In this document: positions 1-64,000 of the stretch, piece by piece
Numbering within the stretch: position 1 is the stretch's first letter
Layout of the letters: each line of letters starts with the position of its first letter
Source: Clostridia bacterium
GTDB lineage: Bacteria; Bacillota; Clostridia; Acetivibrionales; STF1-152
Length of the DNA: 64,000 nucleotides
Reading direction: 5' to 3'
Assembly: GCA_028280575.1 (NCBI GenBank)
Contig: JANQLN010000050.1
Location: 14,136-78,135, forward strand
Notes under the pieces: generated by a model
Databases searched by the model: none
What the model saw: the letters and a program-made list of their open reading frames with translations, nothing else
What the model was told of the DNA's origin: nothing
Position numbers and translations under genes: made by a program

Positions 1-1198
1 AGCGCCCCTTAAAGACAAGGCCTTCAGGATGCCTGTACAGGGGGTGTATAAATTTACAAAGGATGGTGACAGCCGCAGGATTATAGCGGGAACAATATTA
101 ACTGGAAAAATAAGTGCAGGGGATGAGGTGTTTTTTTATCCCTCAGGTAAAAAAAGCAAAGTAAAATCAATAGAGGAATTCGGCAGGAAAAATGTTACCT
201 CGGCATCGGCGGGACATGCTGCAGGATTTACATTGACAGAGCAAATATATGTAAAAAGAGGAGAGATTGCAGCTGTTAAGGATAAACCCAGGGTATCAAC
301 AAGGATAAAAGCCGGTATATTCTGGCTTGGCAAAAAGCCAATGGAGACTAATAAGAGGTATTTGTTGAAGCTGGGAACTGCAAAGTCCGGCATGTTTATT
401 GAAAGAATTGATAAGATTATGGATACGTCCCAGTTAACTTACAAAAAGAAAAAAAGGATTGACAGGCACGATGCCGCAGAATGCATTATAAAAACTGAAA
501 AAGCACTAGCCTTTGATATTTCCCGGGATATTTCAGATACAGGAAGGTTTGTAATAGTAGACGGGTACGATATTTGCGGAGGAGGAATTATAAAAGAGGC
601 GCTGGAGGAGGTTCCTGAAAACATAGTCTGGAACGAAGGGAAGATATCATATGAGGAAAGGTGCAGGCAGCTAAGGCAAAAAGGTATTGTAGTTTGGTTC
701 ACCGGGCTTTCCGGTGCGGGAAAATCCACAATAGCAGCGGAATTGGAAGCAGAGCTTTTTGGCAGGGGTAAAATAGTTTACAGGCTGGATGGTGATAATG
801 TAAGGTATTTTTTAAATTCCGACCTGAGCTTTTCTAAATCACACAGGAATGAGAATATAAGGAGGCTGGCTGAAATAGCGGCTTTATTCAAGGATGCAGG
901 TATAATAACCTTGGTTTCGGCAATTTCTCCTTACAGGGAAATGAGGGATTTTGCCAGGAGAAAGGTGGGAAAAAAAGAGTTTGTAGAGGTATATGTAAAA
1001 GCCAGTTTAAAAACATGTGAGAAAAGAGACACCAAAGGATTGTACAAAAAAGCAAGAAACGGTGAAATAAAAGATTTTACGGGAATATCTGCGCCTTATG
1101 AAGAGCCTGATAAAGCAGAGATTGTTATAAATACTGAAAAGATAGAGGCAGGTGAAGCAGTTGATATGATACTGGAATATCTCAGGTACGATATTTGA
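1..1198 (+). CDS. cysNC: Bifunctional sulfate adenylyltransferase subunit 1 (C-terminal part) / adenylyl-sulfate (APS) kinase; 5' end lies outside the window
   Basis: The frame stays open from base 2 upstream of the listed ATG (PLKDKAFRMPVQGVYKF), so the gene is cut by the window edge. The N-terminal part resembles CysN/EF-Tu-like domains II-III. The C-terminal part is a canonical APS kinase: P-loop VVWFTGLSGAGKSTIA, LDGDNVR, ISPYREMR, TGISAPYEEP. Confidence 0.85.
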   Translation, partial: APLKDKAFRMPVQGVYKFTKDGDSRRIIAGTILTGKISAGDEVFFYPSGKKSKVKSIEEFGRKNVTSASAGHAAGFTLTEQIYVKRGEIAAVKDKPRVSTRIKAGIFWLGKKPMETNKRYLLKLGTAKSGMFIERIDKIMDTSQLTYKKKKRIDRHDAAECIIKTEKALAFDISRDISDTGRFVIVDGYDICGGGIIKEALEEVPENIVWNEGKISYEERCRQLRQKGIVVWFTGLSGAGKSTIAAELEAELFGRGKIVYRLDGDNVRYFLNSDLSFSKSHRNENIRRLAEIAALFKDAGIITLVSAISPYREMRDFARRKVGKKEFVEVYVKASLKTCEKRDTKGLYKKARNGEIKDFTGISAPYEEPDKAEIVINTEKIEAGEAVDMILEYLRYDI

Positions 1199-1210
1199 AT
1201 AAAAAATTAT

Positions 1211-2203
1211 TTAAAAACAGCTTTTTAATACTTTTATTACGAAAGCCGCCCTGTCTTTAAATGTATGGTTTTTATAAACCTCGGCCTGGCCCTTAAGTGC
1301 AATCCTGTTTCTTAAATTATCCCTGTTAAGATAGAATTCAATGATTTCTATTGTTTCATCAGAAGATTTTGACCATTCCATGTGGATTCCCTTTTTGAAA
1401 TACCTCTCAAGGCCTGGAGAATACTGGCTGAGGTGGAATGCACCGCAGCCGAGCGCATCAAAAGTCCTTGATGAAATCATGCTTGTTGAGTTCCCGACGG
1501 TTTGAAGGCCAAGGGCAATTTTACACGATGAGTAAACCTGGGGTACTTTCTCATACGGTAAGATAAGTCCGTAATTTTTCATGGGAAGCTTGTAAATCCT
1601 GTCGCCGGACCTCCACCACAATCCCCAGGCCATGAAATCATAATTGCCTTGTGCAATGGGTTTTATCAGGTTTTCTATTCCGTTAAGCCTGTATGCAAAA
1701 TATGCGGGGTCCCACGTAACATTGTAATTATGTCCCAGCAAAACTATGTCGTGCTTTAAGCTGTCACACACAGGTACTTTTTTGTGGTGCGAGGAGCAGC
1801 AGGCAAAAGGCAGCAGGTAGGCGTTTACACCATTTTTCTTATAATTATCGATACACTCTGCGGCTGTTGTAAAAAGAATATCTGTTTTTTTACCTATAGG
1901 AAGTGACATATAATCAAAGCATGGCGGATCGTCCGTTGCCCAGTAAATATGAAGCACGCCCTTTTTATTCAAGGTATGATAAAAAGAATCAATGTTTTCA
2001 AGATTTGACCACCAGCCATAGGAGAAGACCACGTCAGGTTTAAATAGGTTTAATAATCCATTTAATTTATTTTCCAATAAAATATAATCCATGTTTTCAT
2101 ATTCGTTAACGTACTCAAGGGTTTCACAGCCTGATTTCTTAAAGCCTGACTGGATATATTTAAAGCTCCTTGGGTTGAAGTTGAAAAACAGGATTTTATA
2201 CAT
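1211..2203 (-). CDS. CgeB-family (spore-maturation-type) glycosyltransferase-like protein
   Basis: 330 aa. The C-terminal block ISSRTFDALGCGAFHLSQYSPGLERYF...FYLNRDNLRNRIALKGQAEVYKNHTFKDR is the pattern I associate with CgeB/YkvP-type GT1-like domains. RBS AGGAAGTG lies 5 nt before the ATG. The gene is tightly coupled (11 nt) to the upstream gene. Confidence 0.6.
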   Translation of the reverse strand: MYKILFFNFNPRSFKYIQSGFKKSGCETLEYVNEYENMDYILLENKLNGLLNLFKPDVVFSYGWWSNLENIDSFYHTLNKKGVLHIYWATDDPPCFDYMSLPIGKKTDILFTTAAECIDNYKKNGVNAYLLPFACCSSHHKKVPVCDSLKHDIVLLGHNYNVTWDPAYFAYRLNGIENLIKPIAQGNYDFMAWGLWWRSGDRIYKLPMKNYGLILPYEKVPQVYSSCKIALGLQTVGNSTSMISSRTFDALGCGAFHLSQYSPGLERYFKKGIHMEWSKSSDETIEIIEFYLNRDNLRNRIALKGQAEVYKNHTFKDRAAFVIKVLKSCF

Positions 2204-2214
2204 AAGGTCACTTC

Positions 2215-3885
2215 CTAAACTGTTACATATTCTTCATATCTATCGGTGCAGGATGCTATTGAACATTTCTTCAGGAATTCTTCATGCCCAATCTTCCAGG
2301 TATGGTTTTCAGGATTTGCACCCCTTACGCATACATAGTTGAACCTGTCCGAAGAATAAAGCCTTATGCCGTTAACAAGGCAGTCCCTGTAAAACTGGGT
2401 ATCCGTACCTTTTTGGAGGCATTTAAACCTTACCCTGTCAAAAACTTTCCTTTTAGCAACCATTGTTGCTCCCGATAAAAAATCTGAGTAAAGGTTTTCA
2501 AGACCCGGAAATCTTACCGCCAGGATTCTTAATTCCTTTAAATAGCAATAATAGCTGTACTTGCCTGCTATGTCTGCGTCGGTGTATTTGAAACAGTTTA
2601 CAAGGTCTCCCAGGTATTCGGGGGCATAATAGTCATCGTCGTCAAATTTGGCAATATATTGGCATCCGGACTTTTCCACTGCAAAATTCAAGCATTCCCC
2701 CAGGGTTTTTTCGCCATCTAGCCGGAATACCTTTATATTCTTGTAAAAAGCAGCTTTTTCAAGCCATTTTTCCAGGTTAAGGCTGCTGCCGTTTAGAATG
2801 ATAATGAGCTCTTTTTCCTTGTAGTTCTGGGCAGCATAGTTTTTAAAAACATTGTTGATAAACCCATCCTTATTGGTACATGTGATTATTGATACATTGC
2901 CGTTTTCGACGGTTTTTCTGCAAATACCCGTCTTGTCCAGGATATCATTTAATCTATGGGTGCAGGTGTGTTCTTTCAATACATTTCTTAGACCTTTAAG
3001 AGACAGCTTATTTCTTTCTGCTTCGTTGCCAAGCAAAAATTCAAGATGCTGCGCTGTATCTTCTTTATTTTTTGAAAGCTTGACAATACCGGGAAACATT
3101 TTCTCCAAGCCCTGTGAATAATTACTGACTACATTTGTTCCGCAGGCCAGCAGCTCGAAAATTCTCCTTGAAAACATGGTGGGGCTGTCCTTTACCGTGT
3201 TTACATTTAAGAATATGTCATATTTTTTATAGGCGGAATACATTTGTTCAGGGGAAAGGTATCCCCTGATACAGGACTTGTAATCATCTGGAAATTTATA
3301 GTAATCATGCAGGGTATAGTTATATTTCCTGTCATATATGTGCAGACCATAATGTAATGCAGGCTTTAGGAGCATTTCCATATCATTTATTCTCTCCGGC
3401 CTCAGGCTGTACCAGGTGCCTGCAAATGCTACTTTCCCAAGTTTTAAGGCATTTCTGCCCACCGGATTATGAATTTTTGGCTGGGCTGCAAAAGGCATTG
3501 TATATATGTGCCCGTGCCCTGCTTTTTCCATGTAAGCATTAATACAGCCGGAATCAGTTGTAAATATATGGTCAAATTTTACTGCTATATCAATAAAGGT
3601 GTGAAAATGGACGGGATCGTCCTTGCCCCAAAACACTGTGGGAATATTATGTTCCATACACCATTTGATAATCTCGTCACCCTTTTCCATACCGGCTGCG
3701 GAAGCTCTGAAAAATTCTTTGAACGCCGTATTCCATGCCGACTCTACAAATAGAAGGTCAGGTTTTTTATGGGACATGTTTTCTTTCCAACTGGCCGTAT
3801 CAAGCTGTAAAAGACAGCATTCATGTTCGAAGCAGCTGTAACTGAATTCATCCAGGATACAAGCAATTGTAAGTTGATTGTTCAT
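2215..3885 (-). CDS. Two-domain glycosyltransferase: N-terminal CgeB-like domain fused to C-terminal GT2 (GT-A) domain
   Basis: 556 aa. The N-terminal half has ACILDEFSYSCFEHE...PDLLFVESAW and SRRIFELLACGTNVVS...LGNEAERNKLSLKGLRNVLKEHT (CgeB-type). The C-terminal part has VSIITCTNKDGF...ELIIILNG...KFDDDDYYAPEYL (GT2 with DxD). Confidence 0.65.
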   Translation of the reverse strand: MNNQLTIACILDEFSYSCFEHECCLLQLDTASWKENMSHKKPDLLFVESAWNTAFKEFFRASAAGMEKGDEIIKWCMEHNIPTVFWGKDDPVHFHTFIDIAVKFDHIFTTDSGCINAYMEKAGHGHIYTMPFAAQPKIHNPVGRNALKLGKVAFAGTWYSLRPERINDMEMLLKPALHYGLHIYDRKYNYTLHDYYKFPDDYKSCIRGYLSPEQMYSAYKKYDIFLNVNTVKDSPTMFSRRIFELLACGTNVVSNYSQGLEKMFPGIVKLSKNKEDTAQHLEFLLGNEAERNKLSLKGLRNVLKEHTCTHRLNDILDKTGICRKTVENGNVSIITCTNKDGFINNVFKNYAAQNYKEKELIIILNGSSLNLEKWLEKAAFYKNIKVFRLDGEKTLGECLNFAVEKSGCQYIAKFDDDDYYAPEYLGDLVNCFKYTDADIAGKYSYYCYLKELRILAVRFPGLENLYSDFLSGATMVAKRKVFDRVRFKCLQKGTDTQFYRDCLVNGIRLYSSDRFNYVCVRGANPENHTWKIGHEEFLKKCSIASCTDRYEEYVTV

Positions 3886-4021
3886 ATTTTCATCCTACTT
3901 TTATGAGAATCCTTGTTTACCTTTATCCATAATATTCAATAGGTATGGCTAAAGTGAAACTGCAACAAAAGTAATTCAATGTCATAAGATGATTTAAGGT
4001 AAAATTTTTGTGAGGTGAAGC

Positions 4022-5149
4022 ATGAAGAAGCTGAAGGTAATGACCATATTGGGAACAAGGCCTGAAATAATCCGTTTGTCCGCAGTGATTAAAGCATGTG
4101 ACAAATACTTTAGCCATATATTGGTACATACAGGACAAAACTGGGATTACAGGCTCTATAAAATATTTTTTGAGGAATTAAATTTGAGGATGCCGGATTA
4201 TTTTCTGGAATCAGCAGGAAAAAACCTGGGAGAGACGATTGGAAATATTATTTCAAAATCATACGACATACTATGTAAGGAAATGCCGGATGCACTGCTG
4301 GTGCTTGGTGATACAAACAGCACGCTGAGCACGATACCCGCCAAAAGGCTTAAAATACCTATATTTCATATGGAGGCAGGGAACAGATGCTTTGACCAGA
4401 ATGTCCCGGAGGAAATCAACAGGAGGCTTGTAGACCATATCAGTGATATCAACCTTCCTTATACCCAACACAGCAGGATGTACCTGTTAAGTGAAGGCGT
4501 CAGAAAAGAACACATTTTTGTTACCGGCTCTCCCATGCCCGAGGTTCTGTTTTCCTGTATGGATAGAATAGAGGCAAGTGATATCCTGGATAAGCTTAAG
4601 CTCCAAAAAGACAAATATATTCTTGTAAGCGCCCACAGGGAAGAAAACCTTGATACGGATGCAAATCTTTCAAACCTGGTCCATGCCCTTGATAATGTGG
4701 CAATAGAATTCAATATGCCTGTCATATATTCCACTCATCCCAGGAGCTCAAACAAGATAAAAGAAAAGTCAATAAAATTCAATCCTATGGTTAAAAGCTT
4801 AAAGCCCTTTGGTTTTTTTGACTATAACAAGCTTCAGCAAAATGCCTATTGCGTACTTTCCGACAGCGGCACATTAAGTGAGGAATCTTCAATTCTCAAT
4901 TTTCCCGCCGTACTGATTAGAACAAGCACCGAAAGGCCTGAGGTTCTTGATAAAGGTTCTATTGTTGTAGGCGGACTGGAAGGAGAGGATATTGTCAGGT
5001 CAATATATATGGCAAGGGATACCTGCAGCAGCAAAAATGGAAAAATAATTCCTTTAGATTACATGGATGCCAATGTATCAACAAAGGTTGTGAAGATAAT
5101 TGAAAGCTATACTAAAATAATCAACAGGGTTATCTGGTACAAGAATTAA
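4022..5149 (+). CDS. Non-hydrolysing UDP-HexNAc 2-epimerase, Cap5G/FnlC/WbjD-like subgroup of the WecB family
   Basis: 375 aa. Motifs KVMTILGTRPEIIRLS, VHTGQNWDY, LGDTNS, FHMEAGNRCFDQNVPEEINRR, LPYTQHSR. The IIRLS/HTGQNxDY variant is what I remember for Cap5G/FnlC-type epimerases rather than classical WecB (AIKMAP). Confidence 0.85.
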   Translation: MKKLKVMTILGTRPEIIRLSAVIKACDKYFSHILVHTGQNWDYRLYKIFFEELNLRMPDYFLESAGKNLGETIGNIISKSYDILCKEMPDALLVLGDTNSTLSTIPAKRLKIPIFHMEAGNRCFDQNVPEEINRRLVDHISDINLPYTQHSRMYLLSEGVRKEHIFVTGSPMPEVLFSCMDRIEASDILDKLKLQKDKYILVSAHREENLDTDANLSNLVHALDNVAIEFNMPVIYSTHPRSSNKIKEKSIKFNPMVKSLKPFGFFDYNKLQQNAYCVLSDSGTLSEESSILNFPAVLIRTSTERPEVLDKGSIVVGGLEGEDIVRSIYMARDTCSSKNGKIIPLDYMDANVSTKVVKIIESYTKIINRVIWYKN

Positions 5150-5217
5150 GCTTCTGTTTTTTTAGGATGTATCAAAAGATATTCTGCTTACATAATATGA
5201 AATGAGGAGGTGTCATA

Positions 5218-6519
5218 ATGCATGTTATGTTAAAAAGCAGGATAGAAAGCAGACAGGCAATGGCAGCAGTAATAGGATTAGGATATGCAGGGTTACCTCT
5301 GGCACTGGAAATGTGTAATTCGGACTTTGACGTTTATGGAATTGATACATCTAAAGACAGGATAAGCAGTTTGAATAAAGGTAAATCCTATGTTTCAGAT
5401 ATAAAGGATGTTCAAATAGCAGAAGTTATCAATCGAAAGCTTTTTGCAGGAAACGATTTTTCAGTCTTAAAAAATGCCGATATTATCATTATATGTGTTC
5501 CTACTCCGCTTGATAAAGTAAAAGAGCCTGATGTATCATATATAAAAAGTGCTGTGGCTCAGGTGGCCAAATATATAAGGAAAGGGACACTTGTAGTGCT
5601 TGAAAGCACTACTTATCCAGGCACAACCGAAGAGCTGGTTACATCTGTAATAGAATCAAAAAAAGGAATGCAGGTCGGAAAAGATTTTTTTGTATGCTAT
5701 TCGCCCGAAAGGGTTGACCCCGGAAACAAATACTTTAATGTAAAAAATACACCCAGGATAATTGGAGGCAGCACACAAAAATGCCTTGAGCTTGGAATCG
5801 TATTATATGATACTTTTATCAAAAGGCTGGTACCTGTCAGCTCTACCAGGGTGGCCGAAATGGTCAAGCTGCTTGAAAATACTTTCAGGAGTGTGAATAT
5901 AGCCCTGATAAATGAAATGACTCAAATGTCGGACAGTATGGGCATAAATATCTGGGAGGCTGTTGATGCCGCATCTTCTAAACCTTTTGGATTTATGCCT
6001 TTTTATCCCGGGCCGGGAACAGGCGGACACTGTATACCCTTAGATCCCATTTACCTTTCATGGAAAGGCAAAACCTGCAACTACTTTAATCGGTTTATTG
6101 AACTGGCAGACGATATAAACAGCAATATGCCCGGTTACGTTTTTAAACAAATCAAGAGAATTCTAAGCAAAAAAGATTATTCGGATGCCCGTATTTTTAT
6201 TATAGGGATAGCTTATAAAAAAGACGTGGACGATTTAAGAGAATCTCCGGCACTTCGCCTGCTTGGCTTATTCATGGAAAGCGGTGCCGGGGTTAAGTAT
6301 TATGATCCTTATATTCCAACCTTAAGCATTGGAGGATATGAATTGCATTCTTGTGAGCCGGACAGCAAAAACCTTCATGAATCGGATATTGTTGTTATAG
6401 CTACCGACCATACCTGTATTGACTATCAGTTTATAGCTGATAATTCAAAGGTTGTCTATGATACAAGAAATGCTGCTAAAAACTGCCGCACGGACAACGT
6501 AATTTTGATGGGAGGATAG
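5218..6519 (+). CDS. Nucleotide-sugar 6-dehydrogenase (UDP-GlcNAc/UDP-ManNAc dehydrogenase, WbpA/WecC family)
   Basis: 433 aa. N-terminal Rossmann motif AVIGLGYAGLPLAL, then PERVDPGN, catalytic-Cys region GPGTGGHCIPLDPIYLSWK, and AYKKDVDDLRESPA. RBS GAGGAGG lies 7 nt before the ATG. Confidence 0.85.
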   Translation: MHVMLKSRIESRQAMAAVIGLGYAGLPLALEMCNSDFDVYGIDTSKDRISSLNKGKSYVSDIKDVQIAEVINRKLFAGNDFSVLKNADIIIICVPTPLDKVKEPDVSYIKSAVAQVAKYIRKGTLVVLESTTYPGTTEELVTSVIESKKGMQVGKDFFVCYSPERVDPGNKYFNVKNTPRIIGGSTQKCLELGIVLYDTFIKRLVPVSSTRVAEMVKLLENTFRSVNIALINEMTQMSDSMGINIWEAVDAASSKPFGFMPFYPGPGTGGHCIPLDPIYLSWKGKTCNYFNRFIELADDINSNMPGYVFKQIKRILSKKDYSDARIFIIGIAYKKDVDDLRESPALRLLGLFMESGAGVKYYDPYIPTLSIGGYELHSCEPDSKNLHESDIVVIATDHTCIDYQFIADNSKVVYDTRNAAKNCRTDNVILMGG

Positions 6520-6525
6520 TTCTAA

Positions 6526-7695
6526 GTGATAATAAACTGTATATTAAATAATTGCTTTAATGGAATGGCCATTGAAAAGATAAATCAATTTGTTCAAAAT
6601 GTTAACAATATGCCTTTAAGAAGAGCCGTGCCAAAGGGAAACGGTATGATTTTTATTCCTACAAACGGGGCCGGATTAGGACATATGACAAGACTTTTGT
6701 CAATTGCAAAAAGAGTAAAAAAAATTGATCCGTTTATGGAAATAATTTTTTTCTCAACATCTTCGGCAATATATCCCATTTATGAGGAGGGATTTACAGG
6801 GTATTATCTTCCTCCGCAAACTTTGCTTCCCGATTACATTCAACCCATGCAGTGGAGTAATTTGATGAAGGAAGAGCTTAAAAGGATAATGCTTTTTTAC
6901 CGGCCTAAAGTCCTCGTCTTCGACGGAGCATATCCATATGCGGGTTTAATCAGTGCCATGAGGTGTATTCCGCAGATAAAAAAGGTGTGGGTAAACAGGG
7001 GAATGAGTAAGGAGAAGGCGGATGAAAAGAGCAAGCAGAGAAAAATATACTTTGACAACATCATAGAACCTGGAGAAGCCGGGATTGAGAATATTGGAAA
7101 GGACGGATACCATTATTCGGCCCCGGTGATTTTTCTGGAGAAGTCCGAGCTTTTAGACAGGCAAAGTGTGCGTACGCATTGGAATATTCCAAAAGATTGC
7201 AAGCTCATGTATGTACAATTGGGAGCAGGTGTCATAAATGATATAAAAAAAACAACTTCAGTAATTCTTTCGTTTTTACAAATGAGAAATGATTTTTTTG
7301 CAGTTTTTGGAGAGTCTGTTATTGGTGACAAGCTTGATATTTCCCAGCAAAATGTAATCGTATTGAGGGATTTTCCCAATTCGAAATATTTTAATGCATT
7401 TGATATTGCAATTAGTGCCGGCGGCTATAATACATTTCATGAACTGCTGTATTTTGGTGTACCGTCGATTTTTGTTCCTAATGATAATACAAAAAAGGAC
7501 AACCAGGTAAAAAGGGTTATGAATGCGGTTAATAACAGAGCCGGGTTTATTTGGGACGGATTATCTGCCCAAGTCCTTTCACAAGCTGTAGATGCAGCTA
7601 TTTTATACAGGGATGCAATTGTAGCTAATTCTCAAAACCTTATCAAGAGTAATGGAGCGGACCAGATTGCAAAGCTGCTGCTGGAAAAAGCATGA
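6526..7695 (+). CDS. GT-B fold glycosyltransferase (MurG/GT28 C-terminal-like; PseG-like alternative)
   Basis: 389 aa. Motifs IFIPTNGAGLGHMTRLLSIAKR (Gly-rich N-domain loop) and ISAGGYNTFHELLYFGVPSIFVPN (GT28-C-like nucleotide-sugar site). The true start is uncertain: GTG at 6526 or one of several downstream Met codons. Confidence 0.5.
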   Translation: MIINCILNNCFNGMAIEKINQFVQNVNNMPLRRAVPKGNGMIFIPTNGAGLGHMTRLLSIAKRVKKIDPFMEIIFFSTSSAIYPIYEEGFTGYYLPPQTLLPDYIQPMQWSNLMKEELKRIMLFYRPKVLVFDGAYPYAGLISAMRCIPQIKKVWVNRGMSKEKADEKSKQRKIYFDNIIEPGEAGIENIGKDGYHYSAPVIFLEKSELLDRQSVRTHWNIPKDCKLMYVQLGAGVINDIKKTTSVILSFLQMRNDFFAVFGESVIGDKLDISQQNVIVLRDFPNSKYFNAFDIAISAGGYNTFHELLYFGVPSIFVPNDNTKKDNQVKRVMNAVNNRAGFIWDGLSAQVLSQAVDAAILYRDAIVANSQNLIKSNGADQIAKLLLEKA

Positions 7696-7728
7696 TAGGG
7701 TGACGGATATTTTGCCACCCTTTTCACC

Positions 7729-8427
7729 TTACCCAATAAATTCTTCCATTATTTTTCTGGCTTCATTTTTATCGGTTATGACCTTTTTATGTTTAAGAAG
7801 TTGAGTTGTATTATGATAATTTGATGAGTGGAGTAAAACCACATAATTACGTTTTTGCATTATTTCATGGGCCAGTACCTTGATTATGGCCCCATGGCCT
7901 TTTATTCCCGTATATCTTTTGCCGTTCAGATAGTCTTTGACCTTGTATATATATGCGTAAAAGGGAGGAGAAGGCTGGTAGTATTCCACCAGTATATCCT
8001 GGTTTGAATCATACACATACCCGTTTTGGCTGATAAGTACCTCTGTTGTTTTTTTAGGCCTGTAGTCACGCAGCTGCTGCATATAGGTTTTATGATACAT
8101 ATTATCTGAGTCCAGGCGTACTAAATATAAGTATTTGTAGTCTTTTATGCATTGGGCAAGCTTTTCTCTAAACTGCAATGGAGTTACAAATAAAATGTTT
8201 TTGGGAAGAGCTTCATACCTGCTTAGAGACTCTTTCACCAATTCTTCCGTAACAGGATCATAGTTGACAAAGGTCAAAAAATCCTGGTTGGTTTGTTTCT
8301 TGAAGCTTTGAAGAGTGAATTTATGGAAAATATCTATTCTATTATCAATCCATTCCTTTGTTAACCTTTTTTCAGTATATTTATGTGTATTTAGCTGTAT
8401 ATTGACAATTATTATTTTTTTCTTCAT
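7729..8427 (-). CDS. Small GT-A-like transferase ('putative rhamnosyl transferase' family-like)
   Basis: 232 aa. Motifs RLTKEWIDNRIDIFHKFTLQSFKKQTNQDF and LVRLDSDNMYH (DxD-like) match my memory of that family. This is a weak assignment. Confidence 0.4.
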   Translation of the reverse strand: MKKKIIIVNIQLNTHKYTEKRLTKEWIDNRIDIFHKFTLQSFKKQTNQDFLTFVNYDPVTEELVKESLSRYEALPKNILFVTPLQFREKLAQCIKDYKYLYLVRLDSDNMYHKTYMQQLRDYRPKKTTEVLISQNGYVYDSNQDILVEYYQPSPPFYAYIYKVKDYLNGKRYTGIKGHGAIIKVLAHEIMQKRNYVVLLHSSNYHNTTQLLKHKKVITDKNEARKIMEEFIG

Positions 8428-8775
8428 TTATGACTCATCCCCTTATCTGGTACTGCAACAAAAACTACCTTAAACACTTGATTTAAAACCGGTCGGCATA
8501 CCTTTGCTGCATGAGGCATCAAGCATTGAAAAATAAAAGCTTTCGCTGCGGTACTAATAAATAAAACATAATAGTGTTATTACAATATATGCAAGGAGGC
8601 AAGGAATGTTGTAATAGGGCTACATAAAAGATGTAACACAATATGGGGATTTACATAAAATATTAATGAGGAAAGCAAAGCCGGATATTTGTATATTTAT
8701 CAAGTGTAAGTATACGGAATATTTTGAAAAGCCACAAAAAGATATAATGTATTATGTATATTCGGAGTTGATTAT

Positions 8776-9771
8776 ATGTATGAAAACCGAACAATTTTGA
8801 TTACAGGAGGAACAGGCTCGTGGGGAAATGAATTGACCAGGCAGCTGATGGAAAAGAAACCAAAAGAGATAAGAATTTTTTCACGGGGTGAGCTTGCACA
8901 GGTGAACATGAAAAGGAAATTTAACTGTAATAAGCTGAATTTTGTAATAGGGGATGTCAGGGATAAAGAGGCTGTTGAAAGTGCGTCCGAAGGTGTAGAT
9001 TATATATTCCATCTGGCTGCCTTAAAGCATGTGAATATATGTGAAGAACAACCGAATGAAGGCGTGAAAACAAACATAATCGGAACTTCCAACCTGATAA
9101 ATGCGGCTGTGAAAAACAAAGTGAAGAAGGTTATAGATGTTTCTACCGACAAAGCTGTTGTCCCGCTGAATCTTTACGGGATGTCAAAGGCTGTTGGGGA
9201 AAGGCTTACCATCCAGGCAAATAACCTTAACGGGGATACAAGGTTTGTCTGCATAAGAGCAGGAAATGTGCTTGGCTCCAACGGAAGCGTCGTGCCCTTA
9301 TTTATAGATCAAATAAAGAAATTTAACAGGATAACCATAACCGACAAAAAAATGACCAGATTTTTCATGACGCTGCCTGAAGCCATACAGCTTTTATTCA
9401 AAGCAGCGGACAGCAGCTTTGGAGGAGAAATATTTGTTGTTAGAATGCCGTCCTGTAAAATTTCAGATCTTGCAAAAGTACTGATTGAGGTTTATGGCAA
9501 TGATAAAACAAGTATACAAATTACAGGTTTAAGACCCGGAGAAAAAATAAATGAAGTTTTGCTTTCTTGCTATGAATCTCCCAATGCATATTATTTTGAA
9601 GACAATTATTACCTGATTGTACCTATGCTTGAAATAGAAGGATTGAAAGAGCATTATGGAAGCTTTAATAAAATGAAAAAGGTTAATTTTTTGGAATATA
9701 CGTCCGCCGACAAATTAATGCAGCCTGATGAAATCAAGAAAGCTTTAATGAAAGGCGGATTTATGGTATAG
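8776..9771 (+). CDS. UDP-GlcNAc 4,6-dehydratase, short CapD/PseB/FnlA type
   Basis: 331 aa. Motifs ILITGGTGSWGNEL, IRIFSRGE, FHLAALKHV, STDKAV.P.NLYGMSKA (YxxxK), RAGNVLGSNGSV.PLF. Confidence 0.8.
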   Translation: MYENRTILITGGTGSWGNELTRQLMEKKPKEIRIFSRGELAQVNMKRKFNCNKLNFVIGDVRDKEAVESASEGVDYIFHLAALKHVNICEEQPNEGVKTNIIGTSNLINAAVKNKVKKVIDVSTDKAVVPLNLYGMSKAVGERLTIQANNLNGDTRFVCIRAGNVLGSNGSVVPLFIDQIKKFNRITITDKKMTRFFMTLPEAIQLLFKAADSSFGGEIFVVRMPSCKISDLAKVLIEVYGNDKTSIQITGLRPGEKINEVLLSCYESPNAYYFEDNYYLIVPMLEIEGLKEHYGSFNKMKKVNFLEYTSADKLMQPDEIKKALMKGGFMV

Positions 9772-9891
9772 AGTACTTGTATGGAACGTTTTTAATTTTT
9801 GCAATAGGCATTTGAAATACACAAGGATTTCTAAATTCATTTTGCATAGAATTATGACGTTGCTAAATAATTAAATGAAAGGATGAATATT

Positions 9892-10791
9892 ATGACACCT
9901 CCATTTCTAAGTTATATCACATTTAACAGGCTGGGTTTGATTGAAAGGAATTTAAAAGCCCTTTTTGAAACTACTGATGATTTTGAAATGCATATAATTG
10001 ACAACCATTCCACCGACGGTGCCTGGGAATATGTACAAAGCCTTGAAGATCCGCGGATAAAATCCAGGATACAGTTTTCCCTGAACCAGGGACCTATTTA
10101 TTCGGTAAATTTTAATTTGTCCAGAAGAAAAGCCGAACAGTATTTCATAACAATTGATAATGATGTCAATATAGAAACAAAGGACTGGATATCCCAATTT
10201 ATGAAGGTATTTAACACATTTCCCGAGGCAGGTCTTTTGGGAGTGCAGCGGGGTGCTCCATACCCTCAGTATATGCCTCCCGTAATACCCAAATTCAAGG
10301 ATGGAATTTGTTACTTGCAGCTTAAAAACGGAATAGTGGGAGAACCTATGGATTTTGTGCCCGGCTGCTGCCAGTGCTTAAGGCCTGAGCTGATAAAGGA
10401 GATAGGATACTGGAGTGAAGAAAACCACTATGGAGATGCAGAAATGTCTCCAAGGATCAATAACTATACTTCATTTAAGGCAGGTTTTATGACAAGCATC
10501 AAAATTGATATGACCCAGGAGATTGATTGCGGTAAATGCGCGGCAAATAAGTGGTGCAAAAGGGCGAGCAACAAAGAAACATGCTTTGAAATACGTGACA
10601 GGTTATACAAGAATAAGGACATTGCCAAAATGATGGAAGATAAGTACCATAAAACATTTAAGGAGCTGGAAGAAGGTAAAAGGACTCCGTTTTCAGCTTC
10701 AGTATTTGACGGAAAATCCATGGAGGAACATATTTACTACAAGGATTGGGCAGCTGAGAGCTTTAACTTTTATGTAAATAATGCAAATTGA
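9892..10791 (+). CDS. Family-2 glycosyltransferase
   Basis: Motifs LSYITFNRLG...HIIDNHSTDG...ITIDNDV. I prefer the start at ATG 9892 (GAAAGGA 8 nt upstream) over the track start 9883, which abuts the RBS. Confidence 0.7.
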   Translation: MTPPFLSYITFNRLGLIERNLKALFETTDDFEMHIIDNHSTDGAWEYVQSLEDPRIKSRIQFSLNQGPIYSVNFNLSRRKAEQYFITIDNDVNIETKDWISQFMKVFNTFPEAGLLGVQRGAPYPQYMPPVIPKFKDGICYLQLKNGIVGEPMDFVPGCCQCLRPELIKEIGYWSEENHYGDAEMSPRINNYTSFKAGFMTSIKIDMTQEIDCGKCAANKWCKRASNKETCFEIRDRLYKNKDIAKMMEDKYHKTFKELEEGKRTPFSASVFDGKSMEEHIYYKDWAAESFNFYVNNAN

Positions 10792-10831
10792 AAAGTGATG
10801 TTACTTTTACAATGTCCGGGAGGAGTATACA

Positions 10832-11530
10832 ATGGAAAAATATAATAGCCAATTCAGGCAGGACGAGTTTTTAAACGAAGAGGTGATAAAAGGATATCAA
10901 GGAGGTTTTTTTGTTGATGTAGGAGCATATAATGGTGTAACCTTTAGTAATACCTTGTATTTTGAAAGAGAAAATAACTGGAGCGGGATATGTATTGAAC
11001 CTATTCCCAGGGCTTTTGACTGTCTTAAAAGAAATAGAAATTGTGTTTGTGTGAACTGTGCCATATTTGAAGAAGAAGGGGAATATGATTTTTTATGGCT
11101 TGACGATTACAACAGGGGAGATATGCTTAGCGGGTTAAAAACGGAATTTGATATAAGACATTTAAACAACCTAAATATCTTTGCACAAAAATATAACAGG
11201 CAAAGCAAGACAATAAAGGTAAAAGCCAGGAAGCTTAAGTCAATTCTTGACGAGTATGGCGTAAAGCAGATTGATTTGTTGAGTATTGATACTGAAAACA
11301 GTGAAAGGTCGGTATTAAAATCCATAGATTACAGCAAGGTTTTCATAGAATGCATGGTAATTGAAAATCTCTTTGATACAGATGATTATGAAAATTACCT
11401 TAAGGATTTTGGGTTTACAAAAATAATAAAAATATACAAAGACGATTTTTTCCTGCACGAAAAAAGCAAGTTCATGAAAAATCTAAACCCTGCTGCTTTT
11501 GATAAGTATAAATATCCTAATAATTTGTAA
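10832..11530 (+). CDS. FkbM-family SAM-dependent methyltransferase
   Basis: 232 aa. Motifs GFFVDVGAYNGVTFSNTLYFE...WSGICIEP and LLSIDTE are typical of FkbM. RBS GGGAGGAG is present. Confidence 0.7.
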   Translation: MEKYNSQFRQDEFLNEEVIKGYQGGFFVDVGAYNGVTFSNTLYFERENNWSGICIEPIPRAFDCLKRNRNCVCVNCAIFEEEGEYDFLWLDDYNRGDMLSGLKTEFDIRHLNNLNIFAQKYNRQSKTIKVKARKLKSILDEYGVKQIDLLSIDTENSERSVLKSIDYSKVFIECMVIENLFDTDDYENYLKDFGFTKIIKIYKDDFFLHEKSKFMKNLNPAAFDKYKYPNNL

Positions 11531-11593
11531 CACATAAAATTTATAGTTATCTTGTCGCATATTTTTCCGCAATTCTGCTTTGTCGTCGGATTA

Positions 11594-11619
11594 TCCGGCA
11601 CTTACATGTTAGTGCCGGA
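11594..11619. terminator. 9-bp GC-rich hairpin between convergent genes (no U-tract)
   Basis: tCCGGCACT-tacatgtt-AGTGCCGGa. It sits between the FkbM gene (+) and the Cys-rich gene (-). Neither side has a T-run, so terminator function is uncertain. Confidence 0.3.
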
Positions 11620-11690
11620 CGCACCTCCTCCGCCTTGTCTTGCAAAAATCATCCTCGCCGCAAATCCAATATTTTAAATGACGCAAGGTA

Positions 11691-12470
11691 CTAGCGAGTG
11701 GACTTAAAATATCCAACCAATTTGGCTATGGCTCTGGGCACCGCATCTTTTGAATTTTTCCAGGGTTCTTTGCTGTATCTGTAGTCGAATTTTTTTGTAA
11801 ACCAGTTTACTTCTTCATGCAGCCTGTTCATATTCTCAGTCTGCATTTTGATAAGGCTGTATACAAAAGAAGCTGACTTTTTAGGAGGAAGGTATTTTTT
11901 TGCCCCCTCCAAAAGCATTTTGAGATGGTATATGCAAAAACCTTTTTTGCTTTTAAATTTTTCCATGAACTCCTTTTCCTCAAAATACAAGTAAAGGATG
12001 ACATCAATGTATCTATCCATTGTATATTGGAGCTTACTGCATATGGCACATTTATGAAGCCTTTTCTCAAGCTGGCCTATGAGTGAGTCGATATATTTTT
12101 CCCCGGCTGTTTTCTTAGAGGATAATTTGCTGCCGATGGATTTTGTCAAAGAGAGTTTACTGTCTTCACTCAAGGCTTTGGCATTTTTTTCAAAATCCTT
12201 TAACATAGGCTCGTTTTGCTGTTCAAGGTGGGTTTCAATAATTAAAGCAAGCCCAAGTGTGTTTTCCTCTCTATTATAAAGCAATTCAAAATGACGCCTG
12301 CAAAATCCCTTTTCATTGGTATCTATCCTGTGGTCAGGCTCCATGAGAGACGGACCTAAGTAGTAATCAAGTGCTTGGAGCTCAAGCTTTTCTTCAAGTG
12401 AGCATAAAGGGCACTCACATTCTTCATTAAATGCGTCATTGACCGGTATTGTGTATATTTTTTCCTTCAT
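11691..12470 (-). CDS. Conserved hypothetical Cys-rich protein with duplicated CxxC...GFCxxH module (DUF6062-like by memory)
   Basis: I place the start at ATG 12470 (GAGGAG 7 nt upstream) rather than 12485. Module 1: CECPLC ... KGFCRRHFELL. Module 2: HKCAICSK ... KKGFCIYHLKML. Confidence 0.5.
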   Translation of the reverse strand: MKEKIYTIPVNDAFNEECECPLCSLEEKLELQALDYYLGPSLMEPDHRIDTNEKGFCRRHFELLYNREENTLGLALIIETHLEQQNEPMLKDFEKNAKALSEDSKLSLTKSIGSKLSSKKTAGEKYIDSLIGQLEKRLHKCAICSKLQYTMDRYIDVILYLYFEEKEFMEKFKSKKGFCIYHLKMLLEGAKKYLPPKKSASFVYSLIKMQTENMNRLHEEVNWFTKKFDYRYSKEPWKNSKDAVPRAIAKLVGYFKSTR

Positions 12471-12583
12471 ATGCGTGCTCCTCAAAATAGTTTAAAAATC
12501 CATATGTTACATACTTCCTGATAATGAAAGATTATATCATAATGCAAAATAGACTGTAAATAGTTATAAATACTTTATATTAA

Positions 12584-12699
12584 GCAATTTGCGTTGTATC
12601 CATTTCAAGCAAGGAGCATACTAAATGTTGTATATGCTTATTATTCATACTACTAAATTTAGTATGCTCCATTAAGAAAATCATAACAACGCAAATTGC
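12584..12699. repeat. Nested imperfect palindrome (about 116 bp)
   Basis: Outer arms are GCAATTTGCGTTGT (12584-12597) and ACAACGCAAATTGC (12686-12699). Inner arms are GGAGCATACTAAAT (12613-12626) and ATTTAGTATGCTCC (12657-12670). All four arms are perfect. Confidence 0.8.
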
Positions 12700-12798
12700 T
12701 CGTTTTGTTAGCCACTTGAAAAAACAGTAAAAGTGTTTTATAATGTTAGACAAACTGGTGTGGCAGTTTGTTGTTTGTGCGTGTAGCTAAAAGCAAGT

Positions 12799-12834
12799 AG
12801 AACGGTTCTTGCTTACGGAATCAAGAACCGTTCT
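12799..12834. promoter_or_regulatory. Two copies of an AGAAC-N-GTTCT palindrome (candidate operator pair or RNA hairpin)
   Basis: AGAACGGTTCTTGCTT (12799-) and AGAACCGTTCTTGCTT (12824-) lie 25 bp centre to centre. The second copy extends to CAAGAAC-c-GTTCTTG. The two copies are also mutually complementary (13 bp). They sit just upstream of the putative deoR promoter. Confidence 0.45.
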
Positions 12835-12867
12835 TGCTTGCCGGCTTGCTTTTCCGTTAAATCTTAA

Positions 12868-12896
12868 TTGACAAAGAAAAAATATTAAGGTAAAAA
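12868..12896 (+). promoter_or_regulatory. Candidate sigma-A promoter of the DeoR gene
   Basis: TTGACA (12868-12873), a 17-nt spacer, then TAAAAA (12891-12896), about 40 nt upstream of ATG 12934. Confidence 0.35.
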
Positions 12897-12933
12897 TCTG
12901 AATTAATATTAAGAAATATGAGGTAAAATTTAT

Positions 12934-13719
12934 ATGTCTCAAGATAAAATGCATGAATTGAGTATTGATGATAGGAGAGACAAGATAGTAGATATTTTGA
13001 CCAGGCAAAATAAAGTCAGGGTAGCAGAGCTCAGCAGGATGTTTAAAATATCTGAAGCAACAATCAGGCATGACCTTTCCGACCTTGAAAAGCAAGGATT
13101 GCTCGAACGTGTCCACGGAGGTGCAACTAGTACTTATAAAGCTTACTATAACATGTCCTTTTATGAAAGAATGAAAACAAATGAAGATGAAAAAAGAAGT
13201 ATTGCTTTTAAAGCTGCAAAGATGATTTCAGAAGGCGATTCAATAATGATTAATTCAGGAACAACAACTCTTTACGTGGCAAGAGAGCTAAAAAGCATTA
13301 AAAATCTTACCGTTGTTACCAATTCATTGGCTATTTCTCAAGAGCTGGGCAATTATAAGGATATTCATGTTATTTTACTTGGAGGATATTTCAATCCACA
13401 GTATCAATTCACTTATGGTGATGATACGATAAATCAATTAAACAAGTATAAAGCCGATAAGCTGATCCTCGCCGTTGACGGCATTTGCTCTGAGAATGGA
13501 ATAACCACTTACCATTACCTTGAAGCAGAAATAAACAGACAGATGATAAAAAGGGTTGATAATACAGTGGTTGCTGCTGATTATACCAAGGTTGGAAGGA
13601 CAGGGTTTACCCAAATAGACAGTATAGACAGTGCAGATTTTCTCATTACCAACAGTGAAGCCGACGAGCATGAAATTAAAAAGATTATAAAAAAAGGCTT
13701 AGAAGTAGAACTTATATAA
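12934..13719 (+). CDS. DeoR/GlpR-family transcriptional repressor
   Basis: 261 aa. Winged HTH RRDKIVDILTRQNKVRVAELSRMFKISEATIRHDLSDLEKQGLLERVHGGA, followed by a DeoR C-terminal sugar-phosphate sensor domain (INSGTTT, VVTNS). Confidence 0.9.
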   Translation: MSQDKMHELSIDDRRDKIVDILTRQNKVRVAELSRMFKISEATIRHDLSDLEKQGLLERVHGGATSTYKAYYNMSFYERMKTNEDEKRSIAFKAAKMISEGDSIMINSGTTTLYVARELKSIKNLTVVTNSLAISQELGNYKDIHVILLGGYFNPQYQFTYGDDTINQLNKYKADKLILAVDGICSENGITTYHYLEAEINRQMIKRVDNTVVAADYTKVGRTGFTQIDSIDSADFLITNSEADEHEIKKIIKKGLEVELI

Positions 13720-13773
13720 CAGCGCAATTATTGGCATTACTAAAAGTCCGCTCGAAAAACACTAAAGGATAGG

Positions 13774-13798
13774 CTGACTTTGAGTCAGGTTTTCTTTT
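13774..13798 (+). terminator. Rho-independent terminator after the DeoR gene
   Basis: CTGACT-ttg-AGTCAG followed by GTTTTCTTTT. It is nested in a longer AAAAACACTAAA/TTTAGTGTTTTT pairing (13755-13808). Confidence 0.55.
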
Positions 13799-13863
13799 AG
13801 TGTTTTTTACATGCAAAAAAACATTGCAGGTATTCAAATGCAATATAAAAAATAAAAAAACAA

Positions 13864-13892
13864 TTGACTATAAAAATAAAATGATATAAAAT
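13864..13892 (+). promoter_or_regulatory. Strong sigma-A-type promoter of the catabolic operon
   Basis: TTGACT (13864-13869), a 17-nt spacer, then TAAAAT (13887-13892). It lies immediately downstream of the deoR terminator and 75 nt upstream of ATG 13967. Confidence 0.6.
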
Positions 13893-13942
13893 AAAAATAA
13901 AACAAAAACAAAACAAAACAAAAGAAAAACAAAAACAAAAAC
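13893..13942 (+). repeat. A/C-only low-complexity leader, (A4-5C)n
   Basis: aaaaataaaacaaaaacaaaacaaaacaaaagaaaaacaaaaacaaaaac. This is essentially the whole predicted 5'UTR between the -10 box and the RBS AAGGAAGGG. Confidence 0.8.
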
Positions 13943-13966
13943 TAATTGTAAAAGGAAGGGTTTATT

Positions 13967-15325
13967 ATGTATGATAGAAATTGGGCAAAAACAGATGCAG
14001 AAAAGCTGCCGGTAATCAAGACTGAATTACCCGGACCAAATTCAATTGAAATACATAGCAGGGCTTCAAAAAATATGAAGGGTTATTCAAGCCAGGTGAA
14101 GCTTTTCCCTGTTGCTTTTGAGTCAGGAAACGGTTGTACGCTTACTGATGTAGACGGTAATGTATTTATAGACTTTTCTTCTGGTATATATGTAACCGGT
14201 CTGGGACATTGCCATCCTAAAATAAGTGAAGAAATTGCAAAATACGCCAGGCAGCTTATGAACTGCCATGATTTTAATACTGAAACAAAAATGAAATTGC
14301 TGGAAAAGCTAGCTTCTATAACCATGGGCGATTTAAATGGTATTCAGCTTTATGATTCGGGAACTACTGCCGTAGAAGCCGGACTACGCTGCGCAAGAGC
14401 CGCTACGGGAAAATTTGAGTTTGTATCTTTCTGGAGGGATTTTCATGGAAAAACCATGGGCGCGGCCAGTTGTGCCATAGTAAACCAGAGCCAGGGAATG
14501 CGGGCTCCCGGATTCTTCCTTGCACCAAGGCCTAACTGCTACAGGTGTCCTTTTAAGATGAAGCACCCTGAGTGTAATTGTTATTGCGCGGATTTCCTTG
14601 AACAGGTTATTATAAATGAAACCAGCGGCCAATTGGCAGCGGTCGTACTTGAACCTATTCAAGGCTGGGGCGGCTCTATAATACCTCCTGATGATTTTAT
14701 GCCGAGGCTTAAGAATTTGTGTGACAAATACAACATGCTGCTGTTTACGGACGAGGTACTGACATGTATGGGCAGGACCGGAAAGATGTTTTGCATGGAA
14801 CACTGGGATATTACTCCTGATATAACTACCCTGGGGAAAGGATTTGGTAATGGATTCCCTGTAACGGCAATGTGTGTAAGCGACAAGTATAAGGAATCTG
14901 TTGAAAATATTTCCGCATCTTCAAGCTATGGTGGAAATCCAATGGCGTGTGCCGCTGCATTGGCATCAATTGAAGTAATTGAGGAAGAGAACTTATGTGA
15001 AAAGTCTGCACATCTGGGAGATGTATTCATAGAGCGAATGAATAAAATGAAGGAAGAGCATGCGATAATTGGAGATGTAAGAGGAAAGGGCTGCTTGCTT
15101 GCCATGGAGCTTGTTAAAGATAGAAATACGAAGGAGCCTTTTGAAGAGGCGGGTAAATTAGTATATCAAAAGGCATTTTCCAAAGGGCTTACATGGGTTC
15201 CGGCAGGACATATACTGAGAATATCACCTCCTATAATAATGGAGGATGATATGGCTTTAAAAGGATTGGATATAATTGAAGAGGCAGTTTCGGAAGTGGA
15301 AAAAGAGCTTGGGTATGCATTATAA
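13967..15325 (+). CDS. Class-III PLP-dependent aminotransferase
   Basis: 452 aa. Motifs SGTTAVEAGLR, DEVLTCMGRTGKMF, TLGKGFGNGFPV (PLP Lys), SSYGGNPMACAAAL. Confidence 0.85.
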   Translation: MYDRNWAKTDAEKLPVIKTELPGPNSIEIHSRASKNMKGYSSQVKLFPVAFESGNGCTLTDVDGNVFIDFSSGIYVTGLGHCHPKISEEIAKYARQLMNCHDFNTETKMKLLEKLASITMGDLNGIQLYDSGTTAVEAGLRCARAATGKFEFVSFWRDFHGKTMGAASCAIVNQSQGMRAPGFFLAPRPNCYRCPFKMKHPECNCYCADFLEQVIINETSGQLAAVVLEPIQGWGGSIIPPDDFMPRLKNLCDKYNMLLFTDEVLTCMGRTGKMFCMEHWDITPDITTLGKGFGNGFPVTAMCVSDKYKESVENISASSSYGGNPMACAAALASIEVIEEENLCEKSAHLGDVFIERMNKMKEEHAIIGDVRGKGCLLAMELVKDRNTKEPFEEAGKLVYQKAFSKGLTWVPAGHILRISPPIIMEDDMALKGLDIIEEAVSEVEKELGYAL

Positions 15326-15456
15326 CAGGCATAAGTTTTCGCAGAATAAAAAATGGGTAAGTTAAACAATAGTAAAATTGACAAACACAGATTGCGGTGC
15401 TATAGTGATATGAAAATCGGTTTCGTTATAATATTATTCGTTTTGGGAGCTTTTTC

Positions 15457-16920
15457 ATGTATTATTTATGTATTGACATTGGAACAACTGCAATTAAATG
15501 TGCAATTGTAGATAGGAATTATCAAATTGCTGCTGAAAAATCATCTGAATACAGGCTTATAAAAAAACCGGACGAAAAAGTGGAACAGGATGCAAATGAG
15601 TGGTGGAATGTTACTGTGAAAACAACAAGGAGCTTATTAGCGGATTCAGGTATTGCCGGTTCTTCTATTGACGCAGTCGGTATAAGCTCCCAGGGAATTT
15701 CATTTGTTCCTGTGGACAGGGAAATGAATCCCCTCATGAATGCAATATCATGGCTGGATACGAAAAGAGCGCAAACCCAAAGTGATTATATTATTGAAAG
15801 CATGGGGAATGATAAAATACAAAGAATAACAGGTTGCGGGGTTTCCTCAGGCAGAAATCTTGCCAAGCTGTTGTGGATAAGACAGGAATTCTATGGTCTC
15901 TTTAGAAGAATATATAAAATACTCACTGCTCATGATTATATTTTATACAGGCTGTGCGGAAAAATTGTGTCTGACCATACAATGGCAGGGAGCACACAGA
16001 TGTACGACATAAACTTAAGGGACTGGTCTGATCATATTCTGGATGCTTTTAACCTTGATAAGGACATGTTTCCGCAAATTATTGGGAGCGGAAGCTTTGC
16101 AGGCAGGATTGAGAAAAGGGCAGCAGATGAACTTGGAATCGGATATAATGCTGTTGTTGCGGCAGGAGGGCAGGACCAGAAATGTGCTGTTCTCGGGTCC
16201 GGAATTGATAAAGATAGTGTGGCGGTCTCTTTAGGGACTGCCTCTGCTATTTCCCGAAGAATTGACAGACCTTCCATTTTAAGCAATATGAGTATCCCAT
16301 GCTGTGTTGATGTTTTGAAAAACAAGTGGGTTATGGAAGGAGCAGTTGGAACTGCCGGCGCAGGCCTGAAGTGGATGAGAGATACCATATACAAGGGTAA
16401 AAGCTACCGTGAGCTTGACGCACTGGCGGAAAGAGCCAAAACCGGAAGCTTATTTTTTTATCCCCACATGTCCGGTGCTTCCACACCTGTAAATAATAAA
16501 AAAGTAAGGGGTTTTTTGTACGGCATTAATATTTCAACAAGTGAGGAAGAAATTATAAGAAGCTTTATGGAAGGTGTAGCTTACCAAATAAAATCCAATA
16601 TTGACATTATCTCCGAAACATTTGGGGAAACCAAGGGCATCCGTATATATGGAGGAGGGGCAAAAAGCCGTTTCTGGTTATCTGTTCTTGCAAATATAAC
16701 CGGAAAAAGGATTGAAGTCATAAAAAGCACCGAAACTGCATGTATTGGGGCCGCAATGCTTTGTTCCATGTGCACGGGTGAGTGGAAAGGAATAGAAAAA
16801 GCGTCGGAGTCGGTCAAAATAAAAAGTGTGATTGAACCTGAACCAAAAGAGCATGAATTTTATCAGGAGCTGTACTTTGAATATATTAGCATTCAGAATA
16901 AAATAATGGAACTTTTTTGA
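15457..16920 (+). CDS. FGGY-family carbohydrate kinase
   Basis: 487 aa. Motifs YLCIDIGTTAIKCAIVD, GISSQGISFVPVD, GGQDQKCA, IRIYGGGAKSRFW. Confidence 0.85.
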   Translation: MYYLCIDIGTTAIKCAIVDRNYQIAAEKSSEYRLIKKPDEKVEQDANEWWNVTVKTTRSLLADSGIAGSSIDAVGISSQGISFVPVDREMNPLMNAISWLDTKRAQTQSDYIIESMGNDKIQRITGCGVSSGRNLAKLLWIRQEFYGLFRRIYKILTAHDYILYRLCGKIVSDHTMAGSTQMYDINLRDWSDHILDAFNLDKDMFPQIIGSGSFAGRIEKRAADELGIGYNAVVAAGGQDQKCAVLGSGIDKDSVAVSLGTASAISRRIDRPSILSNMSIPCCVDVLKNKWVMEGAVGTAGAGLKWMRDTIYKGKSYRELDALAERAKTGSLFFYPHMSGASTPVNNKKVRGFLYGINISTSEEEIIRSFMEGVAYQIKSNIDIISETFGETKGIRIYGGGAKSRFWLSVLANITGKRIEVIKSTETACIGAAMLCSMCTGEWKGIEKASESVKIKSVIEPEPKEHEFYQELYFEYISIQNKIMELF

Positions 16921-16946
16921 TAAGTTTTAATTGAGCGGAGGTTTGT

Positions 16947-18257
16947 ATGAAAAGCTTAAGAGCAGGCGTATCAATATGCAGTATAAATCCTGACAAAGGA
17001 GTGGCGTTGGGCGGGTATCCGCATGCCGTAAGAAAAAACACAGGAGTTCACGACAGCATATATGCTGCGGTGTTATATCTTGACAGTGAAAATCCTGTTA
17101 TCATTGCAAGCCTTGACCTTCTTGGATTTTCCAAAGTTTATGCGGACAGGGTAAGGTGCAGAATTGCCGGGATAACCGGTATCAGCCGCAGTAATATAAT
17201 GATTATGTGTACTCACACCCATTCAAGTCCCTATGGTATGACTCTTTTAGATGTAAATGAAGCGAAGGATGCTGTTGATGAAGATTATGTTGAAATGGTA
17301 AGCAATAAACTCACCCAAGCCATATTGGATGCTGTGGAAAATACTTTTGCAGCCAGTATCGGTTTTGGTAAAGGAATATGCGGCAGGGAAAAAGGTGTTG
17401 GCGGAAACAGAAAAAATCCCCATGGAATTTCCGACCCGGAGGTCTGTGTGCTTGGGATAAAGGATGAAAATGGAGAGCTTAGAGCATGCATGGCAAATTA
17501 TGCACTTCACCCCACCTTTCTGCATGCGGAAAATCTCCTTGTTTCGGCTGATTACCCCGGATATATCAGAAAGCATCTTAATAAAGCACAGCCAGAAGCC
17601 GTTTTTTTATTTGCCCAGGGAGCATCGGGAGACCAGAGCTCAAGATACTTCAGGAATGAACAGAGCTTCGATGAGGCAAGAAGAGTTGGATATATGCTGG
17701 GAGAAGAAATATTAAGGGTACTTGGAAGCATCAATTATGAAAAGAGTGCGGATATTAGTATAAAAAATAAAGTTCTTGACAGCTGTTTAAGAGGATTTCC
17801 CTCAATTAAAGAAGCAGAAGAAAACCTTGAAAAAGTTTTAAATAAATACAAAAAAATGAAATTAGGTAATGGCGGTTATGCTGTTCTTAGAAATATGGAG
17901 TGTGATGTTTTTGGTGCAGAACGCACACTGGAATATGTAAAACTGATAATGGAAAATAAAAAGCTCCCCAGAATTCAAGAAGAGCATCCTTTGGAGATCA
18001 GCCTGATTCAAATTAATAACAGCCTTATGGTAATGCTGCAGGGAGAAGTGTTTGTAAGATTCGGGCAGGACATAAAAAAAGGGTCCCCCTTTGAGAACAC
18101 TTTTGTTGTTGAGATGGCGAACGGCGGCTCAGCAGGTTATATATATACAAAGGAAGCACTTGAGGAGTTTGGCGGATATGAAATCCAGTCTTCCCTGTAT
18201 TCCTGGGAAATGGGAGAAAGTATTGTAAGGGAAGTATTGAAGCTTATGAAATTTTAA
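16947..18257 (+). CDS. Neutral/alkaline ceramidase N-terminal-domain-like amidohydrolase
   Basis: 436 aa. Motifs LRAGVSICSINPDKGVALGGYPH...GVHDSIYAAVLYLD...IIASLDLLGF and CTHTHSSP match the pattern of bacterial ceramidase-like hypothetical proteins as I remember it. Confidence 0.55.
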   Translation: MKSLRAGVSICSINPDKGVALGGYPHAVRKNTGVHDSIYAAVLYLDSENPVIIASLDLLGFSKVYADRVRCRIAGITGISRSNIMIMCTHTHSSPYGMTLLDVNEAKDAVDEDYVEMVSNKLTQAILDAVENTFAASIGFGKGICGREKGVGGNRKNPHGISDPEVCVLGIKDENGELRACMANYALHPTFLHAENLLVSADYPGYIRKHLNKAQPEAVFLFAQGASGDQSSRYFRNEQSFDEARRVGYMLGEEILRVLGSINYEKSADISIKNKVLDSCLRGFPSIKEAEENLEKVLNKYKKMKLGNGGYAVLRNMECDVFGAERTLEYVKLIMENKKLPRIQEEHPLEISLIQINNSLMVMLQGEVFVRFGQDIKKGSPFENTFVVEMANGGSAGYIYTKEALEEFGGYEIQSSLYSWEMGESIVREVLKLMKF

Positions 18258-18393
18258 AAGATAAGGGATCATTGCAAATTTTAGAAAAAAGCATAATTTT
18301 TTTAAATGAGACACAAAATGCATATTGATAGGAATGGTGCTTATGGAAAACCGCCTTTTGAGTGATATTGGAAGGACAGGCACAAAGGTTATT

Positions 18394-19563
18394 ATGAATG
18401 GAAGAATAGTAACTGAGAATAATGTTATTGATGACGGTGTAATAATTGTCCGGGGAGACAGAATAAAAGCATTGGGGTGCAGATATGGCATTAATGTTCC
18501 GGCGGGTGCGGAAATCATTGATGCAAAAGGTAATCTTGTATGTCCCGGGTTTATTGACATCCACTGTCACGGCGGCGGCGGATTTTTGTTTAAGGATAAT
18601 GCGGACGCAGCATTGAAGGCACATTTAAGACATGGTACGACTTCGGTACTTGCCACACTTTCTTATCATATGACCGATAATGAGTACATTGAGACATTTC
18701 AAAAGCTTGAAAAGGTTATAAAAACAGACTATGGCAAGCAATGTATTGGAGTCAACATGGAAGGCCCGTATTTGAATCCCAGGTATGGGGCAGATACGAG
18801 TAAGGTTAGAGCCATTAAAGCCGAAGATTATGAGAGGGTGTATGAAGCAGGCAGGAAATTAATAAGAATATGGACTTTTGCACCTGAGCTTGACGGAGCA
18901 AAGGATTTTGCGGCTTTTTTGAAAAGTAAAAACATAATTCAGAGCGCAGGCCATTCCGAAGCGGATCATGAAACTGTGAATGAATTTATAAAAAACGGGC
19001 TTAGACTTGGCTGCCATCTGATGAATGCCATGGGATTTCCTCCGCCTTTTGTTTTCAAGGGAGCAATAAGGGAGGTAGGTATAGCAGAGGCACTGCTATG
19101 GGATGACGATACTTACGTGGAAGTAATTCCCGACTCAAAGGGTGTCCATGTGAGACCGCTTATGTTAAAGCTTATCCTGAAGCTTAAGGGGGTTAACAGG
19201 GTTGTTGCAATTTCAGATGCTTTTCTGGCTGGGGCACTTAAAGATCTGGAATATATAAAGGATGAAAAGGGACTTGAATATGTGCCCGATGAAGGTGATT
19301 TATACTATAACGGGTTAAATCAGCTATGTGGTTCCAGGCTGTCTATGGATTATGCAATAAGGAATATGATGAACCATACGGGTATAGGCTTTGTAGATGC
19401 GTTTAAAATAGGAGCTCTTAATGCTGCGGCGCTTCTTGGAATGGATGATGAGATAGGGAGCATTAGAGAAGGCAAGAAAGCAAATATAATAATTGCAGAT
19501 GAAAAAATGAATGTAAAGAATGTAATTCTGGAAGGCAGAAGGGTGCAATTATCAGGACTATAA
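18394..19563 (+). CDS. N-acetylhexosamine-6-phosphate deacetylase (NagA-family amidohydrolase)
   Basis: Motifs PGFIDIHCHGGGG, NMEGPYLN, AGHSEA. Starting at ATG 18394 (AAAGG upstream) gives the NagA-typical distance of about 57 aa from Met to DIH. The track start 18325 remains possible. Confidence 0.8.
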   Translation: MNGRIVTENNVIDDGVIIVRGDRIKALGCRYGINVPAGAEIIDAKGNLVCPGFIDIHCHGGGGFLFKDNADAALKAHLRHGTTSVLATLSYHMTDNEYIETFQKLEKVIKTDYGKQCIGVNMEGPYLNPRYGADTSKVRAIKAEDYERVYEAGRKLIRIWTFAPELDGAKDFAAFLKSKNIIQSAGHSEADHETVNEFIKNGLRLGCHLMNAMGFPPPFVFKGAIREVGIAEALLWDDDTYVEVIPDSKGVHVRPLMLKLILKLKGVNRVVAISDAFLAGALKDLEYIKDEKGLEYVPDEGDLYYNGLNQLCGSRLSMDYAIRNMMNHTGIGFVDAFKIGALNAAALLGMDDEIGSIREGKKANIIIADEKMNVKNVILEGRRVQLSGL

Positions 19564-19610
19564 ATCTGATAAAATAACGGATAAAAAACATTTTATGAGG
19601 TGAAGGTGTT

Positions 19611-20549
19611 ATGAGTAAATTTAATTTCAAACCGGCAGATTTTTGTCCGGTAAAGGACAGGGAATTGTTGGAAAGGCTGGCGAAAATGACTCCGGAGGAA
19701 ATTGAGCAGCATAAGAACCCGGATGTACGTATTAAAATCCTGGCAAATTACGGGCAGGTAGTGCTCACAGAAAAATTTTTGGGCATTAAGGAATCCTATG
19801 AGCAGAACAAGAAGTTTTCTACTATTTTTGGAAATCCGAATCCCAATTCACATATGCCGCTGGCCGAGCTTATCAATTTATACCGTATTGACTGCAAAAA
19901 CTGTGTTTTTGTTACAATGGATGAGTGGGCCGATGAGGATGGGAATGTGGCACCTGTCACCTATAAGGCAGGATTCACATATTCTTTCATGAAATACTTT
20001 ATCAACAAAATTGACCCGAAGCTGCGTCCGCTGCCGGAAAACATTGTTTATCCTACAACGGAAAACATCAATAGCTTTTCCGATATTATTGATGAAAAAA
20101 CGGACGGGGGAATTGACCTGTTTACTTCCGGTCCCGGTTGGGCGGGGCATATTGCCTTTATTGAACCGACCTTGGAGTATACACAGGTGCAAAGTGTTGA
20201 AGAATATTTGCAGCAGCCTGCGAAAATAGTGACCCTTCATCCTTTGACCATTGCGCAGAATTCCTTACACGGTGTTTTCGGGTGCTCCGGCAACGTTGCA
20301 AATGTTCCGCCCAAAGCAGCTACCATTGGCCCCAGGGATGTTCTGCATGCAAAAAAGAGGATTGAATCCCATGGGATAAGTATAATGGGGACATTTTCTT
20401 CATGGCAGCGCATGACATCCAGGCTGATCACCCACGGGCCGGTCACACCTATGGTTCCCGGTTCCATATACCAGGTGCTGCCATGTATCATCTATATAGA
20501 TCCCAATATTGCCAAGCCTGTTGAGTGCCTTGAGACAACAGGATACTAG
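19611..20549 (+). CDS. Glucosamine-6-phosphate deaminase/isomerase (NagB)-family protein, long form
   Basis: 312 aa. It aligns by eye to E. coli NagB: VTMDEW (MDEY), YSFMKYF, PENI, SGPGWAGHIAFIEP (GNDGHIAFNEP). It has an N-terminal extension of about 40 aa. Confidence 0.7.
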   Translation: MSKFNFKPADFCPVKDRELLERLAKMTPEEIEQHKNPDVRIKILANYGQVVLTEKFLGIKESYEQNKKFSTIFGNPNPNSHMPLAELINLYRIDCKNCVFVTMDEWADEDGNVAPVTYKAGFTYSFMKYFINKIDPKLRPLPENIVYPTTENINSFSDIIDEKTDGGIDLFTSGPGWAGHIAFIEPTLEYTQVQSVEEYLQQPAKIVTLHPLTIAQNSLHGVFGCSGNVANVPPKAATIGPRDVLHAKKRIESHGISIMGTFSSWQRMTSRLITHGPVTPMVPGSIYQVLPCIIYIDPNIAKPVECLETTGY

Positions 20550-20572
20550 TGTAAAAATGAGGAGTTGTGAAT

Positions 20573-21553
20573 ATGAATGAGACTTGTAATAAGGACAGCT
20601 TGATTATACATGACAAAGCCATCAGGCTTGCCGTCCTGGGAATGGTTGAAGGCAATGGGCACCCATACTCCTGGAGTGCTATAATCAACGGATATGACAA
20701 GGAGGAAATGGCAAAGTGCCCCTATCCGGGTATCCCTGAATATCTGGGATTGCAGCCGGAAGAGAACCTGGGGATACCGGGGGCTGTGGTATCCCATATA
20801 TGGACAGATAATCCGGAGGACGCAGAAAATGTGGCAAGGGCTTCTCTCATTGAGAATGTAGTGGGAAAACCGGAAGATGTAATTGGAGAGGTGGATGCCG
20901 TTATTATTCCTACAGACAGGGGATATGAGCATGTGGAAAGGGCAAGGCCATTTGTTGAAGCCGGATTTCCGGTTTTTATCGACAAGCCGATGGTAGATAA
21001 TGCAGAAGATTTGAAAACAATGGTTGAATGGGTCAAAGCCGGAGCAGCTATAATGTCGTCAAGTGCTGCAAGATTCTCAAAAGAATTCATGCCGTACTAC
21101 AAAAATACATATGAGCTTGGAAAAATCAGATTTGCCACAACAACAATGATAAAGAAGTGGGAGACATATGGAATACATGCACTTGAAGGCATATATCCTG
21201 TCTTTGGACCGGGGTTTGCATCGGTAAGGAATACGGGAAGGGAAGACAGCAATATTGTACATCTTAGACACAGCTGTGGAGCAGATATTGTAATAGCCGT
21301 AATAAAAGACATGCTCGGTTCATTCAACCTGATGCAGCTTTGCGGAACAAAGGGAAATGTATTTATCAGAAAACAGGATACGTTTTATTCATTTAAAGAA
21401 CAGATGGCAAGTTATATTGAATATTTGAAAACCGGTAAGAGGCCTTTTCCATTTGATGAAACAGTTGAACTAATGAAGCTTCTTATTGCAGGAATCATAA
21501 GCCGTAATGAAGGCGGAAGGGAAGTCATGCTGGAGGAAATAGAGGTGTACTAG
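20573..21553 (+). CDS. Gfo/Idh/MocA-like oxidoreductase, atypical N-terminus
   Basis: IRLAVLGMVEGNGHPYSWSAIINGY replaces the canonical GxGxxG. I place the start at ATG 20573 (GAGGAG 8 nt upstream). Confidence 0.6.
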   Translation: MNETCNKDSLIIHDKAIRLAVLGMVEGNGHPYSWSAIINGYDKEEMAKCPYPGIPEYLGLQPEENLGIPGAVVSHIWTDNPEDAENVARASLIENVVGKPEDVIGEVDAVIIPTDRGYEHVERARPFVEAGFPVFIDKPMVDNAEDLKTMVEWVKAGAAIMSSSAARFSKEFMPYYKNTYELGKIRFATTTMIKKWETYGIHALEGIYPVFGPGFASVRNTGREDSNIVHLRHSCGADIVIAVIKDMLGSFNLMQLCGTKGNVFIRKQDTFYSFKEQMASYIEYLKTGKRPFPFDETVELMKLLIAGIISRNEGGREVMLEEIEVY

Positions 21554-21570
21554 TATATCAGGAGGGTGTT

Positions 21571-22353
21571 ATGAAAGTATTGGATAGTTTTTCTTTAATG
21601 GGAAAGGTGGCCCTGGTAACAGGCGGGGCAGGTAAATATGGAAAGCAGATAGCAGGTGCTTTGGCGGAGGCGGGAGCGGTAACATACATGGCATCCAGGA
21701 ATCTTGAAGCCCTTGAAAAAGAGGCAAAAGAGCATAGAGAAAAGGGTTATGACGTAACGGCCCTCCAATATGACCAGGCCGAAGAGGAGTCCATAATAGC
21801 ATTAAAAGATGAAATTCTCAGAAGAAGCGGTCGGATTGACGTACTGGTTAACAATGCTGTTGCAAGAATCATAAGAGGATGGGATGAAGAAGGTGAAAAG
21901 TTTGACCGGAGCCTTAAAGTGAATGCTACCGGCTTGTTCCTCATGTGCAGGGCATTTGGGGAAGAAATGTCAAAACAAAACGGCGGGTCTATTATAAATA
22001 TCGGGTCCATATATGGAATGGTTGGATATGATCCCGGTATTTATGAAGGTACGGATATGAAAATGGGAGGTCCTGCATACTGTTTTGAAAAGGGCGGCAT
22101 GATTAATTTTACCAGGCTTATTGGAAGCTATTATGGGAAAAACAATGTAAGATGCAACTGCATAAGCCCGGGTGGGTTCGGGACCCCTTCATTGAATGAA
22201 GTTTTTCATGACAGGTATAGAAAGAAGACCTTCCTTGGAAGGATGGCAAATGAAACCGACTTAAAGGGTATAATAGTATTTCTGGCATCGGATGCGTCAT
22301 TATATGTAACCGGAGCCAACATACCTGTTGACGGGGGCTATACTGCAAAGTAA
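21571..22353 (+). CDS. Short-chain dehydrogenase/reductase (SDR)
   Basis: 260 aa. Motifs KVALVTGGAGKYGKQIA, NNAV, NIGSIYG, YCFEKGG (YxxxK). Confidence 0.85.
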   Translation: MKVLDSFSLMGKVALVTGGAGKYGKQIAGALAEAGAVTYMASRNLEALEKEAKEHREKGYDVTALQYDQAEEESIIALKDEILRRSGRIDVLVNNAVARIIRGWDEEGEKFDRSLKVNATGLFLMCRAFGEEMSKQNGGSIINIGSIYGMVGYDPGIYEGTDMKMGGPAYCFEKGGMINFTRLIGSYYGKNNVRCNCISPGGFGTPSLNEVFHDRYRKKTFLGRMANETDLKGIIVFLASDASLYVTGANIPVDGGYTAK

Positions 22354-22546
22354 AATCGTATTAACCTGTAATAATTTTTAGAAAAATGTCAAGTAATACT
22401 ATAAAAATATCATTTAAAAACATGTGCGGATTATCTATAATTATAATTAAGTTATATGTTACAGATCACTAGTACTCTTAATAGCGCAAGAAAATATGCT
22501 GCAAGACACCTGTAAATTCAGGGTTACCAGGGTAGGAGGAAATTAC

Positions 22547-23476
22547 TTGGAAAAAGTGTTATCGGGAAGAAAAAGAAACATCCTTACACATTTAAGAAAA
22601 GACTACGATTTATATTTAATGGTATTACCTGCCATTGTTGTAGTTTTTATTTTTCATTACATTCCCATTTACGGAATTATAATAGCCTTTCAGGATTATA
22701 ATCCTTTTGACGGGTATGCAGGAAGTGAATTTGTCGGATTGGAGAATTTCATTGATTTTTTCAAAGACCCTTTTTCATTCAGGGTTATTAGAAATACTTT
22801 TTACCTTGGTGCATTAATGATTTTCTTTCGTTTTTGGCCGCCAATTTTGCTTGCGCTTCTGATAAATGAGCTGGCCAACCTTAAATTTAAAAGAACAGTC
22901 CAATCTATTTCCTATCTCCCTCACTTTATATCGACGGTTATTATCGTCGGAATGCTGTTCAGGTTTGTCTCGGTTGATGGCGGATTGGTTAATTCCCTGT
23001 TAAGTTCTCTTGGTATACAAAAAATAAATTTTACAGTATCACCGGAATGGTTCAGGCCGCTTTACATAATCAGCATGATATGGCAAAATGTAGGCTGGGG
23101 ATCGATTTTATATCTAGCTGCAATGGCCGGAATAAGCACAGAGTTATATGAAGCTGCTTATTGTGAAGGCGCAAACAGGTTCCAAAGAGTAAGGTTTATT
23201 ACAATACCCGGAATAACGCCAACGGTTATTATTTTACTGATTTTGAATATGAGAAACATTGTCAACATAGGCCTGGAAAAGGTTTTGCTGATGTATAATC
23301 CGGCAATTTATGAAACAGCAGATGTAATATCTACATATGTTTACAGAAAAGGCATTTTAGGAAGTGATCAAAGCTATGCCTCCGCTATTGGGCTTTTTAA
23401 TTCGGTCATGGCATTAATAGTGGTCCTGGCCGTTAACAAGATGGCCCAGAAATTTAGCGAAACAAGTTTATGGTAA
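22547..23476 (+). CDS. Carbohydrate ABC transporter permease (LplB/YesP type)
   Basis: Multi-TM protein with the EAA-like loop ELYEAAYCEGANRFQRVRFITIPG. I place the start at TTG 22547 (AGGAGG 7 nt upstream); the track ATG 22496 lacks an RBS. Confidence 0.85.
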   Translation: MEKVLSGRKRNILTHLRKDYDLYLMVLPAIVVVFIFHYIPIYGIIIAFQDYNPFDGYAGSEFVGLENFIDFFKDPFSFRVIRNTFYLGALMIFFRFWPPILLALLINELANLKFKRTVQSISYLPHFISTVIIVGMLFRFVSVDGGLVNSLLSSLGIQKINFTVSPEWFRPLYIISMIWQNVGWGSILYLAAMAGISTELYEAAYCEGANRFQRVRFITIPGITPTVIILLILNMRNIVNIGLEKVLLMYNPAIYETADVISTYVYRKGILGSDQSYASAIGLFNSVMALIVVLAVNKMAQKFSETSLW

Positions 23477-23499
23477 AAGGACGAAAGGACGGTGATGAA

Positions 23500-24414
23500 A
23501 TGGACATCATAAATGCACGGAAATCTCTTGGTTCTAAAATTTTTGATTTTATTAATATTACTGTCATGACAATTTTTTCGGTCATTATGTTATATCCGCT
23601 GGTTTATGTTTTAAGTATATCTATCAGCAATTCGGAAGCAGTTACTTTGGGAAAAGTATTTCTCTGGCCGGTTGGGTTTGATTTGACAGCTTATAAAATT
23701 GCACTTGTAAACCCTGATATATGGAATGCATACAAAAATACACTTATATATGTAGTGCTTGGTACTACTATCACAATAATGCTTAATACAATGGCTGCAT
23801 ATCCTTTATCAGTAAAGCAGTTTTATGGAAGAAAATACATAACTGTGTATTTTACCGTAACAATGTTTTTCAGCGGCGGGCTGATTCCCACATATCTTCT
23901 CATAAGCCGTCTGGGAATGATAGATACCATATGGGTTATGGTAATTCCCACATCGGTTACCGCATGGAATATTATTGTGTTCAGAACAAATTTCCAGGGG
24001 ATACCCGAATCATTAATTGAAGCTGCAAAGATGGAAGGTGCAAATTCATTCAGGATATACCTTCAGATAGTTATACCCTTATCAAAGCCTATAATAGCTA
24101 CAATTTCGCTTTTTACCGTTGTCGGAATATGGAATAACTTCTTTCAGGCTTTGATATATTTGAATGATAACAGGATGATACCCTTGCAAAACTATTTGAG
24201 AACATTAATAATAAGTGCGAATTTTGAGTCTCAAAGCATTGAAGAAAATCTGGAAGCAATAACACTTATGGGAAGCGGAAAAAGCATTGTCGGGCTCATG
24301 GAATCGATTAAGATGGCAGCAATACTTGTGAGCCTGGGTCCAATATTACTTGTTTATCCATTTGTACAAAAATATTTTGTTAAAGGAGTACTTGTAGGAG
24401 CAATAAAAGGATAA
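23500..24414 (+). CDS. Carbohydrate ABC transporter permease (LplC/YesQ type)
   Basis: Contains SLIEAAKMEGANSFRIYLQIVIPL. The start is probably ATG 23500; the track start 23470 overlaps the upstream stop. Confidence 0.85.
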   Translation: MDIINARKSLGSKIFDFINITVMTIFSVIMLYPLVYVLSISISNSEAVTLGKVFLWPVGFDLTAYKIALVNPDIWNAYKNTLIYVVLGTTITIMLNTMAAYPLSVKQFYGRKYITVYFTVTMFFSGGLIPTYLLISRLGMIDTIWVMVIPTSVTAWNIIVFRTNFQGIPESLIEAAKMEGANSFRIYLQIVIPLSKPIIATISLFTVVGIWNNFFQALIYLNDNRMIPLQNYLRTLIISANFESQSIEENLEAITLMGSGKSIVGLMESIKMAAILVSLGPILLVYPFVQKYFVKGVLVGAIKG

Positions 24415-24485
24415 TAAAGTTATTATTTACATATATTATATAATGATTTTATTATAAAATACTATGCTGCAAGGAGGAGATTTAA

Positions 24486-26165
24486 TTGAAGAAAATCTTG
24501 AAAGGGGTTTCCCTGGTAACGGCACTTTTGATTTTGATTTCTGTGTTATCAGCCTGTGGAGGCCGGAAAGATGAAAAAGACGGTACAACGCCGGAGAAGA
24601 CAACGACACAAGCGGAAGGAAATAAACAGAAACCTGCAGAAGAAACGGAAAAAATGAAGATTGACAAGGTATCTTATGTAATGAGGTCATGGAACCAGGT
24701 TCAGTGGGAAGATTCAAATTTTGACAAAATGGTGAAGGAGAGATTCGGGTTAGAACTTGATTTACAGGTAATTGACTTGAGTTCATACAGGGAAAAGTTC
24801 AGAGTAATGTTCAATACCAACAACCTGCCCGATGTCAGCACCGTATTCGGTATTGACATTTCATCGTTAAACCAGGCAGGTGACAGGGGACTTTTTCTAG
24901 ACTATTATGATTATATGGATGAAATGCCGGTACTCAGGAAAATAATAACAGATAACAAGCCTATCATACCCTATATTACAGCTGCTTCAGGAAGTCTGTA
25001 TTATTCACCTATCTATTATGGTGTTGGCTATAAGCTAGAAAATTATGGGTTTGGCGTAAGAAAGGATTTGCTTGACAAGGCAAGATTTGATTACAGCAAT
25101 TTAGAAAGCATGGATGACCTGTATGCCATGTATAAGGCTCTGAAAGAGCAGGCCCCGGAAAAATATGTCCTTGGAGCGAACCATGAACTAGTTAATATAT
25201 TTCGTGTAGGAGAGCTTATGGGCATAAGTGACGAACCGGCGACCTGGGATCCCAAAAAAGAAGAATGGATTAGAACATATGACCAGCCCGCGATGAAAGA
25301 TTTTCTCACTTTCTGGGCAAATGCTTACGAGGAGGGTATTCTCCACCCGGACTTTTTAACAATGCAAAGCAATGATATGTGGCAAAAGTGTTATAACGGT
25401 GAGCTGACGGCATATATAGAATATTTAAGACACATTGACATATGTAATGATAATGCATCTTCTGATGAAATGGAATGGACATATGTAATGCCTCCTTTAT
25501 ATAAAGGTGAAAAACATGGCATAGTGGCCATGCCCGGTTTTGGATGGGTAAATGCGAAAATTGTCAATTCCAGTACAAAGGTACCCGAAAAAGTTATGAA
25601 GTTTATTGATTGGACATATACCGATGAAGGATACCTTAGAAGCATGTTTGGTGAGGAGGGTGTTGATTATGCATTGCTGGAAAGTGATCCGGTCAAGTGG
25701 ATAGCATTGGATGAATCAAATAAGGATACTCTCCCTGAGGAATATCATGACAAACTGCTTTCGGTTGAGGAAATTGCAAAAAGGAAAGTCGAAGCTCCAT
25801 ACTTTTTATACGGATTCTATTCCAAAAGCAATACTTGGAACAGGTACCAAAAATGGAAAAGGCCATATGTTGATACAGTTTTTGAAGAAGCTCATCAAAG
25901 ATATATACAAGATGGTTGGTACAGCGACCCATCGCCAAATGTTGCACTGTTAGATGATGAACTGGAAGAATTCAATGACTTGAGCACAGCAATTAATGAT
26001 TATGCGATAGAAATGATTTCCAGAATAATTACAGGACAGGTTGACATAGGAAAATGGTCTGAAGTTGTTGATGAAATTTATCAAATGGATTATGACAGGC
26101 TAATGGAATTATATGAAATAAGCTATGAAAACTTTACAAAAGTTGAGCCAAAGTTTAATCCGTAA
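24486..26165 (+). CDS. Extracellular solute-binding lipoprotein (LplA-type, large family-1 SBP)
   Basis: 559 aa. TTG start with AGGAGGAG. Signal peptide plus lipobox LSACGG, then a Thr/Glu/Lys-rich linker. No ATPase gene is present in the locus, which is typical for this transporter type. Confidence 0.85.
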   Translation: MKKILKGVSLVTALLILISVLSACGGRKDEKDGTTPEKTTTQAEGNKQKPAEETEKMKIDKVSYVMRSWNQVQWEDSNFDKMVKERFGLELDLQVIDLSSYREKFRVMFNTNNLPDVSTVFGIDISSLNQAGDRGLFLDYYDYMDEMPVLRKIITDNKPIIPYITAASGSLYYSPIYYGVGYKLENYGFGVRKDLLDKARFDYSNLESMDDLYAMYKALKEQAPEKYVLGANHELVNIFRVGELMGISDEPATWDPKKEEWIRTYDQPAMKDFLTFWANAYEEGILHPDFLTMQSNDMWQKCYNGELTAYIEYLRHIDICNDNASSDEMEWTYVMPPLYKGEKHGIVAMPGFGWVNAKIVNSSTKVPEKVMKFIDWTYTDEGYLRSMFGEEGVDYALLESDPVKWIALDESNKDTLPEEYHDKLLSVEEIAKRKVEAPYFLYGFYSKSNTWNRYQKWKRPYVDTVFEEAHQRYIQDGWYSDPSPNVALLDDELEEFNDLSTAINDYAIEMISRIITGQVDIGKWSEVVDEIYQMDYDRLMELYEISYENFTKVEPKFNP

Positions 26166-26179
26166 TATTTAATACCTTT

Positions 26180-26221
26180 ACAGGTGCAGATCTGACTTTT
26201 TAAAGTCAGGCCTGCACCTGT
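26180..26221 (+). terminator. Strong hairpin after the SBP gene (intra-operon attenuator/stabiliser or terminator)
   Basis: ACAGGTGCAG ... CTGCACCTGT (10 bp, perfect) encloses CTGACTT-tttaa-AGTCAG. It is followed by an A-run rather than a T-run. Confidence 0.45.
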
Positions 26222-26268
26222 GTATTATAAAAAAATTATGTTAAGTTTAAGGAAAGGATTATTTAGCT

Positions 26269-27426
26269 ATGCCTGCTCAAAAAAATGAAAAAAGAAAAAT
26301 AACAGGATCTATATGGAAGACAGAAAAATGCATGTATGAAGAATTTGGTATTGAAGAGCCGGACCCTTTCAATACGGACCTTGATACACTTGCTGAGGTT
26401 TATGCCGAAATGAGGAATGCATTTGCAAGAAAGTATCCGGATTTGTGTCCCGAAGGTCCTGTTCATAAGCCTGTATATTCCATACCCCAGTATGACGGAA
26501 GAACAGTATGCTCAGTTGCCTATGGAGCTCAAAGACCGGTATGGGACGGTCGGACAAGGAGCTATTGGCATGATAGAAGTTATGTTCCATGGGCATGGGT
26601 AGAAACTGTAAAGGACGTTAGCAGTATAAAGGTTCCTGATTGGAGCAGTATTCCCATGGTTCAGGAGAATATTAAAAAATATGAGGAAGTAAGGTCAAAA
26701 ACCAAGTATACACTTGAAGCAAATACGCGTATTCAATGGAGTGAGTTAAGGTTTACACATCCATATACAAAGAAAAGCTATGCCTTCAATACTACTATGA
26801 GTTTTGTAGACCTGGGAGCATTTCTTTTTGGTGACACAAGATTTCTGGAGACATCTTTATCAGATGTTGACCTTACGAAAGCTCTTATGGAAAAATGCTT
26901 TGAAGTAACAGTAAGCTATCGTGATTACGTTAATAAGATGTATGGCTTAAAAGTTAAGGGTATGGCCAGCTTTGGAGGAGATTATTCATTCATGTTCTCA
27001 CCTGACATGTACAGGGAATATGCAATGGCATATGATGCAATGCGTGTTGAAAGATATGGTGATTTGCCATGCAATCTGCACTCCTGCGGGGCGTCTTCAC
27101 ATCTTTATGAAATATGGGGAACATATCCCAACAAGGATAATATTGTATTAATGCAGACAAGAGGAATTGAGGGTAAGTTGAAAGAATTGAGGTCTTCATT
27201 GCCGAATACTTTTCTGCAGATAACAATACACCAGCCCCAGTTTGATTTTGAAGAGGAAAGCGTAGAGAATATTGTTAAGCTTGTATGGCACTATGCAGAA
27301 GAAGCCGGATTCAAGGATCTCCATCTTACAGTTATAGTGTCGAAGACCAACGATGATGTGGAGAGGAATATCAGAGCTTTTTACAAGGTTATAGATGAAG
27401 TAAATGAGCATGCGTTAAGCCAATAA
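26269..27426 (+). CDS. Hypothetical protein, possibly a remote uroporphyrinogen-decarboxylase-fold (URO-D-like) TIM barrel
   Basis: 385 aa and clearly coding (long ORF inside an operon). My only functional hint is NLHSCGASSHLYEIWG, which resembles the HSCG strand of the URO-D-family protein at 41416. The function is not supported beyond that. Confidence 0.35.
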   Translation: MPAQKNEKRKITGSIWKTEKCMYEEFGIEEPDPFNTDLDTLAEVYAEMRNAFARKYPDLCPEGPVHKPVYSIPQYDGRTVCSVAYGAQRPVWDGRTRSYWHDRSYVPWAWVETVKDVSSIKVPDWSSIPMVQENIKKYEEVRSKTKYTLEANTRIQWSELRFTHPYTKKSYAFNTTMSFVDLGAFLFGDTRFLETSLSDVDLTKALMEKCFEVTVSYRDYVNKMYGLKVKGMASFGGDYSFMFSPDMYREYAMAYDAMRVERYGDLPCNLHSCGASSHLYEIWGTYPNKDNIVLMQTRGIEGKLKELRSSLPNTFLQITIHQPQFDFEEESVENIVKLVWHYAEEAGFKDLHLTVIVSKTNDDVERNIRAFYKVIDEVNEHALSQ

Positions 27427-27490
27427 TACGTCAGATAAATAAATTTAAGATTAACTGCACAGATTTTATATATTTATGAGGTGAATTACG

Positions 27491-29056
27491 GTGTATGTAA
27501 AAAACATTAAAAATAGAAAAAAAGCACAAAATATGATTTTAGCAATTGATGATGTTTCACTGCCATTTAAAAAAAACACAGTGCTTTGCATAAGCAAGCC
27601 CGTGGTTCGTAGCGAGCCGGTTCTGAAACCAAGCCCGTTAGGAAGTGGTGCACCCGATGATCTGGCAGCGCACTTTTATGGGACTGTGCTGCACGACGAA
27701 GGGAAATTCCGCATGTGGTACTATGCCGTGCACCGCGGCAAGAATCCTGATTTGCCGCCATATATGATGCAGCAAATTGTTAAATCGCCGGCACACTTAA
27801 AGGGAAGAGAACGCAAAAATTTTCAAGGCCCGCTCTGCTATGCGGAAAGTGATGACGGGATTGTATGGAAAAAACCCTCCCTGGAGCAGGTCCTTTTTAA
27901 GGGAAGTCGTGCCAACAATGCTTTGGCTCTGCCTCACACAGTGGTCAGCGGTGCCACAGTCATAAAGGATATGGACGAGCCGGACCCTGCGCGCCGCTAT
28001 AAGATGGTATACCAATTTTATCCTGCATGCTGCGATCCGGTTATAGAAGAGTATGGGACCGTATCTACCGTGGCTCTGGCGGTATCGCCGGACGGCCTGA
28101 AATGGAATGTAATCGGGATTCCTTTTCCCAACCAGTTTGTAGAACATGCTTCCTTCATTAAGCACCATGATTACTATATAATTCACCATCATAATATGGA
28201 GGGCTTATCGGGATATTCGGAAGGAGGAAGTCCTTCCGGGAGGAAAGGCGTCGCCCGCAAGACGGCAGATTTTTTTCACTGGCCTGACCTGGCGGCAGAA
28301 TCTTTTGCTCTTGTTGAACCTGAAGACCGCAGTTTGAGAGGAATTAACGGTTTATATGACCAGGTGCATCTCGGGGTAGGAGCAGCAAGCTTTGGCAATG
28401 TTTGTGTAGGCTTGTACGGATTGTGGCATAATGGGGATTTTCTTAATGGGTTTGACCAGATTTCGGGTGACCTGGGACTGCTTGTATCTAATGACGGGAT
28501 ACATTTCAGGGAACCTGTAAAAGGTTACCGGTTCATTACGCGTGAAAATTCCCCGGTTACTCCCGCTCCCGGGTACAATTTCAACACTATCTTATGCCAG
28601 GCAAACGGTATTCTGAATGTGGGCGATGAAACCCTCATCTATCACGGACGCTGGCGCAATACCGGACACAAGCGTGAAGAGCTGCAAACAAAATATTATG
28701 GGGAAGTAGCCCTTGCAACTATCCCGCGTGACCGTTGGGGTGCAATGATATTGAATCCCGATTCAAAAGAAGGGATGGTATGTTCAGCGCCTGTTGAACT
28801 TCCGCCTGCAGGTTGTGAATTATACCTGAATGCCGACGTTGTTTCCGGTCTTACCGTAAAATTGCTGGATAAAAATTTCCGCTCCATCAACGGTTTCAGT
28901 AATGGACGGGTCAACAGCGGTGACGGACTGGACTGCCGGGTAGAATGGTCCGGGCATGAACTGTCAGAGCTGGGAGGAAAGACAGTACGTGTGCAGATAA
29001 CGCTTGATCGAGTGAATGATACAAGTCCGTGTTTGTATGCCATGTACGTGATTTAA
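27491..29056 (+). CDS. Beta-propeller protein, glycoside-hydrolase/phosphorylase-like (GH43/32/130-type SxDGxxW blades), family unassigned
   Basis: 521 aa. GTG start with GAGGTG. Repeated blade motifs YAESDDGIVWKKP, LAVSPDGLKWNV, LLVSNDGIHFREP, plus KFRMWYYA. No signal peptide. Confidence 0.5.
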   Translation: MYVKNIKNRKKAQNMILAIDDVSLPFKKNTVLCISKPVVRSEPVLKPSPLGSGAPDDLAAHFYGTVLHDEGKFRMWYYAVHRGKNPDLPPYMMQQIVKSPAHLKGRERKNFQGPLCYAESDDGIVWKKPSLEQVLFKGSRANNALALPHTVVSGATVIKDMDEPDPARRYKMVYQFYPACCDPVIEEYGTVSTVALAVSPDGLKWNVIGIPFPNQFVEHASFIKHHDYYIIHHHNMEGLSGYSEGGSPSGRKGVARKTADFFHWPDLAAESFALVEPEDRSLRGINGLYDQVHLGVGAASFGNVCVGLYGLWHNGDFLNGFDQISGDLGLLVSNDGIHFREPVKGYRFITRENSPVTPAPGYNFNTILCQANGILNVGDETLIYHGRWRNTGHKREELQTKYYGEVALATIPRDRWGAMILNPDSKEGMVCSAPVELPPAGCELYLNADVVSGLTVKLLDKNFRSINGFSNGRVNSGDGLDCRVEWSGHELSELGGKTVRVQITLDRVNDTSPCLYAMYVI

Positions 29057-29190
29057 AGTCCTCTTAGGAGGCTCCTGGATCGTTGTAAACTTTAATCAAA
29101 CAATTTTTTTAACTGTATGGAAAATTCAGAAATTTTGTAAAACTGCAGATGATTAATATGCTTTTAATTTATGGTATGGGAGAAGACAAT

Positions 29191-30204
29191 ATGAAAAACA
29201 TACTTATTGATGTAAAAGTAAATCAGGAAAAGATGAAAGAACTTCAGGAGATTGAAGGAATAAACATAGAAGTAGTTGAATACAGGGAAAAAAGCAGAAT
29301 TATTCCAAAAGACATACTTAAAGACAAAAACATACTATTTTGTATGTTTCCACCTCGCAATTTTGCCGATCTTGATACCATAGAATTTATCCAGGTAAAC
29401 TCTGCCGGATACGGTCAACTATTAGGACTGGGTCTGGCTGAGAAGGGGATACGTGCCTGTAATGCCCGGGGTGTATCCAACATACCAATTGCGGAGTGGA
29501 GTATGGCTATGATGATAAACCTTGCAAGGGATATGAAAAGTATGATGAGGAACCAGGAGGCAAAAATATGGGACAGATCTGCCAGGTTCCAGAGTGAAAT
29601 CCGGGGTTTAAAATTGGGAATATGGGGATACGGAGCAATAGGGCGTGAAACGGCCAGGCTTGCCAAGGCTTTTGGAATGAAGGTTTATTCTATGGACATG
29701 GAGCTGCCGGGCAGTATCAGGCATGATATATATAGAGTTGAAGGCACAGGTGATCCTGAAGGAAAACTGCAGGATAAAGCATTTGTTACCGGAGAAGAAA
29801 ACAAATTCCTTAAGGATTTGGATTTTCTGGTTATTTCCATGCCGCTTACAAATAATACAAAAGGGTTAATAGGTAAGGAAGAATTAAAAGCACTGCCCAG
29901 TACGGCATATGTACTAAATCCGGCACGAGGACCGATAATACAAGAAGAAGCACTTCTGACAGCATTAAAAGAAGGCTGGATAGCAGGAGCTGCACTGGAC
30001 ACCCATTATTACTATCCTTTGCCTGCCGACCACCCTCTATGGGAGCTTCCCAATGTTGTTATAACTCCTCATATTTCTGGTTCCTCACTTAGCAGCCATT
30101 TTATGGAGAGATCCTGGGACATCTTTGTACAGAATGTAAAAAGGTTATTGTCTTCACAGCCTTTGCTGAATGAGCTAAGTCAAGCTCAGCTGGAAGGAGA
30201 ATAA
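29191..30204 (+). CDS. D-isomer-specific 2-hydroxyacid dehydrogenase family protein
   Basis: Motifs LGIWGYGAIGRETARLAKAFGMKV, NPARGPII, AALDTH, TPHISG. I place the start at ATG 29191 (GGGAGAAG upstream). Confidence 0.8.
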   Translation: MKNILIDVKVNQEKMKELQEIEGINIEVVEYREKSRIIPKDILKDKNILFCMFPPRNFADLDTIEFIQVNSAGYGQLLGLGLAEKGIRACNARGVSNIPIAEWSMAMMINLARDMKSMMRNQEAKIWDRSARFQSEIRGLKLGIWGYGAIGRETARLAKAFGMKVYSMDMELPGSIRHDIYRVEGTGDPEGKLQDKAFVTGEENKFLKDLDFLVISMPLTNNTKGLIGKEELKALPSTAYVLNPARGPIIQEEALLTALKEGWIAGAALDTHYYYPLPADHPLWELPNVVITPHISGSSLSSHFMERSWDIFVQNVKRLLSSQPLLNELSQAQLEGE

Positions 30205-30227
30205 AATTTTAATCAGGAGGGATTCAG

Positions 30228-31439
30228 ATGAAAATCACCGATGTAAAAACAGTTTTACTGACAGGGCCGTGTACAGATGATCCTTTTTTATCGGAGGCAA
30301 GAAAAAGGCGCAGCGCAGCCTTTATTGAAATACACACCGACACTGAGTTAATAGGTATAGGAGAAACCTATGCAGGATATTTCTGCCCCGAAATGGTGCC
30401 GGAGATAGTTGAGTTTTTTAAACCTATACTGGTTGGAATGAATGTAGACAACATACATAAATTGTGGAACAGGATGTACCAGTGCGGAAATTTCTGGTGC
30501 AGGGTAGGGCTTGGACTTATTGTACTAAACGGTATAGAAGCCGCACTATGGGATTTGAAGGGGAAAATATGCAATCTGCCCGTCTATGAGCTTTTAGGCG
30601 GAAAAAAGCATGACAGCCTTTTTTGCTATGCCACCGGAGGACCCAGTAATTACCCTAAGGAAAAGCTGGCAGCAAAGATTGAATTTTATTTATCTCTTGG
30701 CTTTAAAGCCTTTAAGCTGGGTGCAGGGTGCCATTCGGACAAAGGAAAGTATATACCTTGCGTTCCCAATGAGGCAGCAGAATTTGAGGCAGAAAAGCTT
30801 GAGTTTGTGAGAAACACATTCGGCCCGGAGGTCATAGTGGCATTAGACGGCCATATGGGCAACAGGTATGAAAATACATGGGATTTGCCGACGGCAAAGG
30901 CGGTTATGAAAGCCCTGGAACCCTTTGATATATTCTTTTTTGAAGAACCCCTGCACTATACGGACCCCTGGGGCTATGGGGAACTTTGCAAAAGCACGTT
31001 CATACCCATAGCAGGAGGGGAGTGCCTTACAGGGACATATGAGTGGCGTGTATTTGCAGAAAAGGACAGCTTTGATATAGGCCAGCCGGATGCCTCCTTT
31101 ACAGGAGGACTTTTGGAATTTATTAAGGTGGCTGCCTTGCTGGAAAGCAAGGGTAAAAAGATTGCCACACACGCCTGGGGTGCGGCTGCTTCCCTGATGC
31201 AGAACATCCACTGCGGTTTTGCATGTGCAAACACACTGGTGCTTGAGATTCCGCCTGCTTATGGTCCGCTTCACAGTGAGATAATGGGGGATTCTTTTAT
31301 AATGAAGGACGGGAGGATATTTCCGCCTCAAAAACCAGGGCTTGGCATAGAGCTAACCGAACGGGTAAAGGAGAAGTATCCTTTTGTCAGAGGAAGCGGA
31401 GAATTCAACAGCGTACCGGGAAAGATACTGACGGACTGA
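30228..31439 (+). CDS. Enolase-superfamily (mandelate racemase/muconate lactonizing) sugar-acid dehydratase
   Basis: 403 aa. Motifs MKITDVKT, GIGETY, AALWDLKGK, FKAFKLG, LDGHMG, FFEEP, IAGGE, QPD, HAWG. Confidence 0.85.
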   Translation: MKITDVKTVLLTGPCTDDPFLSEARKRRSAAFIEIHTDTELIGIGETYAGYFCPEMVPEIVEFFKPILVGMNVDNIHKLWNRMYQCGNFWCRVGLGLIVLNGIEAALWDLKGKICNLPVYELLGGKKHDSLFCYATGGPSNYPKEKLAAKIEFYLSLGFKAFKLGAGCHSDKGKYIPCVPNEAAEFEAEKLEFVRNTFGPEVIVALDGHMGNRYENTWDLPTAKAVMKALEPFDIFFFEEPLHYTDPWGYGELCKSTFIPIAGGECLTGTYEWRVFAEKDSFDIGQPDASFTGGLLEFIKVAALLESKGKKIATHAWGAAASLMQNIHCGFACANTLVLEIPPAYGPLHSEIMGDSFIMKDGRIFPPQKPGLGIELTERVKEKYPFVRGSGEFNSVPGKILTD

Positions 31440-31556
31440 GATGCCTATTAAGCATGCAACAACTTTTTTCAGGCTTTGATGCAGATAACGCTGCATTTAG
31501 TATGTTCACTGCATAAAACCGATGCGTGAGCAAATCTGCCGGACAAAATATACCAC

Positions 31557-31585
31557 TTGTATTGAATTTGTTTATATGCTAGAAT
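31557..31585 (+). promoter_or_regulatory. Candidate promoter of the two-component system genes
   Basis: TTGTAT, a 17-nt spacer, then an extended -10 TGcTAGAAT. Confidence 0.35.
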
Positions 31586-31667
31586 AAAACCATGCAAAAT
31601 AGGTCTTGGAATTTACAGATTATACAAACAAAATACAATATTTTCAATTAAAAGGGAAAAAAGAGGT

Positions 31668-33170
31668 ATGATTCCAATTAAAGTACTATTTATTGATGAT
31701 GAAGTAATAATAAAGAGAATAATCATGGAGAAGGTTAATTGGGATAAATACAATATGGAGATTACTAAAATTGCGAATAATGCATGTGAAGCACTTGAAT
31801 ATCTGGATAAATTTCATGTTGATTTGATTATTACCGATATTAAAATGCCATTGATAGACGGAAATGAATTTATTAAAAAGGCCTTATCTTTGAAGAAGAA
31901 TTTTAAATTCTTAGTGCTTAGTGCGTATACTGATTTTGACATTGTCAGAAAATCATTTAAGCTGGGCGTATATGACTATATGCAAAAGTCTGATATAAAT
32001 ACACCGGTAATGGATAATATATTGGTTAAATTAAGAAATGAGATAACAAATGAGAATACTAAAAATGCAGATGGCATGGATGAAGCTTTAAGCGAGGGAT
32101 TTACAGATGGCTTTGCGGACACCTCGCAAATATCGGTTTCTAAAAGATATACTGTTCTGCTTATTAAATATTTAGACTTCCACAGTAAAACCGGCAAGCA
32201 GGTAATAAAACTGGTTAAAGAGGCGAATGAAGTTCAAAAACTGTTTTTTACAGATATTTTTAAGGATAGGTTCACTGTTATAATAGAGCACATATCAAAA
32301 TCATATAAAAATATCAATCATGAAAGAGAACGCATAACTGAAATAATAAAGAAATCAATTAACCGGGAAAAATTAATTAGTTATTATATAGGAGTAAGCA
32401 CGACAGGGTTTGGTTCTGAAATTGACACCTTGAAATTTGAAGCGGAAGAGGTTATCGAAAGTCAGTATTACCATATTCAAAGTAAAAAGGTATTCTATTA
32501 TGAACCCAAAGCAAACAAGCAGGAACTCTTAGAGGACGATTGGAAGCTGAGGCTTAAAAGAGAAGTTGAAATGCTCAATATAGATAAGGCATCCGATATA
32601 CTCAAAGAACTGATGACACGTATTCATGTTATAAAACCGGATAAAACAAGATGCCAGGATTTTATTTATAATATATACGTATTTTATGTAAATTATTTAT
32701 ATAATAACAATATTATTGCAAAAGTAATAGAATTGGATTATAACAGGATTCATAATATTATTAAACAATTCGATAAGTTCGACAAGCTGGAAGAATGGAT
32801 AACAAATAATCTTGAGATTATACATGAAGGCTATATGCTTAAGTACAGAAGCAATTTGGCAGAGATTTTGAAGGTTTATATTAAATTTAATTTAAATGAA
32901 GACCTATCGGTTAATAAAATTGCGGAAAAGTATAATGTCAATAGTTCTTATATAAGCTATTTGTTCAAAAAGCAAGAAGGGACATCTTTAAAAAAATATA
33001 TTAATGAAGTCAAAATTAATAAAGCAAAGCATTATCTTGTTAATACGAATATAAAGGTTAAGGAAATCTGCAATTTACTTGGATACAATAATCCGGAACA
33101 CTTTTCTCGTGTATTTAAAGAGAGATTCGGGGAATCACCCAATTTTTACCGGGGTAAAAGTACTATCTAA
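31668..33170 (+). CDS. Response regulator with AraC-type HTH output (YesN-like)
   Basis: 500 aa. Receiver domain KVLFIDDE...DLIITDIKMPLIDG. C-terminal AraC HTH (SVNKIAEKYNVNSSYISYLFKK...GYNNPEHFSRVFKERFGESP). Confidence 0.9.
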   Translation: MIPIKVLFIDDEVIIKRIIMEKVNWDKYNMEITKIANNACEALEYLDKFHVDLIITDIKMPLIDGNEFIKKALSLKKNFKFLVLSAYTDFDIVRKSFKLGVYDYMQKSDINTPVMDNILVKLRNEITNENTKNADGMDEALSEGFTDGFADTSQISVSKRYTVLLIKYLDFHSKTGKQVIKLVKEANEVQKLFFTDIFKDRFTVIIEHISKSYKNINHERERITEIIKKSINREKLISYYIGVSTTGFGSEIDTLKFEAEEVIESQYYHIQSKKVFYYEPKANKQELLEDDWKLRLKREVEMLNIDKASDILKELMTRIHVIKPDKTRCQDFIYNIYVFYVNYLYNNNIIAKVIELDYNRIHNIIKQFDKFDKLEEWITNNLEIIHEGYMLKYRSNLAEILKVYIKFNLNEDLSVNKIAEKYNVNSSYISYLFKKQEGTSLKKYINEVKINKAKHYLVNTNIKVKEICNLLGYNNPEHFSRVFKERFGESPNFYRGKSTI

Positions 33171-33217
33171 AGTATTTGCATTCTTATAAATTTTAAAAAG
33201 TTTGGTGGAAAGAAATA

Positions 33218-35017
33218 ATGAAAAGGGAAGGGAAAATATATATTAAAAATTTTTTGAATTCAATAACAATACCTTTTGTTATTCTTACCCTATTGATACT
33301 GGTATCGGTAGTATATATCAGTTATCAAAATAGTGATAATTTTATTGAACAGCAGCTTACAGAAGAATATATAAATATAATTGACGGAAAAAGGGATATG
33401 TTTACCAATATGGCAAATAGGATTATATCCCTTATTAATAATGCTTTGGATAATGAATCTACTCTTGATCTGATAAGCGGAAAATTGACAGGATATGACA
33501 GGCAAAAAAGTATGGAGGATGTCAGGAATTTATTATTATATGACAAAGGATTTGTAGATGAATATGATTTCTTTTATTATGGACTGAATGGCATATATTT
33601 TTATAAGCCGGATATTATTTTTAAAGATATATCTTCATTTAAAGAGACAAAATGGTTTAAAGAGGCCTCAGGCAGTGAAACACCATTAAACTGGTTTGGT
33701 TTAAGCAAAAGTGAAATTGTTGACGGCGGTTATGAATTTATTGTATCTCTTAAAGTGGATATATATGATAATTTCAGAGGAAATTTGCAGGGAATAGCAT
33801 TTTTTTCAATTGATGACAGTGTGCTCGACAGTATTATGAAAAGTGGAAAAGGAAAGGTTTATATTATAAATAACAGGGGTGAAATCATTTATGATATTGA
33901 AAAAAAATTGCAAAATAGTAATGCTTCTGTTCTGGGGTTAGATTATGAGCTGGATATACCGGCTAAATCAAAGTACCGTGTAAAAAAAATAGATAAAAGG
34001 TATACGCAGGATAAAAGTAAAAATTTAATTGCAATAATAAGTGCCCAGGATAAATTTGGTTTATCCATAATTCATATAAGAGAGCATTCATCAATTATTG
34101 AAAAATTTAAATCACTGCAATTCATGTTTTATGCTGTTCTTTCTATAGTGATAGCATTTATAGCATATTATATATTTGTGTATGTTTGGATTATTAATAA
34201 ACCAATAAAAAATTTGTACGGAAAAATTCTAAGCTTGAATAATAGTCAAAGTTCAAATATATTAATTAAAAAAGAAAATATCATAACAACAGGGATTAAA
34301 AAAATTGATATAGAGTTTAATAGAATTATTTCTGAAAATAAAAAGAATTTAAAAAGAATCAATGAATATGAAAGAACAAAGCAGTTAATGGAAATAAAAA
34401 AATTACAGGCTGAAATTGACCCCCACTTTTTATACAATGTGCTTGGACATATTAAATTTGTTGCAATGCTCAACGATCCCGTTCAAATTATTAAGATAAT
34501 TGACTCATTGTTTATTATTCTAAAAAGCAAAAAGGCACAGGTGAAACATATTATACCTGTCGGGGAAGAGATTAATGTATTAAAAAAATATATTGATTTA
34601 ATTCAGTTAATATATGGAGACAACATTGAATTTGAGTTTGATATTGATTCAATTGTGTACGGATATGATATGCCGGCATTTATACTCCAGCCAATTGTGG
34701 AAAACTGCATAAATCACGGAATTAATCCAAGTGTCAAGGGAGGAAAAATCAGCATATTGGGAAGGATTGCTAATTCCTGCGTTATTTTTGAAATAGTTGA
34801 TAATGGAATTGGAATACAGGAAAAAGCAATAACAAAAATAGTTCAATACCAGAGGGATTTGAACGGTAAAAATGAACACATGGGTATTATGAATATTGAT
34901 AAGAAGATTAAATTAAGCTGCGGAAAAGACTATGGAATCAGTATATCGTCAGAAGACGGTAAGGGTACAAGGGTTACAGTCACCTTGAGCTTGAACCCTT
35001 CAAGCAATGTCATGTGA
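33218..35017 (+). CDS. Sensor histidine kinase (YesM-like, His_kinase + HATPase_c)
   Basis: 599 aa. Two TM segments flank an extracellular sensor domain. It also has the H-box EIDPHFLYNVL and N/G boxes (ENCINHG, DNGIGI). Confidence 0.9.
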   Translation: MKREGKIYIKNFLNSITIPFVILTLLILVSVVYISYQNSDNFIEQQLTEEYINIIDGKRDMFTNMANRIISLINNALDNESTLDLISGKLTGYDRQKSMEDVRNLLLYDKGFVDEYDFFYYGLNGIYFYKPDIIFKDISSFKETKWFKEASGSETPLNWFGLSKSEIVDGGYEFIVSLKVDIYDNFRGNLQGIAFFSIDDSVLDSIMKSGKGKVYIINNRGEIIYDIEKKLQNSNASVLGLDYELDIPAKSKYRVKKIDKRYTQDKSKNLIAIISAQDKFGLSIIHIREHSSIIEKFKSLQFMFYAVLSIVIAFIAYYIFVYVWIINKPIKNLYGKILSLNNSQSSNILIKKENIITTGIKKIDIEFNRIISENKKNLKRINEYERTKQLMEIKKLQAEIDPHFLYNVLGHIKFVAMLNDPVQIIKIIDSLFIILKSKKAQVKHIIPVGEEINVLKKYIDLIQLIYGDNIEFEFDIDSIVYGYDMPAFILQPIVENCINHGINPSVKGGKISILGRIANSCVIFEIVDNGIGIQEKAITKIVQYQRDLNGKNEHMGIMNIDKKIKLSCGKDYGISISSEDGKGTRVTVTLSLNPSSNVM

Positions 35018-35094
35018 TGGGGCAAAATATTTTTTGAAAGCTGATTCAGATTGTAAATTATGAATGCCCTGCTGAAAAAGATGGAGGAGATAGT

Positions 35095-36468
35095 TTGAAC
35101 ACGTTTGTGTTTTATGATGATTTTATGCTGTGGAAATATGAAGGGATAAGGAGGAGAGTATTCAGGCCGGTACATATACCGGAAGCAACATTTTGGAAAC
35201 CATCCATAACAGGCGGAACAGTTTTGTGGTGCCCGGAAGTTAACAAATACAGGATGTGGTACAGCAAAATTCCGGATATAACAAAAGACTGGGGAAGATT
35301 TTCTGAGTTTGCGGAATCGGAAGACGGACTTGACTGGCATGCTCCTGGTTGCGGTGAAGAAAAGTCGAGGCTTGCCCCGGCAGTTGAAGTTATGAGGGAT
35401 GAGCATGCAAATAACCACCGGGAAAGGTATAAATGCGTGTACATAGATTATAAGGGTGAATATAATTCAAAAGGCTACATTGCTGTAAGCCCCGACGGCA
35501 TACACTGGACCGGGGACAAAAGGTATAAATTCTGTGAGCACGCAAGTGATACAAAAAACAACCTTTTTTATAACCCGGTAACGGATGAGTACCAGGTTAT
35601 TTTAAGAGCGAATCATGGAGACAGGCGTATTTGCTGTGTGCGTTCAAAAGATTTGATTAACTGGACCGGACCTGAATTATTGATGTCCCCTGATCCATTT
35701 GATGAGGCAGTCACAGAGTATTACGGCCTGGTGGTTTTTCCTATGGAAGGGTATTTTCTTGGATATTTATGGGTGTATTATACGGACATGAATGACATTT
35801 CAACCTATAAAATGGCAGGAAAGGTAGATACTTTCCTGGTTTACAGCTATGATGGGCTTCACTGGAACAGGGTGTCAAAAGCCCCTCTTGTGGAAAGGGC
35901 AACTCCTCCTGAATATGGCAGCACTAATATATATATGCATTCCATTGTTCAAACTACGGATAAGGGAGGATGGATTCTTGGTGCAGGGGGAAACAGGATA
36001 GACCATGCCTGCGGCTTTACACCCGTTTATCCGGATTCAAGGATTCCCAAGCTGGCATCCGGTGGGAAAAGGTATGTAAACCTGTTCTACAAAATACGCC
36101 GTGAAGGATTTGTAGGTATGGAATCATTCGGTTATACGGCAAGCATGGTTTTCAAGGCTGTTGATATTGTTGGTGATGATTTGTTTTTCAACATTTGCGC
36201 ACCCTGCGGGTGGGTAAAATTTCAGATTATTGAAAAAATAGGCAAAACAATAAAGGGTTTTACGTTTGAGGATTCAATACCATTTACAGGAGATGAAACC
36301 AGGTACAAACCTGTATGGAAAGAGCATGATTTAAATGAGCTTAAGGGAAGAAGGGTTATGATTGAGCTGAAAATGTATATGGCAATTGTTTTTTCTATGT
36401 CGGGCCACATAAGGCCCCATTTTGGATTAAAGCCTCAGAAATCGCTGGGTGAAGTGGCCGTAATTTAA
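35095..36468 (+). CDS. Beta-propeller protein, paralogous in type to 27491-29056; family unassigned
   Basis: 457 aa. TTG start with GGAGGAG. Motifs RMWYSK, AESEDGLDWHAPG, IAVSPDGIHWTGDK, VRSKDLINWTGPE, LVYSYDGLHWNRVS. No signal peptide. Confidence 0.5.
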   Translation: MNTFVFYDDFMLWKYEGIRRRVFRPVHIPEATFWKPSITGGTVLWCPEVNKYRMWYSKIPDITKDWGRFSEFAESEDGLDWHAPGCGEEKSRLAPAVEVMRDEHANNHRERYKCVYIDYKGEYNSKGYIAVSPDGIHWTGDKRYKFCEHASDTKNNLFYNPVTDEYQVILRANHGDRRICCVRSKDLINWTGPELLMSPDPFDEAVTEYYGLVVFPMEGYFLGYLWVYYTDMNDISTYKMAGKVDTFLVYSYDGLHWNRVSKAPLVERATPPEYGSTNIYMHSIVQTTDKGGWILGAGGNRIDHACGFTPVYPDSRIPKLASGGKRYVNLFYKIRREGFVGMESFGYTASMVFKAVDIVGDDLFFNICAPCGWVKFQIIEKIGKTIKGFTFEDSIPFTGDETRYKPVWKEHDLNELKGRRVMIELKMYMAIVFSMSGHIRPHFGLKPQKSLGEVAVI

Positions 36469-36492
36469 GTGAAACTAAAAGGGGAGATTGGA

Positions 36493-37311
36493 ATGATAGA
36501 AGGTATAAGGATGAAACCGAGCCGGGTTCTTGAAAAACTGCGTTCCGGAGGTGTGGCAAGCTGTGTTAAGCTGAATCTTGCCGATTCAAGGGTTTTTGAG
36601 ATAGCTGCAATGAAAGGCTTTGACTGCCTGTGGACAGATATGGAGCATTGTGCAAGCGACTGGTCTGTTATTGAAAAACAGGTACTGGCGGCAAAAGCAT
36701 ACGGAAGCGATATCATGGTACGTGTCGCAAGAGGCAGCTACAGTGACTATACAAGGCCTTTGGAGCTTGATGCTTCAGGTATAATGGTGCCGCATGTAAT
36801 GGGATTTGAGGATGCAAAAAGAGTTGTTGATATGACCAGGTTTTACCCTTTGGGCAGGCGGCCGCTTGACGGAGGGAATGCCGACGGGGCGTACTGCAAT
36901 ATTGACCTTTTGGAGTATATAAGGGATGCAAACAGTCAAAGGTTTGTCATTGTACAGATCGAAGACCCGGAGCCAATGGATGAAATCGATGATATCGCAT
37001 CACTTGAAGGCATTGATATGCTGTTTTTCGGACCGGGAGATTTCAGCCAGGGAATAGGTGCTCCGGTCCAGTGGGATAATCCGGAGCTCAAAGATGCCCG
37101 GAAAAGAGTTGCAAGGGCAGCTGTCAAAGCGGGAAAGTATGCGGGTACTGTGGGTGGAACGGGCAATCTTGAAGAGCTTTTGGATATGGGCTACCGCTTT
37201 ATAAGCATGGGTGCAGATGTAGTAGGGCTGGCTCAATATTTTTCCGGTATTGTGTCGGAATTTAAAGGAAAAGAGACGACAGGGCACAAAAACAGGCTTT
37301 TATATGAATAG
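36493..37311 (+). CDS. HpcH/HpaI-family aldolase (2-keto-3-deoxy-sugar-acid aldolase type)
   Basis: Motifs FDCLWTDMEHC, VRV, GIMVPHV, VQIEDPE, FGPGDFS. I place the start at ATG 36493 (GGGGAG 6 nt upstream). Confidence 0.8.
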   Translation: MIEGIRMKPSRVLEKLRSGGVASCVKLNLADSRVFEIAAMKGFDCLWTDMEHCASDWSVIEKQVLAAKAYGSDIMVRVARGSYSDYTRPLELDASGIMVPHVMGFEDAKRVVDMTRFYPLGRRPLDGGNADGAYCNIDLLEYIRDANSQRFVIVQIEDPEPMDEIDDIASLEGIDMLFFGPGDFSQGIGAPVQWDNPELKDARKRVARAAVKAGKYAGTVGGTGNLEELLDMGYRFISMGADVVGLAQYFSGIVSEFKGKETTGHKNRLLYE

Positions 37312-37372
37312 AGCAGAAAAATGATACGGCAGCATAAATTTTATAAAGCAGAATTTAAGAGGTGTGTATGTT

Positions 37373-38320
37373 ATGAAGTACGCTGATATAGACGGATGCA
37401 AGATATCAAAAATGACACTGGGTACCGTTCAGCTGGGAATGAATTACGGGATAGCGAACAAGACAGGAAAACCCTCTCGGGAAAAAGCTTTTGAAATCCT
37501 GAATACGGCTGCTGGAGGAGGCGTGAATTCATTTGACACCGCAAATGCGTATGGTGACTCAGAGGATGTACTGGGCAGATATTTCTGCTCGCCGCAATGC
37601 AAAGTCAGGAGGCCCTTCTTCACAACGAAGTTCAAGCTGGGTTTACCGGCAGAAGCCGATAGATATACTGTGGAAAGAGAAATCCGCAGTTTTGCGGAAA
37701 AATCGCTGGAGAGGCTGAAGATTAATAAAATACAGGTCTATATGCTCCATAACGCAATAGCTATGTCCCGGTACGGCGATACCGTGCCTGAAACTTTAAA
37801 AAAATTGAAGAATGAAGGATTGGTTGAAAAGGCCGGGGTATCCGTTTACAATCCGGAAGAAGTGGATAAAATGCTTGAAAATGAACTTTACGAGGCTGTG
37901 CAGATTCCCATGAATGTGTTTGATCTGAAGATGGTACGAAGCGGGGCACTGAATAAGCTCAAAAACGCGGGATATATTGTATTTGTCAGAAGTGTGTTTT
38001 TACAGGGACTGTTTTTCATGGAACCCGGGCAAATGCCTGAAAGCCTGGCATCAACATCCGAATATTTGAAACAGCTTCATAAGCTTGCGCAAGAGGAAGG
38101 TCTTAGCATTGCACAGCTTGCCCTTTCCTTCATAAGAGACCTTGAAGGAGTAACCTGTCTTGTGCTTGGAGCTGAAACGCCGGAGCAGGTGGAGGAAAAT
38201 ATAAGGCTTATGGAAGGCCCTGGATTGAAAAGGAGTACGGTTGAAAGGATTGAGAGCCTGTCGGAGAAGACTCCTGTCGAAACAATCATGAAGGAGCTTC
38301 ATTCAAGGTGGCGGCGCTAA
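37373..38320 (+). CDS. Aldo/keto reductase
   Basis: Motifs LGTVQLGMNYG, FDTANAYGDSE, TKF, YMLH. I place the start at ATG 37373 (AAGAGG about 10 nt upstream). Confidence 0.85.
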   Translation: MKYADIDGCKISKMTLGTVQLGMNYGIANKTGKPSREKAFEILNTAAGGGVNSFDTANAYGDSEDVLGRYFCSPQCKVRRPFFTTKFKLGLPAEADRYTVEREIRSFAEKSLERLKINKIQVYMLHNAIAMSRYGDTVPETLKKLKNEGLVEKAGVSVYNPEEVDKMLENELYEAVQIPMNVFDLKMVRSGALNKLKNAGYIVFVRSVFLQGLFFMEPGQMPESLASTSEYLKQLHKLAQEEGLSIAQLALSFIRDLEGVTCLVLGAETPEQVEENIRLMEGPGLKRSTVERIESLSEKTPVETIMKELHSRWRR

Positions 38321-38401
38321 ACATTGAACCCATAACTTATATTCATACCCTCATCCTAAGAGGAGCATCATAAAAATGGGGAAACTCAAACAAGGTATAT
38401 G

Positions 38402-38430
38402 TTGATAGTTTTTTAATTTTATGGTATTAT
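38402..38430 (+). promoter_or_regulatory. Promoter of argS
   Basis: TTGATA (38402-38407), a 17-nt spacer, then an extended -10 TGgTATTAT (38422-38430). Confidence 0.55.
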
Positions 38431-38529
38431 CATTTAAGGAAAATTTTAAAAATGCAAAACGTGTTTATAGTTTTTTACTTTTTGGAATTATTAAATTATT
38501 TTCAACGAGAAATGCAGAGGAGGTAATAA

Positions 38530-40290
38530 GTGGAAACAACATTGCGAGTATTGACAAATGTTGTTTCTGAAGCTTTTCAGAAATGTGGTTATGATAAATC
38601 TTTGGGAAATGTTACTGAGTCAAATAGATTGGATTTGTGTCAATTTCAGTGTAATGGCGCTTTTACTGCTGCAAAAACATATCGTAAATCACCTATTTTG
38701 ATAGCGGATGATATTGCAGCACTCTTAAAGGAAAACCATATTTTTCAAAAAGCAGAAGTTGCAGCCCCAGGCTTTATAAATTTAACTCTTACAGATGAAT
38801 ATATGCTGAATATTTTGCATAAGATAGCAGATGATGTTAATATAGGCATTCCTCAGATTGAATCTTCTGAAACAATTGTTTTGGATTATGGCGGTCCAAA
38901 TATTGCAAAACCGCTGCATGTTGGACATCTTCGTGCTGCTATTATTGGTGAATCACTAAAACGATTGGCTAAGTCAATGGGAATGAGAGTGACCAGTGAT
39001 GCGCATCTTGGAGACTGGGGGCTGCAAATTGGTCTTGTAATTGCTGAGCTGGAGGAGCGAAACCCCTTATGGAATTGTTTTTCTTCAGCTTTTAATGCAG
39101 ATATTAATACTGTTCCAACGCTATCAGTTAGTATGCTAAATGAAATTTACCCTTTTGCAAGTAGAAAGAGTAAAATAGATAAGTTGTTTAAATCAAAAGC
39201 TGACCGTGCGACATTTAAATTGCAGAATGGACATGATGGATATACTGCGCTTTGGAAAGAGATCATGAGAGTTTCTATTTCGGACCTTAAGGAAAACTAT
39301 AATAAATTAAATGTTAATTTTGACTTATGGTACGGAGAAAGTGACTCGGAAAAATATATTAATGTGTTAATTAACAAACTGGTGGAAAGGGGTCTTCTGT
39401 ATAAGAGCGAGGGAGCAATGGTAGTTGATGTTGAAGAAGAAACGGATAAATCGTCAATGCCTCCGGTTATTATTAAAAAAACAGATAATACCAGTAATTA
39501 TGCAACTACAGACCTAGCTACTATTATTCAAAGACAAAAAGATTTTGCTCCGGATAAAATATGGTATGTTGTTGATAAAAGACAGAGCTTACACTTTACA
39601 CAGGTGTTTCGTTGTGCTAGAAAGGCAGGGCTTGTTCCCCAAAAAACTGAGCTTGAACACCTGGGTTTTGGAACAATGAATGGCAGTGATGGGAAACCAT
39701 ATAAAACACGTGATGGTGGAGTAATGAGGCTATCTGATCTGTTAGATACAATTATTAATGCCTCTTATGAAAAAATCAACACTCCTTGGTTAACGGCTGA
39801 AGATGAGAAAAAGGAAGTTGCACGAAGAATAGGTATAGCTGCTGTTAAATTTGGAGATTTGGTTAACCATCGCTTAAAAGACTATATTTTTGATTTAGAT
39901 AGATTTCTTTCTTTTGAAGGGAAGACAGGAGTATATTTACTTTATACAATAACACGAATTAATTCTATTCTTAAAAAGGTGAATGACTTGAAGGAATTGG
40001 AGTTTAATTGTCCTCAAATTTTCACCGATGCTGAACGAAACTTGATTTTTTCTATCATTTTGAGCGGGGAAACATTTTTAAAAGCGATAAGGGAAAAAGC
40101 ACCAAATATCATTTGTGAAAATGCTTTTCGGCTTGCATCTGACTTTTCAAACTTTTATCATACAAATAATATTATTAATGAAACTGATGAATTGAAAAAA
40201 GCTACATGGGTATCTTTATGTATTCTAACAAGAAAATTGTTAATAAAGCATCTTGATGTTTTAGGAATTGAGCCTGTTGAGAGAATGTAA
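38530..40290 (+). CDS. argS: Arginine--tRNA ligase, E. coli-like type
   Basis: 586 aa. GTG start with AGGAGG 6 nt upstream. Motifs DYGGPNIAKPLHVGHLRAAIIGE, AHLGDWGLQIG, and the terminal ...GIEPVERM (ArgS proteins end in Met). The architecture aligns by eye with E. coli ArgS rather than the B. subtilis type. Confidence 0.9.
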   Translation: METTLRVLTNVVSEAFQKCGYDKSLGNVTESNRLDLCQFQCNGAFTAAKTYRKSPILIADDIAALLKENHIFQKAEVAAPGFINLTLTDEYMLNILHKIADDVNIGIPQIESSETIVLDYGGPNIAKPLHVGHLRAAIIGESLKRLAKSMGMRVTSDAHLGDWGLQIGLVIAELEERNPLWNCFSSAFNADINTVPTLSVSMLNEIYPFASRKSKIDKLFKSKADRATFKLQNGHDGYTALWKEIMRVSISDLKENYNKLNVNFDLWYGESDSEKYINVLINKLVERGLLYKSEGAMVVDVEEETDKSSMPPVIIKKTDNTSNYATTDLATIIQRQKDFAPDKIWYVVDKRQSLHFTQVFRCARKAGLVPQKTELEHLGFGTMNGSDGKPYKTRDGGVMRLSDLLDTIINASYEKINTPWLTAEDEKKEVARRIGIAAVKFGDLVNHRLKDYIFDLDRFLSFEGKTGVYLLYTITRINSILKKVNDLKELEFNCPQIFTDAERNLIFSIILSGETFLKAIREKAPNIICENAFRLASDFSNFYHTNNIINETDELKKATWVSLCILTRKLLIKHLDVLGIEPVERM

Positions 40291-40437
40291 CAGACATCTT
40301 TTTAATTTTATATGTTAAACTTTAAAATTCATCATTTCGCGGAAAAAATATTCCCAACTGCATTTTGTTAAATACTTGATTGGCAATGTGAATCATCGAA
40401 AGTTTCGGCAGTTCCTTCTTCTCTTATGTATACTCAT

Positions 40438-41307
40438 TTATGAGTAATTTGCTGAATCATTAAATTTGCCCGGTGATATACCTGTATACTTTTTGAAAGT
40501 CCTTATAAAGCTGTTTATGCTTAAGAAACCGCACATGCAAGCTGTTTCTGTTACCGGCAAGCCTTTTTTCAGCAAATCTATGGCAATTTTAATCCTGTAA
40601 TGGTTCAAGTATTCAACAAAGCTCATTCCGGTAGACCTTTTGAATATCCTGCAAAAATGTGGAATACTGTAATTTATTTTTTTTGATATGTCTCCAAGTG
40701 TAATTTTCCTGTCAAAATTATCATCCACAAAATCAAATACCTTTTGCAAATCCTTTTTAACCTTTGAATTAACTTGTACGGCATTCTCCTTTTTTGAATA
40801 ATTCCTTATGCATGAGGAAATGATTTCACAGCAGCCGGATATAGCGGCAAATTCCCATGCAGGTTTTTTTAGTTCATACTCCTTCTTTACATTCAATATA
40901 TTATCTAATATTTTACTTCCCGGAAAGTCATTACTTTTTATGGCAAAAGACAATCTTGTTTTCCGGGAAAAAGCTTCAAGGATTCTTATTGTATTTGCTT
41001 CATAGGGATTGAATATGCTTTCATCAAACTGTATTACAAAAATTTCGGTATAATGGCTTGACATGGAATAGGTAGAATGTATTTCCTGTCCCTTTATGAT
41101 TACGATATCCCCTTTTGCTATTTCAAATACATTTTTATTTATTTGCTGGGTTGCACTTCCTTTGATGACAAAGAGTATTTCAATCATATCATGCCAATGG
41201 GGATGCACCTTGATGAAATCATCATGATTATTTTTTGAACAGTTTATAAAACAGCGGATTTTAAAATCAGTATTATCAAGCTTTATACTTTCCTTATAAA
41301 TCTCCAT
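40438..41307 (-). CDS. AraC-family transcriptional regulator (cupin sensor + HTH)
   Basis: 289 aa. N-terminal cupin (HPHWHDMIEILFV), C-terminal HTH (LGDISKKINYSIPHFCRIFKRSTG...FLSINSFIRTFKKYTGISP). Confidence 0.9.
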   Translation of the reverse strand: MEIYKESIKLDNTDFKIRCFINCSKNNHDDFIKVHPHWHDMIEILFVIKGSATQQINKNVFEIAKGDIVIIKGQEIHSTYSMSSHYTEIFVIQFDESIFNPYEANTIRILEAFSRKTRLSFAIKSNDFPGSKILDNILNVKKEYELKKPAWEFAAISGCCEIISSCIRNYSKKENAVQVNSKVKKDLQKVFDFVDDNFDRKITLGDISKKINYSIPHFCRIFKRSTGMSFVEYLNHYRIKIAIDLLKKGLPVTETACMCGFLSINSFIRTFKKYTGISPGKFNDSANYS

Positions 41308-41415
41308 AGGATCTCCCTTTGATAAAATCGGTTAACTTTAAGATATTATATAACAAGTATTCAAAGAGTTAATTTGCTATTATTTATATAATAATATAAG
41401 TAAAGGAGGATTTCA

Positions 41416-42480
41416 ATGATAAAATATGATAATAAATATTCTACTGTAGACTCAGTTTTAGAAATTACAAAAAAAAGAAAGCCGGATTTCAATAATCTTC
41501 TCAAGGTTTTAAACAGGCAAAAACCATCAAGGCCAACACTGTTTGAATTTTTCTTAAACGGTGAAATATATACGGAGCTTTCCGGCTATGAGCCTGAAAA
41601 TTCTTTTGTTTCACACTGTCAATGGATTATGGAAGCCTATCGCAATGCAGGCTATGACTATTTTACACTTCCATGGCCTCATGCCCTGTCTTTTCAAACC
41701 AAACAGCACAAGAGTGATAAAAGCATATCATTGAATGACACTGCAATGATATTTGACAGGTATAGCTTTGACGAATATAAATGGCCTGATATAGAAAAAG
41801 TTGATTTCTCCTATCTTGAAAAATTGAAAAGCACTCTAATACCAGGGATGAAAGCAGTTCCATACTCTCCCAGAGGTGTTCTGGAGAACACAACACAGCT
41901 TTTGGGTTACGATAACATGTGTTATCTTTTATGTGATGATCCCAAGCTCTTAGGTGATGTATTCAATAAAACTGGTGAAATACTGCTGTCATATTATGAC
42001 AGGGTGATTGACAATGAAATCGTCTGTGCAGCCATAGTAAATGATGACTGGGGTTTCAATACACAGACCATGCTGAGCAAAAGCAATATGCTGCAATATG
42101 TAATACCCTGGCACAAAAGGATAGTTGAGCGAATCCACAAATCAGGCAAACCTGCAATTCTTCACTCATGCGGCCAACTGGAAACAGTTATGGAAGAAAT
42201 AATTGGCGATATAGGCTTTGATGCCAAACATTCATATGAGGATAATATTATCTCTGTGGAAGATGCATATGATCTATGGGGAAGCAGAATTGCAATACTT
42301 GGCGGCCTGGATGTTGATTTTTTGTGCACCGCAAGTTCCAAGGAGGTTTTCAACAGGGCTTCATGTATTCTTGAGAAAACAAAGGACAAAGGCGGATATG
42401 CCCTTGGTACGGGAAACAGCGTACCAACTTATGTACCAAAAGAAAATTATTACGCAATGATAATGGCAGCACTGGTTTAA
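41416..42480 (+). CDS. Uroporphyrinogen decarboxylase (URO-D)-family protein of unknown substrate
   Basis: 354 aa. Motifs LKVLNRQKPSRPTLFEFFLN, VNDDWG, ILHSCGQLETVMEEI...DAKHSYED, ALGTGNSVP. It is divergent from the AraC gene. Confidence 0.65.
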   Translation: MIKYDNKYSTVDSVLEITKKRKPDFNNLLKVLNRQKPSRPTLFEFFLNGEIYTELSGYEPENSFVSHCQWIMEAYRNAGYDYFTLPWPHALSFQTKQHKSDKSISLNDTAMIFDRYSFDEYKWPDIEKVDFSYLEKLKSTLIPGMKAVPYSPRGVLENTTQLLGYDNMCYLLCDDPKLLGDVFNKTGEILLSYYDRVIDNEIVCAAIVNDDWGFNTQTMLSKSNMLQYVIPWHKRIVERIHKSGKPAILHSCGQLETVMEEIIGDIGFDAKHSYEDNIISVEDAYDLWGSRIAILGGLDVDFLCTASSKEVFNRASCILEKTKDKGGYALGTGNSVPTYVPKENYYAMIMAALV

Positions 42481-42495
42481 CTATTAAAATATCAA

Positions 42496-42635
42496 GGGGA
42501 CGGCAGGCTGTGTGAGAATTAAGAAGAATATGGTAAAATGGTTGAAAACACTGGATTTGAGCTTGGAATTGCAATATAATACAGGCATAAAACAATTAAG
42601 AATGAATAAATTATTTTCACACAAGCCTGCCCCCC
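42496..42635. repeat. Inverted repeat of about 19 bp bounding a 100-bp AT-rich segment
   Basis: GGGGACGGCAGGCTGTGTGA (42496-42515) versus TCACACAAGCCTGCCCCCC (42617-42635). There are two perfect 7-bp blocks plus a G/C cap, in the convergent intergenic space. Confidence 0.6.
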
Positions 42636-42657
42636 ACTTGCCCCCATATCAAAATTA

Positions 42658-44004
42658 TTATCCGGCTGCAATTTTTTTAAGAGTATTATTTACCCATATG
42701 ATGCCTATAATGGCACTGCCAATCATGCCGCCGCAAATACCAATCCAGATATAATTGATGTGAGGCTTAAAAAGTAGTTCCAGTATAAGAGTTACCGGTA
42801 CTGTAATAAATAATGCTCTAAATCCTATTACCAGCATTGCCCTGGTTGATTTTTCCAATGCCTGCAAACAGCTGGACGCTGCGGTTGATATAGATATGCC
42901 GCTTGCAACAGGTATTGTCAGATAAAGTACTTGTTTTACAGCCAAATTAATAACCTCTTGATTGGATGACATCATTAAAAAGGTCCTCCTGGCAAATACC
43001 ATATATGCGCCGCCGAGTACCAGGGTAAACAAAGTAATAAGCATGCTGCCTTTAAAGAAAATCTTTTTAAGCTCTTTAATTTTACCCGCACCATAATTTT
43101 GGCCAACCATGATAGAAAGCCCGATTGAAAAAGCTAATGCAGGTGTCACTAATATCCCGTCTAATCGAGTCACCAAAGTATAAGCATTCAGGCTGACCTC
43201 ACTAATGTTACTCACAAATTTATTTAATATCATGAAAGATGCCGACAGTATGACAAATGTGAGTGAAGCAGGTATACCAATCTTTAAAATACGTTTTATC
43301 AGACCTTTATCCAATTGAATAAGGCTGCTGAGCTTAAAGTGAGCAGTACCGATACTTTTATAATGGACAGTAATAAAAACCCACAAAATGAATTGTGATA
43401 TGACTGTAGCTATAGCAGCACCCTTAACCCCCATTTCCAGCGTAAAAATAAAAATTGGATTCAATACAAGATTCAGCAGGGTTGATGCCATCATTGCAAT
43501 ACCGATGATGCGGGTTTTACCCATACCTTGTAAAACAGAAAATCTGGCTTGTACCAAAAACATAAAGATAAAACCGGGCAAGCTATACTTTAGATAAATA
43601 ATAGCAACTTCTTTTGCCTCAAAGGATACTTCATTACCGGACAATCCGTTAACAATAAGCTCCGATAGCACAAAAAACAAGCCAACCATAACGATACTTG
43701 AATAAAGGGATAAATTATATCCTGTTGAAGATACCTTATTCACGGTTTGATTGTCCTCTCCTCCATATGCGATGGCTGTTATGGTGGATATGCCCGTACC
43801 GATACCCTGGTCTACCGAAGTCAGTAAAAATATTAAAGGAAATATAATTCCGACACCGCTAACCACATGTGTGGTTTCTTTGTCTATTGCCGCTATGAAA
43901 TATATATCAGTTAAAGAATACAGAAGCTCTGCTATCATTCCCAACAAAATGGGGAGTGATAGCTTGATTAACTGTTTATATATTCCGTCTTTATAATTAT
44001 TCAT
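42658..44004 (-). CDS. MATE-family efflux transporter
   Basis: 448 aa with about 12 TM segments. The N-terminal LIKLSLPILLGMIAELLYSLTDIYFI is a typical MatE start. Confidence 0.9.
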   Translation of the reverse strand: MNNYKDGIYKQLIKLSLPILLGMIAELLYSLTDIYFIAAIDKETTHVVSGVGIIFPLIFLLTSVDQGIGTGISTITAIAYGGEDNQTVNKVSSTGYNLSLYSSIVMVGLFFVLSELIVNGLSGNEVSFEAKEVAIIYLKYSLPGFIFMFLVQARFSVLQGMGKTRIIGIAMMASTLLNLVLNPIFIFTLEMGVKGAAIATVISQFILWVFITVHYKSIGTAHFKLSSLIQLDKGLIKRILKIGIPASLTFVILSASFMILNKFVSNISEVSLNAYTLVTRLDGILVTPALAFSIGLSIMVGQNYGAGKIKELKKIFFKGSMLITLFTLVLGGAYMVFARRTFLMMSSNQEVINLAVKQVLYLTIPVASGISISTAASSCLQALEKSTRAMLVIGFRALFITVPVTLILELLFKPHINYIWIGICGGMIGSAIIGIIWVNNTLKKIAAG

Positions 44005-44105
44005 ATAAACACCCCCTGCATGTATTCTAATCAGAAAGTTTTAAATGGGGTTATACTGGAGGGTTATTTTTTTTAGTGATTTAAACAATAATAGTTTTCA
44101 ATAGT

Positions 44106-44333
44106 TCAGTATTCTTTTTTGGAAATAAGCCATTTTTTCAAAAATGAAAATACAATAGATACCACTCCTAGAGATATTGCCAGATACAGTAAAAAACGGT
44201 TGTTTTCCACAGGACACGCTCCCGCCGGCAGCTTTCCCTTCACTAAATAAATATCAATAAAAGCGTATAAAGTAGTCATAATAAATATTACATAAATTAT
44301 GTTATTTATAATTTTGTATGCTTTTTCCGGCAT
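44106..44333 (-). CDS. Small two-TM membrane protein, translationally linked to resA
   Basis: I place the start at ATG 44333 (AGGAGG 6 nt upstream). It has two hydrophobic helices and a PAGACP loop. Function unknown. Confidence 0.45.
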   Translation of the reverse strand: MPEKAYKIINNIIYVIFIMTTLYAFIDIYLVKGKLPAGACPVENNRFLLYLAISLGVVSIVFSFLKKWLISKKEY

Positions 44334-44344
44334 AGGTCCCCTCC

Positions 44345-45013
44345 TCATTCTATGGAACGGATATTTTCAATCAGTGTCTCCATTTGTTCTTTGTCTTTAA
44401 ACATTCCCAAAGCATAGCGAATGATACCCTCTTTATCAATAATATAATTTGTTGGAATGCCTCTTTGCTGATAATGGCTCCAGGCTTTATTCTCTTTGTC
44501 CAAAAGAACGGGAAAAGTATATCCGCTGTCCTCAATGAATTTTTTTACCTTACTTTCGGCCTTTTTGCTATCATTTCCTCCCCGCAGCTCAACAGATGTA
44601 GGACTAACTGCAAGTATGACCACATCCTGGTCCTTATAATCATCGTGTATTTCCTGCATATAAGGCATTTCTTCCCTGCAGGGGGGGCACCATGTACCCC
44701 AGAAATTGAGAAAAATTATTTTACCTTTATAATCAGACAATTTGTGTTTATTTCCCTCCAGGTCTACAGCTTCGAAGTCCTCCATGGGAATATCCAGCAT
44801 GTCTTTAAGAAGATCCTCTTTATTCGGCTTCTTATCATCAGGCAAAGAGTTATTCTCAGAAGCCTTAACTGATTCATCGTTTTTCTCTTCTGTTTTTGAT
44901 GCTTCATTTTTACTATCTTCTGCCTGTTCTTTGCTTATCGTTTTACAGCCTGATAATAAAGCAGCAAATATCACAACAGTAAATAAAAATGCTATTATTC
45001 TTGTCCTATTCAT
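44345..45013 (-). CDS. resA: Thiol-disulfide oxidoreductase lipoprotein (ResA/TlpA/StoA family)
   Basis: MNRTRIIAFLF...LLSGC lipobox, an acidic linker, and a thioredoxin fold with FWGTWCPPCREEMP. I place the start at ATG 45013 (TGGAGGT 9 nt upstream). Confidence 0.85.
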   Translation of the reverse strand: MNRTRIIAFLFTVVIFAALLSGCKTISKEQAEDSKNEASKTEEKNDESVKASENNSLPDDKKPNKEDLLKDMLDIPMEDFEAVDLEGNKHKLSDYKGKIIFLNFWGTWCPPCREEMPYMQEIHDDYKDQDVVILAVSPTSVELRGGNDSKKAESKVKKFIEDSGYTFPVLLDKENKAWSHYQQRGIPTNYIIDKEGIIRYALGMFKDKEQMETLIENIRSIE

Positions 45014-45035
45014 TCTTATCAAACCTCCAAATAGT

Positions 45036-45737
45036 TTAAATACCAAAAGTACCCAGATAGCCTAAAGTATTTGTTAGGATTAATATTCCTATTATTACTA
45101 ATATTAAACCGCTGACTATTTTAATTGTTTTAATGTGTTTTTTAATTCCCTTTAAGTACTTCCAAAAATACTTCAAAAAGATTGTAATTGCTAAAAATGG
45201 AATACCAAGCCCCAAAGAATATACTGCAAGTAAACCGACTCCGCTCCATACCGTAGAGGTTCTGCTGGCCAATATCAAAACGGATGAAAGAACAGGACCT
45301 ATGCACGGTGTCCATCCAAAGCTAAATCCAATGCCCATAAGCATGGAACTGAATAAACCGGGTGTCTTGCCTGAGATTTGAAGCCTTTTTTCATAATTTA
45401 GAAAGGAAATTGGCACCAGGCCCATATGGAACAGCCCAAAAGCAATAACAATTGCACCACTTATCTGACGGAATATTTCATTATTTTTTAATAAGAATTT
45501 TCCAATTCCGGTAGCGGCAGCGCCAAGCAATACAAATACAATTGTGAATCCGGCGACAAAAGCCACCCCGTTCCATATCAGCATCCTATGTGATTTGACA
45601 TCATGGAGCATTGCCTCAGCAGACTTTCCTGTAAAATATGTCAGATAGGCAGGTATTAAAGGAAGTACACAAGGGGAGAGAAAAGATGCCATACCCTGCA
45701 GAAAAACTATGATTACCGATAGTTCCCTTGTCACCAC
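45036..45737 (-). CDS. ccdA: Cytochrome c biogenesis-type thiol:disulfide electron transporter CcdA (DsbD family)
   Basis: 233 aa with 6 TM segments. It has the conserved Cys/Pro motifs FLSPCVLPLIPAY and WTPCIGPVL. GTG start with GGGAGAAG. Confidence 0.85.
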   Translation of the reverse strand: MVTRELSVIIVFLQGMASFLSPCVLPLIPAYLTYFTGKSAEAMLHDVKSHRMLIWNGVAFVAGFTIVFVLLGAAATGIGKFLLKNNEIFRQISGAIVIAFGLFHMGLVPISFLNYEKRLQISGKTPGLFSSMLMGIGFSFGWTPCIGPVLSSVLILASRTSTVWSGVGLLAVYSLGLGIPFLAITIFLKYFWKYLKGIKKHIKTIKIVSGLILVIIGILILTNTLGYLGTFGI

Positions 45738-46003
45738 ATTAAACTTCTCCCTTCACTTTACTCTTTTGTTACTCCAGTTCCAAGCCTTTGTTTTAAATAT
45801 TTAATAAACATACAAGTATTATACCATAGATATGAAAATTATTGTTATGATTTTTTAAGCTTTTCTATAAGTAAGCAAGCTTATAATTTGATAAAAAATT
45901 CTTGACTTGCGGTTTTAAAATACGTATACTATATGCAAGGTTTTTAATTCTTGCAATACAGCTTTTGAAACACAAAAGATTCCAGTGGATTTCGAAAGCC
46001 ATA

Positions 46004-46031
46004 TTGATAGGATTATGGAGTTACATATAGT
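46004..46031 (+). promoter_or_regulatory. Candidate promoter driving the ZTP riboswitch-glyA transcript
   Basis: TTGATA (46004-46009), a 16-nt spacer, then TATAGT (46026-46031). A second candidate lies further upstream: TTGACT-17-TATACT at 45902-45930. Confidence 0.4.
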
Positions 46032-46046
46032 AATAAATTTAGCAAA

Positions 46047-46161
46047 AGGAGTCATGTGACCGGCGGAATAAGTGGAATGAACCACAGAGAAGCATGGCTT
46101 TTGGGATTATCGGCCGCCTGGGTATATAAGCATATACCTGGGTGGCTTTATTAGTGTTTTT
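46047..46161 (+). promoter_or_regulatory. ZTP/ZMP riboswitch (pfl motif) with terminator expression platform
   Basis: P1 is GUCAUG (46051-56) paired with CAUGGC (46093-98). UGACCGGCG matches the conserved UGACUGGCG. The P2 hairpin is GUGG-aaugaa-CCAC (46072-85). After a linker comes CGGCCGCCUGGG (46111-22), which matches the conserved CCGCCUGGG pseudoknot strand. glyA is a classic gene under this riboswitch class. Confidence 0.65.
46114..46161 (+). terminator. Intrinsic terminator overlapping the riboswitch 3' pseudoknot strand
   Basis: CCGCCUGGGUAUAU-aagc-AUAUACCUGGGUGG forms a 14-bp stem with 3 G-U pairs, followed by CUUUAUUAGUGUUUUU. Confidence 0.55.
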
Positions 46162-46216
46162 GACCGGTGTATTAGATAGTTGTCCCTGGTAAAAACATAT
46201 TCGGGAGGATGATTTG

Positions 46217-47734
46217 ATGAATGGGAAAAGTTTGTTGTCATTGTATTTGGAAAAGCAGGGAAAAGATAATATTGATTCTTCCGCTGCTTCATTTTACGCT
46301 TCTTGCGACCATATTAATTCTGTTTCACCGCTTGTTGCAAAGGCAATTATAAAAGAGCTGTTTGACCAGAAAGAGAATTTGAAGTTAATTGCCAGCGAGA
46401 ACTTTTGCTCACTTGCCGTACAGATGGCACAGGGCAATCTTTTTACGGACAAATATGCGGAAGGATATGCCGAGCACAGGTTTTATGCAGGATGTGAAAA
46501 TGTGGATGATGTTGAAAAGGAAGCGTCCAGGCTTGCATGCAAGCTATTTGGAGCAGAGTATGCATATGTGCAGCCCCACTCAGGGTCTGATGCGAACCTT
46601 CTGGCTTATTTAATGGCGTTATCCCATAAAATTCAAAGGCCTTTTATGGAGGGGATAAGCATTGATAACCCCTCAAATATGCAGGATAATGACTGGGAAG
46701 AGCTGAGAAAAGCTTTTTTCAGACAAAAGCTCTTTGCCCTTGATTACTATTCAGGAGGGCATTTGACCCATGGATACAGGCATAATTTTTCCAGTATGCT
46801 TTTCGATGTGCACAGTTATACAGTTAACCGTGATACTTATCTTATAAACCTGGATGATTTAAGAAAGCAAATACATGAAATAAAACCGCTGATATTTTTA
46901 GCCGGGTACAGTTCATACCCTCGAAAAATTAATTTTGCCAAGATGAGGGAAATTGCAGATGAAGTTGGAGCAGTATTCATGGTGGACATGTCACACTTTG
47001 CAGGTTTGGTTGCAGGAAAAGTATTTACAGGGGATTACAATCCCATACCATATGCTCATATTGTTACGACAACAACTCATAAGACACTCAGAGGACCCAG
47101 AGGGGGCGTTGTAATGTGCAAGAATGATTTTGCACAATGGGCGGATAAAGGCTGCCCCATAATACAGGGAGGACCGCTGCCACATGTAATTGCAGCGAAA
47201 GCAGTCGCATTTAAAGAAGCACTTGCTCCCGAATTTTCTGAATATGCTCATAAAATAGTTAATAATTCAGTTATGCTTGCAGAGCATTGTATGAATGAAT
47301 CATTGGATGTGGTTACAGGGGGAACAGATAACCATTTGCTGCTTGTTGATGTTGCAAAAAGCTTTGGCATTACCGGCAGGCAGGCCGAATCTGCCCTCAG
47401 GGATTGTGGAATTACACTGAACCGTAATGTGCTGCCTTTTGATAAAAATGGTCCCTGGTATACAAGCGGATTGAGACTTGGCACTCCTGCAGTAACAACT
47501 TTGGGTATGGGAAGTGAAGAAATGAAGGAAATTGCAAAAACTATAAAGCTTGTATTGCAAAAAACTTCTCCTAAAACTTTAAAATCAGGCAAAAAGAGCC
47601 TTGCTAAATATACTGTTCCTGAGAAAATAGTCAAAGAGGCACATCAATGTGTTGGCAATTTACTGAAAAAATATCCTTTGTATCCCAACCTGGATATTGA
47701 AATAATCAGGGAAAGCGGAATTACAAGGAGCTGA
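46217..47734 (+). CDS. glyA: Serine hydroxymethyltransferase, unusually long form
   Basis: Motifs LIASENFCS, NKYAEGY-like DKYAEGYAEHRFYAGCE, VQPHSGSDAN, TTTTHKTLRGPRGG (PLP Lys). It is about 505 aa versus about 415 typical. I place the start at ATG 46217 (GGGAGG 8 nt upstream). Confidence 0.9.
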   Translation: MNGKSLLSLYLEKQGKDNIDSSAASFYASCDHINSVSPLVAKAIIKELFDQKENLKLIASENFCSLAVQMAQGNLFTDKYAEGYAEHRFYAGCENVDDVEKEASRLACKLFGAEYAYVQPHSGSDANLLAYLMALSHKIQRPFMEGISIDNPSNMQDNDWEELRKAFFRQKLFALDYYSGGHLTHGYRHNFSSMLFDVHSYTVNRDTYLINLDDLRKQIHEIKPLIFLAGYSSYPRKINFAKMREIADEVGAVFMVDMSHFAGLVAGKVFTGDYNPIPYAHIVTTTTHKTLRGPRGGVVMCKNDFAQWADKGCPIIQGGPLPHVIAAKAVAFKEALAPEFSEYAHKIVNNSVMLAEHCMNESLDVVTGGTDNHLLLVDVAKSFGITGRQAESALRDCGITLNRNVLPFDKNGPWYTSGLRLGTPAVTTLGMGSEEMKEIAKTIKLVLQKTSPKTLKSGKKSLAKYTVPEKIVKEAHQCVGNLLKKYPLYPNLDIEIIRESGITRS

Positions 47735-47785
47735 TATTTCATATAACTTTAAAAAAAAAAGCTTTTTTAATTTTGTAAGAAAGTA

Positions 47786-47814
47786 TTGAACAATTATAAA
47801 AAAGGTGCTATTAT
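47786..47814 (+). promoter_or_regulatory. Promoter of the TetR gene
   Basis: TTGAAC (47786-47791), a 17-nt spacer, then an extended -10 TGcTATTAT (47806-47814). Confidence 0.55.
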
Positions 47815-47819
47815 ATATG

Positions 47820-47845
47820 TATAAGTAACTATTCGGTTACTTATA
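47820..47845. promoter_or_regulatory. Palindromic operator O1 (TetR autoregulation site)
   Basis: TATAAGTAAC-tattcg-GTTACTTATA has perfect 10-bp arms. It starts 6 nt after the -10 box and so covers the predicted transcription start. Confidence 0.65.
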
Positions 47846-47869
47846 TGCTTTTTTATATGGGAGATTCAT

Positions 47870-48499
47870 ATGAAGAATAGAAAAGTGAGAGATTCTCAAA
47901 AATCAAGGGAAGACATATTGCTTGCGGCAGAGCAGGAATTTGCTGAAAAAGGAATATATGGAGCACGCATTGATGAAATTGCAGCAAAGGCCAATATAAA
48001 CAAGAGGATGATATATGAGTATTTCGGGAACAAGGAAGAGCTGTACAAGATTGTTCTTGCCAATGTATACAGCCGTTTGAGCCGGAAGGAGATCGATGTA
48101 TTGTCAGAGGATGCTTCATGTGTTGAGATCATTAAAAAAGTGATCAGCTTGTATTTTGATTATTTGAGCCATAATCCTTCATATGTCAATTTGATACTTT
48201 GGGAGAACCTGAATAAGGGCATGTATATCAAGGACATGGATTTTACACATATAAAAACACCTGAGCTTGACCTTTTGAGAAAAGTTATTGAAAGAGGCAA
48301 GGAAGAGGGCATTTTCAAGCCGGATGTTGACACCGAACAGGTTGTATTGTCTCTTTTGACATATAGTTTTTCATATTTTTCAAACAGGTATACACTGTCC
48401 AAGCTTTTGGGAAAAAAGCTGGATAATGAAGAAAATATCAAAAAAAGGATAAAGAATGTTACAGAGATGTTTTTGGAATATTTGTGTATAAAGCCATAA
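47870..48499 (+). CDS. TetR/AcrR-family transcriptional regulator
   Basis: 209 aa. N-terminal HTH SREDILLAAEQEFAEKGIYGARIDEIAAKANINKRMIYEYFGNKEELY. Confidence 0.9.
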   Translation: MKNRKVRDSQKSREDILLAAEQEFAEKGIYGARIDEIAAKANINKRMIYEYFGNKEELYKIVLANVYSRLSRKEIDVLSEDASCVEIIKKVISLYFDYLSHNPSYVNLILWENLNKGMYIKDMDFTHIKTPELDLLRKVIERGKEEGIFKPDVDTEQVVLSLLTYSFSYFSNRYTLSKLLGKKLDNEENIKKRIKNVTEMFLEYLCIKP

Positions 48500-48542
48500 A
48501 AGATAAAGGCTTTATACAAAAATGAATAAGTATATATTTTGC

Positions 48543-48572
48543 CATATAAATAACTAACTGGTTATTTATATG
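48543..48572. promoter_or_regulatory. Palindromic operator O2 in front of the creatininase-family gene
   Basis: CATATAAATAAC-taactg-GTTATTTATATG has perfect 12-bp arms and the same core and 6-nt spacer as O1. It ends at the RBS GAAGAGGTG of the next gene. Confidence 0.65.
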
Positions 48573-48587
48573 AAGAGGTGATTATTT

Positions 48588-49298
48588 ATGCTTGATTATT
48601 ATTCAACTGCAGACGAGATTCAAGATTCCGGTATTGATACAGCTCTGCTGCCTGTAGGCTCAGTAGAACAGCATGGACCGCATCTTCCAATAGCTACTGA
48701 TTTGATGATAGCCTCTGCTGTTGGGAAAAAGGTGTCAGAAAGACTGAATGTGCTTTTGCTTCCAACCCTGCCTGTCAGTACATGCAGGGAGCACATGGGC
48801 AAAAAGGGAAGTGTGTGGATTAATCCCGACACATTTTATTACATGATCCGGGATATTGTTTTGAGCCTTAAGGAGCAGGGATTTAAAAGGGTAATTCTTC
48901 TTATTGCCCATGGTGGCATATTCATAGCCAATCCTGCTGTCAGGGAGCTCAACGCTACAAATAATGATATAAAAGTTATAAAGGTTGACCTGGTTGGGTT
49001 CATGGGATCAAAAGAAATGGCTGTGATACTGGATTGTGAGGATAATCTTCATGCAGGTGAGCTTGAAACTTCAATTATCCTTTACCTTGACAAAGAGCTT
49101 GTAAAGAAGAAAAAAAATGTGGATTCAATACCCGGGGTACCCAGGGATTATCTCAATTATGGATCAATATTCAAATACAGTGAGAATGGAGTATGGGGAA
49201 AGCCCAGCCTTGCAAGCTGTGAAAAGGGAGAAAAAATATTCGGATTGCTTGTTGATATGAGTATAAATTATGTAAAAAAAATAAATGAGCTGATATGA
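48588..49298 (+). CDS. Creatininase-family (creatinine amidohydrolase/ArfB/MftE-type) metal-dependent amidohydrolase
   Basis: 236 aa. Motifs LLPVGSVEQHGPHLPIATD, LIAHGG, HAGELETS. Confidence 0.8.
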   Translation: MLDYYSTADEIQDSGIDTALLPVGSVEQHGPHLPIATDLMIASAVGKKVSERLNVLLLPTLPVSTCREHMGKKGSVWINPDTFYYMIRDIVLSLKEQGFKRVILLIAHGGIFIANPAVRELNATNNDIKVIKVDLVGFMGSKEMAVILDCEDNLHAGELETSIILYLDKELVKKKKNVDSIPGVPRDYLNYGSIFKYSENGVWGKPSLASCEKGEKIFGLLVDMSINYVKKINELI

Positions 49299-49429
49299 AG
49301 CAGTGTGATTTTTGTTATGGTAGTGAGTTGAGGCAGTTTTAGAAAAGCTGCGAAAATGATTATAACTGTAAACTGGATTAGCATTTATAATCTTAGCTCA
49401 TGGTTAAAAAAACGGAGGGGTGTTTTAAA

Positions 49430-50503
49430 TTGAGTGGAAAAGTAAAGGTTTTACTTGTGGGGGCAGCTTTTAGTGCAGACCTTCATATGGAAGGCTATGC
49501 AAGGTGCAGGGACATTGCACAGATTGTGGCCATTTGTGACAAGGATGTATCAAGGATAAAGGAACTGGCTGAAAGATTCGGAGTTGAAAACTACAAGGCA
49601 TATGACAATTATGATGATGCAATTGATGAGGTTGAATGTGATTTAGTGGATATATGTCTTCCAAACTTTCTTCATCATGATGTTGCCCTTAAGGCGTTTA
49701 AAAAGGGCAGGCATGTTATTTCAGAAAAGCCTCTTGCCACTACTGCTGAAGATGCCTGGGAAATGGTTGATGCGGCAGTAAAGGCCGGTAGGAAGCTCTT
49801 TTATGCAGAAGATTGGCTGTTTGCGCCGGCACTTGGCAAGGCATTGGAAATTGTAGAGGAAGGAGCAATAGGAAAACCAATGTATATAAGGGCAAGGGAG
49901 TGCCACAACGGTTCCCATTCACCATTCACTCAGACAATCAAGTATTGCGGAGGAGGTTGTATGGTTCATCTGGGAATTCATCCGGTCGGCTTTATGCTTG
50001 CCCTTAAAAACAACAGGTGGACCGAATTGGTTGCAATGACATCAGGCGGCTCTGAAAACAACTATATACACAAAAAAATGGAAGGGGAAGACTGGGCCGC
50101 TTGCATTATCAAGTTTGAGGACGGTACGTCCGCACTTCTTGAGTCAAACTATATTACAGTTGGCGGCATGGAGGACGTAATAGACATTTACGGGACAGAT
50201 GGATGCATGCATATTGACCTGACATTCTCATCAGCAATCAAATGCTTCTCTACTCCAGGGCTTAAATATACTGTGGAAAAGGCAGATATGACAAAAGGGT
50301 GGTCCCGGCCCGCAGTAGATGAGAAATTCAATCTTGGATATGTTGGTGAGATAAGACACTTCATGGAATGCTGCCTTGAAAACAGGGATGCAAAGACAGG
50401 ACTCAGGGGGATAGACGGCCTTGAAGCACTCAAGGTTATAAACCTGATATACAAGTCGGCAAAAGAAGGCAGGAAAATTGTTAATGAAGCAATAAGCGTT
50501 TAA
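49430..50503 (+). CDS. Gfo/Idh/MocA-family NAD(P)-dependent oxidoreductase
   Basis: Motifs VKVLLVGAAFSADLH, ICLPNFLHH, VISEKPLA. I place the start at TTG 49430 (GGAGGGG 9 nt upstream); the track ATG 49400 lacks an RBS. Confidence 0.8.
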   Translation: MSGKVKVLLVGAAFSADLHMEGYARCRDIAQIVAICDKDVSRIKELAERFGVENYKAYDNYDDAIDEVECDLVDICLPNFLHHDVALKAFKKGRHVISEKPLATTAEDAWEMVDAAVKAGRKLFYAEDWLFAPALGKALEIVEEGAIGKPMYIRARECHNGSHSPFTQTIKYCGGGCMVHLGIHPVGFMLALKNNRWTELVAMTSGGSENNYIHKKMEGEDWAACIIKFEDGTSALLESNYITVGGMEDVIDIYGTDGCMHIDLTFSSAIKCFSTPGLKYTVEKADMTKGWSRPAVDEKFNLGYVGEIRHFMECCLENRDAKTGLRGIDGLEALKVINLIYKSAKEGRKIVNEAISV

Positions 50504-50526
50504 TTCTCTTAAGAATGGAGGTCAAT

Positions 50527-53178
50527 ATGGGAAAAGATTTATATTTGCCTGTGGATATCGCAGGTATAACATTCAAAAATCCGTTTTATGTCGCTTCAGG
50601 ACCTACTACAAAATCGGTAAAGCAGCTTGTAAGAATTGAACAGACCGGATGGGCGGCAGCCAGTATAAAGCTTACAATTGATCCTGCACCATATATTAAC
50701 AGGGTTCCAAGGTATGCCATATTCAAAGACCGGGATGCCCTTTGCTTTACTGCTGAAAAAAGACTTACGTTTGAAGAGGGCTTAAGGCTTGTGGAGGATG
50801 CAAAAAAGGAGCTCTGTGAACTGATCCTTATGGCCAATATCACATATGCGGGGGATAAAGGGGCCCAAGGATGGGTCAATATGGCAAAGAAGTTTGAAGA
50901 GGCCGGTGCGGATATTATTGAGCTTAACATGTGCTGTCCCAATATGTCATATAATGTTGAGCTGTCAAGCTGCAATGATAAAGCCTGTAATGTACGCACA
51001 GGTGCAAGCCTTGGACAGCAGGGCGATGTTGTTGCAGGGATTGTGCGTGAAATAAAAAAAGTGATTGGGATTCCATTGTTTGTTAAACTCACCCCGGAAG
51101 GGGGAAAGATTGCACAGGTTGCAAAATCCCTTTATGAAGCAGGTGCGGATGCAGTAGGCGGAACATCAAACCGTCTGGGAATTCCTCCAATTGATCTTGA
51201 TAATCCCGCCAGGGCGGTTTACCACTTGCAGGATGAAATCAGCATGTCCTGCCATTCAGGTGCCTGGCTCAAACCTCTTGCTTTGAGGGATACGTATGAG
51301 ATGAGAAAGGTAAGCGGACCGGAAATGAGAATCATGCAGGCGGGAGGGGTACGAAACTACAGGGATGCAGTTGAGATGGTCATGTCAGGTGCCGATCTGA
51401 TAGGAATATGCGCAGAAACCCTGATAAGCGGCTATGGATTCATAGAAGAGCTGATTTCAGATATGAAGGATTATATGGATGAGCATGGATACGGGTCCCT
51501 GGTGGAAATGAGAGATTTGATTGTTCCTGAAGTTAAAAGTGCTCCGGACCTGACACTCTATGAAGGACATGCAAGGATATCAAAGCCTGAGCTTGCAGCT
51601 CCCTGTAAAGCAGCATGTCCCCATAACGTACCTGCCCAGGCATATGTGCAAAAGGTTGCAAAAGGCAGGTTCAGGCAGGCCTATGATTTGATAATGGGCA
51701 AAAATCCGCTCCAGTCGGTTTGCGGATGGGTATGCAGCCATCCATGCGAAGAAGAGTGTACAAGAGGTGTAGCAGGTATACCGGTCAGGATCAGGGAAAT
51801 CAAAAGATTTGTGATTGAATATGGCAAAAAATCAGGGTGGAAGCCAAAAGTACCTGTAAAGGAAAAAAGAAACCAGAAGGTTGCAGTGATCGGTTCAGGT
51901 CCTGCCGGACTGTCCTGTGCATATAATCTTGCCGTATCCGGATATGAGGTTACGGTGTTTGAAAAGGAAGATTATATCGGGGGTATGCTGCGCTATGGCC
52001 TTCCCAGGTTCAGGATGTGCCACAGTGTTCTTGACGATGAAATTGGCATGCTGAAATCAATGGGAATCCGGTTTGAAACAGGCAAGGCATTGGGCAGGCA
52101 TGTAAATATTGATAAGCTTAAGTCTGACGGTTATGCTTCCATATTCCTTGGGACAGGTGCACAGAAAGGTTATGAACTGGGCATTGAGGGGGAACATGCA
52201 GATGGTGTTGTATCGGCAATAGATTTTCTTAAAAGTTTTTACGACGGGAAAAGGATAAATGTGGGTAAAAGAGCTGTAGTCATAGGAGGAGGCTTCACTG
52301 CCGTTGATGCAGCCAGGACTGTTAAAAGACTGGGAGCAGATGAAGTATTTATTGCTTACAGGCGCACAAAGGATGAAATGCCTGCATCACAGGATGAAGT
52401 AAGAGAGGCTGAAGAAGAAGGTATCAAGGTCATGTACCTAGTTTCACCCAGGTCAATAAAAACAAAAAATGAAAAGGTTACCGGCATTACGATGGTAAAT
52501 CAGGTATTGGGTGAAAGAGATTCCTCCAACAGGCGCAGACCTGAAGAAATAGAAGCTGCTGAATTCACCCTGCCCTGTGACATTGTTATTGCTGCAACAG
52601 GCCAGATGCCTGATCCCATTGGTATCCGGGAGGTTGCAGCCAATAGGAAGGGGATGGTGATTGCCGACCGGACGACAGGAGCTACGAATATTAAAGGAGT
52701 ATATGCGGGAGGGGATGTCACCAATGTCCAGACTGTAATAGCTGCTGTCGCAGCAGGTAAAAAATGTGCCTGCTCCATTGACAAGCTTTTGTCAGGTGAT
52801 GATGCGGTATTGGAATACCAGGAGGAACTGCCGGCAGTATCCCCGGAGGGAGTGTTGAGAAGAGCCGGATATTTCAAGGACAATGACGGAATTGATTTAT
52901 ACACAATGGATGGCAAGGAAAGATTGGAAAATTTCTCAACCTATATAAGGACAATGACAGAGGACGAAGCGGTAAATGAGGCAAAGAGATGCCTTAACTG
53001 TGGCTGTGGAGAGGGATGCGGATTGTGTGCAGACATATGCAGTGAGTTTGCCATTCATTTGGACTCGCCGGATAAATGGAGAGTTGACAGCGAGGAATGT
53101 GTAGCATGTGGTATGTGTTATAATAGATGTCCCAATCAAAATATTGATATGGTTGACAAGGGCATAGTTGTTAAATAA
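50527..53178 (+). CDS. Three-module flavo-iron-sulfur oxidoreductase: DHOD/DPD-like FMN TIM barrel + GltD/PreT-like FAD/NAD(P)H module + 2x[4Fe-4S] ferredoxin tail
   Basis: N-terminal module: ITFKNPFYVASGP, IELNMCCPNM, LFVKLTP. Middle module: CKAACPHNVP...CGWVCSHPCEEECTRG, VAVIGSGPAGLSCAYNL, AVVIGGGFTAVDAAR, YAGGDV. C-terminal tail: CLNCGCGEGCGLCADIC ... CVACGMCYNRCP. I place the start at ATG 50527 (GGAGG 5 nt upstream). Confidence 0.8.
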   Translation: MGKDLYLPVDIAGITFKNPFYVASGPTTKSVKQLVRIEQTGWAAASIKLTIDPAPYINRVPRYAIFKDRDALCFTAEKRLTFEEGLRLVEDAKKELCELILMANITYAGDKGAQGWVNMAKKFEEAGADIIELNMCCPNMSYNVELSSCNDKACNVRTGASLGQQGDVVAGIVREIKKVIGIPLFVKLTPEGGKIAQVAKSLYEAGADAVGGTSNRLGIPPIDLDNPARAVYHLQDEISMSCHSGAWLKPLALRDTYEMRKVSGPEMRIMQAGGVRNYRDAVEMVMSGADLIGICAETLISGYGFIEELISDMKDYMDEHGYGSLVEMRDLIVPEVKSAPDLTLYEGHARISKPELAAPCKAACPHNVPAQAYVQKVAKGRFRQAYDLIMGKNPLQSVCGWVCSHPCEEECTRGVAGIPVRIREIKRFVIEYGKKSGWKPKVPVKEKRNQKVAVIGSGPAGLSCAYNLAVSGYEVTVFEKEDYIGGMLRYGLPRFRMCHSVLDDEIGMLKSMGIRFETGKALGRHVNIDKLKSDGYASIFLGTGAQKGYELGIEGEHADGVVSAIDFLKSFYDGKRINVGKRAVVIGGGFTAVDAARTVKRLGADEVFIAYRRTKDEMPASQDEVREAEEEGIKVMYLVSPRSIKTKNEKVTGITMVNQVLGERDSSNRRRPEEIEAAEFTLPCDIVIAATGQMPDPIGIREVAANRKGMVIADRTTGATNIKGVYAGGDVTNVQTVIAAVAAGKKCACSIDKLLSGDDAVLEYQEELPAVSPEGVLRRAGYFKDNDGIDLYTMDGKERLENFSTYIRTMTEDEAVNEAKRCLNCGCGEGCGLCADICSEFAIHLDSPDKWRVDSEECVACGMCYNRCPNQNIDMVDKGIVVK

Positions 53179-53245
53179 TTGTATAGCAATGTCCATCAAT
53201 GAAGAATGATGAATCATTAATGATAAGGAAAAATGGGGGGATTGG

Positions 53246-54178
53246 ATGAAGATATTGATTACGCCCAGGTCTTTTTCCAGGTCTAAGGAATTGGCCTTGG
53301 AGATACTAAAGGACTATGATTTGGACATTATTGAAAATACTACCGGAAAAACATTTGATGAAGAGCAAATGAACAGCCTCTGCAGTGATGTTGACGGAGT
53401 TATTGTTGGAATTGATCCTATGACTGAAAGGGTATTGGGAAATGCCAAAAACCTGAAAGCCATTTCAAAATATGGTGCAGGTCTTGACAATATTGACATT
53501 GACACTGCAAACAAGCTTGGGATAAAAGTAGAAAGGGCTGTAGGTACCAATGCCGTTTCTGTTGCCGAGCTTGCAATAGGTTTGTTTTTTGAGCTGTCCA
53601 GAAAAATATCTGCCTCGGCTGCAAGTGTCAAAAATGGTGGATGGGACAGATTCATCGGATGTGAATTGACCGGTAAGACTGCAGGAATAATAGGCTTGGG
53701 TGCAATTGGCAGAAAAGCTGCTTCCATGGCAGCAGGGATAGGGATGAAAGTTATCGCATATGATCCATATTTCAAGGATGACAGTTTTCTCAAAGAATAT
53801 GACATTCAAATGAAGCCACTGGATAAAGTCCTTAGACAGGGAGACTATATTTCCCTGCATGTGCCGGTGACAGAGGAAACAAGCAATATGATAAACAGGG
53901 AGACGCTGAAGGTAATGAAAAAAACGGCATTTCTCATAAATACTTCAAGAGGGGGACTGGCAGATGAAGATATGCTGTATCAAGCCCTTGCAGATGGTGA
54001 GATTGCAGGTGCTGCCCAGGATGTATTTTCCAAGGAACCTCCGGGAGAACATAAGCTGCTGGGACTTCAAAACTTTATATTGACACCGCATATTGGTGCC
54101 TATACAAAAGAAGCCAACCAGAGAATGGTAGTGCAGTCAACAAAAAACCTGGTAAATATGTTATTTGGAGATGAGTAA
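53246..54178 (+). CDS. D-isomer-specific 2-hydroxyacid dehydrogenase (phosphoglycerate-dehydrogenase-like)
   Basis: 310 aa. Motifs GIIGLGAIGRKAASMAAGIGMKV, NTSRGGL, AAQDVF, TPHIGA. Confidence 0.85.
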   Translation: MKILITPRSFSRSKELALEILKDYDLDIIENTTGKTFDEEQMNSLCSDVDGVIVGIDPMTERVLGNAKNLKAISKYGAGLDNIDIDTANKLGIKVERAVGTNAVSVAELAIGLFFELSRKISASAASVKNGGWDRFIGCELTGKTAGIIGLGAIGRKAASMAAGIGMKVIAYDPYFKDDSFLKEYDIQMKPLDKVLRQGDYISLHVPVTEETSNMINRETLKVMKKTAFLINTSRGGLADEDMLYQALADGEIAGAAQDVFSKEPPGEHKLLGLQNFILTPHIGAYTKEANQRMVVQSTKNLVNMLFGDE

Positions 54179-54191
54179 AGGAGGCATTTTT

Positions 54192-55010
54192 ATGAAAGTG
54201 AATTTTGACATTGCAGGAAAAACTGCAGCAATTATGGGTGGAGCCGGTGTATTGTGCAGCGAAATGGCAAAGCAGCTTGCCAAAAAAGGTGTAAAGGTAG
54301 CTGTTTTGGATTTGATTGGAGATAAGGCAGAGGAAGCTGCCGATGAAATAAACAAAGCAGGCGGGAAAGCAATAGGCGTTGAGAGCAATGTGCTTGACAA
54401 GGACAGTCTTATTCTTGCAAGAGACATTGTGTTGAAAGAGTTTGGAGCAATTGATATTTTAATAAATGGTGCAGGTGGAAACAAGAAGGAGGGTACAACC
54501 GGACCTGACATGAGTTTCTTTGACATACCTCTGGATGCCCTGCAGTGGGTATTCAATTTGAATTTTATGGGTACTGTCCTTGCCACCCAGGTTTTCAGTG
54601 AAGTAATGGTAAAAAGGGGCAAGGGAAATGTCATTAATGTATCATCAATGGCAGCTATTTCACCTCTTACCAGAACCATAAGCTATTCGGCGGCAAAGGC
54701 AGCTGTAAGCAACTTCACCCAGTGGATGGCAGTTCATTTCAATCAGAATTATTCAAAGGATATACGGGTTAATGCCATAGCACCGGGATTTTTACTGACT
54801 GAGCAGAACATGTACCTGCTGACCGATAAAGAGACAGGAGAAAGTACACCAAGGGGAAAATCCATTATTGACAATACACCGATGGGAAGATATGGGAGGC
54901 CTGATGAGCTTGTTGGAGCGATTATATGGCTGTCTTCAGATGCATCATCATTTGTCAATGGCGCTGTAATACCTATAGATGGGGGCTTTTCCGCATTTTC
55001 GGGAGTATAA
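54192..55010 (+). CDS. SDR-family oxidoreductase (mannonate/fructuronate-reductase-like subgroup)
   Basis: Motifs KTAAIMGGAGVLCSEMA, NGAGGN, NVSSMAA, YSAAKAAV. I place the start at ATG 54192 (AAGGAGG 7 nt upstream). Confidence 0.85.
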   Translation: MKVNFDIAGKTAAIMGGAGVLCSEMAKQLAKKGVKVAVLDLIGDKAEEAADEINKAGGKAIGVESNVLDKDSLILARDIVLKEFGAIDILINGAGGNKKEGTTGPDMSFFDIPLDALQWVFNLNFMGTVLATQVFSEVMVKRGKGNVINVSSMAAISPLTRTISYSAAKAAVSNFTQWMAVHFNQNYSKDIRVNAIAPGFLLTEQNMYLLTDKETGESTPRGKSIIDNTPMGRYGRPDELVGAIIWLSSDASSFVNGAVIPIDGGFSAFSGV

Positions 55011-55017
55011 GGGGGGC

Positions 55018-56526
55018 ATGGCTTTGAATAGTTTGTTTATGGGAGTGGATATTGGTACATCTTCAGTCAAAGCAGCTTTGTTTGATAGGGAAGGAAAACA
55101 GGTAAGCCTTTACCATAAAGAGTACCCGCTTATCTGTAATGAAGACGGAATGGCTGAAATTGATCCTGATAAAATCCTGGGTTCTCTTTTGGAGGTTATT
55201 AAAACATGCTTGGAAAAGGCAGGTGTAAATAAAAATAACATAGAAGCCATGGCATTCAGTACCCAGCTGTTCAGCCTGATGGGTGTGGACAGAAATGGAA
55301 ATCCTGTCACCAATCTCTATGTATGGGCAGATAGCCGTTCCATCAATGAATCCAGGGAAATTCAAAAAAACCATGATGTATATGATTTGTACTGCAGGAC
55401 GGGATGCAGGCCGCACCATCCCATGTACCCTTTAAGCAAGGTATTGTGGCTCAAAAACAACTATAAGCACCTGTATGAAAATATTGACAAGCTTGTCTCT
55501 ATAAAGGAGTATGTGATTTACAGGCTTTTTGGCGAATTTGCAATTGATATTACCGATGCTTCAACAACCGGCTTTTTCAATATACATGAGTTTAAATGGG
55601 ATGAAGACATATTAAAAGATGTACTTGGAATGGGAAAAGATAAGTTAGGCAGTCCTGTAGATTGTACACAGGTTTTCAATGGAATGAAAAGTGGATACGC
55701 AAAGGCAATGGGATTGAGAGAGGATATTACAGTGGCAATAGGTTCTGGAGACGGCATGCTTGCAAATCTTGGCTGCGGTGTATTTGATGATACTTCAATG
55801 TCTTTTACAATAGGAACAAGCGGAGCCCTTAGGATTTCCCTGAATAAACCCCTTTTGGACAGGGAACAGAGGACATGGTGCTATTGTTTTACAAGAGATA
55901 CATGGGTTGCAGGAGGAGCAGTGAACAATGGAGGCATAGTCTTAAAGTGGCTTAGAGATTCCCTGAGGGAACAATTTGAACATGATGCCAGGAATGAAGG
56001 GCTTGACAATATATACAAGCTTTTTGACAAATATGCCTCGCAAATAGGGCCTGGCTGTGAAAATCTGATTTTTCTTCCCCATTTGACCGGAGAAAGGTCA
56101 CCGGGATGGAATGCAGAAGCCAGGGCTACAATACACGGCCTGGGTCTTGTCCATGGAAAAAAGCATATAATAAGAGCCGCCATGGAAGGTGTAATGTACA
56201 AGATGTATTCAATTTATGAGGTTATTACCCAGATAAATGACAATGTAGAGGTAATAGTTGCAAATGGCGGATATGTGAATTCAGACCTCTGGGTCCAAAT
56301 ACAGGCAGATATTTTCAACAGGAAAATAGCTGTAGCCGGAGTTGGCGAGGCTGCAGCATTTGGTGCAGCTTATGCTGCAATGGTTGCTGCCGGAGCACTT
56401 GACGGATTTAAAGAGAAACTGCCTGGAATGAATCCTTCAAAAATTGTTGAGCCCATACCTGATAACCATATTGAATATAGGAAAGTGTATAATAATTTTA
56501 TTGAGCTGTATAAAAGCCTGTATTGA
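55018..56526 (+). CDS. FGGY-family carbohydrate kinase (gluconate/xylulose kinase-like)
   Basis: Motifs FMGVDIGTSSVKAALFD, FSTQLFSLMGVD, GSGDGMLANLG, ANGGYVNSDLW. The start is probably ATG 55018. Confidence 0.85.
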   Translation: MALNSLFMGVDIGTSSVKAALFDREGKQVSLYHKEYPLICNEDGMAEIDPDKILGSLLEVIKTCLEKAGVNKNNIEAMAFSTQLFSLMGVDRNGNPVTNLYVWADSRSINESREIQKNHDVYDLYCRTGCRPHHPMYPLSKVLWLKNNYKHLYENIDKLVSIKEYVIYRLFGEFAIDITDASTTGFFNIHEFKWDEDILKDVLGMGKDKLGSPVDCTQVFNGMKSGYAKAMGLREDITVAIGSGDGMLANLGCGVFDDTSMSFTIGTSGALRISLNKPLLDREQRTWCYCFTRDTWVAGGAVNNGGIVLKWLRDSLREQFEHDARNEGLDNIYKLFDKYASQIGPGCENLIFLPHLTGERSPGWNAEARATIHGLGLVHGKKHIIRAAMEGVMYKMYSIYEVITQINDNVEVIVANGGYVNSDLWVQIQADIFNRKIAVAGVGEAAAFGAAYAAMVAAGALDGFKEKLPGMNPSKIVEPIPDNHIEYRKVYNNFIELYKSLY

Positions 56527-56627
56527 AAGAGTCAGTGGGGAAGACAGGTTTAGTTTTATATACAACTACATTACTAAACTATATAGAATACGTTTGGAAT
56601 TTGTTCATATGTGTTTCTATTGCCTTG

Positions 56628-56681
56628 ATATAACTTACGGCAGTAAGTTATTCATCAGTAACTTTCTGCCGTAAGTTATAT
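56628..56681. terminator. 23-bp hairpin between convergent operons
   Basis: ATATAACTTACGGCAGtAAGTTA ... TAACTTtCTGCCGTAAGTTATAT has 16+6 bp with one mismatch. Neither side has a flanking T-run. Confidence 0.4.
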
Positions 56682-56739
56682 GATAAAACATACAAGCCAA
56701 CACAGGTTGTTTAAATTAAGAAACATACGGTATTAGCTG

Positions 56740-58377
56740 CTATCGGATTGTGCCTGTTCCATCAACCCAGTCAGAGCCATTCCACCATATAGGATATCCC
56801 AATGATGTATCTAAATAGAACTCATACAAATAAGGAGAAGACGGCCTGTTTGCGGTTGCCCCGCCATTCTGTTTATATCGTATAATTTCATAATTCGTCA
56901 GGCTTTTAACATCAAATTCATTTTTTGCCTTTTGTATAATATTACCGACAAGCTGCACGTCACTGCCATATGCAGCGTATATACCATTTGAACTTGGAGA
57001 TGTTGAATCCAGATATATAATATTTCTTCCTATTGTTATATCATTAATATTAGATGTTGCATATATACCATGCATTACAACAGGCCCTGAAGTTGTATTA
57101 GTAATGTTATTTGCTATGGCACTTACATTAGTAGATTTATAAATATATATTCCACCCACATTACCATTATAATATTTACTGCTCCGTACAATATTTGAAA
57201 GAATATCAATTTTTGAACTCCATTCAACGTTTATAAAAGTGTCCGTCAATATATTATCCGATATCAAAATGCCTTGGCCTGACTCTACATAAATGCCGTT
57301 CCGGTTTGAGCTCTCAATATTGCAGCCTTTTATTGTAATATCTTTAGGATTAGTAGTACCCCACCACAAAACTTCAATCCCCATGTTATCCCCAGTTTTT
57401 ACAGTACAGTTTTCAATATTTACTGATTCACTGCCTTGTATCATGAGTCCTGCATATGCTGCATCAGTTACTATGAACTGGCAATTGGATACATTGACGT
57501 TTTCAGCGTTGCGGGAAATTTTCATCCCGCCTTGAGAACAGTCTCTAACTATACAATTCTCTACATTTACATTTTTAGTATCATATCCTATGTAAAGACC
57601 CAGTGCTGAAGTGGGAAGTACACTATTAGGAAACATATTTTGTACTATTATATTAGAAAGCAGTACATTTTCACATTCGTGTGATACTGCAACACCCTTT
57701 ACACAGCTATCTCTAACCCTGATATTATCAATAATTACATTTTTAGAGTACCTGAAATGTATTACAGCTTCTTTACCCCATTTATTGGCATCATCACATT
57801 TTATATTCAGTGCTTTTCCATTTTCTACTCCCATGCCAAATATATTATAGCTGCCCAGACCTTTAAAGTTACAGTTAATGACATTAAAGTTTTTAATCGT
57901 GCTTATTAATTCAAATGGAATATTTTCAGTAAACTCTCCTCTGCCATAGATACCTATGGCATTTGCTGAAGGGGAGCTTTCAAATGTACCATTTTCTACT
58001 GTAAAATCATCTGCATGTACATAAAAGATAGCTCCTACTGATGAAAAAGTATTTATGGTAGGTATGGTTGTATTCACAACAATCTTGGCATTTTTTGCAA
58101 ATATTATCTTTATACCAGGCTTAGTTATTTGAACTTCAGAATCCCATAAGTATGTTCCATCTGGAAAGTATATAGTTTCATTTCCTGAGATATTATCAAT
58201 AATTGTCTGAAAAGATGTAGAATCTGCTGTTATGCCATCACCTGCCAATCCCCAATCCTTAACGGAAATCATGTCCATATCAGTAGTATGTGCAAATACA
58301 TATACGGGAATTGCTGAAAAAAGTATAGCGAAAACTATTAATTTAATAACTGTATAGCGAATTATTATTTTTAGCAC
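56740..58377 (-). CDS. Secreted right-handed parallel beta-helix protein (pectate-lyase-superfamily / polysaccharide depolymerase-like), paralog 1
   Basis: 545 aa. GTG start with AAGGGGTGA. Signal peptide. N-terminal ISVKDWGLAGDGITADSTSFQ..IYFPDGTYL (the pectate_lyase_3-type opening). It has many I/V-x-N repeats and the C-terminal RPSSPYLYEFYLDTSLGYPIWWNGSDWVDGTG. Confidence 0.7.
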   Translation of the reverse strand: MLKIIIRYTVIKLIVFAILFSAIPVYVFAHTTDMDMISVKDWGLAGDGITADSTSFQTIIDNISGNETIYFPDGTYLWDSEVQITKPGIKIIFAKNAKIVVNTTIPTINTFSSVGAIFYVHADDFTVENGTFESSPSANAIGIYGRGEFTENIPFELISTIKNFNVINCNFKGLGSYNIFGMGVENGKALNIKCDDANKWGKEAVIHFRYSKNVIIDNIRVRDSCVKGVAVSHECENVLLSNIIVQNMFPNSVLPTSALGLYIGYDTKNVNVENCIVRDCSQGGMKISRNAENVNVSNCQFIVTDAAYAGLMIQGSESVNIENCTVKTGDNMGIEVLWWGTTNPKDITIKGCNIESSNRNGIYVESGQGILISDNILTDTFINVEWSSKIDILSNIVRSSKYYNGNVGGIYIYKSTNVSAIANNITNTTSGPVVMHGIYATSNINDITIGRNIIYLDSTSPSSNGIYAAYGSDVQLVGNIIQKAKNEFDVKSLTNYEIIRYKQNGGATANRPSSPYLYEFYLDTSLGYPIWWNGSDWVDGTGTIR

Positions 58378-58421
58378 ATTTTTTCACCCCTTAATAAATT
58401 TTTTAATGAAACCGATGGCAC

Positions 58422-60071
58422 TTAATGGCTTGTGCCGGATGAATCTATCCAGTTTGACCCATCCCACCATAACGGATATCCTAACGTTGCATCAAAATAG
58501 CATTCGTACAAATATGGAGATGAAGGTCTTGATTGAGAATTTCCTCCAAAAATTTTAATCCTTATAATTTCACAATTAGTTACACTGTTTGTTCCAAAAT
58601 CATTTAGAGCATCAACTATATTGTTAACAACTTTTATATCATCTCCGTATGAAATAAAAATTCCATTAGTGCCTGCAGTTGTAGAATCAAGTGATATATT
58701 ATTATTGCCTATTAAAATATTACTAAGACTTGATGTTGCATATATACCATGATACCATGTACCACCGTTATTTGTATTAGAAATATTATTTGACATGGCG
58801 TTTACTGCAGTAGACTTATAAATATATATTCCTCCAATATTAGAATCATAATATTCACTGCTCCGTATTGTATTTGAAATAATATTTACATGAGAACTCC
58901 AATGGATTCTAATGTATGTATTTTTCATACTGTTACCAATTATATCAACATTTTTTGCACCTAGAGCATATATCCCATAGCTGTTCGCGCTTTTTACAAT
59001 GTTTCCCTCTATTTTTATATTTTCTACGTCATAGCCACCATCCCAGTCGGCTATATAAATACCTCTTGCTGTAATTGTATTAACAATACTGTTATTCAAG
59101 TTAACATTTTTACAACCCATAAGTATAACTGCACTATCTGTACTACTATTACTTTCAAGGTTCTCAAAGTAACAGTTTTCAATATTTATGTCTTTACTGT
59201 TTCTTGATACTCTTAATGCTGCTTCATCATTCATAGTACTTATGTAATTACTGATATTAACATGGTTGCAATTATATCCGATGTCAATTCCCAATCCGGT
59301 GCCAGCACCAACTGTGTGCTCTGACAAATTATTGATAATAATGTTTTTTAGTAAAACATTATTACTGTAAAATGCTGCAATGCCTTTATAATAACTATCG
59401 CTGATCCTTATGTTATTTACTATTGCATTGTCAGCATTCTTACAGTATATTATACCTTCTGCTCCATCAATATTAGCATTGCTAAAATCAACATTTTGTA
59501 TAGTAATATCATTTACATAGTCAGCATAAATGTTACTATTCTTTATTCCATCAAAGCTACTGTTTAAAATCTTTATGTTTGAAAGGCGGTCATTCAACTG
59601 GCCAAGTATGTATAAAGCTTTAGATGTGGTTGCACTTCCCTCAAATTTTGCGTTTTCAATGGTTATATCATCATCAGTAATTTTAAAGATAGAATTAATT
59701 GAAGTGTTATTAACAATTTTTGCGTTTTTTTCAAACACTATCCTAACTCCAGAAACTGTTATTTCTACTTCTGATCCCCATAGATATGTTCCGTCGGGGA
59801 AGTAAATTGACTCACCGGTTGAAAGACCACTGAGCAAAGTTCGAAATGCGCTGGAATCATCAGTAAATCCATCACCAATCAAACCATGGTCTTTTACTGA
59901 TATCATATCCATACTTGTCGATTGATTTGCACCTTCTACGGTTTGAATATTTACTTCCATGGTCAGTAAAAACATACAAACTGCAAATACCACAATTAAT
60001 AAAGCTGTTTGTCCAAAAAATTTTTTTACCACAAAAACCACTTCCTTCCTAATATTAATATTTATCTTCAT
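58422..60071 (-). CDS. Secreted right-handed parallel beta-helix protein, paralog 2
   Basis: 549 aa and collinear with paralog 1 (ISVKDHGLIGDGFTDDSSAF..IYFPDGTYL ... RPSSPYLYECYFDATLGYPLWWDGSNWIDSSG). An alternative start at GTG 60032 (AGGAAGGAAG 8 nt upstream) gives a cleaner signal peptide (MVKKFFGQTALLIVVFAV). Confidence 0.7.
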   Translation of the reverse strand: MKININIRKEVVFVVKKFFGQTALLIVVFAVCMFLLTMEVNIQTVEGANQSTSMDMISVKDHGLIGDGFTDDSSAFRTLLSGLSTGESIYFPDGTYLWGSEVEITVSGVRIVFEKNAKIVNNTSINSIFKITDDDITIENAKFEGSATTSKALYILGQLNDRLSNIKILNSSFDGIKNSNIYADYVNDITIQNVDFSNANIDGAEGIIYCKNADNAIVNNIRISDSYYKGIAAFYSNNVLLKNIIINNLSEHTVGAGTGLGIDIGYNCNHVNISNYISTMNDEAALRVSRNSKDINIENCYFENLESNSSTDSAVILMGCKNVNLNNSIVNTITARGIYIADWDGGYDVENIKIEGNIVKSANSYGIYALGAKNVDIIGNSMKNTYIRIHWSSHVNIISNTIRSSEYYDSNIGGIYIYKSTAVNAMSNNISNTNNGGTWYHGIYATSSLSNILIGNNNISLDSTTAGTNGIFISYGDDIKVVNNIVDALNDFGTNSVTNCEIIRIKIFGGNSQSRPSSPYLYECYFDATLGYPLWWDGSNWIDSSGTSH

Positions 60072-60265
60072 TAGTTACGCTTCCCGGGATAATGTAACTA
60101 CAAAGATCGTAAAAGAATGTCCTTGTTTGGTTAAGAGACCTTTAAAAGTATCTTATAATGAAAATTTATTGAGTTGGACTGAGCAGCAAAATCAGTAATA
60201 TGTCTTTTTATCTTAAACATCAGCAAATAATAAAATAAAGGCTAAAAAAAGCAAATGGCTTATAT

Positions 60266-61441
60266 CTATTTCAACATCCTGTTCAAAAGACTAGTACATA
60301 AAATAAAAGCCCTTGGAACATGGAAAGGCCCTTTCCAAAGTGAACCTTTTATTGGTGAGGAAAGTGAACCATCCCTGTGAAGGTATCCGTACCATTCACC
60401 AAATTCCTTGTCCGGAAAATGTCTGAATGTCCAGTCATGCATCTTCTCATACCACTGCTCATACTTCCCATCTTCAGTCAGGTTATAAGCAAGCAGCAGA
60501 GCATACAGCGCCTCAGTATGCGGCCACCAAAGCTTCATATCCCACTCAAGCTGCTCGGGGGGGTTGCCGTCCACATCAATAAAATATAAAAGTCCCCCAT
60601 ACTGTTTATCCCATCCCAGCTCAAGCGACCAGTCAAGAATTAGTAAAGCTTTTTTTATTATAGCCTTATCTCCTCGTCTCATTCCCTCCTCCATAAGAAA
60701 CCAGGAAGTTTCTATGGCATGTCCGGGATTTACACATCTTCCCTCAGGCAAGTCAATAAATTCACCATTAACCCCAACATTTTCAAGTAAAGCCTTCTTT
60801 TCAGTATTAACAAAATCACTGAACAATTCATTGATAAGCATATTAATTACATCATCATATACCGGACTGTCATCCACTTCACGCAAACCCTGGCTTGTAG
60901 CTATCAGAATCATAGGCATTGAGTGAGATTTCATGCTGCGTGTCTCTGTATACACCTTTGACGGGAGTCTGTCCGGGTTTTGATAGTAATCAATGACAAG
61001 GTTGTATGTATCCTTTGCAAATTGCAAGGCCTTTTTACTGCCTGAAGCCTTTGCATATTCGGCAAAGGCAATTATGGCAAAACATTCTGAAAAAAGGTAT
61101 CTTCTCTTCCTTAAAGGCTTACCTTCTCTTGTGACATGGAAAAAAAGCCTACCATCGTCATCAAAGCAATGCCTTGTTAAAAATTCATAACCAAGACGAG
61201 CTGCATTCAGCCACTCATCCTTTTTGCCAAATCTATTGCATAACTTAGAGTATATCCATACTCCTCTTCCCTGAAACCAAACAGATTTATCACTTGAAAG
61301 AATTGAACCCTTTCTATCAAGCCATGTAATATATCCGCCATGTTCATTATCCAGTGAATGTTTTAGCCAAAATGGTATAATATCTCTGAACAAAGTATTG
61401 CTGTATAGTTCATGAAGCTCTTTAATCCTGTTTTTATTCAT
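60266..61441 (-). CDS. N-acylglucosamine 2-epimerase (AGE) superfamily epimerase/isomerase
   Basis: 391 aa. Motifs IIPFWLKHSLDNEHGGY, VWFQGRGVW, NPGHAIETSWF, WDKQYGGLLYF, KLWWPHTEALYA, GEWYGYLHRDG. Confidence 0.8.
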   Translation of the reverse strand: MNKNRIKELHELYSNTLFRDIIPFWLKHSLDNEHGGYITWLDRKGSILSSDKSVWFQGRGVWIYSKLCNRFGKKDEWLNAARLGYEFLTRHCFDDDGRLFFHVTREGKPLRKRRYLFSECFAIIAFAEYAKASGSKKALQFAKDTYNLVIDYYQNPDRLPSKVYTETRSMKSHSMPMILIATSQGLREVDDSPVYDDVINMLINELFSDFVNTEKKALLENVGVNGEFIDLPEGRCVNPGHAIETSWFLMEEGMRRGDKAIIKKALLILDWSLELGWDKQYGGLLYFIDVDGNPPEQLEWDMKLWWPHTEALYALLLAYNLTEDGKYEQWYEKMHDWTFRHFPDKEFGEWYGYLHRDGSLSSPIKGSLWKGPFHVPRAFILCTSLLNRMLK

Positions 61442-61502
61442 TATACCTCACCTCCATTTTCATTTTTTATCAAAAACCAATCTTAGCAATTTATCTTATT
61501 CT

Positions 61503-62498
61503 CTAATCAGCCTTATATTTTTCTGTCCTATTTCTTATGCAATCAGCAATTTCAACTGATTGAAGCGCTGATAATACGTCTCCGCCGGGCTTTATTCCCG
61601 CTCTGATATTATCAAAAAAAGATGTGTTTTCACTATAGAAACCACACAGTTCAAACATATCTGCATTGCCTGGTGCCTTTTTACCCTGTATATCAAGTAT
61701 AATTTTTTCTCCGTTATAGTGAACAAGCCTTCCTGATGAAACACTTCCAAATACAGGTATATCCAAAAAAAATGAATTATTATATGTATTTATTACAACT
61801 TGCTCACTGACTAGACCTCCAAAAGGAAAAAAATTAATTTTTGCAGTTGTACCTGATTTAAATACACAATTCAGATATATATTAACAATATTATCACCAG
61901 CCTGGCTAACTTTCTGGTAATTAAATTCTACATATCTAAAATCCGAACCAGAAAGAAACTTAACTGTATCAATACCATGTATTGCAGTTGTTGCAAAATC
62001 CTTGTCTCGTCTTCCGGCTCTGACAAAATTGCATTGTATGTCAAATATACTATTATTTCTTTGTTCTTCAGATAGAATGCTTTTTATTTTCTTGACCAAA
62101 GTTATATAACGTCTGTTAAAGGCTACCTGGTTGGGAATCCCTTTAGCCTGTGCTGCTTTGATTACCTTTTCAGTCTCTTTTCTATTTAGACCGGGAGGCT
62201 TTTCCATTATTAAGGGGTATCCCTTTTCCAGTATTTCTACAGATAAACTGGATGTAAGTTCTGGAGTAACTACAAGACATACTGCGTCTGGCTTCTCAAT
62301 GTCCAACATTTCCTTAAAATCTTTGTAATATCTTTTAAATCCGAAGGTCTTCATGAATATGCCTGCTTTTTTTTCATCAAGATCACAGCATGCACAGAGT
62401 TCCGTATCGGGATGTATTTGTGCATATTTTTTGTAGGATGGTCCATGCACCGCACTGGCAAATACTCCACAACCTATTGCGCAAATCTTAATACTCAT
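61503..62498 (-). CDS. Gfo/Idh/MocA-family oxidoreductase
   Basis: Motifs IKICAIGCGVFAS and PLIMEKPPG. I place the start at ATG 62498 (AGGAAAGGTG 8 nt upstream) rather than 62522. Confidence 0.75.
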   Translation of the reverse strand: MSIKICAIGCGVFASAVHGPSYKKYAQIHPDTELCACCDLDEKKAGIFMKTFGFKRYYKDFKEMLDIEKPDAVCLVVTPELTSSLSVEILEKGYPLIMEKPPGLNRKETEKVIKAAQAKGIPNQVAFNRRYITLVKKIKSILSEEQRNNSIFDIQCNFVRAGRRDKDFATTAIHGIDTVKFLSGSDFRYVEFNYQKVSQAGDNIVNIYLNCVFKSGTTAKINFFPFGGLVSEQVVINTYNNSFFLDIPVFGSVSSGRLVHYNGEKIILDIQGKKAPGNADMFELCGFYSENTSFFDNIRAGIKPGGDVLSALQSVEIADCIRNRTEKYKAD

Positions 62499-62566
62499 AA
62501 TTAATACACCTTTCCTAAACAAATATAAATAAAATATATTGATATATAATAATTATACAAGATAAT

Positions 62567-64000
62567 TCACCTTAATCTACTATTATTTTGTGTGATAAGT
62601 TTTCCCATCTTTAAATTAAGACAATCAATCATCAAGCTAATATTTTGATGTCTGCAAAGATGCTCTTTAATGTCCTCGATGTTAAATATTTTCTGTTCAC
62701 CAGGGAATATAGTGCTGAAATTTTCATTGCATATTATGCTTTTTTGAATATTTTTAAGATATATATTGACAAACAGTGCTGCCTCTCTGCCGTTATTCCT
62801 AATTGTTACACTTAGCTTGTCATCTTCTTCGCTTAAATATTCTGCTACAAGTTCTGTATTTTCTATGCAGGTCAAATTTTCAAATGGCCTTTCCCTTTTT
62901 TGTGAAAATATATAAACATTTTCAGTTTTATTGTTTTCACTATTCTTTACGATAAGCCTTACAAAAAATATTCCTTTACTCATTTCTTCAACGTTCCATA
63001 TTATATCGTCAAGATAAATACTCTTATCCCGGGGAATAATTTTGTCAAATTTATCGTACTTTATCAAATTTCCACATATATCCATAATCTCATACTCTAT
63101 TACAACTTTTTCACTTTTTACTGATGAATTATTGATATACAAATGTCCAAGAAACTTTTCTCCTTTTTCATAAATAAGTTTTTCATACTTGAGTGATGCA
63201 TGAATATGTTCATAGCTGTTTCTGATCCAGTAATAAGCCATTTTAGGATTTCCATAATAATCTACTGCATTGGTGCATGTTATATTTGGCCAAGGCTCGT
63301 TCATCTGCCAGGGAATACACCCACTGCAATAGAATTTTCTTCTCCTGTTAGATTCAATTATATATCTTAAAGCTTCTGCTTGTATAAACTGACTACATTT
63401 AACAATTACCTCAAGAGTATCCCTTTCTCCGAATATTACTTCATCTCTTTCATCTACATCCCACCAAGCAGCACCTTTATGATTCCAGAACATATTATTC
63501 TTATTTGCAGGCAAGTAATTTTTTTTATTTACAATTGATTCAACTACATCTTTTCTCGAACATCCTTCAGCTCCAAATTCACTATGTAGAAGGCAATCCA
63601 TCATATTATACTTTTTATAATGTTCTTCCATCCCTTCATAATTCCACATCCCATGTATATCATGGTGCATATTTTTACCTGTATTCTCTTTTTTATAGTG
63701 AACCGCTGGCCCCGATGGAGAAGTAGGAAAGAACATTCTCCCAGGATCATATTCATCAACAAGTTTTTTTAACATTTTCAGGTTTTTATCATTAAAATCC
63801 TGGGGTATAAAATCATCGGATATTAATTCATTACCCCCACACCATGCAACTAAGCTTACATGATTTCTTTTCCGGATAATAGCCTCCATGGATGTCTCAA
63901 AAAGCAGTTTCAGATATTCTTCATTTTTGTTAGTTTCATTACTTATACTTGAACTGCACTGAATAAATTCTTGCCATACCATAATTCCGTATCTGTCGCA
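62567..64000 (-). CDS. Glycoside hydrolase family 2 (beta-mannosidase / exo-beta-hexosaminidase-like), C-terminal part; 5' end outside the window
   Basis: The frame stays open to the window edge (CDRYGIMVWQEF). It has the acid/base region VAWCGGNE, a second catalytic region HSEFGAEG, and beta-sandwich C-terminal domains. Confidence 0.8.
   Translation of the reverse strand, partial: CDRYGIMVWQEFIQCSSSISNETNKNEEYLKLLFETSMEAIIRKRNHVSLVAWCGGNELISDDFIPQDFNDKNLKMLKKLVDEYDPGRMFFPTSPSGPAVHYKKENTGKNMHHDIHGMWNYEGMEEHYKKYNMMDCLLHSEFGAEGCSRKDVVESIVNKKNYLPANKNNMFWNHKGAAWWDVDERDEVIFGERDTLEVIVKCSQFIQAEALRYIIESNRRRKFYCSGCIPWQMNEPWPNITCTNAVDYYGNPKMAYYWIRNSYEHIHASLKYEKLIYEKGEKFLGHLYINNSSVKSEKVVIEYEIMDICGNLIKYDKFDKIIPRDKSIYLDDIIWNVEEMSKGIFFVRLIVKNSENNKTENVYIFSQKRERPFENLTCIENTELVAEYLSEEDDKLSVTIRNNGREAALFVNIYLKNIQKSIICNENFSTIFPGEQKIFNIEDIKEHLCRHQNISLMIDCLNLKMGKLITQNNSRLR

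Follow-up and report, generated by a model that had tools for sequence, protein, structure and literature searches.

A Gfo/Idh/MocA dehydrogenase and a large flavin and iron-sulfur reductase form a conserved core pair that recurs in hundreds of anaerobes beside sugar-acid enzymes. In the 64,000-nucleotide stretch of DNA analysed here (the window), from an anaerobic Firmicute, the pair lies in a repressor-controlled operon with all named genes on the + strand (47786-56526). We hold with moderate confidence that the operon serves the inducible breakdown of an anionic, cyclic compound of the C6 sugar-acid type. An earlier, sequence-only reading had proposed a TetR-gated unit in which sugar-type dehydrogenases and a kinase are coupled to a dihydropyrimidine dehydrogenase (DPD)-like reductase and a hydrolase of the creatininase family, and had suggested as substrate a nucleoside-like compound or a ribosylated pyrimidine or lactam. 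The coupling under TetR was supported; the substrate was not.

Genes and regulatory sites of the operon

Domain profile matches recovered every gene that had been named, at the expected span and on the + strand, although six genes follow tetR and the count of seven is reached only when tetR is included. The TetR-family repressor (209 aa; 47870..48499, +; TetR_N 1e-13, TetR_C_29 4e-26) is followed by the creatininase-family hydrolase, the Gfo/Idh/MocA dehydrogenase, the reductase, a 2-hydroxyacid dehydrogenase, an SDR and an FGGY kinase. The intergenic gaps from tetR on are 88, 101, 23, 67, 13 and 7 bp, and the starts are supported by ribosome binding sites. No inverted repeat was present in the two longer gaps 3' of the second operator (49280-49420 and 53160-53260), terminator-like sites in the region did not exceed the number in shuffled sequence, and co-transcription of the genes is plausible. 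As had been noted before, no transporter is encoded within the operon.

The operators said to bracket tetR are well founded. The palindrome TAARTAAC-N6-GTTAYTTA occurs twice in the 64 kb, at 47822 and 48547, with none expected from 100 shuffles. Operator O1 (TATAAGTAAC-N6-GTTACTTATA; 47820..47847) lies 5 bp 3' of P1, a promoter-like match for tetR (TTGAAC-17-TATTAT with a TG; 47786..47814, +), and O2 (CATATAAATAAC-N6-GTTATTTATATG; 48543..48572) lies directly 3' of P2, a promoter-like match for the catabolic genes (TTTATA-16-TATATT; 48511..48538, +); both promoters are consensus matches from a scan. The two GTAAC-N6-GTTAC operators, unique in the window, each stand straight after a -35/-10 promoter-like pair, and TetR is predicted to bind both, just 3' of the -10 boxes of the tetR and operon promoters. 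Orthologues of tetR with 64-77% identity are found in 20 loci; the palindrome is kept 5' of tetR in at least 13 orthologous loci, and a second copy precedes the first catabolic gene in seven of these orthologous loci (L004, L005, L006, L014, L015, L038 and L073).

A hairpin across the tetR stop codon (48480..48523, +; 16-nt arms, 94% complementary; dG -15.2 kcal/mol, z -5.3) is possibly a partial terminator or attenuator, a role that we only infer because a T-run is absent. Transcription likely ends at an inverted repeat of 23 bp in the intergenic region between convergent genes, 3' of the kinase (56628..56681; 96% complementary, 8-nt loop; dG -32.3 kcal/mol, z -8.2).

The core pair and its genomic company

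The 883-aa reductase (50527..53178, +; domain and family matches) belongs to a class of large flavin and iron-sulfur enzymes known from the breakdown of uracil and uric acid. Its start at 50527 is backed by a ribosome binding site and an 883-aa database entry, the alternative being 50515. Its domains (DHO_dh 11-321, Fer4_20 362-441, Pyr_redox_2 455-748 and Fer4 834-879) indicate a PreA/DHODH-like FMN TIM barrel, two [4Fe-4S] clusters, a PreT/GltD-like FAD/NAD(P)H module and two further [4Fe-4S] clusters. Compared with mammalian DPD the domains are permuted, as the sequence-only reading had recognized, and they are collinear with those of E. coli YgfK (29% identity, E=6e-55). Residues N134, C137 and N215 correspond to DPD N668, C671 and N736, whereas two of the four DPD uracil contacts are missing, with R216 in place of T737 and FTAEKR in place of the N609 loop. 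Both the catalytic residues and the replacement motifs are conserved across more than 70 homologues, and the protein retains the NMCCPNM cysteine loop, three asparagines, four Fe-S cysteine sets and two GxGxxG motifs.

The Gfo/Idh/MocA NAD(P)-dependent dehydrogenase (367 aa; 49400..50503, +) was assigned from domain, family and structure-database matches, and its relatives include the sugar-ring 3-dehydrogenases UDP-GlcNAc 3-dehydrogenase, levoglucosan dehydrogenase and DgpA. We compared 83 loci; 32 loci are complete and 28 of those contain Gfo. A one-genome-per-species set holds 386 related loci, and one carrier, Ruminiclostridium cellobioparum, is in culture. The Gfo gene (44-82% identity) stands immediately 5' of the reductase in 70 of the 83, a tighter pairing than that of creatininase with reductase, which is nevertheless a conserved association (33 of 83) and extends to locus L090. 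There the reductase is unfused and PreA-like, of the same FMN-domain subfamily with 45% identity and the same motifs, and it lies beside a Gfo of 63% identity, together with TctABC and a gene of the creatininase family.

The creatininase-family binuclear metallohydrolase (236 aa; 48588..49298, +; PF02633, E=4e-55, 187 bits) falls under the cutoffs of the MftE, creatininase, IolN and ArfB equivalogs, and its best PDB match reaches only 4e-16; we propose that it may be a ring (lactone or lactam) or amide hydrolase. Across loci the slot that it occupies can instead hold Amidohydro_3 or Amidohydro_2, or nothing; the hydrolase is missing in 9 of the 32 complete loci, and creatininase and Amidohydro_3 are never found together (0 of 29 vs 11, p=0.005, phylogeny uncorrected). 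A slot that holds any of three metallohydrolase families or none is consistent with a ring-opening or lactonase-type step after reduction.

The D-isomer-specific 2-hydroxyacid dehydrogenase (310 aa; 53246..54178, +; 2-Hacid_dh_C 8e-59) stayed under the cutoffs of the PGDH, glyoxylate-reductase and GhrB models, and across loci it alternates with Ldh_2 enzymes (p=0.03, phylogeny uncorrected). The SDR (272 aa; 54192..55010, +; start picked by ribosome binding site, alternative 54165) belongs to the D-mannonate-oxidoreductase subfamily (PRK08277, 366 bits vs cutoff 281; best PDB match 4wuv, 1e-74) and is found in 40 of the 83 loci. The FGGY sugar or sugar-acid kinase (502 aa; 55018..56526, +; family and PDB matches; alternative start 54979) is nearest gluconate kinase (PDB 3gbt, 8e-82), with a gntK_FGGY score of 442 bits under the cutoff of 648, and in syntenic loci FGGY and PfkB KDG-type kinases substitute for each other beside KDPG aldolase.

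The recurrent downstream neighbours across orthologous loci are hexuronate and hexonate enzymes, among them SDRs of the mannonate-oxidoreductase type. In 11 loci a KHG/KDPG aldolase (257 bits, cutoff 241) accompanies a KDG-type PfkB kinase; L085 has a GD_AH dehydratase beside a tagaturonate reductase (544 bits, cutoff 359), and L043 has a Ni-dependent Ni-pincer hexonate epimerase (632 bits, cutoff 500). Transporters of the AEC, Tct, MFS or ABC families accompany these loci and are mostly of the anion type (AEC, TctABC). Small cupins encoded nearby proved not to be KdgF.

Proposed pathway and competing explanations

In the sugar-acid pathway that we propose, the Gfo/Idh/MocA enzyme would turn a ring hydroxyl into a ketone, creating or extending a conjugated C=C-C=O beside a carboxyl or lactone group. 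The reductase, passing electrons from NAD(P)H through FAD and four [4Fe-4S] clusters to FMN, would then reduce the ketone-conjugated C=C with a DHODH/DPD-type cysteine acid. With Gfo oxidizing and the reductase reducing with NAD(P)H, the pair would therefore be redox-neutral. The metallohydrolase would next open the ring (lactone or lactam), by then labile, or take off an acyl group, the 2-hydroxyacid dehydrogenase and SDR would modify positions 2 and 5 so as to yield a hexonate or 2-keto-3-deoxyhexonate, and the FGGY kinase would phosphorylate this product for cleavage by an Entner-Doudoroff-type aldolase encoded elsewhere.

The PRK08277-type SDR, the gluconate-kinase-like FGGY protein, the hexuronate and hexonate neighbours and the anion transporters support this scheme, as do the conserved operators, the core pair in its fused and unfused forms, the retained catalytic apparatus and the sugar-ring 3-dehydrogenases among the Gfo relatives. 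By analogy, so may two precedents for reduction followed by hydrolysis. DPD is followed by dihydropyrimidinase, and YgfK depends for its activity on coupling to the amidohydrolase SsnA (PMC12507026). Counting against it, the NagB-like, OTCase-like, LIV-type ABC and aminotransferase/GDH neighbours are unaccounted for, and polysaccharide lyase, GH88/GH105 and KduI genes are not enriched among co-directional neighbours. The leading specific substrate, put forward tentatively, is a 4,5-unsaturated hexuronate, whose 3-keto form, O=C3-C4H=C5(COO-)-O, is an isostere of orotate. The KduI/KduD routes from unsaturated uronates are shorter, however, so that the need for a Gfo-reductase module is unexplained for this substrate. 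An enediol lactone such as L-ascorbate is a doubtful second candidate, and because the FGGY and Ldh_2 enzymes share only 25% identity with LyxK and YiaK of E. coli, ascorbate has no specific support.

The substrate originally suggested, an N- or C-glycosidic heterocycle, would have its heteroaromatic ring reduced by the DPD-like enzyme and its cyclic amide opened by the creatininase-family protein while the other enzymes oxidized and phosphorylated the sugar. The retained DPD/DHODH catalytic residues, the cyclic amidases and deformylases within the creatininase family and the same reductase-hydrolase precedents agree with this. So do the OTCase-like genes adjoining the reductase in planctomycete loci, and the alignment of TetR to RutR, full-length though weak (48 bits vs cutoff 368, no equivalog model being reached). 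Locus L020/L084 also encodes a TudS-related desulfidase (148 bits, cutoff 130), an isochorismatase resembling RutB and biuret hydrolase, an amidase of the nitrilase family and an ABC transporter of the ribose type, but the nitrogen-related genes of L020 are limited to one lineage. The neighbours are C6 hexuronate and hexonate enzymes, not those of pentose, nucleoside or beta-alanine metabolism; the loci show no pattern of nucleoside phosphorylase or hydrolase, beta-ureidopropionase or ribokinase. The transporters are chiefly for carboxylates, the hydrolase is swapped or, in 9 of the 28 Gfo-containing complete loci, absent, and the N609 and T737 uracil contacts are lost. We regard such a compound as unlikely and do not favour a nucleoside or a pyrimidine as substrate, although the NagB-like, OTCase-like and LIV-type ABC genes and the nitrogen-related genes of L020/L084 leave some probability to a nitrogen-containing substrate.

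Catabolism of an N-acyl amino-uronate or other amino sugar acid is rather improbable. Here the creatininase-family enzyme or Amidohydro_3 would be an N-deacylase analogous to NagA, the NagB-like protein of sister loci would deaminate and isomerize a 2-amino-uronate to fructuronate, tagaturonate or 5-ketogluconate, and the Gfo/reductase pair would correct configuration or saturation. NagB-like deaminase/isomerase genes occur in 14 of the 32 complete loci and co-occur with creatininase (p=0.001, phylogeny uncorrected). Compared with an approximate E. coli sequence, their products retain MDEY and GENGHIAFNDP and lack the NagB phosphate ligands. UDP-GlcNAc 3-dehydrogenase is the best NCBIfam match of Gfo, a LIV-type ABC system is present in three loci, and the downstream hexuronate enzymes are compatible. 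The window, however, has no NagB-like gene, many loci lack both it and a hydrolase, and the reductase, the most conserved component, would have no necessary role.

A cyclitol pathway like that of Thermotoga maritima is very improbable. Gfo would be an inositol dehydrogenase, the flavin and iron-sulfur enzyme would work oxidatively, like DHODH B, to give a diketo-inositol, and the hydrolase would be an IolN-like C-C hydrolase yielding a 5-keto-aldonate for the hexuronate enzymes. IolN, the 3-dehydro-scyllo-inosose hydrolase, does belong to the creatininase family, the downstream enzymes agree with a tagaturonate/fructuronate route, and both L090 and planctomycete loci contain a XylIso-TIM gene (IolO fold). 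The IolN and IolG matches (65 and 106 bits) are nevertheless far under their cutoffs (245 and 355), the hydrolase is no nearer IolN than MftE or creatininase, and the transporters are for anions rather than neutral cyclitols. The large reductase is left unexplained, since Thermotoga performs the second oxidation with a simple NAD-dependent dehydrogenase, and the dispensability of the hydrolase in many loci makes a C-C cleavage role untenable.

That TetR controls only a Gfo-reductase detoxification or redox module, with unrelated sugar enzymes downstream by chance, is very unlikely: some loci (L007, L012, L013 and L015) do have TetR-Gfo-reductase alone before unrelated genes and accessory genes differ widely among lineages, but the accessory genes are taken time and again from one narrow functional repertoire and recur in distant phyla, the slots are kept by non-orthologous replacement (creatininase/Amidohydro_3, 2-Hacid_dh/Ldh_2, FGGY/PfkB), and in the window they all run in one direction, overlapping or separated by short gaps.

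Full-text literature searches found no described pathway with the gene composition of this operon, in agreement with the sequence-only reading. The Gfo-reductase operon appears to represent an undescribed breakdown pathway.

Gene content and predicted TetR control of the operon

The operon lies on the + strand at 47.8-56.5 kb and consists of tetR followed by six co-directional genes, seven in total, encoding a creatininase-family protein, a Gfo/Idh/MocA-family (Gfo) protein, an 883-aa flavo-iron-sulfur reductase, a 2-hydroxyacid dehydrogenase (2-Hacid_dh), a short-chain dehydrogenase (SDR) and an FGGY kinase. The sequence-only reading had recognized this co-directional cluster, but its count of seven genes following tetR was too high by one. 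With start codons chosen by inspection of ribosome-binding sites, which places the reductase, SDR and FGGY kinase starts at 50527, 54192 and 55018, respectively, the successive intergenic gaps are 88, 101, 23, 67, 13 and 7 bp; the reductase start at 50527 agrees with the 883-aa database entry. The two longer gaps downstream of the 3' palindrome of tetR contain no hairpin, and terminator-like or promoter-like matches in the operon region are no more frequent than in shuffled sequence. After the kinase gene there is a 23-bp inverted repeat (56628-56681) that folds at -32 kcal/mol (z = -8.2), and the gene beyond the operon is convergent. This terminal hairpin holds a sub-palindrome, ATAACTTAC-N4-GTAAGTTAT, whose letters resemble, without matching, the TetR operator half-site TAAGTAAC.

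The regulator has TetR_N and TetR_C_29 domains according to Pfam, and its predicted features are those of the TetR family: an N-terminal helix-turn-helix, a ligand domain and putative palindromic sites at the promoters of tetR and of the operon. The palindromes flank tetR on its 5' side (O1, 47820-47847, TATAAGTAAC-N6-GTTACTTATA) and its 3' side (O2, 48543-48572, CATATAAATAAC-N6-GTTATTTATATG). The pattern TAARTAAC-N6-GTTAYTTA occurs in 64 kb only at these two sites and not once in 100 shuffles, and -35/-10-like pairs (P1, 47786-47814; P2, 48511-48538) stand immediately 5' of each palindrome. At least 13 orthologous loci carry the core GTAAC-N6-GTTAC just before tetR, and seven of them have a second copy shortly before the first catabolic gene, whether Gfo or creatininase. 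This conservation before both tetR and the first catabolic gene provides good comparative evidence that the regulator would control its own gene and repress the operon through the predicted operators. The stop codon of tetR lies within a further hairpin (-15 kcal/mol, z = -5.3).

A serine/glycine hydroxymethyltransferase (SHMT) gene directly upstream was rejected as a member of the operon: it has its own ZMP/ZTP riboswitch, it is absent from 83/83 related loci, and P1/O1 lie between it and tetR. The riboswitch (pfl; 46046-46130, + strand; 55.9 bits against a gathering score of 39) precedes the long-form gene at 46214-47734 (PRK13580, 747 bits, above the cutoff of 735), which is a separate one-carbon-metabolism unit.

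The window contains other carbohydrate-related genes. A second long co-directional cluster (13967-38320, + strand) holds an FGGY kinase, a ceramidase-like protein, Amidohydro_1, a Gfo-like protein, an SDR paralogue, two sugar-ABC permeases, a large solute-binding protein, a 2-Hacid_dh paralogue, an enolase-superfamily enzyme and two open reading frames with no Pfam match (26269-29056); three further loci, as well as the P0076 locus, have Ceramidase_alk-like genes close to the reductase. Convergent with the operon are genes for two paralogous secreted right-handed beta-helix proteins (Beta_helix/Pect-lyase_RHGA_epim; 56740-58377 and 58422-60071, both - strand) that share the C-terminal motif ...RPSSPYLYE.Y.D..LGYP.WW.G..W.D..G, and in one related locus (L003) a beta-helix protein is encoded upstream of the cluster. 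N-acylglucosamine-2-epimerase-family, Gfo-like and GH2-like genes, the last with an exo-glucosaminidase-type Ig domain, form a further glycan-utilization group (60266-63982, - strand). Some 6 kb upstream of the operon (40438-42480), a gene of the URO-D family stands beside a divergent AraC regulator, and in another related locus (L090) three URO-D-family genes (5339-8716) divergently adjoin Gfo-creatininase-Tct genes, which may be a coincidence or a link.

The reductase and its partner enzymes

The Pfam order of the reductase is DHO_dh (11-321), Fer4_20 (362-441), Pyr_redox_2 (455-748) and a C-terminal 2x[4Fe-4S] Fer4 motif (834-879). Cysteine clusters at 360-411 and 822-868, together with GxGxxG motifs at 456 and 587, would account for four Fe-S clusters and two dinucleotide sites. 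The predicted cofactor set, consisting of an FMN barrel, an FAD/NAD(P)H module and four [4Fe-4S] clusters, is that of dihydropyrimidine dehydrogenase (DPD), PreT/PreA and PydA, and the C-terminal ~530 residues resemble NfnA, DPD, GltD and PreT. The sequence-only description of a permuted DPD-like reductase was borne out, the barrel-first order being permuted relative to mammalian DPD.

The N-terminal barrel aligns with domain IV of pig DPD, so that N134 corresponds to N668, C137 to the catalytic C671 and N215 to N736. The catalytic loop N-x-x-C-P is common to both enzymes, as are Asn668 and Asn736, two of the four pyrimidine-contacting residues compared. In contrast, DPD T737 is replaced by Arg216 and the N609 loop by F-T-A-E-K-R. 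The motifs F[TS]xE[KRT]R, NMCCPNMS and NR[LM][GA] are kept in more than 70 reductase homologues. The reductase scores below the cutoffs of the PreA (NF006183, 187 bits, cutoff 335) and YgfK (TIGR03315, 320 bits, cutoff 835) equivalog models. Its domain order is nevertheless that of Escherichia coli YgfK: by BLASTP, residues 358-869 align with YgfK 458-949 (29% identity over 530 aa, E = 6e-55), whereas the N-terminal barrels are in register but barely similar (E = 0.016). An AF2 model built on a 13-sequence alignment has a mean pLDDT of 63.7, with the active-site loops and the C-terminal ferredoxin below 50.

A search from the creatininase side identified an unfused variant, L090, in which a 63%-identical Gfo gene and a creatininase gene accompany TctABC. 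The reductase is represented there by a DHO_dh + Fer4 protein of 402 aa that shares its motifs and 45% identity with the barrel and lacks the FAD/NAD(P)H module; enolase-superfamily and xylose-isomerase-fold genes are neighbours. Since L090 retains the catalytic subfamily, Gfo and creatininase, the association outlasts loss of the NAD(P)H module. Clostridial PydAc is ferredoxin-dependent (PMC7332683), and because the L090 protein has the PydAc architecture, the catalytic domain can probably use another electron donor. It differs from PydAc in its substrate-loop motifs and in being adjacent to Gfo, creatininase, Tct and enolase-superfamily genes rather than PydB/PydC.

The remaining operon enzymes are recognizable at the family level. 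The creatininase-family protein (PF02633, 187 bits, cutoff 31) carries the motifs EQHGPHLPIATD, AHGG and HAGELETS, which we take to be the metal ligands of the creatininase structure. It falls below every creatininase-family equivalog cutoff examined (creatininase 98/235 bits, MftE 104/172, IolN 65/245, ArfB 33/180), and its best solved relative is matched at only 4e-16. The Gfo protein has three Pfam domains, comprising a Rossmann fold and C-terminal alpha/beta domains, and an EKP motif in the form SEKPLA; it is below the cutoffs for IolG (106/355 bits) and UDP-GlcNAc 3-dehydrogenase (129/450). The D-2-hydroxyacid dehydrogenase encoded within the operon was assigned with Pfam/NCBIfam, and the SDR passes the PRK08277 "D-mannonate oxidoreductase" cutoff (366 bits, cutoff 281), a substrate assignment drawn from sequence. 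The kinase reaches the FGGY_N/C family level and is nearest to gluconokinases (PDB 3gbt at 8e-82), scoring below the cutoff for TIGR01314 (442 bits, cutoff 648). Likeness to E. coli LyxK, and of Ldh_2-family dehydrogenases from related loci to E. coli YiaK, is likewise at family level (25% identity each).

Neighbours of the reductase across genomes

Full-length homologues of the reductase are very numerous (62-80% identity) and are annotated only as "FAD-dependent oxidoreductase", the nearest being from digester Clostridiaceae metagenome-assembled genomes (80%, L038). A scan of a one-genome-per-species collection found at least 386 related loci, spanning Clostridia, Oscillospiraceae and Christensenellales of herbivore and human guts, Bacteroidia, Planctomycetota, Victivallales and others; Ruminiclostridium cellobioparum (DSM 1351; loci L025/L039) is a cultured carrier among the Clostridia. 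In the 83 loci compared in detail, a Gfo gene (44-82% identity) is immediately upstream of the reductase in 70, and SDR (40/83), creatininase (33/83), 2-Hacid_dh (23/83), TetR (20/83) and FGGY (11/83) genes are neighbours. Other recurrent neighbours encode NagB-like proteins (21 loci), Ldh_2 dehydrogenases (18), Amidohydro_3 (13), KHG/KDPG aldolase (11; 257 bits, cutoff 241) with a KDG-type PfkB kinase (11), malic enzyme (9), AEC transporters and LIV-type ABC systems. A bona fide tagaturonate reductase (544 bits, cutoff 359) with a GD_AH dehydratase and a Ni-pincer "hexonate epimerase" (632 bits, cutoff 500) are also found, and planctomycete loci encode an OTCase-like protein, Amidohydro_2 and Peptidase_C26. 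In the window itself, a search for homologues of Eda, PfkB, NagB-like, Ldh_2, Amidohydro_3 and AEC proteins found none.

The hydrolase, 2-oxoacid-reductase and kinase slots are interchangeable between loci. Creatininase and Amidohydro_3 never occur in the same locus (p = 0.005) and 2-Hacid_dh and Ldh_2 are largely mutually exclusive (p = 0.03), both by a statistic that ignores phylogeny, and FGGY and PfkB KDG-type kinases replace one another beside the aldolase in syntenic loci. Among the 32 complete loci, defined as those flanked by 7 kb or more on each side, 28 encode Gfo, 26 sugar-acid enzymes, 23 a metallohydrolase and 14 a NagB-like protein. When 114 co-directional neighbours without a label were pooled and scanned with Pfam, no family appeared in more than four loci, and PL, GH88, GH105 and KduI were absent. 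The idea that KdgF is encoded was dropped: KdgF structures are not matched by the small cupins that L087, L089 and L090 encode beside transporters.

Some lineages have distinctive surroundings. In a Christensenellaceae locus (L020/L084), an amidase of the nitrilase family, an ABC transporter of the ribose type and a TudS-related desulfidase of the CD3072 family (148 bits, cutoff 130) precede the cluster (560-8940), and a RutB/biuret-hydrolase-like isochorismatase follows it (18769-19386); this nucleobase-flavoured gene set is confined to that lineage. In Planctomycetota (L049, L057, L064, L066 and L083) and in L055 and L060, the reductase adjoins a divergent carbamoyltransferase that is OTCase-like but scores under every equivalog cutoff, together with a xylose-isomerase-fold protein, two Amidohydro_2 proteins and Peptidase_C26; the adjacent Gfo is often missing and the reductase active-site motifs are unchanged. 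A "Gfo-reductase-SDR-Amidohydro_3" form in rumen and caecum Oscillospiraceae (L023, L026, L029, L030, L037, L045 and L079) always divergently adjoins ATP-grasp, PHP, polysaccharide-deacetylase and cation-efflux genes.

Candidate substrates and a proposed route

Sequence comparison establishes which genes the operon contains, the predicted operators and how far they are conserved, the core of Gfo and reductase, and the sugar-acid and anion-transport context. A full-text literature search found no description of this cluster. Its components come from known families, and the reductive pathways for pyrimidines and uric acid offer precedents for its logic of reduction followed by hydrolysis with a TetR switch in control. 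The logic resembles that of DPD followed by dihydropyrimidinase, in which a conjugated ring is reduced and then hydrolysed; dihydropyrimidinase and beta-ureidopropionase are absent from the window and not recurrent in the 83 loci, which instead pair the reductase with Gfo and sugar-acid enzymes. YgfK was shown in 2025 to reduce 2,8-dioxopurine in the reductive uric-acid pathway, activity being seen only when it was coupled to the amidohydrolase SsnA, and OTCase-like and Amidohydro_3 enzymes are interchangeable in that pathway (PMC12507026). The coupling to a ring-opening hydrolase and the exchange of hydrolase families are points of likeness with the reductase loci. However, YgfK has a purine context and our reductase one of carbohydrate acids: XdhD, SsnA, HyuA, YgeX and YgeY are not among its neighbours, and SsnA and XdhD appear in no locus map.

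The inositol pathway of Thermotoga maritima is said to run through IolG-IolM-IolN-IolO, as reportedly described by Rodionova et al. in 2013. It is similar in that a Gfo-family dehydrogenase and a creatininase-family hydrolase feed a tagaturonate/fructuronate to KDG route, the ring being oxidized, then hydrolysed and then passed to hexuronate enzymes. It differs in that the window proteins do not reach the IolN and IolG models (NCBIfam NF041098 was among the models examined), in the additional flavo-iron-sulfur reductase, which is the most conserved element of our clusters, and in their anion transporters; IolM and IolO are absent from the window. Hexuronate and unsaturated-uronate catabolism proceeds through UxaB-UxaA, UxuB-UxuA, KduI-KduD and KdgK-Eda, and L-idonate/gluconate catabolism in E. 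coli through IdnD-IdnO-IdnK. The downstream half of the clusters corresponds to these pathways, with tagaturonate reductase, dehydratase, KDG kinase, KDPG aldolase, an SDR of the mannonate-oxidoreductase/5-ketogluconate-reductase type and a gluconokinase-like FGGY kinase. Unlike them, the clusters have no uronate isomerase or KduI, and the entry steps (Gfo, flavo-iron-sulfur reductase, metallohydrolase and 2-hydroxyacid dehydrogenase) have no counterpart there.

To our knowledge, DPD-type flavo-iron-sulfur reductases have so far been assigned only nucleobases as substrates (uracil, thymine and, since 2025, a purine). We tentatively propose, with somewhat less than even confidence, that the substrate of this DPD/YgfK-type reductase is a ring derived from a carbohydrate and not a nucleobase, either a 3-keto-4,5-unsaturated uronate made by Gfo or an enediol lactone, e.g., L-ascorbate. 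Gfo would oxidize a ring hydroxyl to give a conjugated keto-ene next to a carboxyl or lactone, and the reductase would reduce the C=C bond in the manner of DPD and DHODH, making the Gfo-reductase pair redox-neutral. The metallohydrolase would then open the destabilized ring or remove an acyl group, 2-Hacid_dh (or Ldh_2) and the SDR would set the 2- and 5-positions, and the kinase with an Entner-Doudoroff-type aldolase, or hexuronate enzymes, would complete the route. Counting the redox enzymes gives no unique substrate formula.

The most attractive specific candidate is a 4,5-unsaturated hexuronate. Sugar-ring 3-dehydrogenation is typical chemistry of Gfo enzymes, and oxidation of the allylic 3-OH would yield O=C3-C4H=C5(COO-)-O, which is isosteric with orotate. 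Arg and Lys residues conserved in the substrate loops of the reductase would suit a carboxylate, and the presence of KDG kinase and aldolase without a dehydratase in at least eight loci fits a substrate already bearing a deoxy carbon. If the substrate were instead an enediol lactone, e.g., L-ascorbate, this would account for the fully oxygenated products on which tagaturonate reductase, hexonate epimerase and the gluconokinase-like kinase act, and also for the dispensability of the hydrolase. Both candidates leave unexplained the neighbours that handle nitrogen, the NagB-like and OTCase-like proteins among them, and these keep alive an amino-sugar-acid or N-heterocyclic substrate. The sequence-only proposal of a nucleoside-like or pyrimidine substrate is weakened by the loss of two uracil contacts, the C6 sugar-acid character of the downstream enzymes, the anion transporters and the absence of nucleoside and beta-alanine genes.

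If the carbohydrate reading is true, the clusters would represent a previously unknown anaerobic route, widely distributed, by which sugar acids of plants, algae or hosts are converted to KDG or gluconate, and the DPD family would gain its first carbohydrate substrate, an outcome to which we give a somewhat less than even chance. The reductase subfamily has its own conserved substrate loops and a Gfo partner, and the system is tractable, with a defined predicted TetR/operator pair, a cultured carrier and a two-enzyme core. Once the substrate is identified, several thousand annotations that now read "FAD-dependent oxidoreductase" or "creatininase family" would gain a function, a further route would be added to the anaerobic turnover of carbohydrate acids (or amino-sugar acids) in guts and digesters, and the chemistry of the DPD family would be widened.

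Follow-up and report, generated by a model that had tools for sequence, protein, structure and literature searches.

The gene at positions 50527..53178 (+) of the window, that is, of the whole 64,000-nt stretch of DNA that was analysed, encodes a real and intact single-chain protein (hereafter the fusion protein). This protein is probably an Fe-S flavoenzyme of the DHOD/DPD superfamily, organised as a PreA-like unit with an inserted module and acting, with a partner of the Gfo/Idh/MocA family, in C=C chemistry on a sugar or cyclitol ring. Its family, annotated only as 'FAD-dependent oxidoreductase' and with no characterised member found in literature searches, is locked to sugar dehydrogenase, sugar-acid and amide-hydrolase genes.

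Gene structure and domain organisation

The open reading frame extends over 50515..53178 (+) and comprises 887 aa if counted from the first ATG. The true start is likely the ATG at 50527, giving 883 aa, because a GGAGG sequence is located 5 nt upstream and homologues start with MxKD.YLPV. The first-pass annotation had combined the coordinates 50527-53178, which fit this shorter form, with a length of 887 aa, which fits the frame from 50515. The database entry P0001 is 100% identical to the fusion protein. The gene and its features are as follows.

50527..53178, + strand: fusion protein gene (883 aa, stop codon included)
50545..51477, + strand: class-1 DHOD/DPD-type FMN barrel (Pfam DHO_dh; alignment to pig DPD 533-835)
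50920..50946, + strand: active-site loop ELNMCCPNM (aa 132-140, 883-aa numbering)
51598..51837, + strand: Fer4_20-type Fe-S region (invariant C360, C364, C399, C403, C407 and C411)
51877..52758, + strand: FAD and NAD(P)H dinucleotide-binding module of the GltD/NfnB type (Pfam, motifs)
51892-51909, + strand: GSGPAG motif (aa 456-461, 883-aa numbering)
52285-52308, + strand: GGGFTAVD motif (aa 587-594, 883-aa numbering)
52357-52365, + strand: YRR motif in the NAD(P)H module
52990..53151, + strand: C-terminal Cys-rich tail (weak Fer4 match, conserved Cys)

The DHOD/DPD-type FMN barrel (Pfam DHO_dh 11-321, 86.7 bits) is followed by an Fe-S region (Fer4_20 362-441, 72.9 bits), a FAD/NAD(P)H module (Pyr_redox_2 455-748, 104.7 bits) and a C-terminal dicluster ferredoxin (Fer4 dicluster 834-879, a weak match under the gathering score; all in 887-aa numbering). 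The barrel as a whole corresponds to aa 1-340 and the GltD-like part to aa 355-760. The first-pass annotation had recognised this module order, the Cys-rich regions and both dinucleotide motifs, and rightly contrasted them with mammalian DPD, where the GltD-like part comes first, and with E. coli PreT/PreA, which are separate subunits.

Sixteen cysteines are invariant in 58 sequences and would suffice to bind four [4Fe-4S] clusters. The Fer4_20 region lacks the first ~30 profile positions, and RC822LNC825 is probably the displaced start of this motif, while C827/C831/C834/C838 and C858/C861/C864/C868 form the C-terminal 2x[4Fe-4S] ferredoxin motif pair. A set of the DPD type, comprising four [4Fe-4S] clusters, FAD and NAD(P)H domains, is present as judged at the sequence level only. 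The predicted structure of the fusion protein has a pLDDT of 82.5, with values below 50 in the three active-site loops that are best conserved (aa 54-76, 138-154 and 216-243).

There is next to no chance that the long frame is an assembly or sequencing artefact fusing a PreA-like gene to a GltD-like gene. Stand-alone barrel-ferredoxin proteins do occur, but versions of 865-899 aa were found independently in NCBI, JGI, ENA and Logan assemblies and at 72 genome loci, and the ribosome-binding site and start codon agree with those of homologues. More than 110 full-length homologues with 62-80% identity are collinear with the fusion protein. The linker at ~51540-51600 (aa 338-358), where the first-pass annotation had allowed for a frameshift, is in frame and conserved, with A339, T343, G347, P359 and C360 invariant among 58 full-length homologues; together with the collinear homologues this refutes the frameshift.

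The FMN barrel and its active site

The barrel is the best-conserved region of the fusion protein, with dense invariant columns in homologue alignments. In the alignment to pig DPD, the loop ELNMCCPNM is placed opposite ELNLSCPHG and is directly followed by a 12-residue insertion. C137 aligns with Cys671 and is, on this alignment, the counterpart of the catalytic cysteine of DPD and DHOD. C136 is found opposite Ser670, which bears out the earlier observation of CC in place of SC, and is an extra cysteine specific to the family of the fusion protein. The invariant vicinal Cys-Cys pair may provide a catalytic feature absent from DPD and DHOD.

Further residues aligned to pig DPD are the FMN lysines K48 (K574) and K187 (K709), as well as N134 (N668) and N215 (N736). 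In place of the segment containing DPD Asn609 stands an invariant FTAEKR, and the position of Thr737 is taken by an invariant R216; from the pyrimidine-binding set of the pig enzyme (Asn609, Asn668, Asn736, Thr737), only the counterparts of Asn668 and Asn736 are kept. The pattern [ED]xNxCCPNM occurs in 118/120 fused homologues (114/120 with the exact ELNMCCPNM) and in 118/119 stand-alone homologues. The barrel of the fusion protein carries ELNMCCPNM, PRY...FTAEKR and GNRLG together, and these motifs appear to define a new barrel subfamily.

Distribution and stand-alone relatives

Relatives are encoded in at least 386 species-level genomes of at least six phyla, with hosts in Clostridia, Bacteroidales, Planctomycetota, Victivallales, Actinomycetota and Anaerolineae. 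The family is one of anaerobic bacteria; its hosts include inhabitants of gut, rumen, digesters and sediment as well as Ruminiclostridium cellobioparum, which is in culture. The architecture had been called unusual, which this distribution and the occurrence of the same order in E. coli YgfK contradict.

The ELNMCCPNM, FTAEKR and GNRLG motifs are shared with stand-alone proteins of 400-445 aa, represented by P0130, P0133, P0135, P0138 and >100 others; the ferredoxin tail of P0130 is near-identical to that of the fusion protein. Since these barrel-ferredoxin forms exist, the architecture is best understood as that of a PreA-like unit whose two parts, barrel and ferredoxin tail, have received an NfnB/GltD-like NAD(P)H-FAD module between them. 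Of the earlier description as a permuted DPD, the barrel-first order stands, but a PreA-type barrel and ferredoxin with an NfnB/GltD-type insertion describes the protein better.

Gene neighbourhood

The fusion gene belongs to a cluster transcribed from the same strand, in which the following genes were identified.

47870..48499, + strand: TetR-family regulator (TetR_N and TetR_C_29), first gene of the cluster
48588..49298, + strand: creatininase-family metal amidohydrolase (hydrolase slot)
49400..50503, + strand: Gfo/Idh/MocA NAD(P)-dependent sugar-type dehydrogenase, stops 23 nt before the fusion gene
53246..54178, + strand: D-isomer-specific 2-hydroxyacid dehydrogenase (2-keto-acid reductase slot)
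54165..55010, + strand: SDR, passes NCBIfam PRK08277 'D-mannonate oxidoreductase' (366 bits, cut-off 281)
54979..56526, + strand: FGGY-family kinase (kinase slot), closest to gluconokinase (442 bits, below the 648 cut-off)

The Gfo/Idh/MocA dehydrogenase is the constant partner of the fusion gene. It is encoded within 8 kb in 58 of the 72 related loci, on the same strand for 59/60 such genes, and directly upstream on that strand in most loci of the gene-order listing; it is also found near the stand-alone barrel form in 19/47 loci. A TetR-family gene lies within 8 kb in 18/72 loci.

The accessory genes of the 72 loci form interchangeable, mutually exclusive sets. The creatininase-family gene (28/72 loci) never occurs together with Amidohydro_3 or an OTC-like gene, and the many loci without it encode deacetylase-type enzymes instead. 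The 2-hydroxyacid dehydrogenase is present in 21 loci and an Ldh_2-family enzyme in 16 others, with an overlap of 1. An SDR is encoded in 34/72 loci; at loci L046 and L047, where no SDR was seen, the fusion gene is followed by one for a long-chain enzyme of the Mannitol_dh family (cluster 42). FGGY kinases (11 loci) and KDG-kinase-like PfkB proteins (9 loci) are never found together, and a KDPG aldolase, which passes TIGR01182 in the related loci, lies beside PfkB in 5/9 loci and beside FGGY in 3/11. Genes of AP_endonuc_2 (IolO-like fold), KDG-kinase-like and KDPG-aldolase proteins accompany the stand-alone form, and some loci also encode CUT2-type binding proteins for monosaccharides or polyols.

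The operon contains no genes for dihydropyrimidinase or beta-ureidopropionase, and the 72-locus census shows the same sugar-type kind of set. Likewise, neither the window nor any of the 72 related loci showed a set of the ssnA, xdhD, hyuA and ygeW/X/Y type. The operon is of the sugar type and not of the pyrimidine type.

Relation to known enzymes

Like DPD and PreT/PreA, the fusion protein combines a class-1 DHOD-fold FMN barrel bearing a catalytic cysteine with Fer4_20, FAD/NAD(P)H domains and a C-terminal 2x[4Fe-4S] pair, and it probably contains a long Fe-S wire between two flavins of the same kind as in DPD. Unlike in DPD, the barrel comes first, the NAD(P)H module separates it from the ferredoxin tail, the active-site loop has CC rather than SC with a 12-residue insertion, and equivalents of Asn609 and Thr737 are missing. 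The presence of every DPD cofactor module, the conservation of the catalytic cysteine and three substrate-site asparagines, the top rank of PreA among named models for the barrel, and the PreA-like nature of its ~400-aa relatives at 27-37% identity could all suggest a true dihydropyrimidine dehydrogenase acting on uracil or thymine, with PreA and PreT joined in the other order. This is nevertheless very unlikely: the PreA model NF006183 scores 187 bits against a cut-off of 335, the active site differs as described, the conserved neighbours are sugar-type enzymes instead of those of pyrimidine breakdown, and a CN_hydrolase occurs in only a few loci. A pyrimidine, listed among the candidate substrates in the first-pass annotation, finds no support, since gene context and active-site residues point elsewhere. 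The fusion protein is very probably not a pyrimidine reductase, nor is it likely to be a purine reductase. The latter possibility is raised by YgfK of E. coli and Clostridium sporogenes, characterised in 2025 as an NAD(P)H:2,8-dioxopurine oxidoreductase (DOPOR) with an FMN site placed in its N-terminal domain by the authors' structural modelling (PMC12507026; bioRxiv 10.1101/2025.04.24.650524). As in the fusion protein, an N-terminal domain is followed in a single chain by Fer4_20, Pyr_redox_2 and a dicluster tail, and YgfK performs reductive ring chemistry in anaerobes. The identity is 29-32% over aa 345-880, and both systems comprise a fused NAD(P)H form and a ferredoxin-type DHO_dh form (PMC12507026). 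However, the profile alignment (hhalign probability 100%) joins only residues 345-880 with 445-952, and the YgfK model TIGR03315, with a cut-off of 835, scores 320 bits and is confined to aa 361-882, the C-terminal two thirds. No similarity was detected between the sequences of the N-terminal domains: YgfK residues 1-450 have no Pfam family at E<=10 and no profile alignment to the barrel, BLASTP giving only a weak match (E 0.016). With an entirely different gene context as well, including no ssnA-type gene set at any of the 72 loci, orthology to YgfK in anaerobic uric-acid degradation is extremely improbable.

The stand-alone relatives resemble PydAc in layout. PydAc, with two ferredoxin domains and uracil as substrate (PMC7332683), and UacX, which acts on 2,8-dioxopurine (PMC12507026), are ferredoxin-type DHO_dh enzymes without a FAD/NAD(P)H module, and the pairing of such a barrel-ferredoxin form with a form having its own NAD(P)H module recurs in the family of the fusion protein. 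Unlike PydAc and UacX, the stand-alone relatives carry the ELNMCCPNM signature and have Gfo/Idh/MocA genes adjoining.

NfnB, the large subunits of NfnABC/StnABC, and GltD match aa 355-830 best, both by sequence and by fold; the match includes an RCLxCG motif located after the NAD(P)H domain. The NAD(P)H module and the start of the tail match these proteins and DPD with E values of 1e-104 to 1e-61, and the predicted fold matches the same proteins over 420-600 columns. NCBIfam PRK12771 reaches 471.9 bits against a cut-off of 516, and both Fer4_20 and Pyr_redox_2 are present; by these comparisons the fusion protein is a module-level relative of GltD/NfnB and not a stand-alone member of that family. 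NfnB, NfnABC/StnABC and GltD have no DHOD barrel, their partners being NfnA, formate-dehydrogenase-like or GltB modules. The close match to NfnB and to the large subunits of the bifurcating NfnABC and StnABC complexes, together with relatives lacking the NAD(P)H module that presumably use ferredoxin (PMC7332683), might suggest a flavin-based bifurcating or confurcating system exchanging electrons with ferredoxin. We consider this most improbable, as GltD and DPD have the same module without bifurcating, the protein has only one predicted linear four-cluster set, and neither it nor the operon includes an NfnA-like or second acceptor branch.

A further analogy is provided by Fe-S flavoenzymes of the OYE type, such as FadH (2,4-dienoyl-CoA reductase), clostridial enoate reductase, BaiCD and BilR (bilirubin reductase), in which an FMN barrel is followed by Fe-S and FAD/NAD(P)H parts and which reduce C=C bonds next to carbonyls. 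The fusion protein is analogous in logic and order, with weak matches to their FAD domains, but these enzymes have an Old Yellow Enzyme barrel and a single [4Fe-4S], in contrast to its DHOD-fold barrel and predicted four clusters.

Proposed function

The fusion protein is likely an NAD(P)H-linked C=C reductase, or in reverse a desaturase, of a ring intermediate produced by the Gfo/Idh/MocA enzyme encoded directly upstream, with which it would act together. The domains, their conservation, the spread of the family and the linkage of the genes are demonstrated above. As we infer it, with regard to cofactor occupancy, electron path, direction and substrate class alike, NAD(P)H would exchange hydride with FAD at the NfnB/GltD-type site, and electrons would pass through the two clusters of the Fer4_20 region and the two C-terminal ferredoxin clusters to FMN and the substrate, possibly across a homodimer as in DPD. 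NADPH is probably the preferred nucleotide, as suggested by the YRR motif and by comparison with GltD-type modules. In the FMN barrel, Cys137 would serve as the proton donor or acceptor. The bond concerned would be a C=C adjoining a carbonyl, which the enzyme would most likely saturate and less likely create, in a six-membered ring intermediate that stems from a sugar, an amino sugar or a cyclitol. The inserted NAD(P)H module would make a ferredoxin-type enzyme self-sufficient for pyridine nucleotides. The remaining enzymes of the operon could then process the product by hydrolysing an amide bond or the ring, reducing a keto acid in a step of the fructuronate/mannonate type, phosphorylating a sugar acid and cleaving it in an aldolase reaction.

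The opposite direction was also considered. The fusion protein might be a DHOD-like desaturase of a keto-sugar or keto-cyclitol made by the Gfo enzyme, passing electrons to NAD(P)+, after which the creatininase-family enzyme would open the ring to 5-keto-L-gulonate (D-fructuronate) for reduction by the SDR; an example would be the conversion of scyllo-inosose to diketo-inositol, the role of IolM in Thermotoga maritima. The oxidative inositol pathway of that organism is reported to consist of IolG, IolM, IolN and IolO, and the fusion operons resemble it in having Gfo/Idh/MocA, a creatininase-family ring hydrolase, AP_endonuc_2 (some loci), a hexuronate-type reductase, KDG kinase and KDPG aldolase. 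The NCBIfam model of the 3-dehydro-scyllo-inosose hydrolase IolN matches the creatininase neighbour with 65 bits, IolG matches the Gfo protein with 106 bits, the SDR scores above the cut-off of the D-mannonate oxidoreductase model, and the accessory genes beside the stand-alone form and the CUT2-type binding proteins would fit such a route. Moreover, DHOD B is a physiological NAD+-linked oxidase of the same fold. However, the IolN and IolG scores are far below the cut-offs of 245 and 355, models of MftE and creatininase give the creatininase neighbour better scores, and the gene for this neighbour is missing from many loci. The second dehydrogenase of the Thermotoga pathway is reportedly not a DHOD-fold flavoenzyme. 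The known relatives PydAc, UacX and YgfK and the stand-alone ferredoxin-type homologues are reductases, and NAD(P)H- or ferredoxin-linked ring reduction has precedents in YgfK and UacX (PMC12507026) and in PydAc (PMC7332683). Overall, the oxidative direction appears unlikely.

For the preferred reductive reading, a tentative extension, with somewhat less than an even chance of being right, is that the fusion protein and its Gfo partner are the signature of an anaerobic pathway, so far undescribed and horizontally mobile, that handles a ring compound of carbohydrate origin; in this pathway, an enzyme of the DHOD/DPD fold would perform C=C redox chemistry on a sugar ring. The compound could be an amino sugar or a hexosaminuronic acid from glycans of the cell wall or capsule, but also an unsaturated uronate or a cyclitol. 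In each of the concrete routes that we could formulate (unsaturated uronates, N-acetylhexosamine lactones, MurNAc and inositol), the reductase step is either chemically dispensable or of uncertain direction.

The DHOD/DPD superfamily is known for nucleobase chemistry; to our knowledge, and as far as literature searches showed, no characterised member acts on sugar-ring substrates, the known ones being pyrimidines, a purine and fumarate. The discovery of YgfK in 2025 illustrates that relatives without assigned function can hide whole anaerobic pathways. The substrate of the fusion protein, once found, would likely uncover a new way of breaking down an abundant compound derived from glycans or cyclitols, add to the chemistry of the fold and explain the need for a four-cluster Fe-S wire in a sugar pathway; an ordinary substrate would add one more specificity inside a known enzyme class.

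The substrate may also differ between lineages, since the sets of neighbouring genes do. In particular, the transport and binding neighbours vary by lineage and include nucleoside-type Bmp transporters, ABC systems of the branched-chain-amino-acid type and a fructose-like binding protein.

Integrity and domain organisation of the fusion protein

The open reading frame of the fusion gene occupies positions 50515..53178 of the window on the + strand. Because the ATG at 50527 has a GGAGG ribosome-binding site 5 nt upstream and the corresponding methionine is the start of the homologues, the product is 883 aa long; the 887 aa reported in the first-pass annotation fit the longer frame from 50515. 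In other respects that description was accurate and the finding real. The proposed order of modules (FMN barrel, GltD-like module, ferredoxin pair) agrees with the Pfam domain positions and all quoted motifs are found in the 883-aa sequence.

Domains and motifs of the fusion protein (window 50527-53178, + strand)
aa 11-321 (887-aa numbering), DHO_dh, Pfam
aa 362-441 (887-aa numbering), Fer4_20, Pfam
aa 455-748 (887-aa numbering), Pyr_redox_2, Pfam
aa 834-879 (887-aa numbering), 4Fe-4S dicluster, weak Pfam matches
aa 132-140 (883-aa numbering), ELNMCCPNM, read in the sequence
aa 456-461 (883-aa numbering), GSGPAG, read in the sequence
aa 587-594 (883-aa numbering), GGGFTAVD, read in the sequence

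A search of 5.8 billion proteins recovered an identical database entry and more than 110 homologues of 865-899 aa with 62-80% identity, originating from NCBI, JGI, ENA and Logan assemblies, for which the fullest database name is 'FAD-dependent oxidoreductase'. Alignments of 18 and of 58 members are collinear and contain invariant residues in the linker between the barrel and the GltD-like module. Therefore a frameshift or other artefact joining two genes, considered in the first reading, is excluded. The family is strongly conserved and tied to an unrecognised pathway.

Predicted iron-sulfur ligands and NAD(P)H module

Sixteen cysteines are invariant among 58 sequences of the family, located as follows.

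Cys 360, 364, 399, 403, 407 and 411, six in the Fer4_20 region
RC822xxC825xC827xxxC831xxC834xxxC838, six in the tail motif
C858xxC861xxC864xxxC868P, four in the final motif

Judging from the sequence, these would be enough to ligate four [4Fe-4S] clusters, the number present in DPD. The Fer4_20 profile match begins at profile position 30, and 'RCLxC', the usual opening of this domain, is placed after the NAD(P)H domain, an arrangement common to the fusion, YgfK and the large subunits of NfnABC/Stn. Residues 355-830 match the NfnABC and StnABC large subunits (E about 1e-104 to 1e-94), followed by NfnB, DPD and GltD, and the predicted model (mean pLDDT 82.5, block means mostly >90 across aa 360-760) matches the same proteins by fold. 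Electrons from NAD(P)H would enter at FAD, travel along the four clusters to FMN and from there reach the substrate. By comparison with GltD-type modules, the YRR conserved after the second dinucleotide motif suggests NADPH as the donor.

Active site of the barrel

The barrel is the most conserved portion of the protein. Alignment with pig DPD equates K48, N134, C136, C137, K187 and N215 with K574, N668, S670, C671, K709 and N736, respectively, in agreement with the first-pass remark that CC takes the place of SC. N139 corresponds to the Asn next to the catalytic Cys of DHOD A (CPN), a position at which DPD has His. Unlike pig DPD, the family has an invariant ...PRY...FTAEKR in place of the Asn609 segment and an invariant R216 in place of Thr737, while the loop following CCPNM is 12 residues longer in the fusion. 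Arg and Lys are conserved at several positions, without exception at R59, R62, K78, R79 and R216 and almost without exception at R69. Three loops of the AlphaFold model have pLDDT <50.

aa 54-76, nt 50686-50754
aa 138-154, nt 50938-50988
aa 216-243, nt 51172-51255

These loops are family-specific and belong to the stretches that vary least among its members; probably they make up a lid or pocket for the substrate, without template-like precedent.

Stand-alone forms and proposed origin of the architecture

With only the barrel as query, a search of 1.84 billion representatives resolved three tiers. The family tier (at least 42% identity) comprises long barrel-first proteins together with proteins of 400-445 aa, which consist of the barrel and a 2x[4Fe-4S] tail and carry the same signature motifs; the PreA-like tier has 27-37% identity; and proteins with the DPD order account for only three of the best 150 matches. 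The vicinal pair C136-C137 (nt 50932-50937) is a signature of both fused and stand-alone forms, [ED]xNxCCPNM being present in 118 of 120 and 118 of 119 members, respectively; proteins of the PreA-like tier retain the second Cys but have S, I, V, N, T, G or A in place of the first. Candidate roles for the pair are a proton relay, a vicinal disulfide or a persulfide.

The tail of P0130, one of the short stand-alone proteins, is nearly identical to that of the fusion (CGAGCGICADIC...CSACGICSYRCPNGNI), but lacks RCLNC. The simplest reading is that the fusion is a PreA-like enzyme with an inserted NfnB/GltD-type NAD(P)H-FAD-Fe-S module. Since the stand-alone barrel keeps its Gfo/Idh/MocA (Gfo) neighbour, barrel and Gfo together make up the functional core, with the NAD(P)H module as an add-on. 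Two stand-alone cassettes recur.

Cassette 1: barrel, Gfo, NagB-like, ROK, creatininase
Cassette 2: Bmp-type ABC transporter, AP_endonuc_2, barrel, Gfo, 2-Hacid_dh, KDPG aldolase, PfkB, CN_hydrolase

In two stand-alone loci (L088 and L090) the Bmp-family (nucleoside-type) ABC transporter and a divergently transcribed xanthine-dehydrogenase-like molybdenum enzyme lie beside the AP_endonuc_2-to-CN_hydrolase part of cassette 2. Another stand-alone locus, L091, encodes at 13312-14913 (-) a 533-aa protein made of fused creatininase-family and GNAT acetyltransferase domains, which would couple an amide hydrolase with an N-acyltransferase.

Relation to characterised reductases

The fusion scores 187 bits with the PreA model (cut-off 335) and 320 bits with the YgfK model (cut-off 835), the latter covering the C-terminal two thirds only. 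Neither a dihydropyrimidinase/ureidopropionase pair nor the ssnA/xdhD/hyuA set accompanies it in the window or in 72 related loci. Identity with a true DPD/PreTA was rejected because of the model scores, the active-site residues and the gene context. E. coli YgfK has no Pfam match in residues 1-450; after these come Fer4_20, Pyr_redox_2 and a dicluster tail. Its last two thirds share about 30% identity with the fusion (hhalign probability 100%), but the N-terminal domains do not align. Along with the sub-cut-off score and the different gene set, this led to the rejection of orthology with YgfK.

YgfK is an Fe-S flavoenzyme for NAD(P)H-dependent reduction of 2,8-dioxopurine (PMC12507026; bioRxiv 10.1101/2025.04.24.650524; both 2025). 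In C. difficile its place is taken by UacX, which is of DHO_dh type and has no FAD domain (PMC12507026), and PydAc is a ferredoxin-dependent DPD variant (PMC7332683). Fusions with the N-terminal catalytic domain first, and pairs of fused and ferredoxin-type forms, are therefore both precedented. The literature searched, which covered DPD-/DHOD-like homologues, creatininase-family enzymes and Pfam domain combinations, contained nothing on the family and no description of a bona fide DHO_dh barrel fused in this order or of this gene context.

Gene neighbourhood

In the window the fusion gene belongs to a tightly spaced set of genes on the same strand, for which a promoter/terminator scan gave a signal no better than shuffled sequence.

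Genes of the operon (all on the strand of the fusion, +)
47870-48499, TetR regulator
48588-49298, creatininase-family hydrolase
49400-50503, Gfo/Idh/MocA dehydrogenase
53246-54178, D-2-hydroxyacid dehydrogenase
54165-55010, SDR, passing the D-mannonate oxidoreductase model (366 bits, cut-off 281)
54979-56526, FGGY kinase, gluconokinase-like, below cut-off

Directly downstream lie two right-handed beta-helix proteins, paralogues of each other and probably secreted, at 56740-58377 (-) and 58422-60071 (-), annotated Beta_helix / Pect-lyase_RHGA_epim; similar beta-helix/PKD/F5-8-type-C proteins flank the cluster in locus L005 and in Ruminiclostridium cellobioparum (L028). They may release the pathway substrate from a polymer. 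Just upstream of the TetR gene is a homologue of serine hydroxymethyltransferase (SHMT; 46214-47734 (+), 506 aa) with a Pfam match in two stretches, which is not conserved in the related loci examined and is about 90 aa longer than typical SHMTs. The wider window (13967-19563, 30228-31439, 60266-62522) is rich in sugar and amino-sugar genes: a class-III aminotransferase, a second FGGY kinase, a ceramidase-like protein, Amidohydro_1, a putative sugar-acid dehydratase of the enolase superfamily (MR_MLE), an N-acylglucosamine 2-epimerase-family protein and a putative second Gfo/Idh/MocA-type gene.

All ORFs of 72 fusion-carrying loci were clustered, and families were counted within 8 kb of the fusion.

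Families within 8 kb of the fusion (loci of 72)
Gfo/Idh/MocA, 58; 59 of 60 genes on the fusion strand, directly upstream in most loci
SDR, 34
Creatininase family, 28
2-Hacid_dh, 21
NagB-like PF01182, 20
TetR, 18
Ldh_2, 16
Amidohydro_3, 11
FGGY, 11
KDPG aldolase, 10; passes TIGR01182
KDG-kinase-like PfkB, 9

The accessory genes form interchangeable sets. Across the 72 loci, creatininase, Amidohydro_3 and the OTC-like carbamoyltransferase never co-occur, nor do FGGY and PfkB, and 2-Hacid_dh occurs together with Ldh_2 in a single locus. A polysaccharide deacetylase follows the fusion in L030 and L031. In L046 and L047 a long-chain Mannitol_dh (UxuB/UxaB family) follows it and no SDR is seen, which supports a fructuronate/tagaturonate to mannonate/altronate step in the pathway.

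In Planctomycetota the fusion adjoins an OTC/ATC-like carbamoyltransferase (L058, 7818-8801; L067, 8728-9807) that has STRTR but non-canonical HSTH and HSGPAH motifs and a score below cut-off; it hints that an intermediate of this lineage is a carbamoyl or ureido compound. Substrate-binding proteins of neighbouring transporters are only 'monosaccharide/polyol-like', or 'fructose-like' in one Pirellulales locus. The sugar-binding protein of the adjacent ABC transporter in L058 (14645-15592 (-)) gives 245 bits to PDB 2x7x ('SENSOR PROTEIN'), the sensor domain with which BT1754 of Bacteroides thetaiotaomicron binds fructose; this match points to a ketose-like substrate in that lineage.

Proposed function

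The fusion is likely an Fe-S flavoenzyme that works with Gfo in a sugar-type pathway, and not a nucleobase reductase. Gfo would oxidise one hydroxyl group on a monosaccharide-sized ring substrate. The new carbonyl would be conjugated with a C=C, to which the fusion would then deliver two electrons from NAD(P)H by way of FAD, the four clusters and FMN. Cys137 would supply the proton, as happens when uracil and orotate are reduced. A downstream hydrolase would then take off an acyl group or open the ring, 2-keto and 5-keto groups would be reduced, and the sugar acid would be phosphorylated and cleaved. The reductive direction is proposed tentatively, at somewhat less than even confidence; an oxidative, IolM-like role is rather unlikely.

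Genes suggestive of a ureide or nucleoside substrate (OTC-like, CN_hydrolase, Amidohydro_3, Bmp-type) are lineage-restricted, and elsewhere a polysaccharide deacetylase fills the same slot; such a substrate was not adopted. For the sugar-type pathway, the candidates include 3-keto-4,5-unsaturated uronates (isosteric with orotate) and 2-acetamido-2,3-unsaturated aldonolactones (isosteric with thymine), and further hexosaminuronic acids, MurNAc/muramic lactam, inositols and anhydrofructose-type enones. Each accounts for some neighbours and not others, and taken singly every one is quite improbable. Four pathways drawn on paper, namely unsaturated uronate to KDG, GlcNAc/MurNAc lactone elimination, hexosaminuronate deamination to fructuronate, and MurB reversal on a lactyl ether, were set aside as unproven, because in each case the C=C reductase would be dispensable, NAD(P)+ would be unable to drive the oxidation, or some of the conserved genes were left unexplained.

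Distribution

When one genome per species was scanned, 386 genomes proved to encode a relative that carries the family motifs. They include members of Oscillospiraceae, Christensenellaceae, Bacteroidales, Prolixibacteraceae, Planctomycetota, Victivallales, Actinomycetota and Anaerolineae, as well as two cultured R. cellobioparum strains; in R. cellobioparum DSM 1351 (locus L042) a Gfo/Idh/MocA gene adjoins the fusion gene. The barrel-first architecture, regarded as unusual in the first-pass annotation, is common among anaerobic bacteria, and YgfK is a characterised analogue. Copies from Bacteroidia (L013, L014 and L045) are 71-73% identical to the Clostridia-like protein of the window, and the operon (47870-56526) has a GC content of 41-46%, against 38% for the window and 35% for the ArgS gene, which suggests that the gene cluster has spread horizontally.

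What the first reader, a model, noticed from the sequence alone, without database searches (positions are those of the whole stretch)
56740..60071. Tandem pair of secreted beta-helix paralogs with a shared conserved C-terminal tail motif
Two adjacent genes (545 and 549 aa) are collinear from the signal peptide to the last residues. Both open with a pectate-lyase-superfamily type motif (ISVKD.GL.GDG.T.DS..F....IYFPDGTYLW). Both end with RPSSPYLYE.Y.D..LGYP.WW.GS.W.D..GT. From memory, a G..RP......G..YFDTTL.KPIWW.G..WVD motif closes many phage tailspike or capsule-depolymerase-like and Bacteroides/Clostridia beta-helix proteins; this recollection is unverified. I saw no dockerin, SLH or LPXTG anchor. 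They look like extracellular depolymerases for an unknown (possibly bacterial surface) polysaccharide, and the duplication suggests two specificities. This stretch looks more AT-rich than its neighbours by eye.
Basis: partly seen in the sequence, partly recalled or inferred. Interest (0 to 1): 0.6.

Follow-up and report, generated by a model that had tools for sequence, protein, structure and literature searches.

The report
Secreted phage-tailspike-like beta-helix enzyme pair
Two neighbouring genes of an uncultured gut Clostridia bacterium encode secreted proteins built like phage tailspikes (a sugar-cutting beta-helix ending in a small trimer-forming cap) but with an export signal where a phage protein has its virion-attachment domain, so they are probably free, trimeric polysaccharide-degrading enzymes of unknown target.

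Summary
Two co-oriented genes (58422-60071 and 56740-58377, minus strand; 549 and 545 aa) are collinear paralogs (42% identity), 44 nt apart. Each has a hydrophobic signal-like N-terminus, the PF12708/PF13229 beta-helix and a shared C-terminal tail. The tail is the D4 subdomain of phage CBA120 tailspike TSP3 (profile E 2e-12), a three-stranded sheet that three chains assemble into a beta-prism II cap. This roughly 44-aa module has no Pfam family. It sits at the extreme C-terminus of most tail-bearing hits, many of them phage tail or virion proteins. The body matches a PHROG tailspike family but lacks its first 184 profile positions, the usual place of the virion-attachment part. The full-length family is very rare: four proteins at E<1e-30 among 1.84 billion representatives. 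One relative is in a phage contig and one lies beside a glycosyltransferase. The paralogs are conserved at both ends and diverged in the centre. There is no prophage, capsule locus, wall anchor or GH28/epimerase motif. Best reading: secreted homotrimeric tailspike-like glycan depolymerases with two specificities, functionally like Pantoea WceF. Trimer formation, catalysis and substrate are inferred, not shown. New variant of a known kind; moderate interest.

The parts
58422..60071 (-). Gene A, upstream paralog, 549 aa as listed; the true start is probably GTG at 60032 (536 aa).
   Evidence: ORF list; sequence around the start; Pfam PF12708 and PF13229.
56740..58377 (-). Gene B, downstream paralog, 545 aa, GTG start preceded by AAGGGGTG; 44-nt gap to gene A, so probably co-transcribed.
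59931..60071 (-). Gene A N-terminal signal-like segment (KK, then TALLIVVFAVCMFLLTM, then ...TVEG/A).
   Evidence: Highest 15-residue hydrophobicity among 153 proteins examined (3.02); rule-based only.
58291..58377 (-). Gene B signal peptide, aa 1-29 (K3, R7, K12; h-region LIVFAILFSAIPVYVFA; probable cleavage VFA/HT).
   Evidence: Hydrophobicity 2.61; AF2 helix 2-21 followed by a low-confidence linker 23-34.
56932..58272 (-). Gene B right-handed parallel beta-helix, aa 36-482. It includes the PF12708 N-cap (aa 37-100), a diverged centre (aa 100-370) and conserved last rungs (aa 373-470). D223 and K227 are invariant in the four family members.
   Evidence: AF2 model with mean pLDDT 82, core 90-98. 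phrog_2234 tail spike, E 1.2e-20. Foldseek. Identity profile and conserved residues.
56875..56931 (-). Gene B flexible linker, aa 483-501, between the beta-helix and the tail.
   Evidence: pLDDT below 50 for 484-497 and 499-501. It corresponds to the 23-aa D3-D4 linker of TSP3.
56743..56874 (-). Gene B C-terminal tail module, aa 502-545 (GGATANRPSSPYLYEFYLDTSLGYPIWWNGSDWVDGTGTIR), homologous to the TSP3 D4 beta-prism II blade.
   Evidence: PDB profile hits: Gp49 at 3.9e-18 and TSP3 residues 584-627 at 2e-12. phrog_20787 at 5e-16. AF2 pLDDT 80-96 with short strands 504-506, 520-523 and 528-532. TSP3 paper.
58425..58556 (-). Gene A C-terminal tail module, about aa 506-549.
   Evidence: Tail HMM E 1e-23; phrog_20787 at 1e-10.
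56621..56690 (.). Long palindromic hairpin between the convergent 3' ends of gene B and the FGGY kinase gene. It is terminator-like but has no U-tract.
   Evidence: RNA fold -45.3 kcal/mol for the 143-nt stretch, z = -6.6 against shuffles.

Best explanation
The two genes encode Sec-exported, homotrimeric, tailspike-like polysaccharide-binding and probably polysaccharide-cleaving enzymes. After export, each chain folds into a right-handed parallel beta-helix (aa ~36-482). A short flexible linker follows, then a 44-residue C-terminal module. As in phage CBA120 TSP3, that module is a three-stranded antiparallel sheet. Three chains pack these sheets around the three-fold axis into a beta-prism II cap whose core is lined by the conserved Pro, Trp and Asn of PIWWN. 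This cap and the conserved last rungs hold three beta-helices side by side, giving glycan grooves along or between subunits. The proteins are tailspike receptor-binding modules in which the N-terminal virion adaptor is replaced by a signal peptide, so they act as free extracellular enzymes. The pair arose by an old duplication that kept the scaffold ends and let the central, substrate-facing rungs diverge, so two different glycans are the likely targets. Shown: the sequence and profile homologies, the predicted fold, the hydrophobic N-termini, the rarity of the family and the genomic context. Inferred: signal-peptide cleavage, trimer formation, catalysis, and the kind of substrate (surface or exopolysaccharide of the bacterium itself or of neighbours, or an acidic dietary glycan).
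For: Paralogy and domains. The tailspike PHROG phrog_2234 matches aa 36-500 to profile positions 185-664 of 757 at E 1.2e-20, so the first 184 profile positions are absent. The tail matches the TSP3 D4 subdomain by profile at E 2e-12 over TSP3 584-627. hhalign extends the homology to the last rungs plus linker (query 352-538 against TSP3 441-614, probability 92.8%, E 4e-7). The TSP3 paper describes D4 as a three-stranded sheet, with three copies forming a beta-prism II whose core is lined with Asn, Trp and Pro. The AF2 model reproduces beta-helix, disordered linker and confident tail, and TSP3 is its best PDB match (1.6e-10, against 2.4e-7 for the next). Phage tailspikes give the best matches overall, with TM 0.5-0.57. 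78 of 82 tail-bearing proteins carry the module at the extreme C-terminus. The closest tail-only protein sits between the terminase and portal genes of a phage contig. The second-nearest beta-helix relative sits in a phage contig just before an amidase. Only 3-4 of the 82 tail-bearing proteins have signal-like N-termini, and both window proteins are among them. One of the others, P0123, lies inside a polysaccharide biosynthesis cluster. That placement parallels the characterised bacterial tailspike-like EPS hydrolase WceF (PMC7949094). Ends are conserved and the centre is diverged. No phage genes or anchors occur in the window.
Against: No catalytic residues could be mapped, because the TSP3 alignment stops short of its Glu362, Asp383 and Asp426. 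No GH or PL family assignment was possible. Each paralog has lost one or two of the acidic positions shared by the other family members (Q282 and I302 in B, N at the D266 position in A). The best PDB sequence hit for the N-terminal part is the non-catalytic adhesin PfbA. Foldseek TM-scores to solved structures are low, at 0.3-0.5. The trimer was not modelled. The signal peptide was judged by rules only. The genes are not in a capsule or EPS locus, and no conserved gene neighbourhood was found that would point to a substrate.
Confidence: 0.6

Rival explanations
1. They are non-catalytic surface or secreted adhesins or lectins. The trimeric beta-helix proteins would bind a glycan or host matrix component without cleaving it, like pneumococcal PfbA or non-enzymatic phage receptor-binding proteins.
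For: The best PDB sequence hit for the N-terminal 215 residues is PfbA (E 6e-6), and it ranks high by fold. No catalytic motif was identified. Candidate acidic positions are not all kept in both paralogs.
Against: The PfbA match is mainly to the generic PF12708 N-cap. There is no LPXTG or other anchor to hold an adhesin on the cell. D223 and K227 are invariant across the four family members. Most tailspike-type beta-helices of this PHROG and fold class are enzymes (established knowledge of tailspikes).
Confidence: 0.15
2. They are polysaccharide-modifying rather than depolymerising enzymes (C5-epimerase or similar, like AlgE4, AlgE6 and AlgG). They would act on an acidic polymer outside the cell.
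For: AlgE6, AlgE4 and AlgG rank just after TSP3 in the fold searches. The Pfam NosD/CASH-type match is above threshold for B. A D-mannonate oxidoreductase-type SDR and other sugar-acid genes lie nearby.
Against: The DPHD/E motif of the alginate epimerases is absent from both proteins. Fold similarity is generic (TM 0.3-0.4). No polymer synthesis genes are in the window.
Confidence: 0.1
3. They are genuine phage structural proteins left behind by a decayed prophage or belonging to a tailocin, not host enzymes.
For: Phage-type modules are present. The two genes have the lowest GC3 values in the window.
Against: Hydrophobic signal-like N-termini replace the virion-attachment region. No phage gene was seen among the Pfam-scanned ORFs between 22 and 64 kb, and the flanks are carbohydrate and sugar-acid metabolism genes. 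Both ORFs are intact after a duplication old enough to reach 42% identity. Equally low GC3 occurs in ArgRS.
Confidence: 0.05

Closest known systems
Tailspike protein 3 (ORF212) of Escherichia phage CBA120 (PDB 5W6F, 6NW9)
   Same: Right-handed beta-helix, then a roughly 20-residue linker, then a C-terminal module of about 40 residues with the ...RP....Y.DTTLG.PIWWN... sequence. Homology is detectable over the last ~190 residues. It is the best PDB fold match. In TSP3 the module is the D4 blade of a trimeric beta-prism II.
   Different: TSP3 has N-terminal head domains D1 and D2 and a neck for attachment to the virion. The window proteins have a signal peptide instead. The central beta-helix, including TSP3's catalytic Glu362, Asp383 and Asp426, is not alignable. 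TSP3 is encoded in a phage genome; these genes lie among metabolic genes.
Pantoea stewartii WceF (stewartan exopolysaccharide hydrolase with a tailspike-like fold; PMC7949094)
   Same: It is a bacterial, chromosomally encoded, exported protein built as a tailspike-like beta-helix. It is the characterised precedent for a host enzyme of this kind.
   Different: WceF uses a Tat signal and keeps a P22-like head and neck. It ends in a beta-sandwich plus stem rather than the D4-type cap. It lies in the EPS biosynthesis cluster, and its host is Gram-negative. No sequence similarity was detected: no WceF entry appeared among the six PDB hits at E<=1.
Uncharacterised signal-peptide + PF12708 + tail proteins such as P0123
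   Same: Same three-part plan: hydrophobic N-terminus, PF12708 N-cap and beta-helix, and the same C-terminal tail.
   Different: Only the N-cap and the tail are alignable; the body is unrelated. P0123 lies inside a polysaccharide biosynthesis cluster with three GT2 genes, rml-type genes and an acetyltransferase. The window pair does not.
Streptococcus pneumoniae PfbA adhesin (PDB 3ZPP, 4MR0)
   Same: A Gram-positive extracellular beta-helix with the same N-terminal cap motif.
   Different: PfbA is deposited as a cell wall surface anchor family protein and has no D4-type tail. The match covers only aa 33-248.
Alginate C5-epimerases AlgE4, AlgE6 and AlgG, Vibrio RbmB lyase and GH28 polygalacturonases
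   Same: Generic right-handed beta-helix fold.
   Different: The DPHD/E and GH28 signature motifs are absent. TM-scores are low. None of these has the C-terminal cap.

Membership tests
Pectate-lyase-superfamily beta-helix (Pfam PF12708 Pect-lyase_RHGA_epim and PF13229 Beta_helix) | Profile match above the curated gathering score | tested here: met
   PF12708 at 46.0 and 48.8 bits (cut-off 27); PF13229 at 86.6 and 61.4 bits (cut-off 25.9).
Phage tailspike protein (phrog_2234 type) | Beta-helix receptor-binding or catalytic body | tested here: met
   phrog_2234 at E 1.2e-20 (B) and 5e-13 (A); phage tailspikes are the best fold matches.
Phage tailspike protein (phrog_2234 type) | N-terminal virion- or baseplate-attachment domain | tested here: not met
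   The match starts at profile position 185 of 757. The protein N-terminus is a hydrophobic signal-like segment instead.
Phage tailspike protein (phrog_2234 type) | Encoded in a phage or prophage structural module | tested here: not met
   No phage families were found among the Pfam-scanned ORFs between 22 and 64 kb. The neighbours are GH2, Gfo/Idh/MocA, an AGE epimerase, an FGGY kinase and an SDR. The last 15 kb of the contig were not seen.
TSP3-D4-type C-terminal beta-prism II cap | Sequence homology to the solved D4 subdomain | tested here: met
   The tail profile hits TSP3 584-627 at E 2e-12 and Gp49 370-410 at 3.9e-18. Single-sequence searches give 2.4e-6 and 7.9e-7.
TSP3-D4-type C-terminal beta-prism II cap | Position at the extreme C-terminus after a linker that follows the beta-helix | tested here: met
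   Tail at aa 502-545 of 545, preceded by a low-confidence linker at 484-501. 78 of 82 homologous tails are C-terminal.
TSP3-D4-type C-terminal beta-prism II cap | Small antiparallel beta-sheet fold of the module | tested here: met
   AF2 with a 66-row alignment gives pLDDT 80-96 and strands 504-506, 520-523 and 528-532 plus a short strand at 537-538. This is a monomer prediction only.
TSP3-D4-type C-terminal beta-prism II cap | Three chains assemble into a trimeric prism | not testable with these tools
   No multimer prediction was available. This is inferred from the TSP3 crystal structure.
WceF-like bacterial tailspike-fold exopolysaccharide hydrolases | Export signal on a tailspike-like beta-helix encoded by the bacterium | tested here: met
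   Signal-like N-termini and a chromosomal metabolic context. The signal is Sec-type rather than Tat.
WceF-like bacterial tailspike-fold exopolysaccharide hydrolases | Location in an EPS or CPS biosynthesis cluster, and hydrolysis of that polymer | tested here: not met
   No glycosyltransferase, Wzx/Wzy or sugar-nucleotide genes were found among the ORFs Pfam-scanned between 22 and 64 kb. Activity is not testable here.
Glycoside hydrolase family 28 | Signature motifs G-x-D-D, G-H-G-x-S-I-G-S and R-I-K in register | tested here: not met
   None of the motifs is present, apart from one isolated RIK in A that lies outside the helix core.
Alginate C5-epimerases (AlgE/AlgG) | Catalytic DPHD/E motif | tested here: not met
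   The motif is absent in both proteins.
GNA-type (bulb lectin) beta-prism II lectins | Mannose-binding QxDxNxVxY motif | tested here: not met
   The motif is absent, and there was no B_lectin Pfam hit.
Cell-wall-anchored surface proteins of Gram-positives | LPXTG, SLH, CW_binding, dockerin or lipobox | tested here: not met
   No such Pfam hit at E<=1, and no LPXTG or lipobox.

The most novel reading that the evidence does not exclude
A gut commensal of the Oscillospirales may have domesticated a phage tailspike module, swapping the virion adaptor for a signal peptide, and then duplicated it. It would secrete the two free trimeric depolymerases against the capsules or exopolysaccharides of other bacteria, for glycan foraging or interbacterial competition. 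Alternatively it would use them to strip its own surface glycan and deny phages their receptor. Either way this would be a Gram-positive, Sec-dependent counterpart of WceF with an outward-directed role.
Probability: 0.15. Interest if true: 0.7.

Novelty: new variant of a known kind. Interest (0 to 1): 0.4.

Why it matters
According to the 2021 WceF paper, trimeric tailspike-fold enzymes encoded by bacteria for their own use were then known from that single characterised case. A second, unrelated lineage in gut Clostridia would show that the phage depolymerase scaffold is reused by hosts more widely. This lineage has a Sec signal, lacks the head domain and occurs as a diverged pair. If active, the pair would offer two new glycan specificities as tools for capsule or biofilm degradation. 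Separately, the 44-residue C-terminal module is common (876 proteins at E<=1e-6 in one search). It is strongly biased to the C-terminus, sometimes tandemly repeated, and not covered by Pfam. Recognising it as the TSP3 D4 trimer cap gives a simple sequence marker for predicting trimeric architecture in uncharacterised beta-helix and fibre proteins.

Tried and rejected
1. NCBIfam and PADLOC gave no hits for either protein.

2. The word-indexed search of 5.8 billion proteins found only the two proteins themselves plus weak N-cap matches. Repeating it with a four-sequence profile added only distant PF12708 proteins.

3. The genome-contig scan with the pair found nothing, so the genome is not among the GTDB representatives. 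ArgRS was used instead and places the organism only roughly, at 64-65% identity to Oscillospiraceae and Acutalibacteraceae MAGs.

4. Cultured phages and IMG/VR contigs gave only N-cap or tail matches and no full-length relative.

5. The metagenome scan with the neighbouring AGE epimerase returned 80 loci at 61% identity or less. None has a beta-helix or tail gene nearby, and none shares synteny with the window, so there is no neighbourhood evidence for a substrate.

6. The promoter and terminator consensus scan was no better than shuffles. The 194-nt region upstream of gene A has no significant RNA structure.

7. Mapping of TSP3 catalytic residues failed because the profile alignment covers only the C-terminal third.

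8. A literature search for PDB 9D83 (Gp49) and for the motif string found nothing relevant.

10. A first composite alignment (A4) was discarded because MAFFT forced tail-less proteins onto the tail.

11. The part of the contig beyond the window could not be retrieved. Only short Logan contigs were returned.
Full report
**1. The observation**

Two ORFs lie head to tail on the minus strand at 58422-60071 (549 aa, gene A) and 56740-58377 (545 aa, gene B). They are separated by 44 nt that contain AAGGGGTG just before B's GTG start.
- BLASTP aligns them end to end: 42% identity, 63% positives, E 7e-139.
- Both proteins pass the Pfam gathering thresholds for PF12708 (Pect-lyase_RHGA_epim) and PF13229 (Beta_helix); NosD passes only for B. 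NCBIfam has nothing.
- Nothing else in the six-frame translation of the window resembles them.
- The annotated ATG of gene A has a poor ribosome-binding site. GTG at 60032, 8 nt after GGAAG, would give MVKKFFGQTALLIVVFAVCMFLL..., a canonical signal peptide (inference).

The AT-richness is real against the left-hand neighbours, but it is not specific.
- Gene GC is 0.34 and 0.32, against 0.41-0.43 for those neighbours.
- GC3 is 0.25 and 0.235, against a window mean of 0.373 (sd 0.06).
- The genes at 61.5-64 kb and the ArgRS gene are equally AT-rich.

**2. The C-terminal tail**

- The last 55 residues of B hit three PDB sequences: Gp49 (9D83, residues 370-409 of 410) and the CBA120 tailspike TSP3 (5W6F and 6NW9, residues 586-615).
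- A 42-sequence profile of the tail hits Gp49 at 3.9e-18 and TSP3 residues 584-627 at 2e-12, and nothing else in the PDB.
- The TSP3 paper describes this region (PMC6517402). After the beta-helix (169-574) comes a 23-residue linker. It is followed by a small D4 subdomain (598-627) that folds into a three-stranded antiparallel sheet.
- The three D4 copies of the trimer form a beta-prism II whose core is lined with Asn, Trp and Pro. These are the residues of the near-invariant PIWWN in the tail.
- PHROGs has a 67-position family for the module (phrog_20787, E 5e-16).
- Pfam has none. There was no hit at E<=1 in the two proteins and none at E<=0.1 in tail-only proteins.

The exhaustive search of 1.84 billion representatives shows how the module is used.
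- 82 of the best 153 proteins carry it, and 78 of those carry it at the extreme C-terminus.
- It occurs on beta-helix proteins and on fibre-like proteins.
- It also occurs as tandem arrays of up to 8 copies, and as stand-alone proteins of 60-90 aa.
- A word-indexed search found 876 proteins at E<=1e-6.
- The closest stand-alone tail (P0018, 68% identical) lies between terminase and portal genes of a phage contig.
- In cultured phages the tail occurs in annotated virion structural proteins.

**3. The body**

- B matches the tailspike family phrog_2234 at E 1.2e-20, aligning aa 36-500 to profile positions 185-664 of 757. The first 184 profile positions are missing.
- A first AF2 model had mean pLDDT 71 and an unconfident tail.
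- With 64 tail sequences added to the alignment, the mean pLDDT rose to 82. That model shows a helix at 2-21, a beta-helix at 36-482 (core pLDDT 90-98), a disordered linker at 484-501 and a confident tail at 502-545 (pLDDT 80-96).
- This reproduces the D3, linker and D4 plan of TSP3. TSP3 is the best PDB match for the model (E 1.6e-10, against 2.4e-7 for AlgE6). PfbA, RbmB, GH28 enzymes and other tailspikes follow, all at low TM-scores of 0.3-0.5.
- Predicted phage proteins match better, at TM 0.5-0.57 and E 2e-10.
- Profile alignment to TSP3 covers query 352-538 against TSP3 441-614 (probability 92.8%, E 4e-7). It does not reach TSP3's catalytic Glu362, Asp383 and Asp426, so catalytic residues cannot be transferred.
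- GH28 signatures, the epimerase DPHD/E motif, LPXTG, a lipobox and the GNA lectin motif are all absent.

**4. Rarity and relatives**

Only four representatives reach E<1e-30.
- Two of them are the window proteins themselves.
- P0006 (442 aa) has no tail and no signal peptide. It lies beside a GT4 glycosyltransferase on a 3.3-kb contig.
- P0007 (1174 aa) sits in a phage contig, directly before an Amidase_2 gene and ERF, Gam and SSB genes.

No full-length relative exists in cultured phages, IMG/VR or the GTDB representative genomes.

Among the 82 tail-bearing proteins, only the two window proteins and P0123 have clearly hydrophobic N-termini, and P0033 has a Tat-like one. The others inspected have typical phage fibre or spike N-termini.

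P0123 shares only the N-cap and the tail with the window proteins. It lies inside a polysaccharide biosynthesis cluster with three GT2 genes, an acetyltransferase and rml-type genes. This mirrors Pantoea WceF, a Tat-exported, trimeric, tailspike-fold hydrolase of the bacterium's own exopolysaccharide. Its authors described it as the first enzyme of its type found as a beta-helix trimer outside phages (PMC7949094).

**5. Context**

The organism is an uncultured member of the Oscillospirales. ArgRS is 64-65% identical to Oscillospiraceae and Acutalibacteraceae MAGs from guts.
- Upstream on the same strand are a beta-mannosidase-like GH2 (cut by the window end), a Gfo/Idh/MocA oxidoreductase and an N-acylglucosamine-2-epimerase-family protein. 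A 194-nt gap follows before gene A.
- Downstream, convergent, are an FGGY kinase, a D-mannonate-oxidoreductase-type SDR and a 2-hydroxyacid dehydrogenase.
- Further away are sugar ABC transporters and a two-component system.
- No phage, capsule or defence genes were found.
- A strong palindromic hairpin (56621-56690, z = -6.6) separates the convergent 3' ends.
- Homologues of the epimerase in 80 metagenomic loci never have such beta-helix neighbours. The association is therefore lineage-specific and says little about the substrate.

**6. Mechanism and rivals**

The best-supported reading is that both proteins are exported and fold as beta-helices. They would trimerise through the conserved last rungs and the D4-type cap, then bind and probably cleave a polysaccharide in grooves formed by the central rungs.

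The identity profile fits a conserved scaffold with two specificities:

| Region (B numbering) | Identity between paralogs |
|---|---|
| aa 30-100 | 50-65% |
| aa 100-370 | 25-40% |
| aa 373-470 | 50-62% |
| Tail | 65% |

D223 and K227 are invariant in all four family members. Other shared acidic positions are each lost in one paralog: E282 to Q and E302 to I in B, and D266 to N in A. This is a caution for the catalysis claim.

The rivals are listed with their evidence in the Rival explanations section: a non-catalytic adhesin, a modifying enzyme such as an epimerase, and a prophage remnant. Trimerisation, secretion, catalysis and substrate are all inferences.

**7. Verdict**

It is a new, very sparsely populated lineage of a known kind: tailspike-fold depolymerase-like proteins. 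The variant features are a signal peptide in place of the virion adaptor, a TSP3-type trimer cap, tandem duplication and a non-phage, non-capsule context in a Gram-positive gut bacterium. Interest is moderate.

Noticed in passing
related proteins P0009, P0012, P0014, P0016, P0083, P0106; P0168-P0281: The 44-residue tail module has no Pfam family although 876 proteins match at E<=1e-6. It also occurs in tandem arrays of 2-8 copies and as stand-alone 60-90-aa proteins, one annotated as a virion structural protein of Cellulophaga phage phi13:2. Stacked trimeric beta-prism layers would explain the arrays, but this was not tested.
   Followed up: partly
L071 8001-9614 (P0123) and its flanks: A signal-peptide + PF12708 + tail protein lies inside a polysaccharide biosynthesis cluster (three GT2 genes, a hexapeptide acetyltransferase and rml-type genes). 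The contig also carries SCIFF and its radical-SAM maturase, which suggests Clostridia. It is a possible Gram-positive analogue of WceF.
   Followed up: partly
window 56621-56690: A very stable palindromic hairpin (16 + 6 bp stem, z = -6.6) lies between the convergent ends of gene B and the FGGY kinase gene, with no U-tract on either strand.
   Followed up: partly
window 31668-35017: The two most AT-rich genes of the window (GC 0.29-0.30) encode an AraC-type response regulator and a His_kinase-family sensor (YesN/YesM-like), next to a sugar ABC transporter locus.
   Followed up: no
window 26269-27426, 27491-29056, 35095-36468: Three sizeable ORFs (385, 521 and 457 aa) in or beside the sugar-transporter locus have no Pfam hit at E<=1e-5. 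The 521-aa one has the highest GC in the window (0.478).
   Followed up: no
window 50515-53178: An 887-aa fusion protein combines a dihydroorotate/dihydropyrimidine-dehydrogenase-like domain, a Fer4_20 domain, a pyridine-nucleotide-disulphide oxidoreductase domain and a C-terminal 4Fe-4S dicluster. It sits beside Gfo/Idh/MocA, creatininase-family and TetR genes.
   Followed up: no
window 54165-55010 and 54979-56526: The listed ORFs of the SDR and the FGGY kinase overlap by 32 nt, and the 2-hydroxyacid dehydrogenase and the SDR overlap by 14 nt. The real starts are probably further downstream, which suggests a tightly packed operon.
   Followed up: no
window 62567-64000: The GH2 beta-mannosidase-like gene runs off the end of the window. 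Only its C-terminal 471 residues were seen, and they match PDB beta-mannosidases at about 1e-17.
   Followed up: partly
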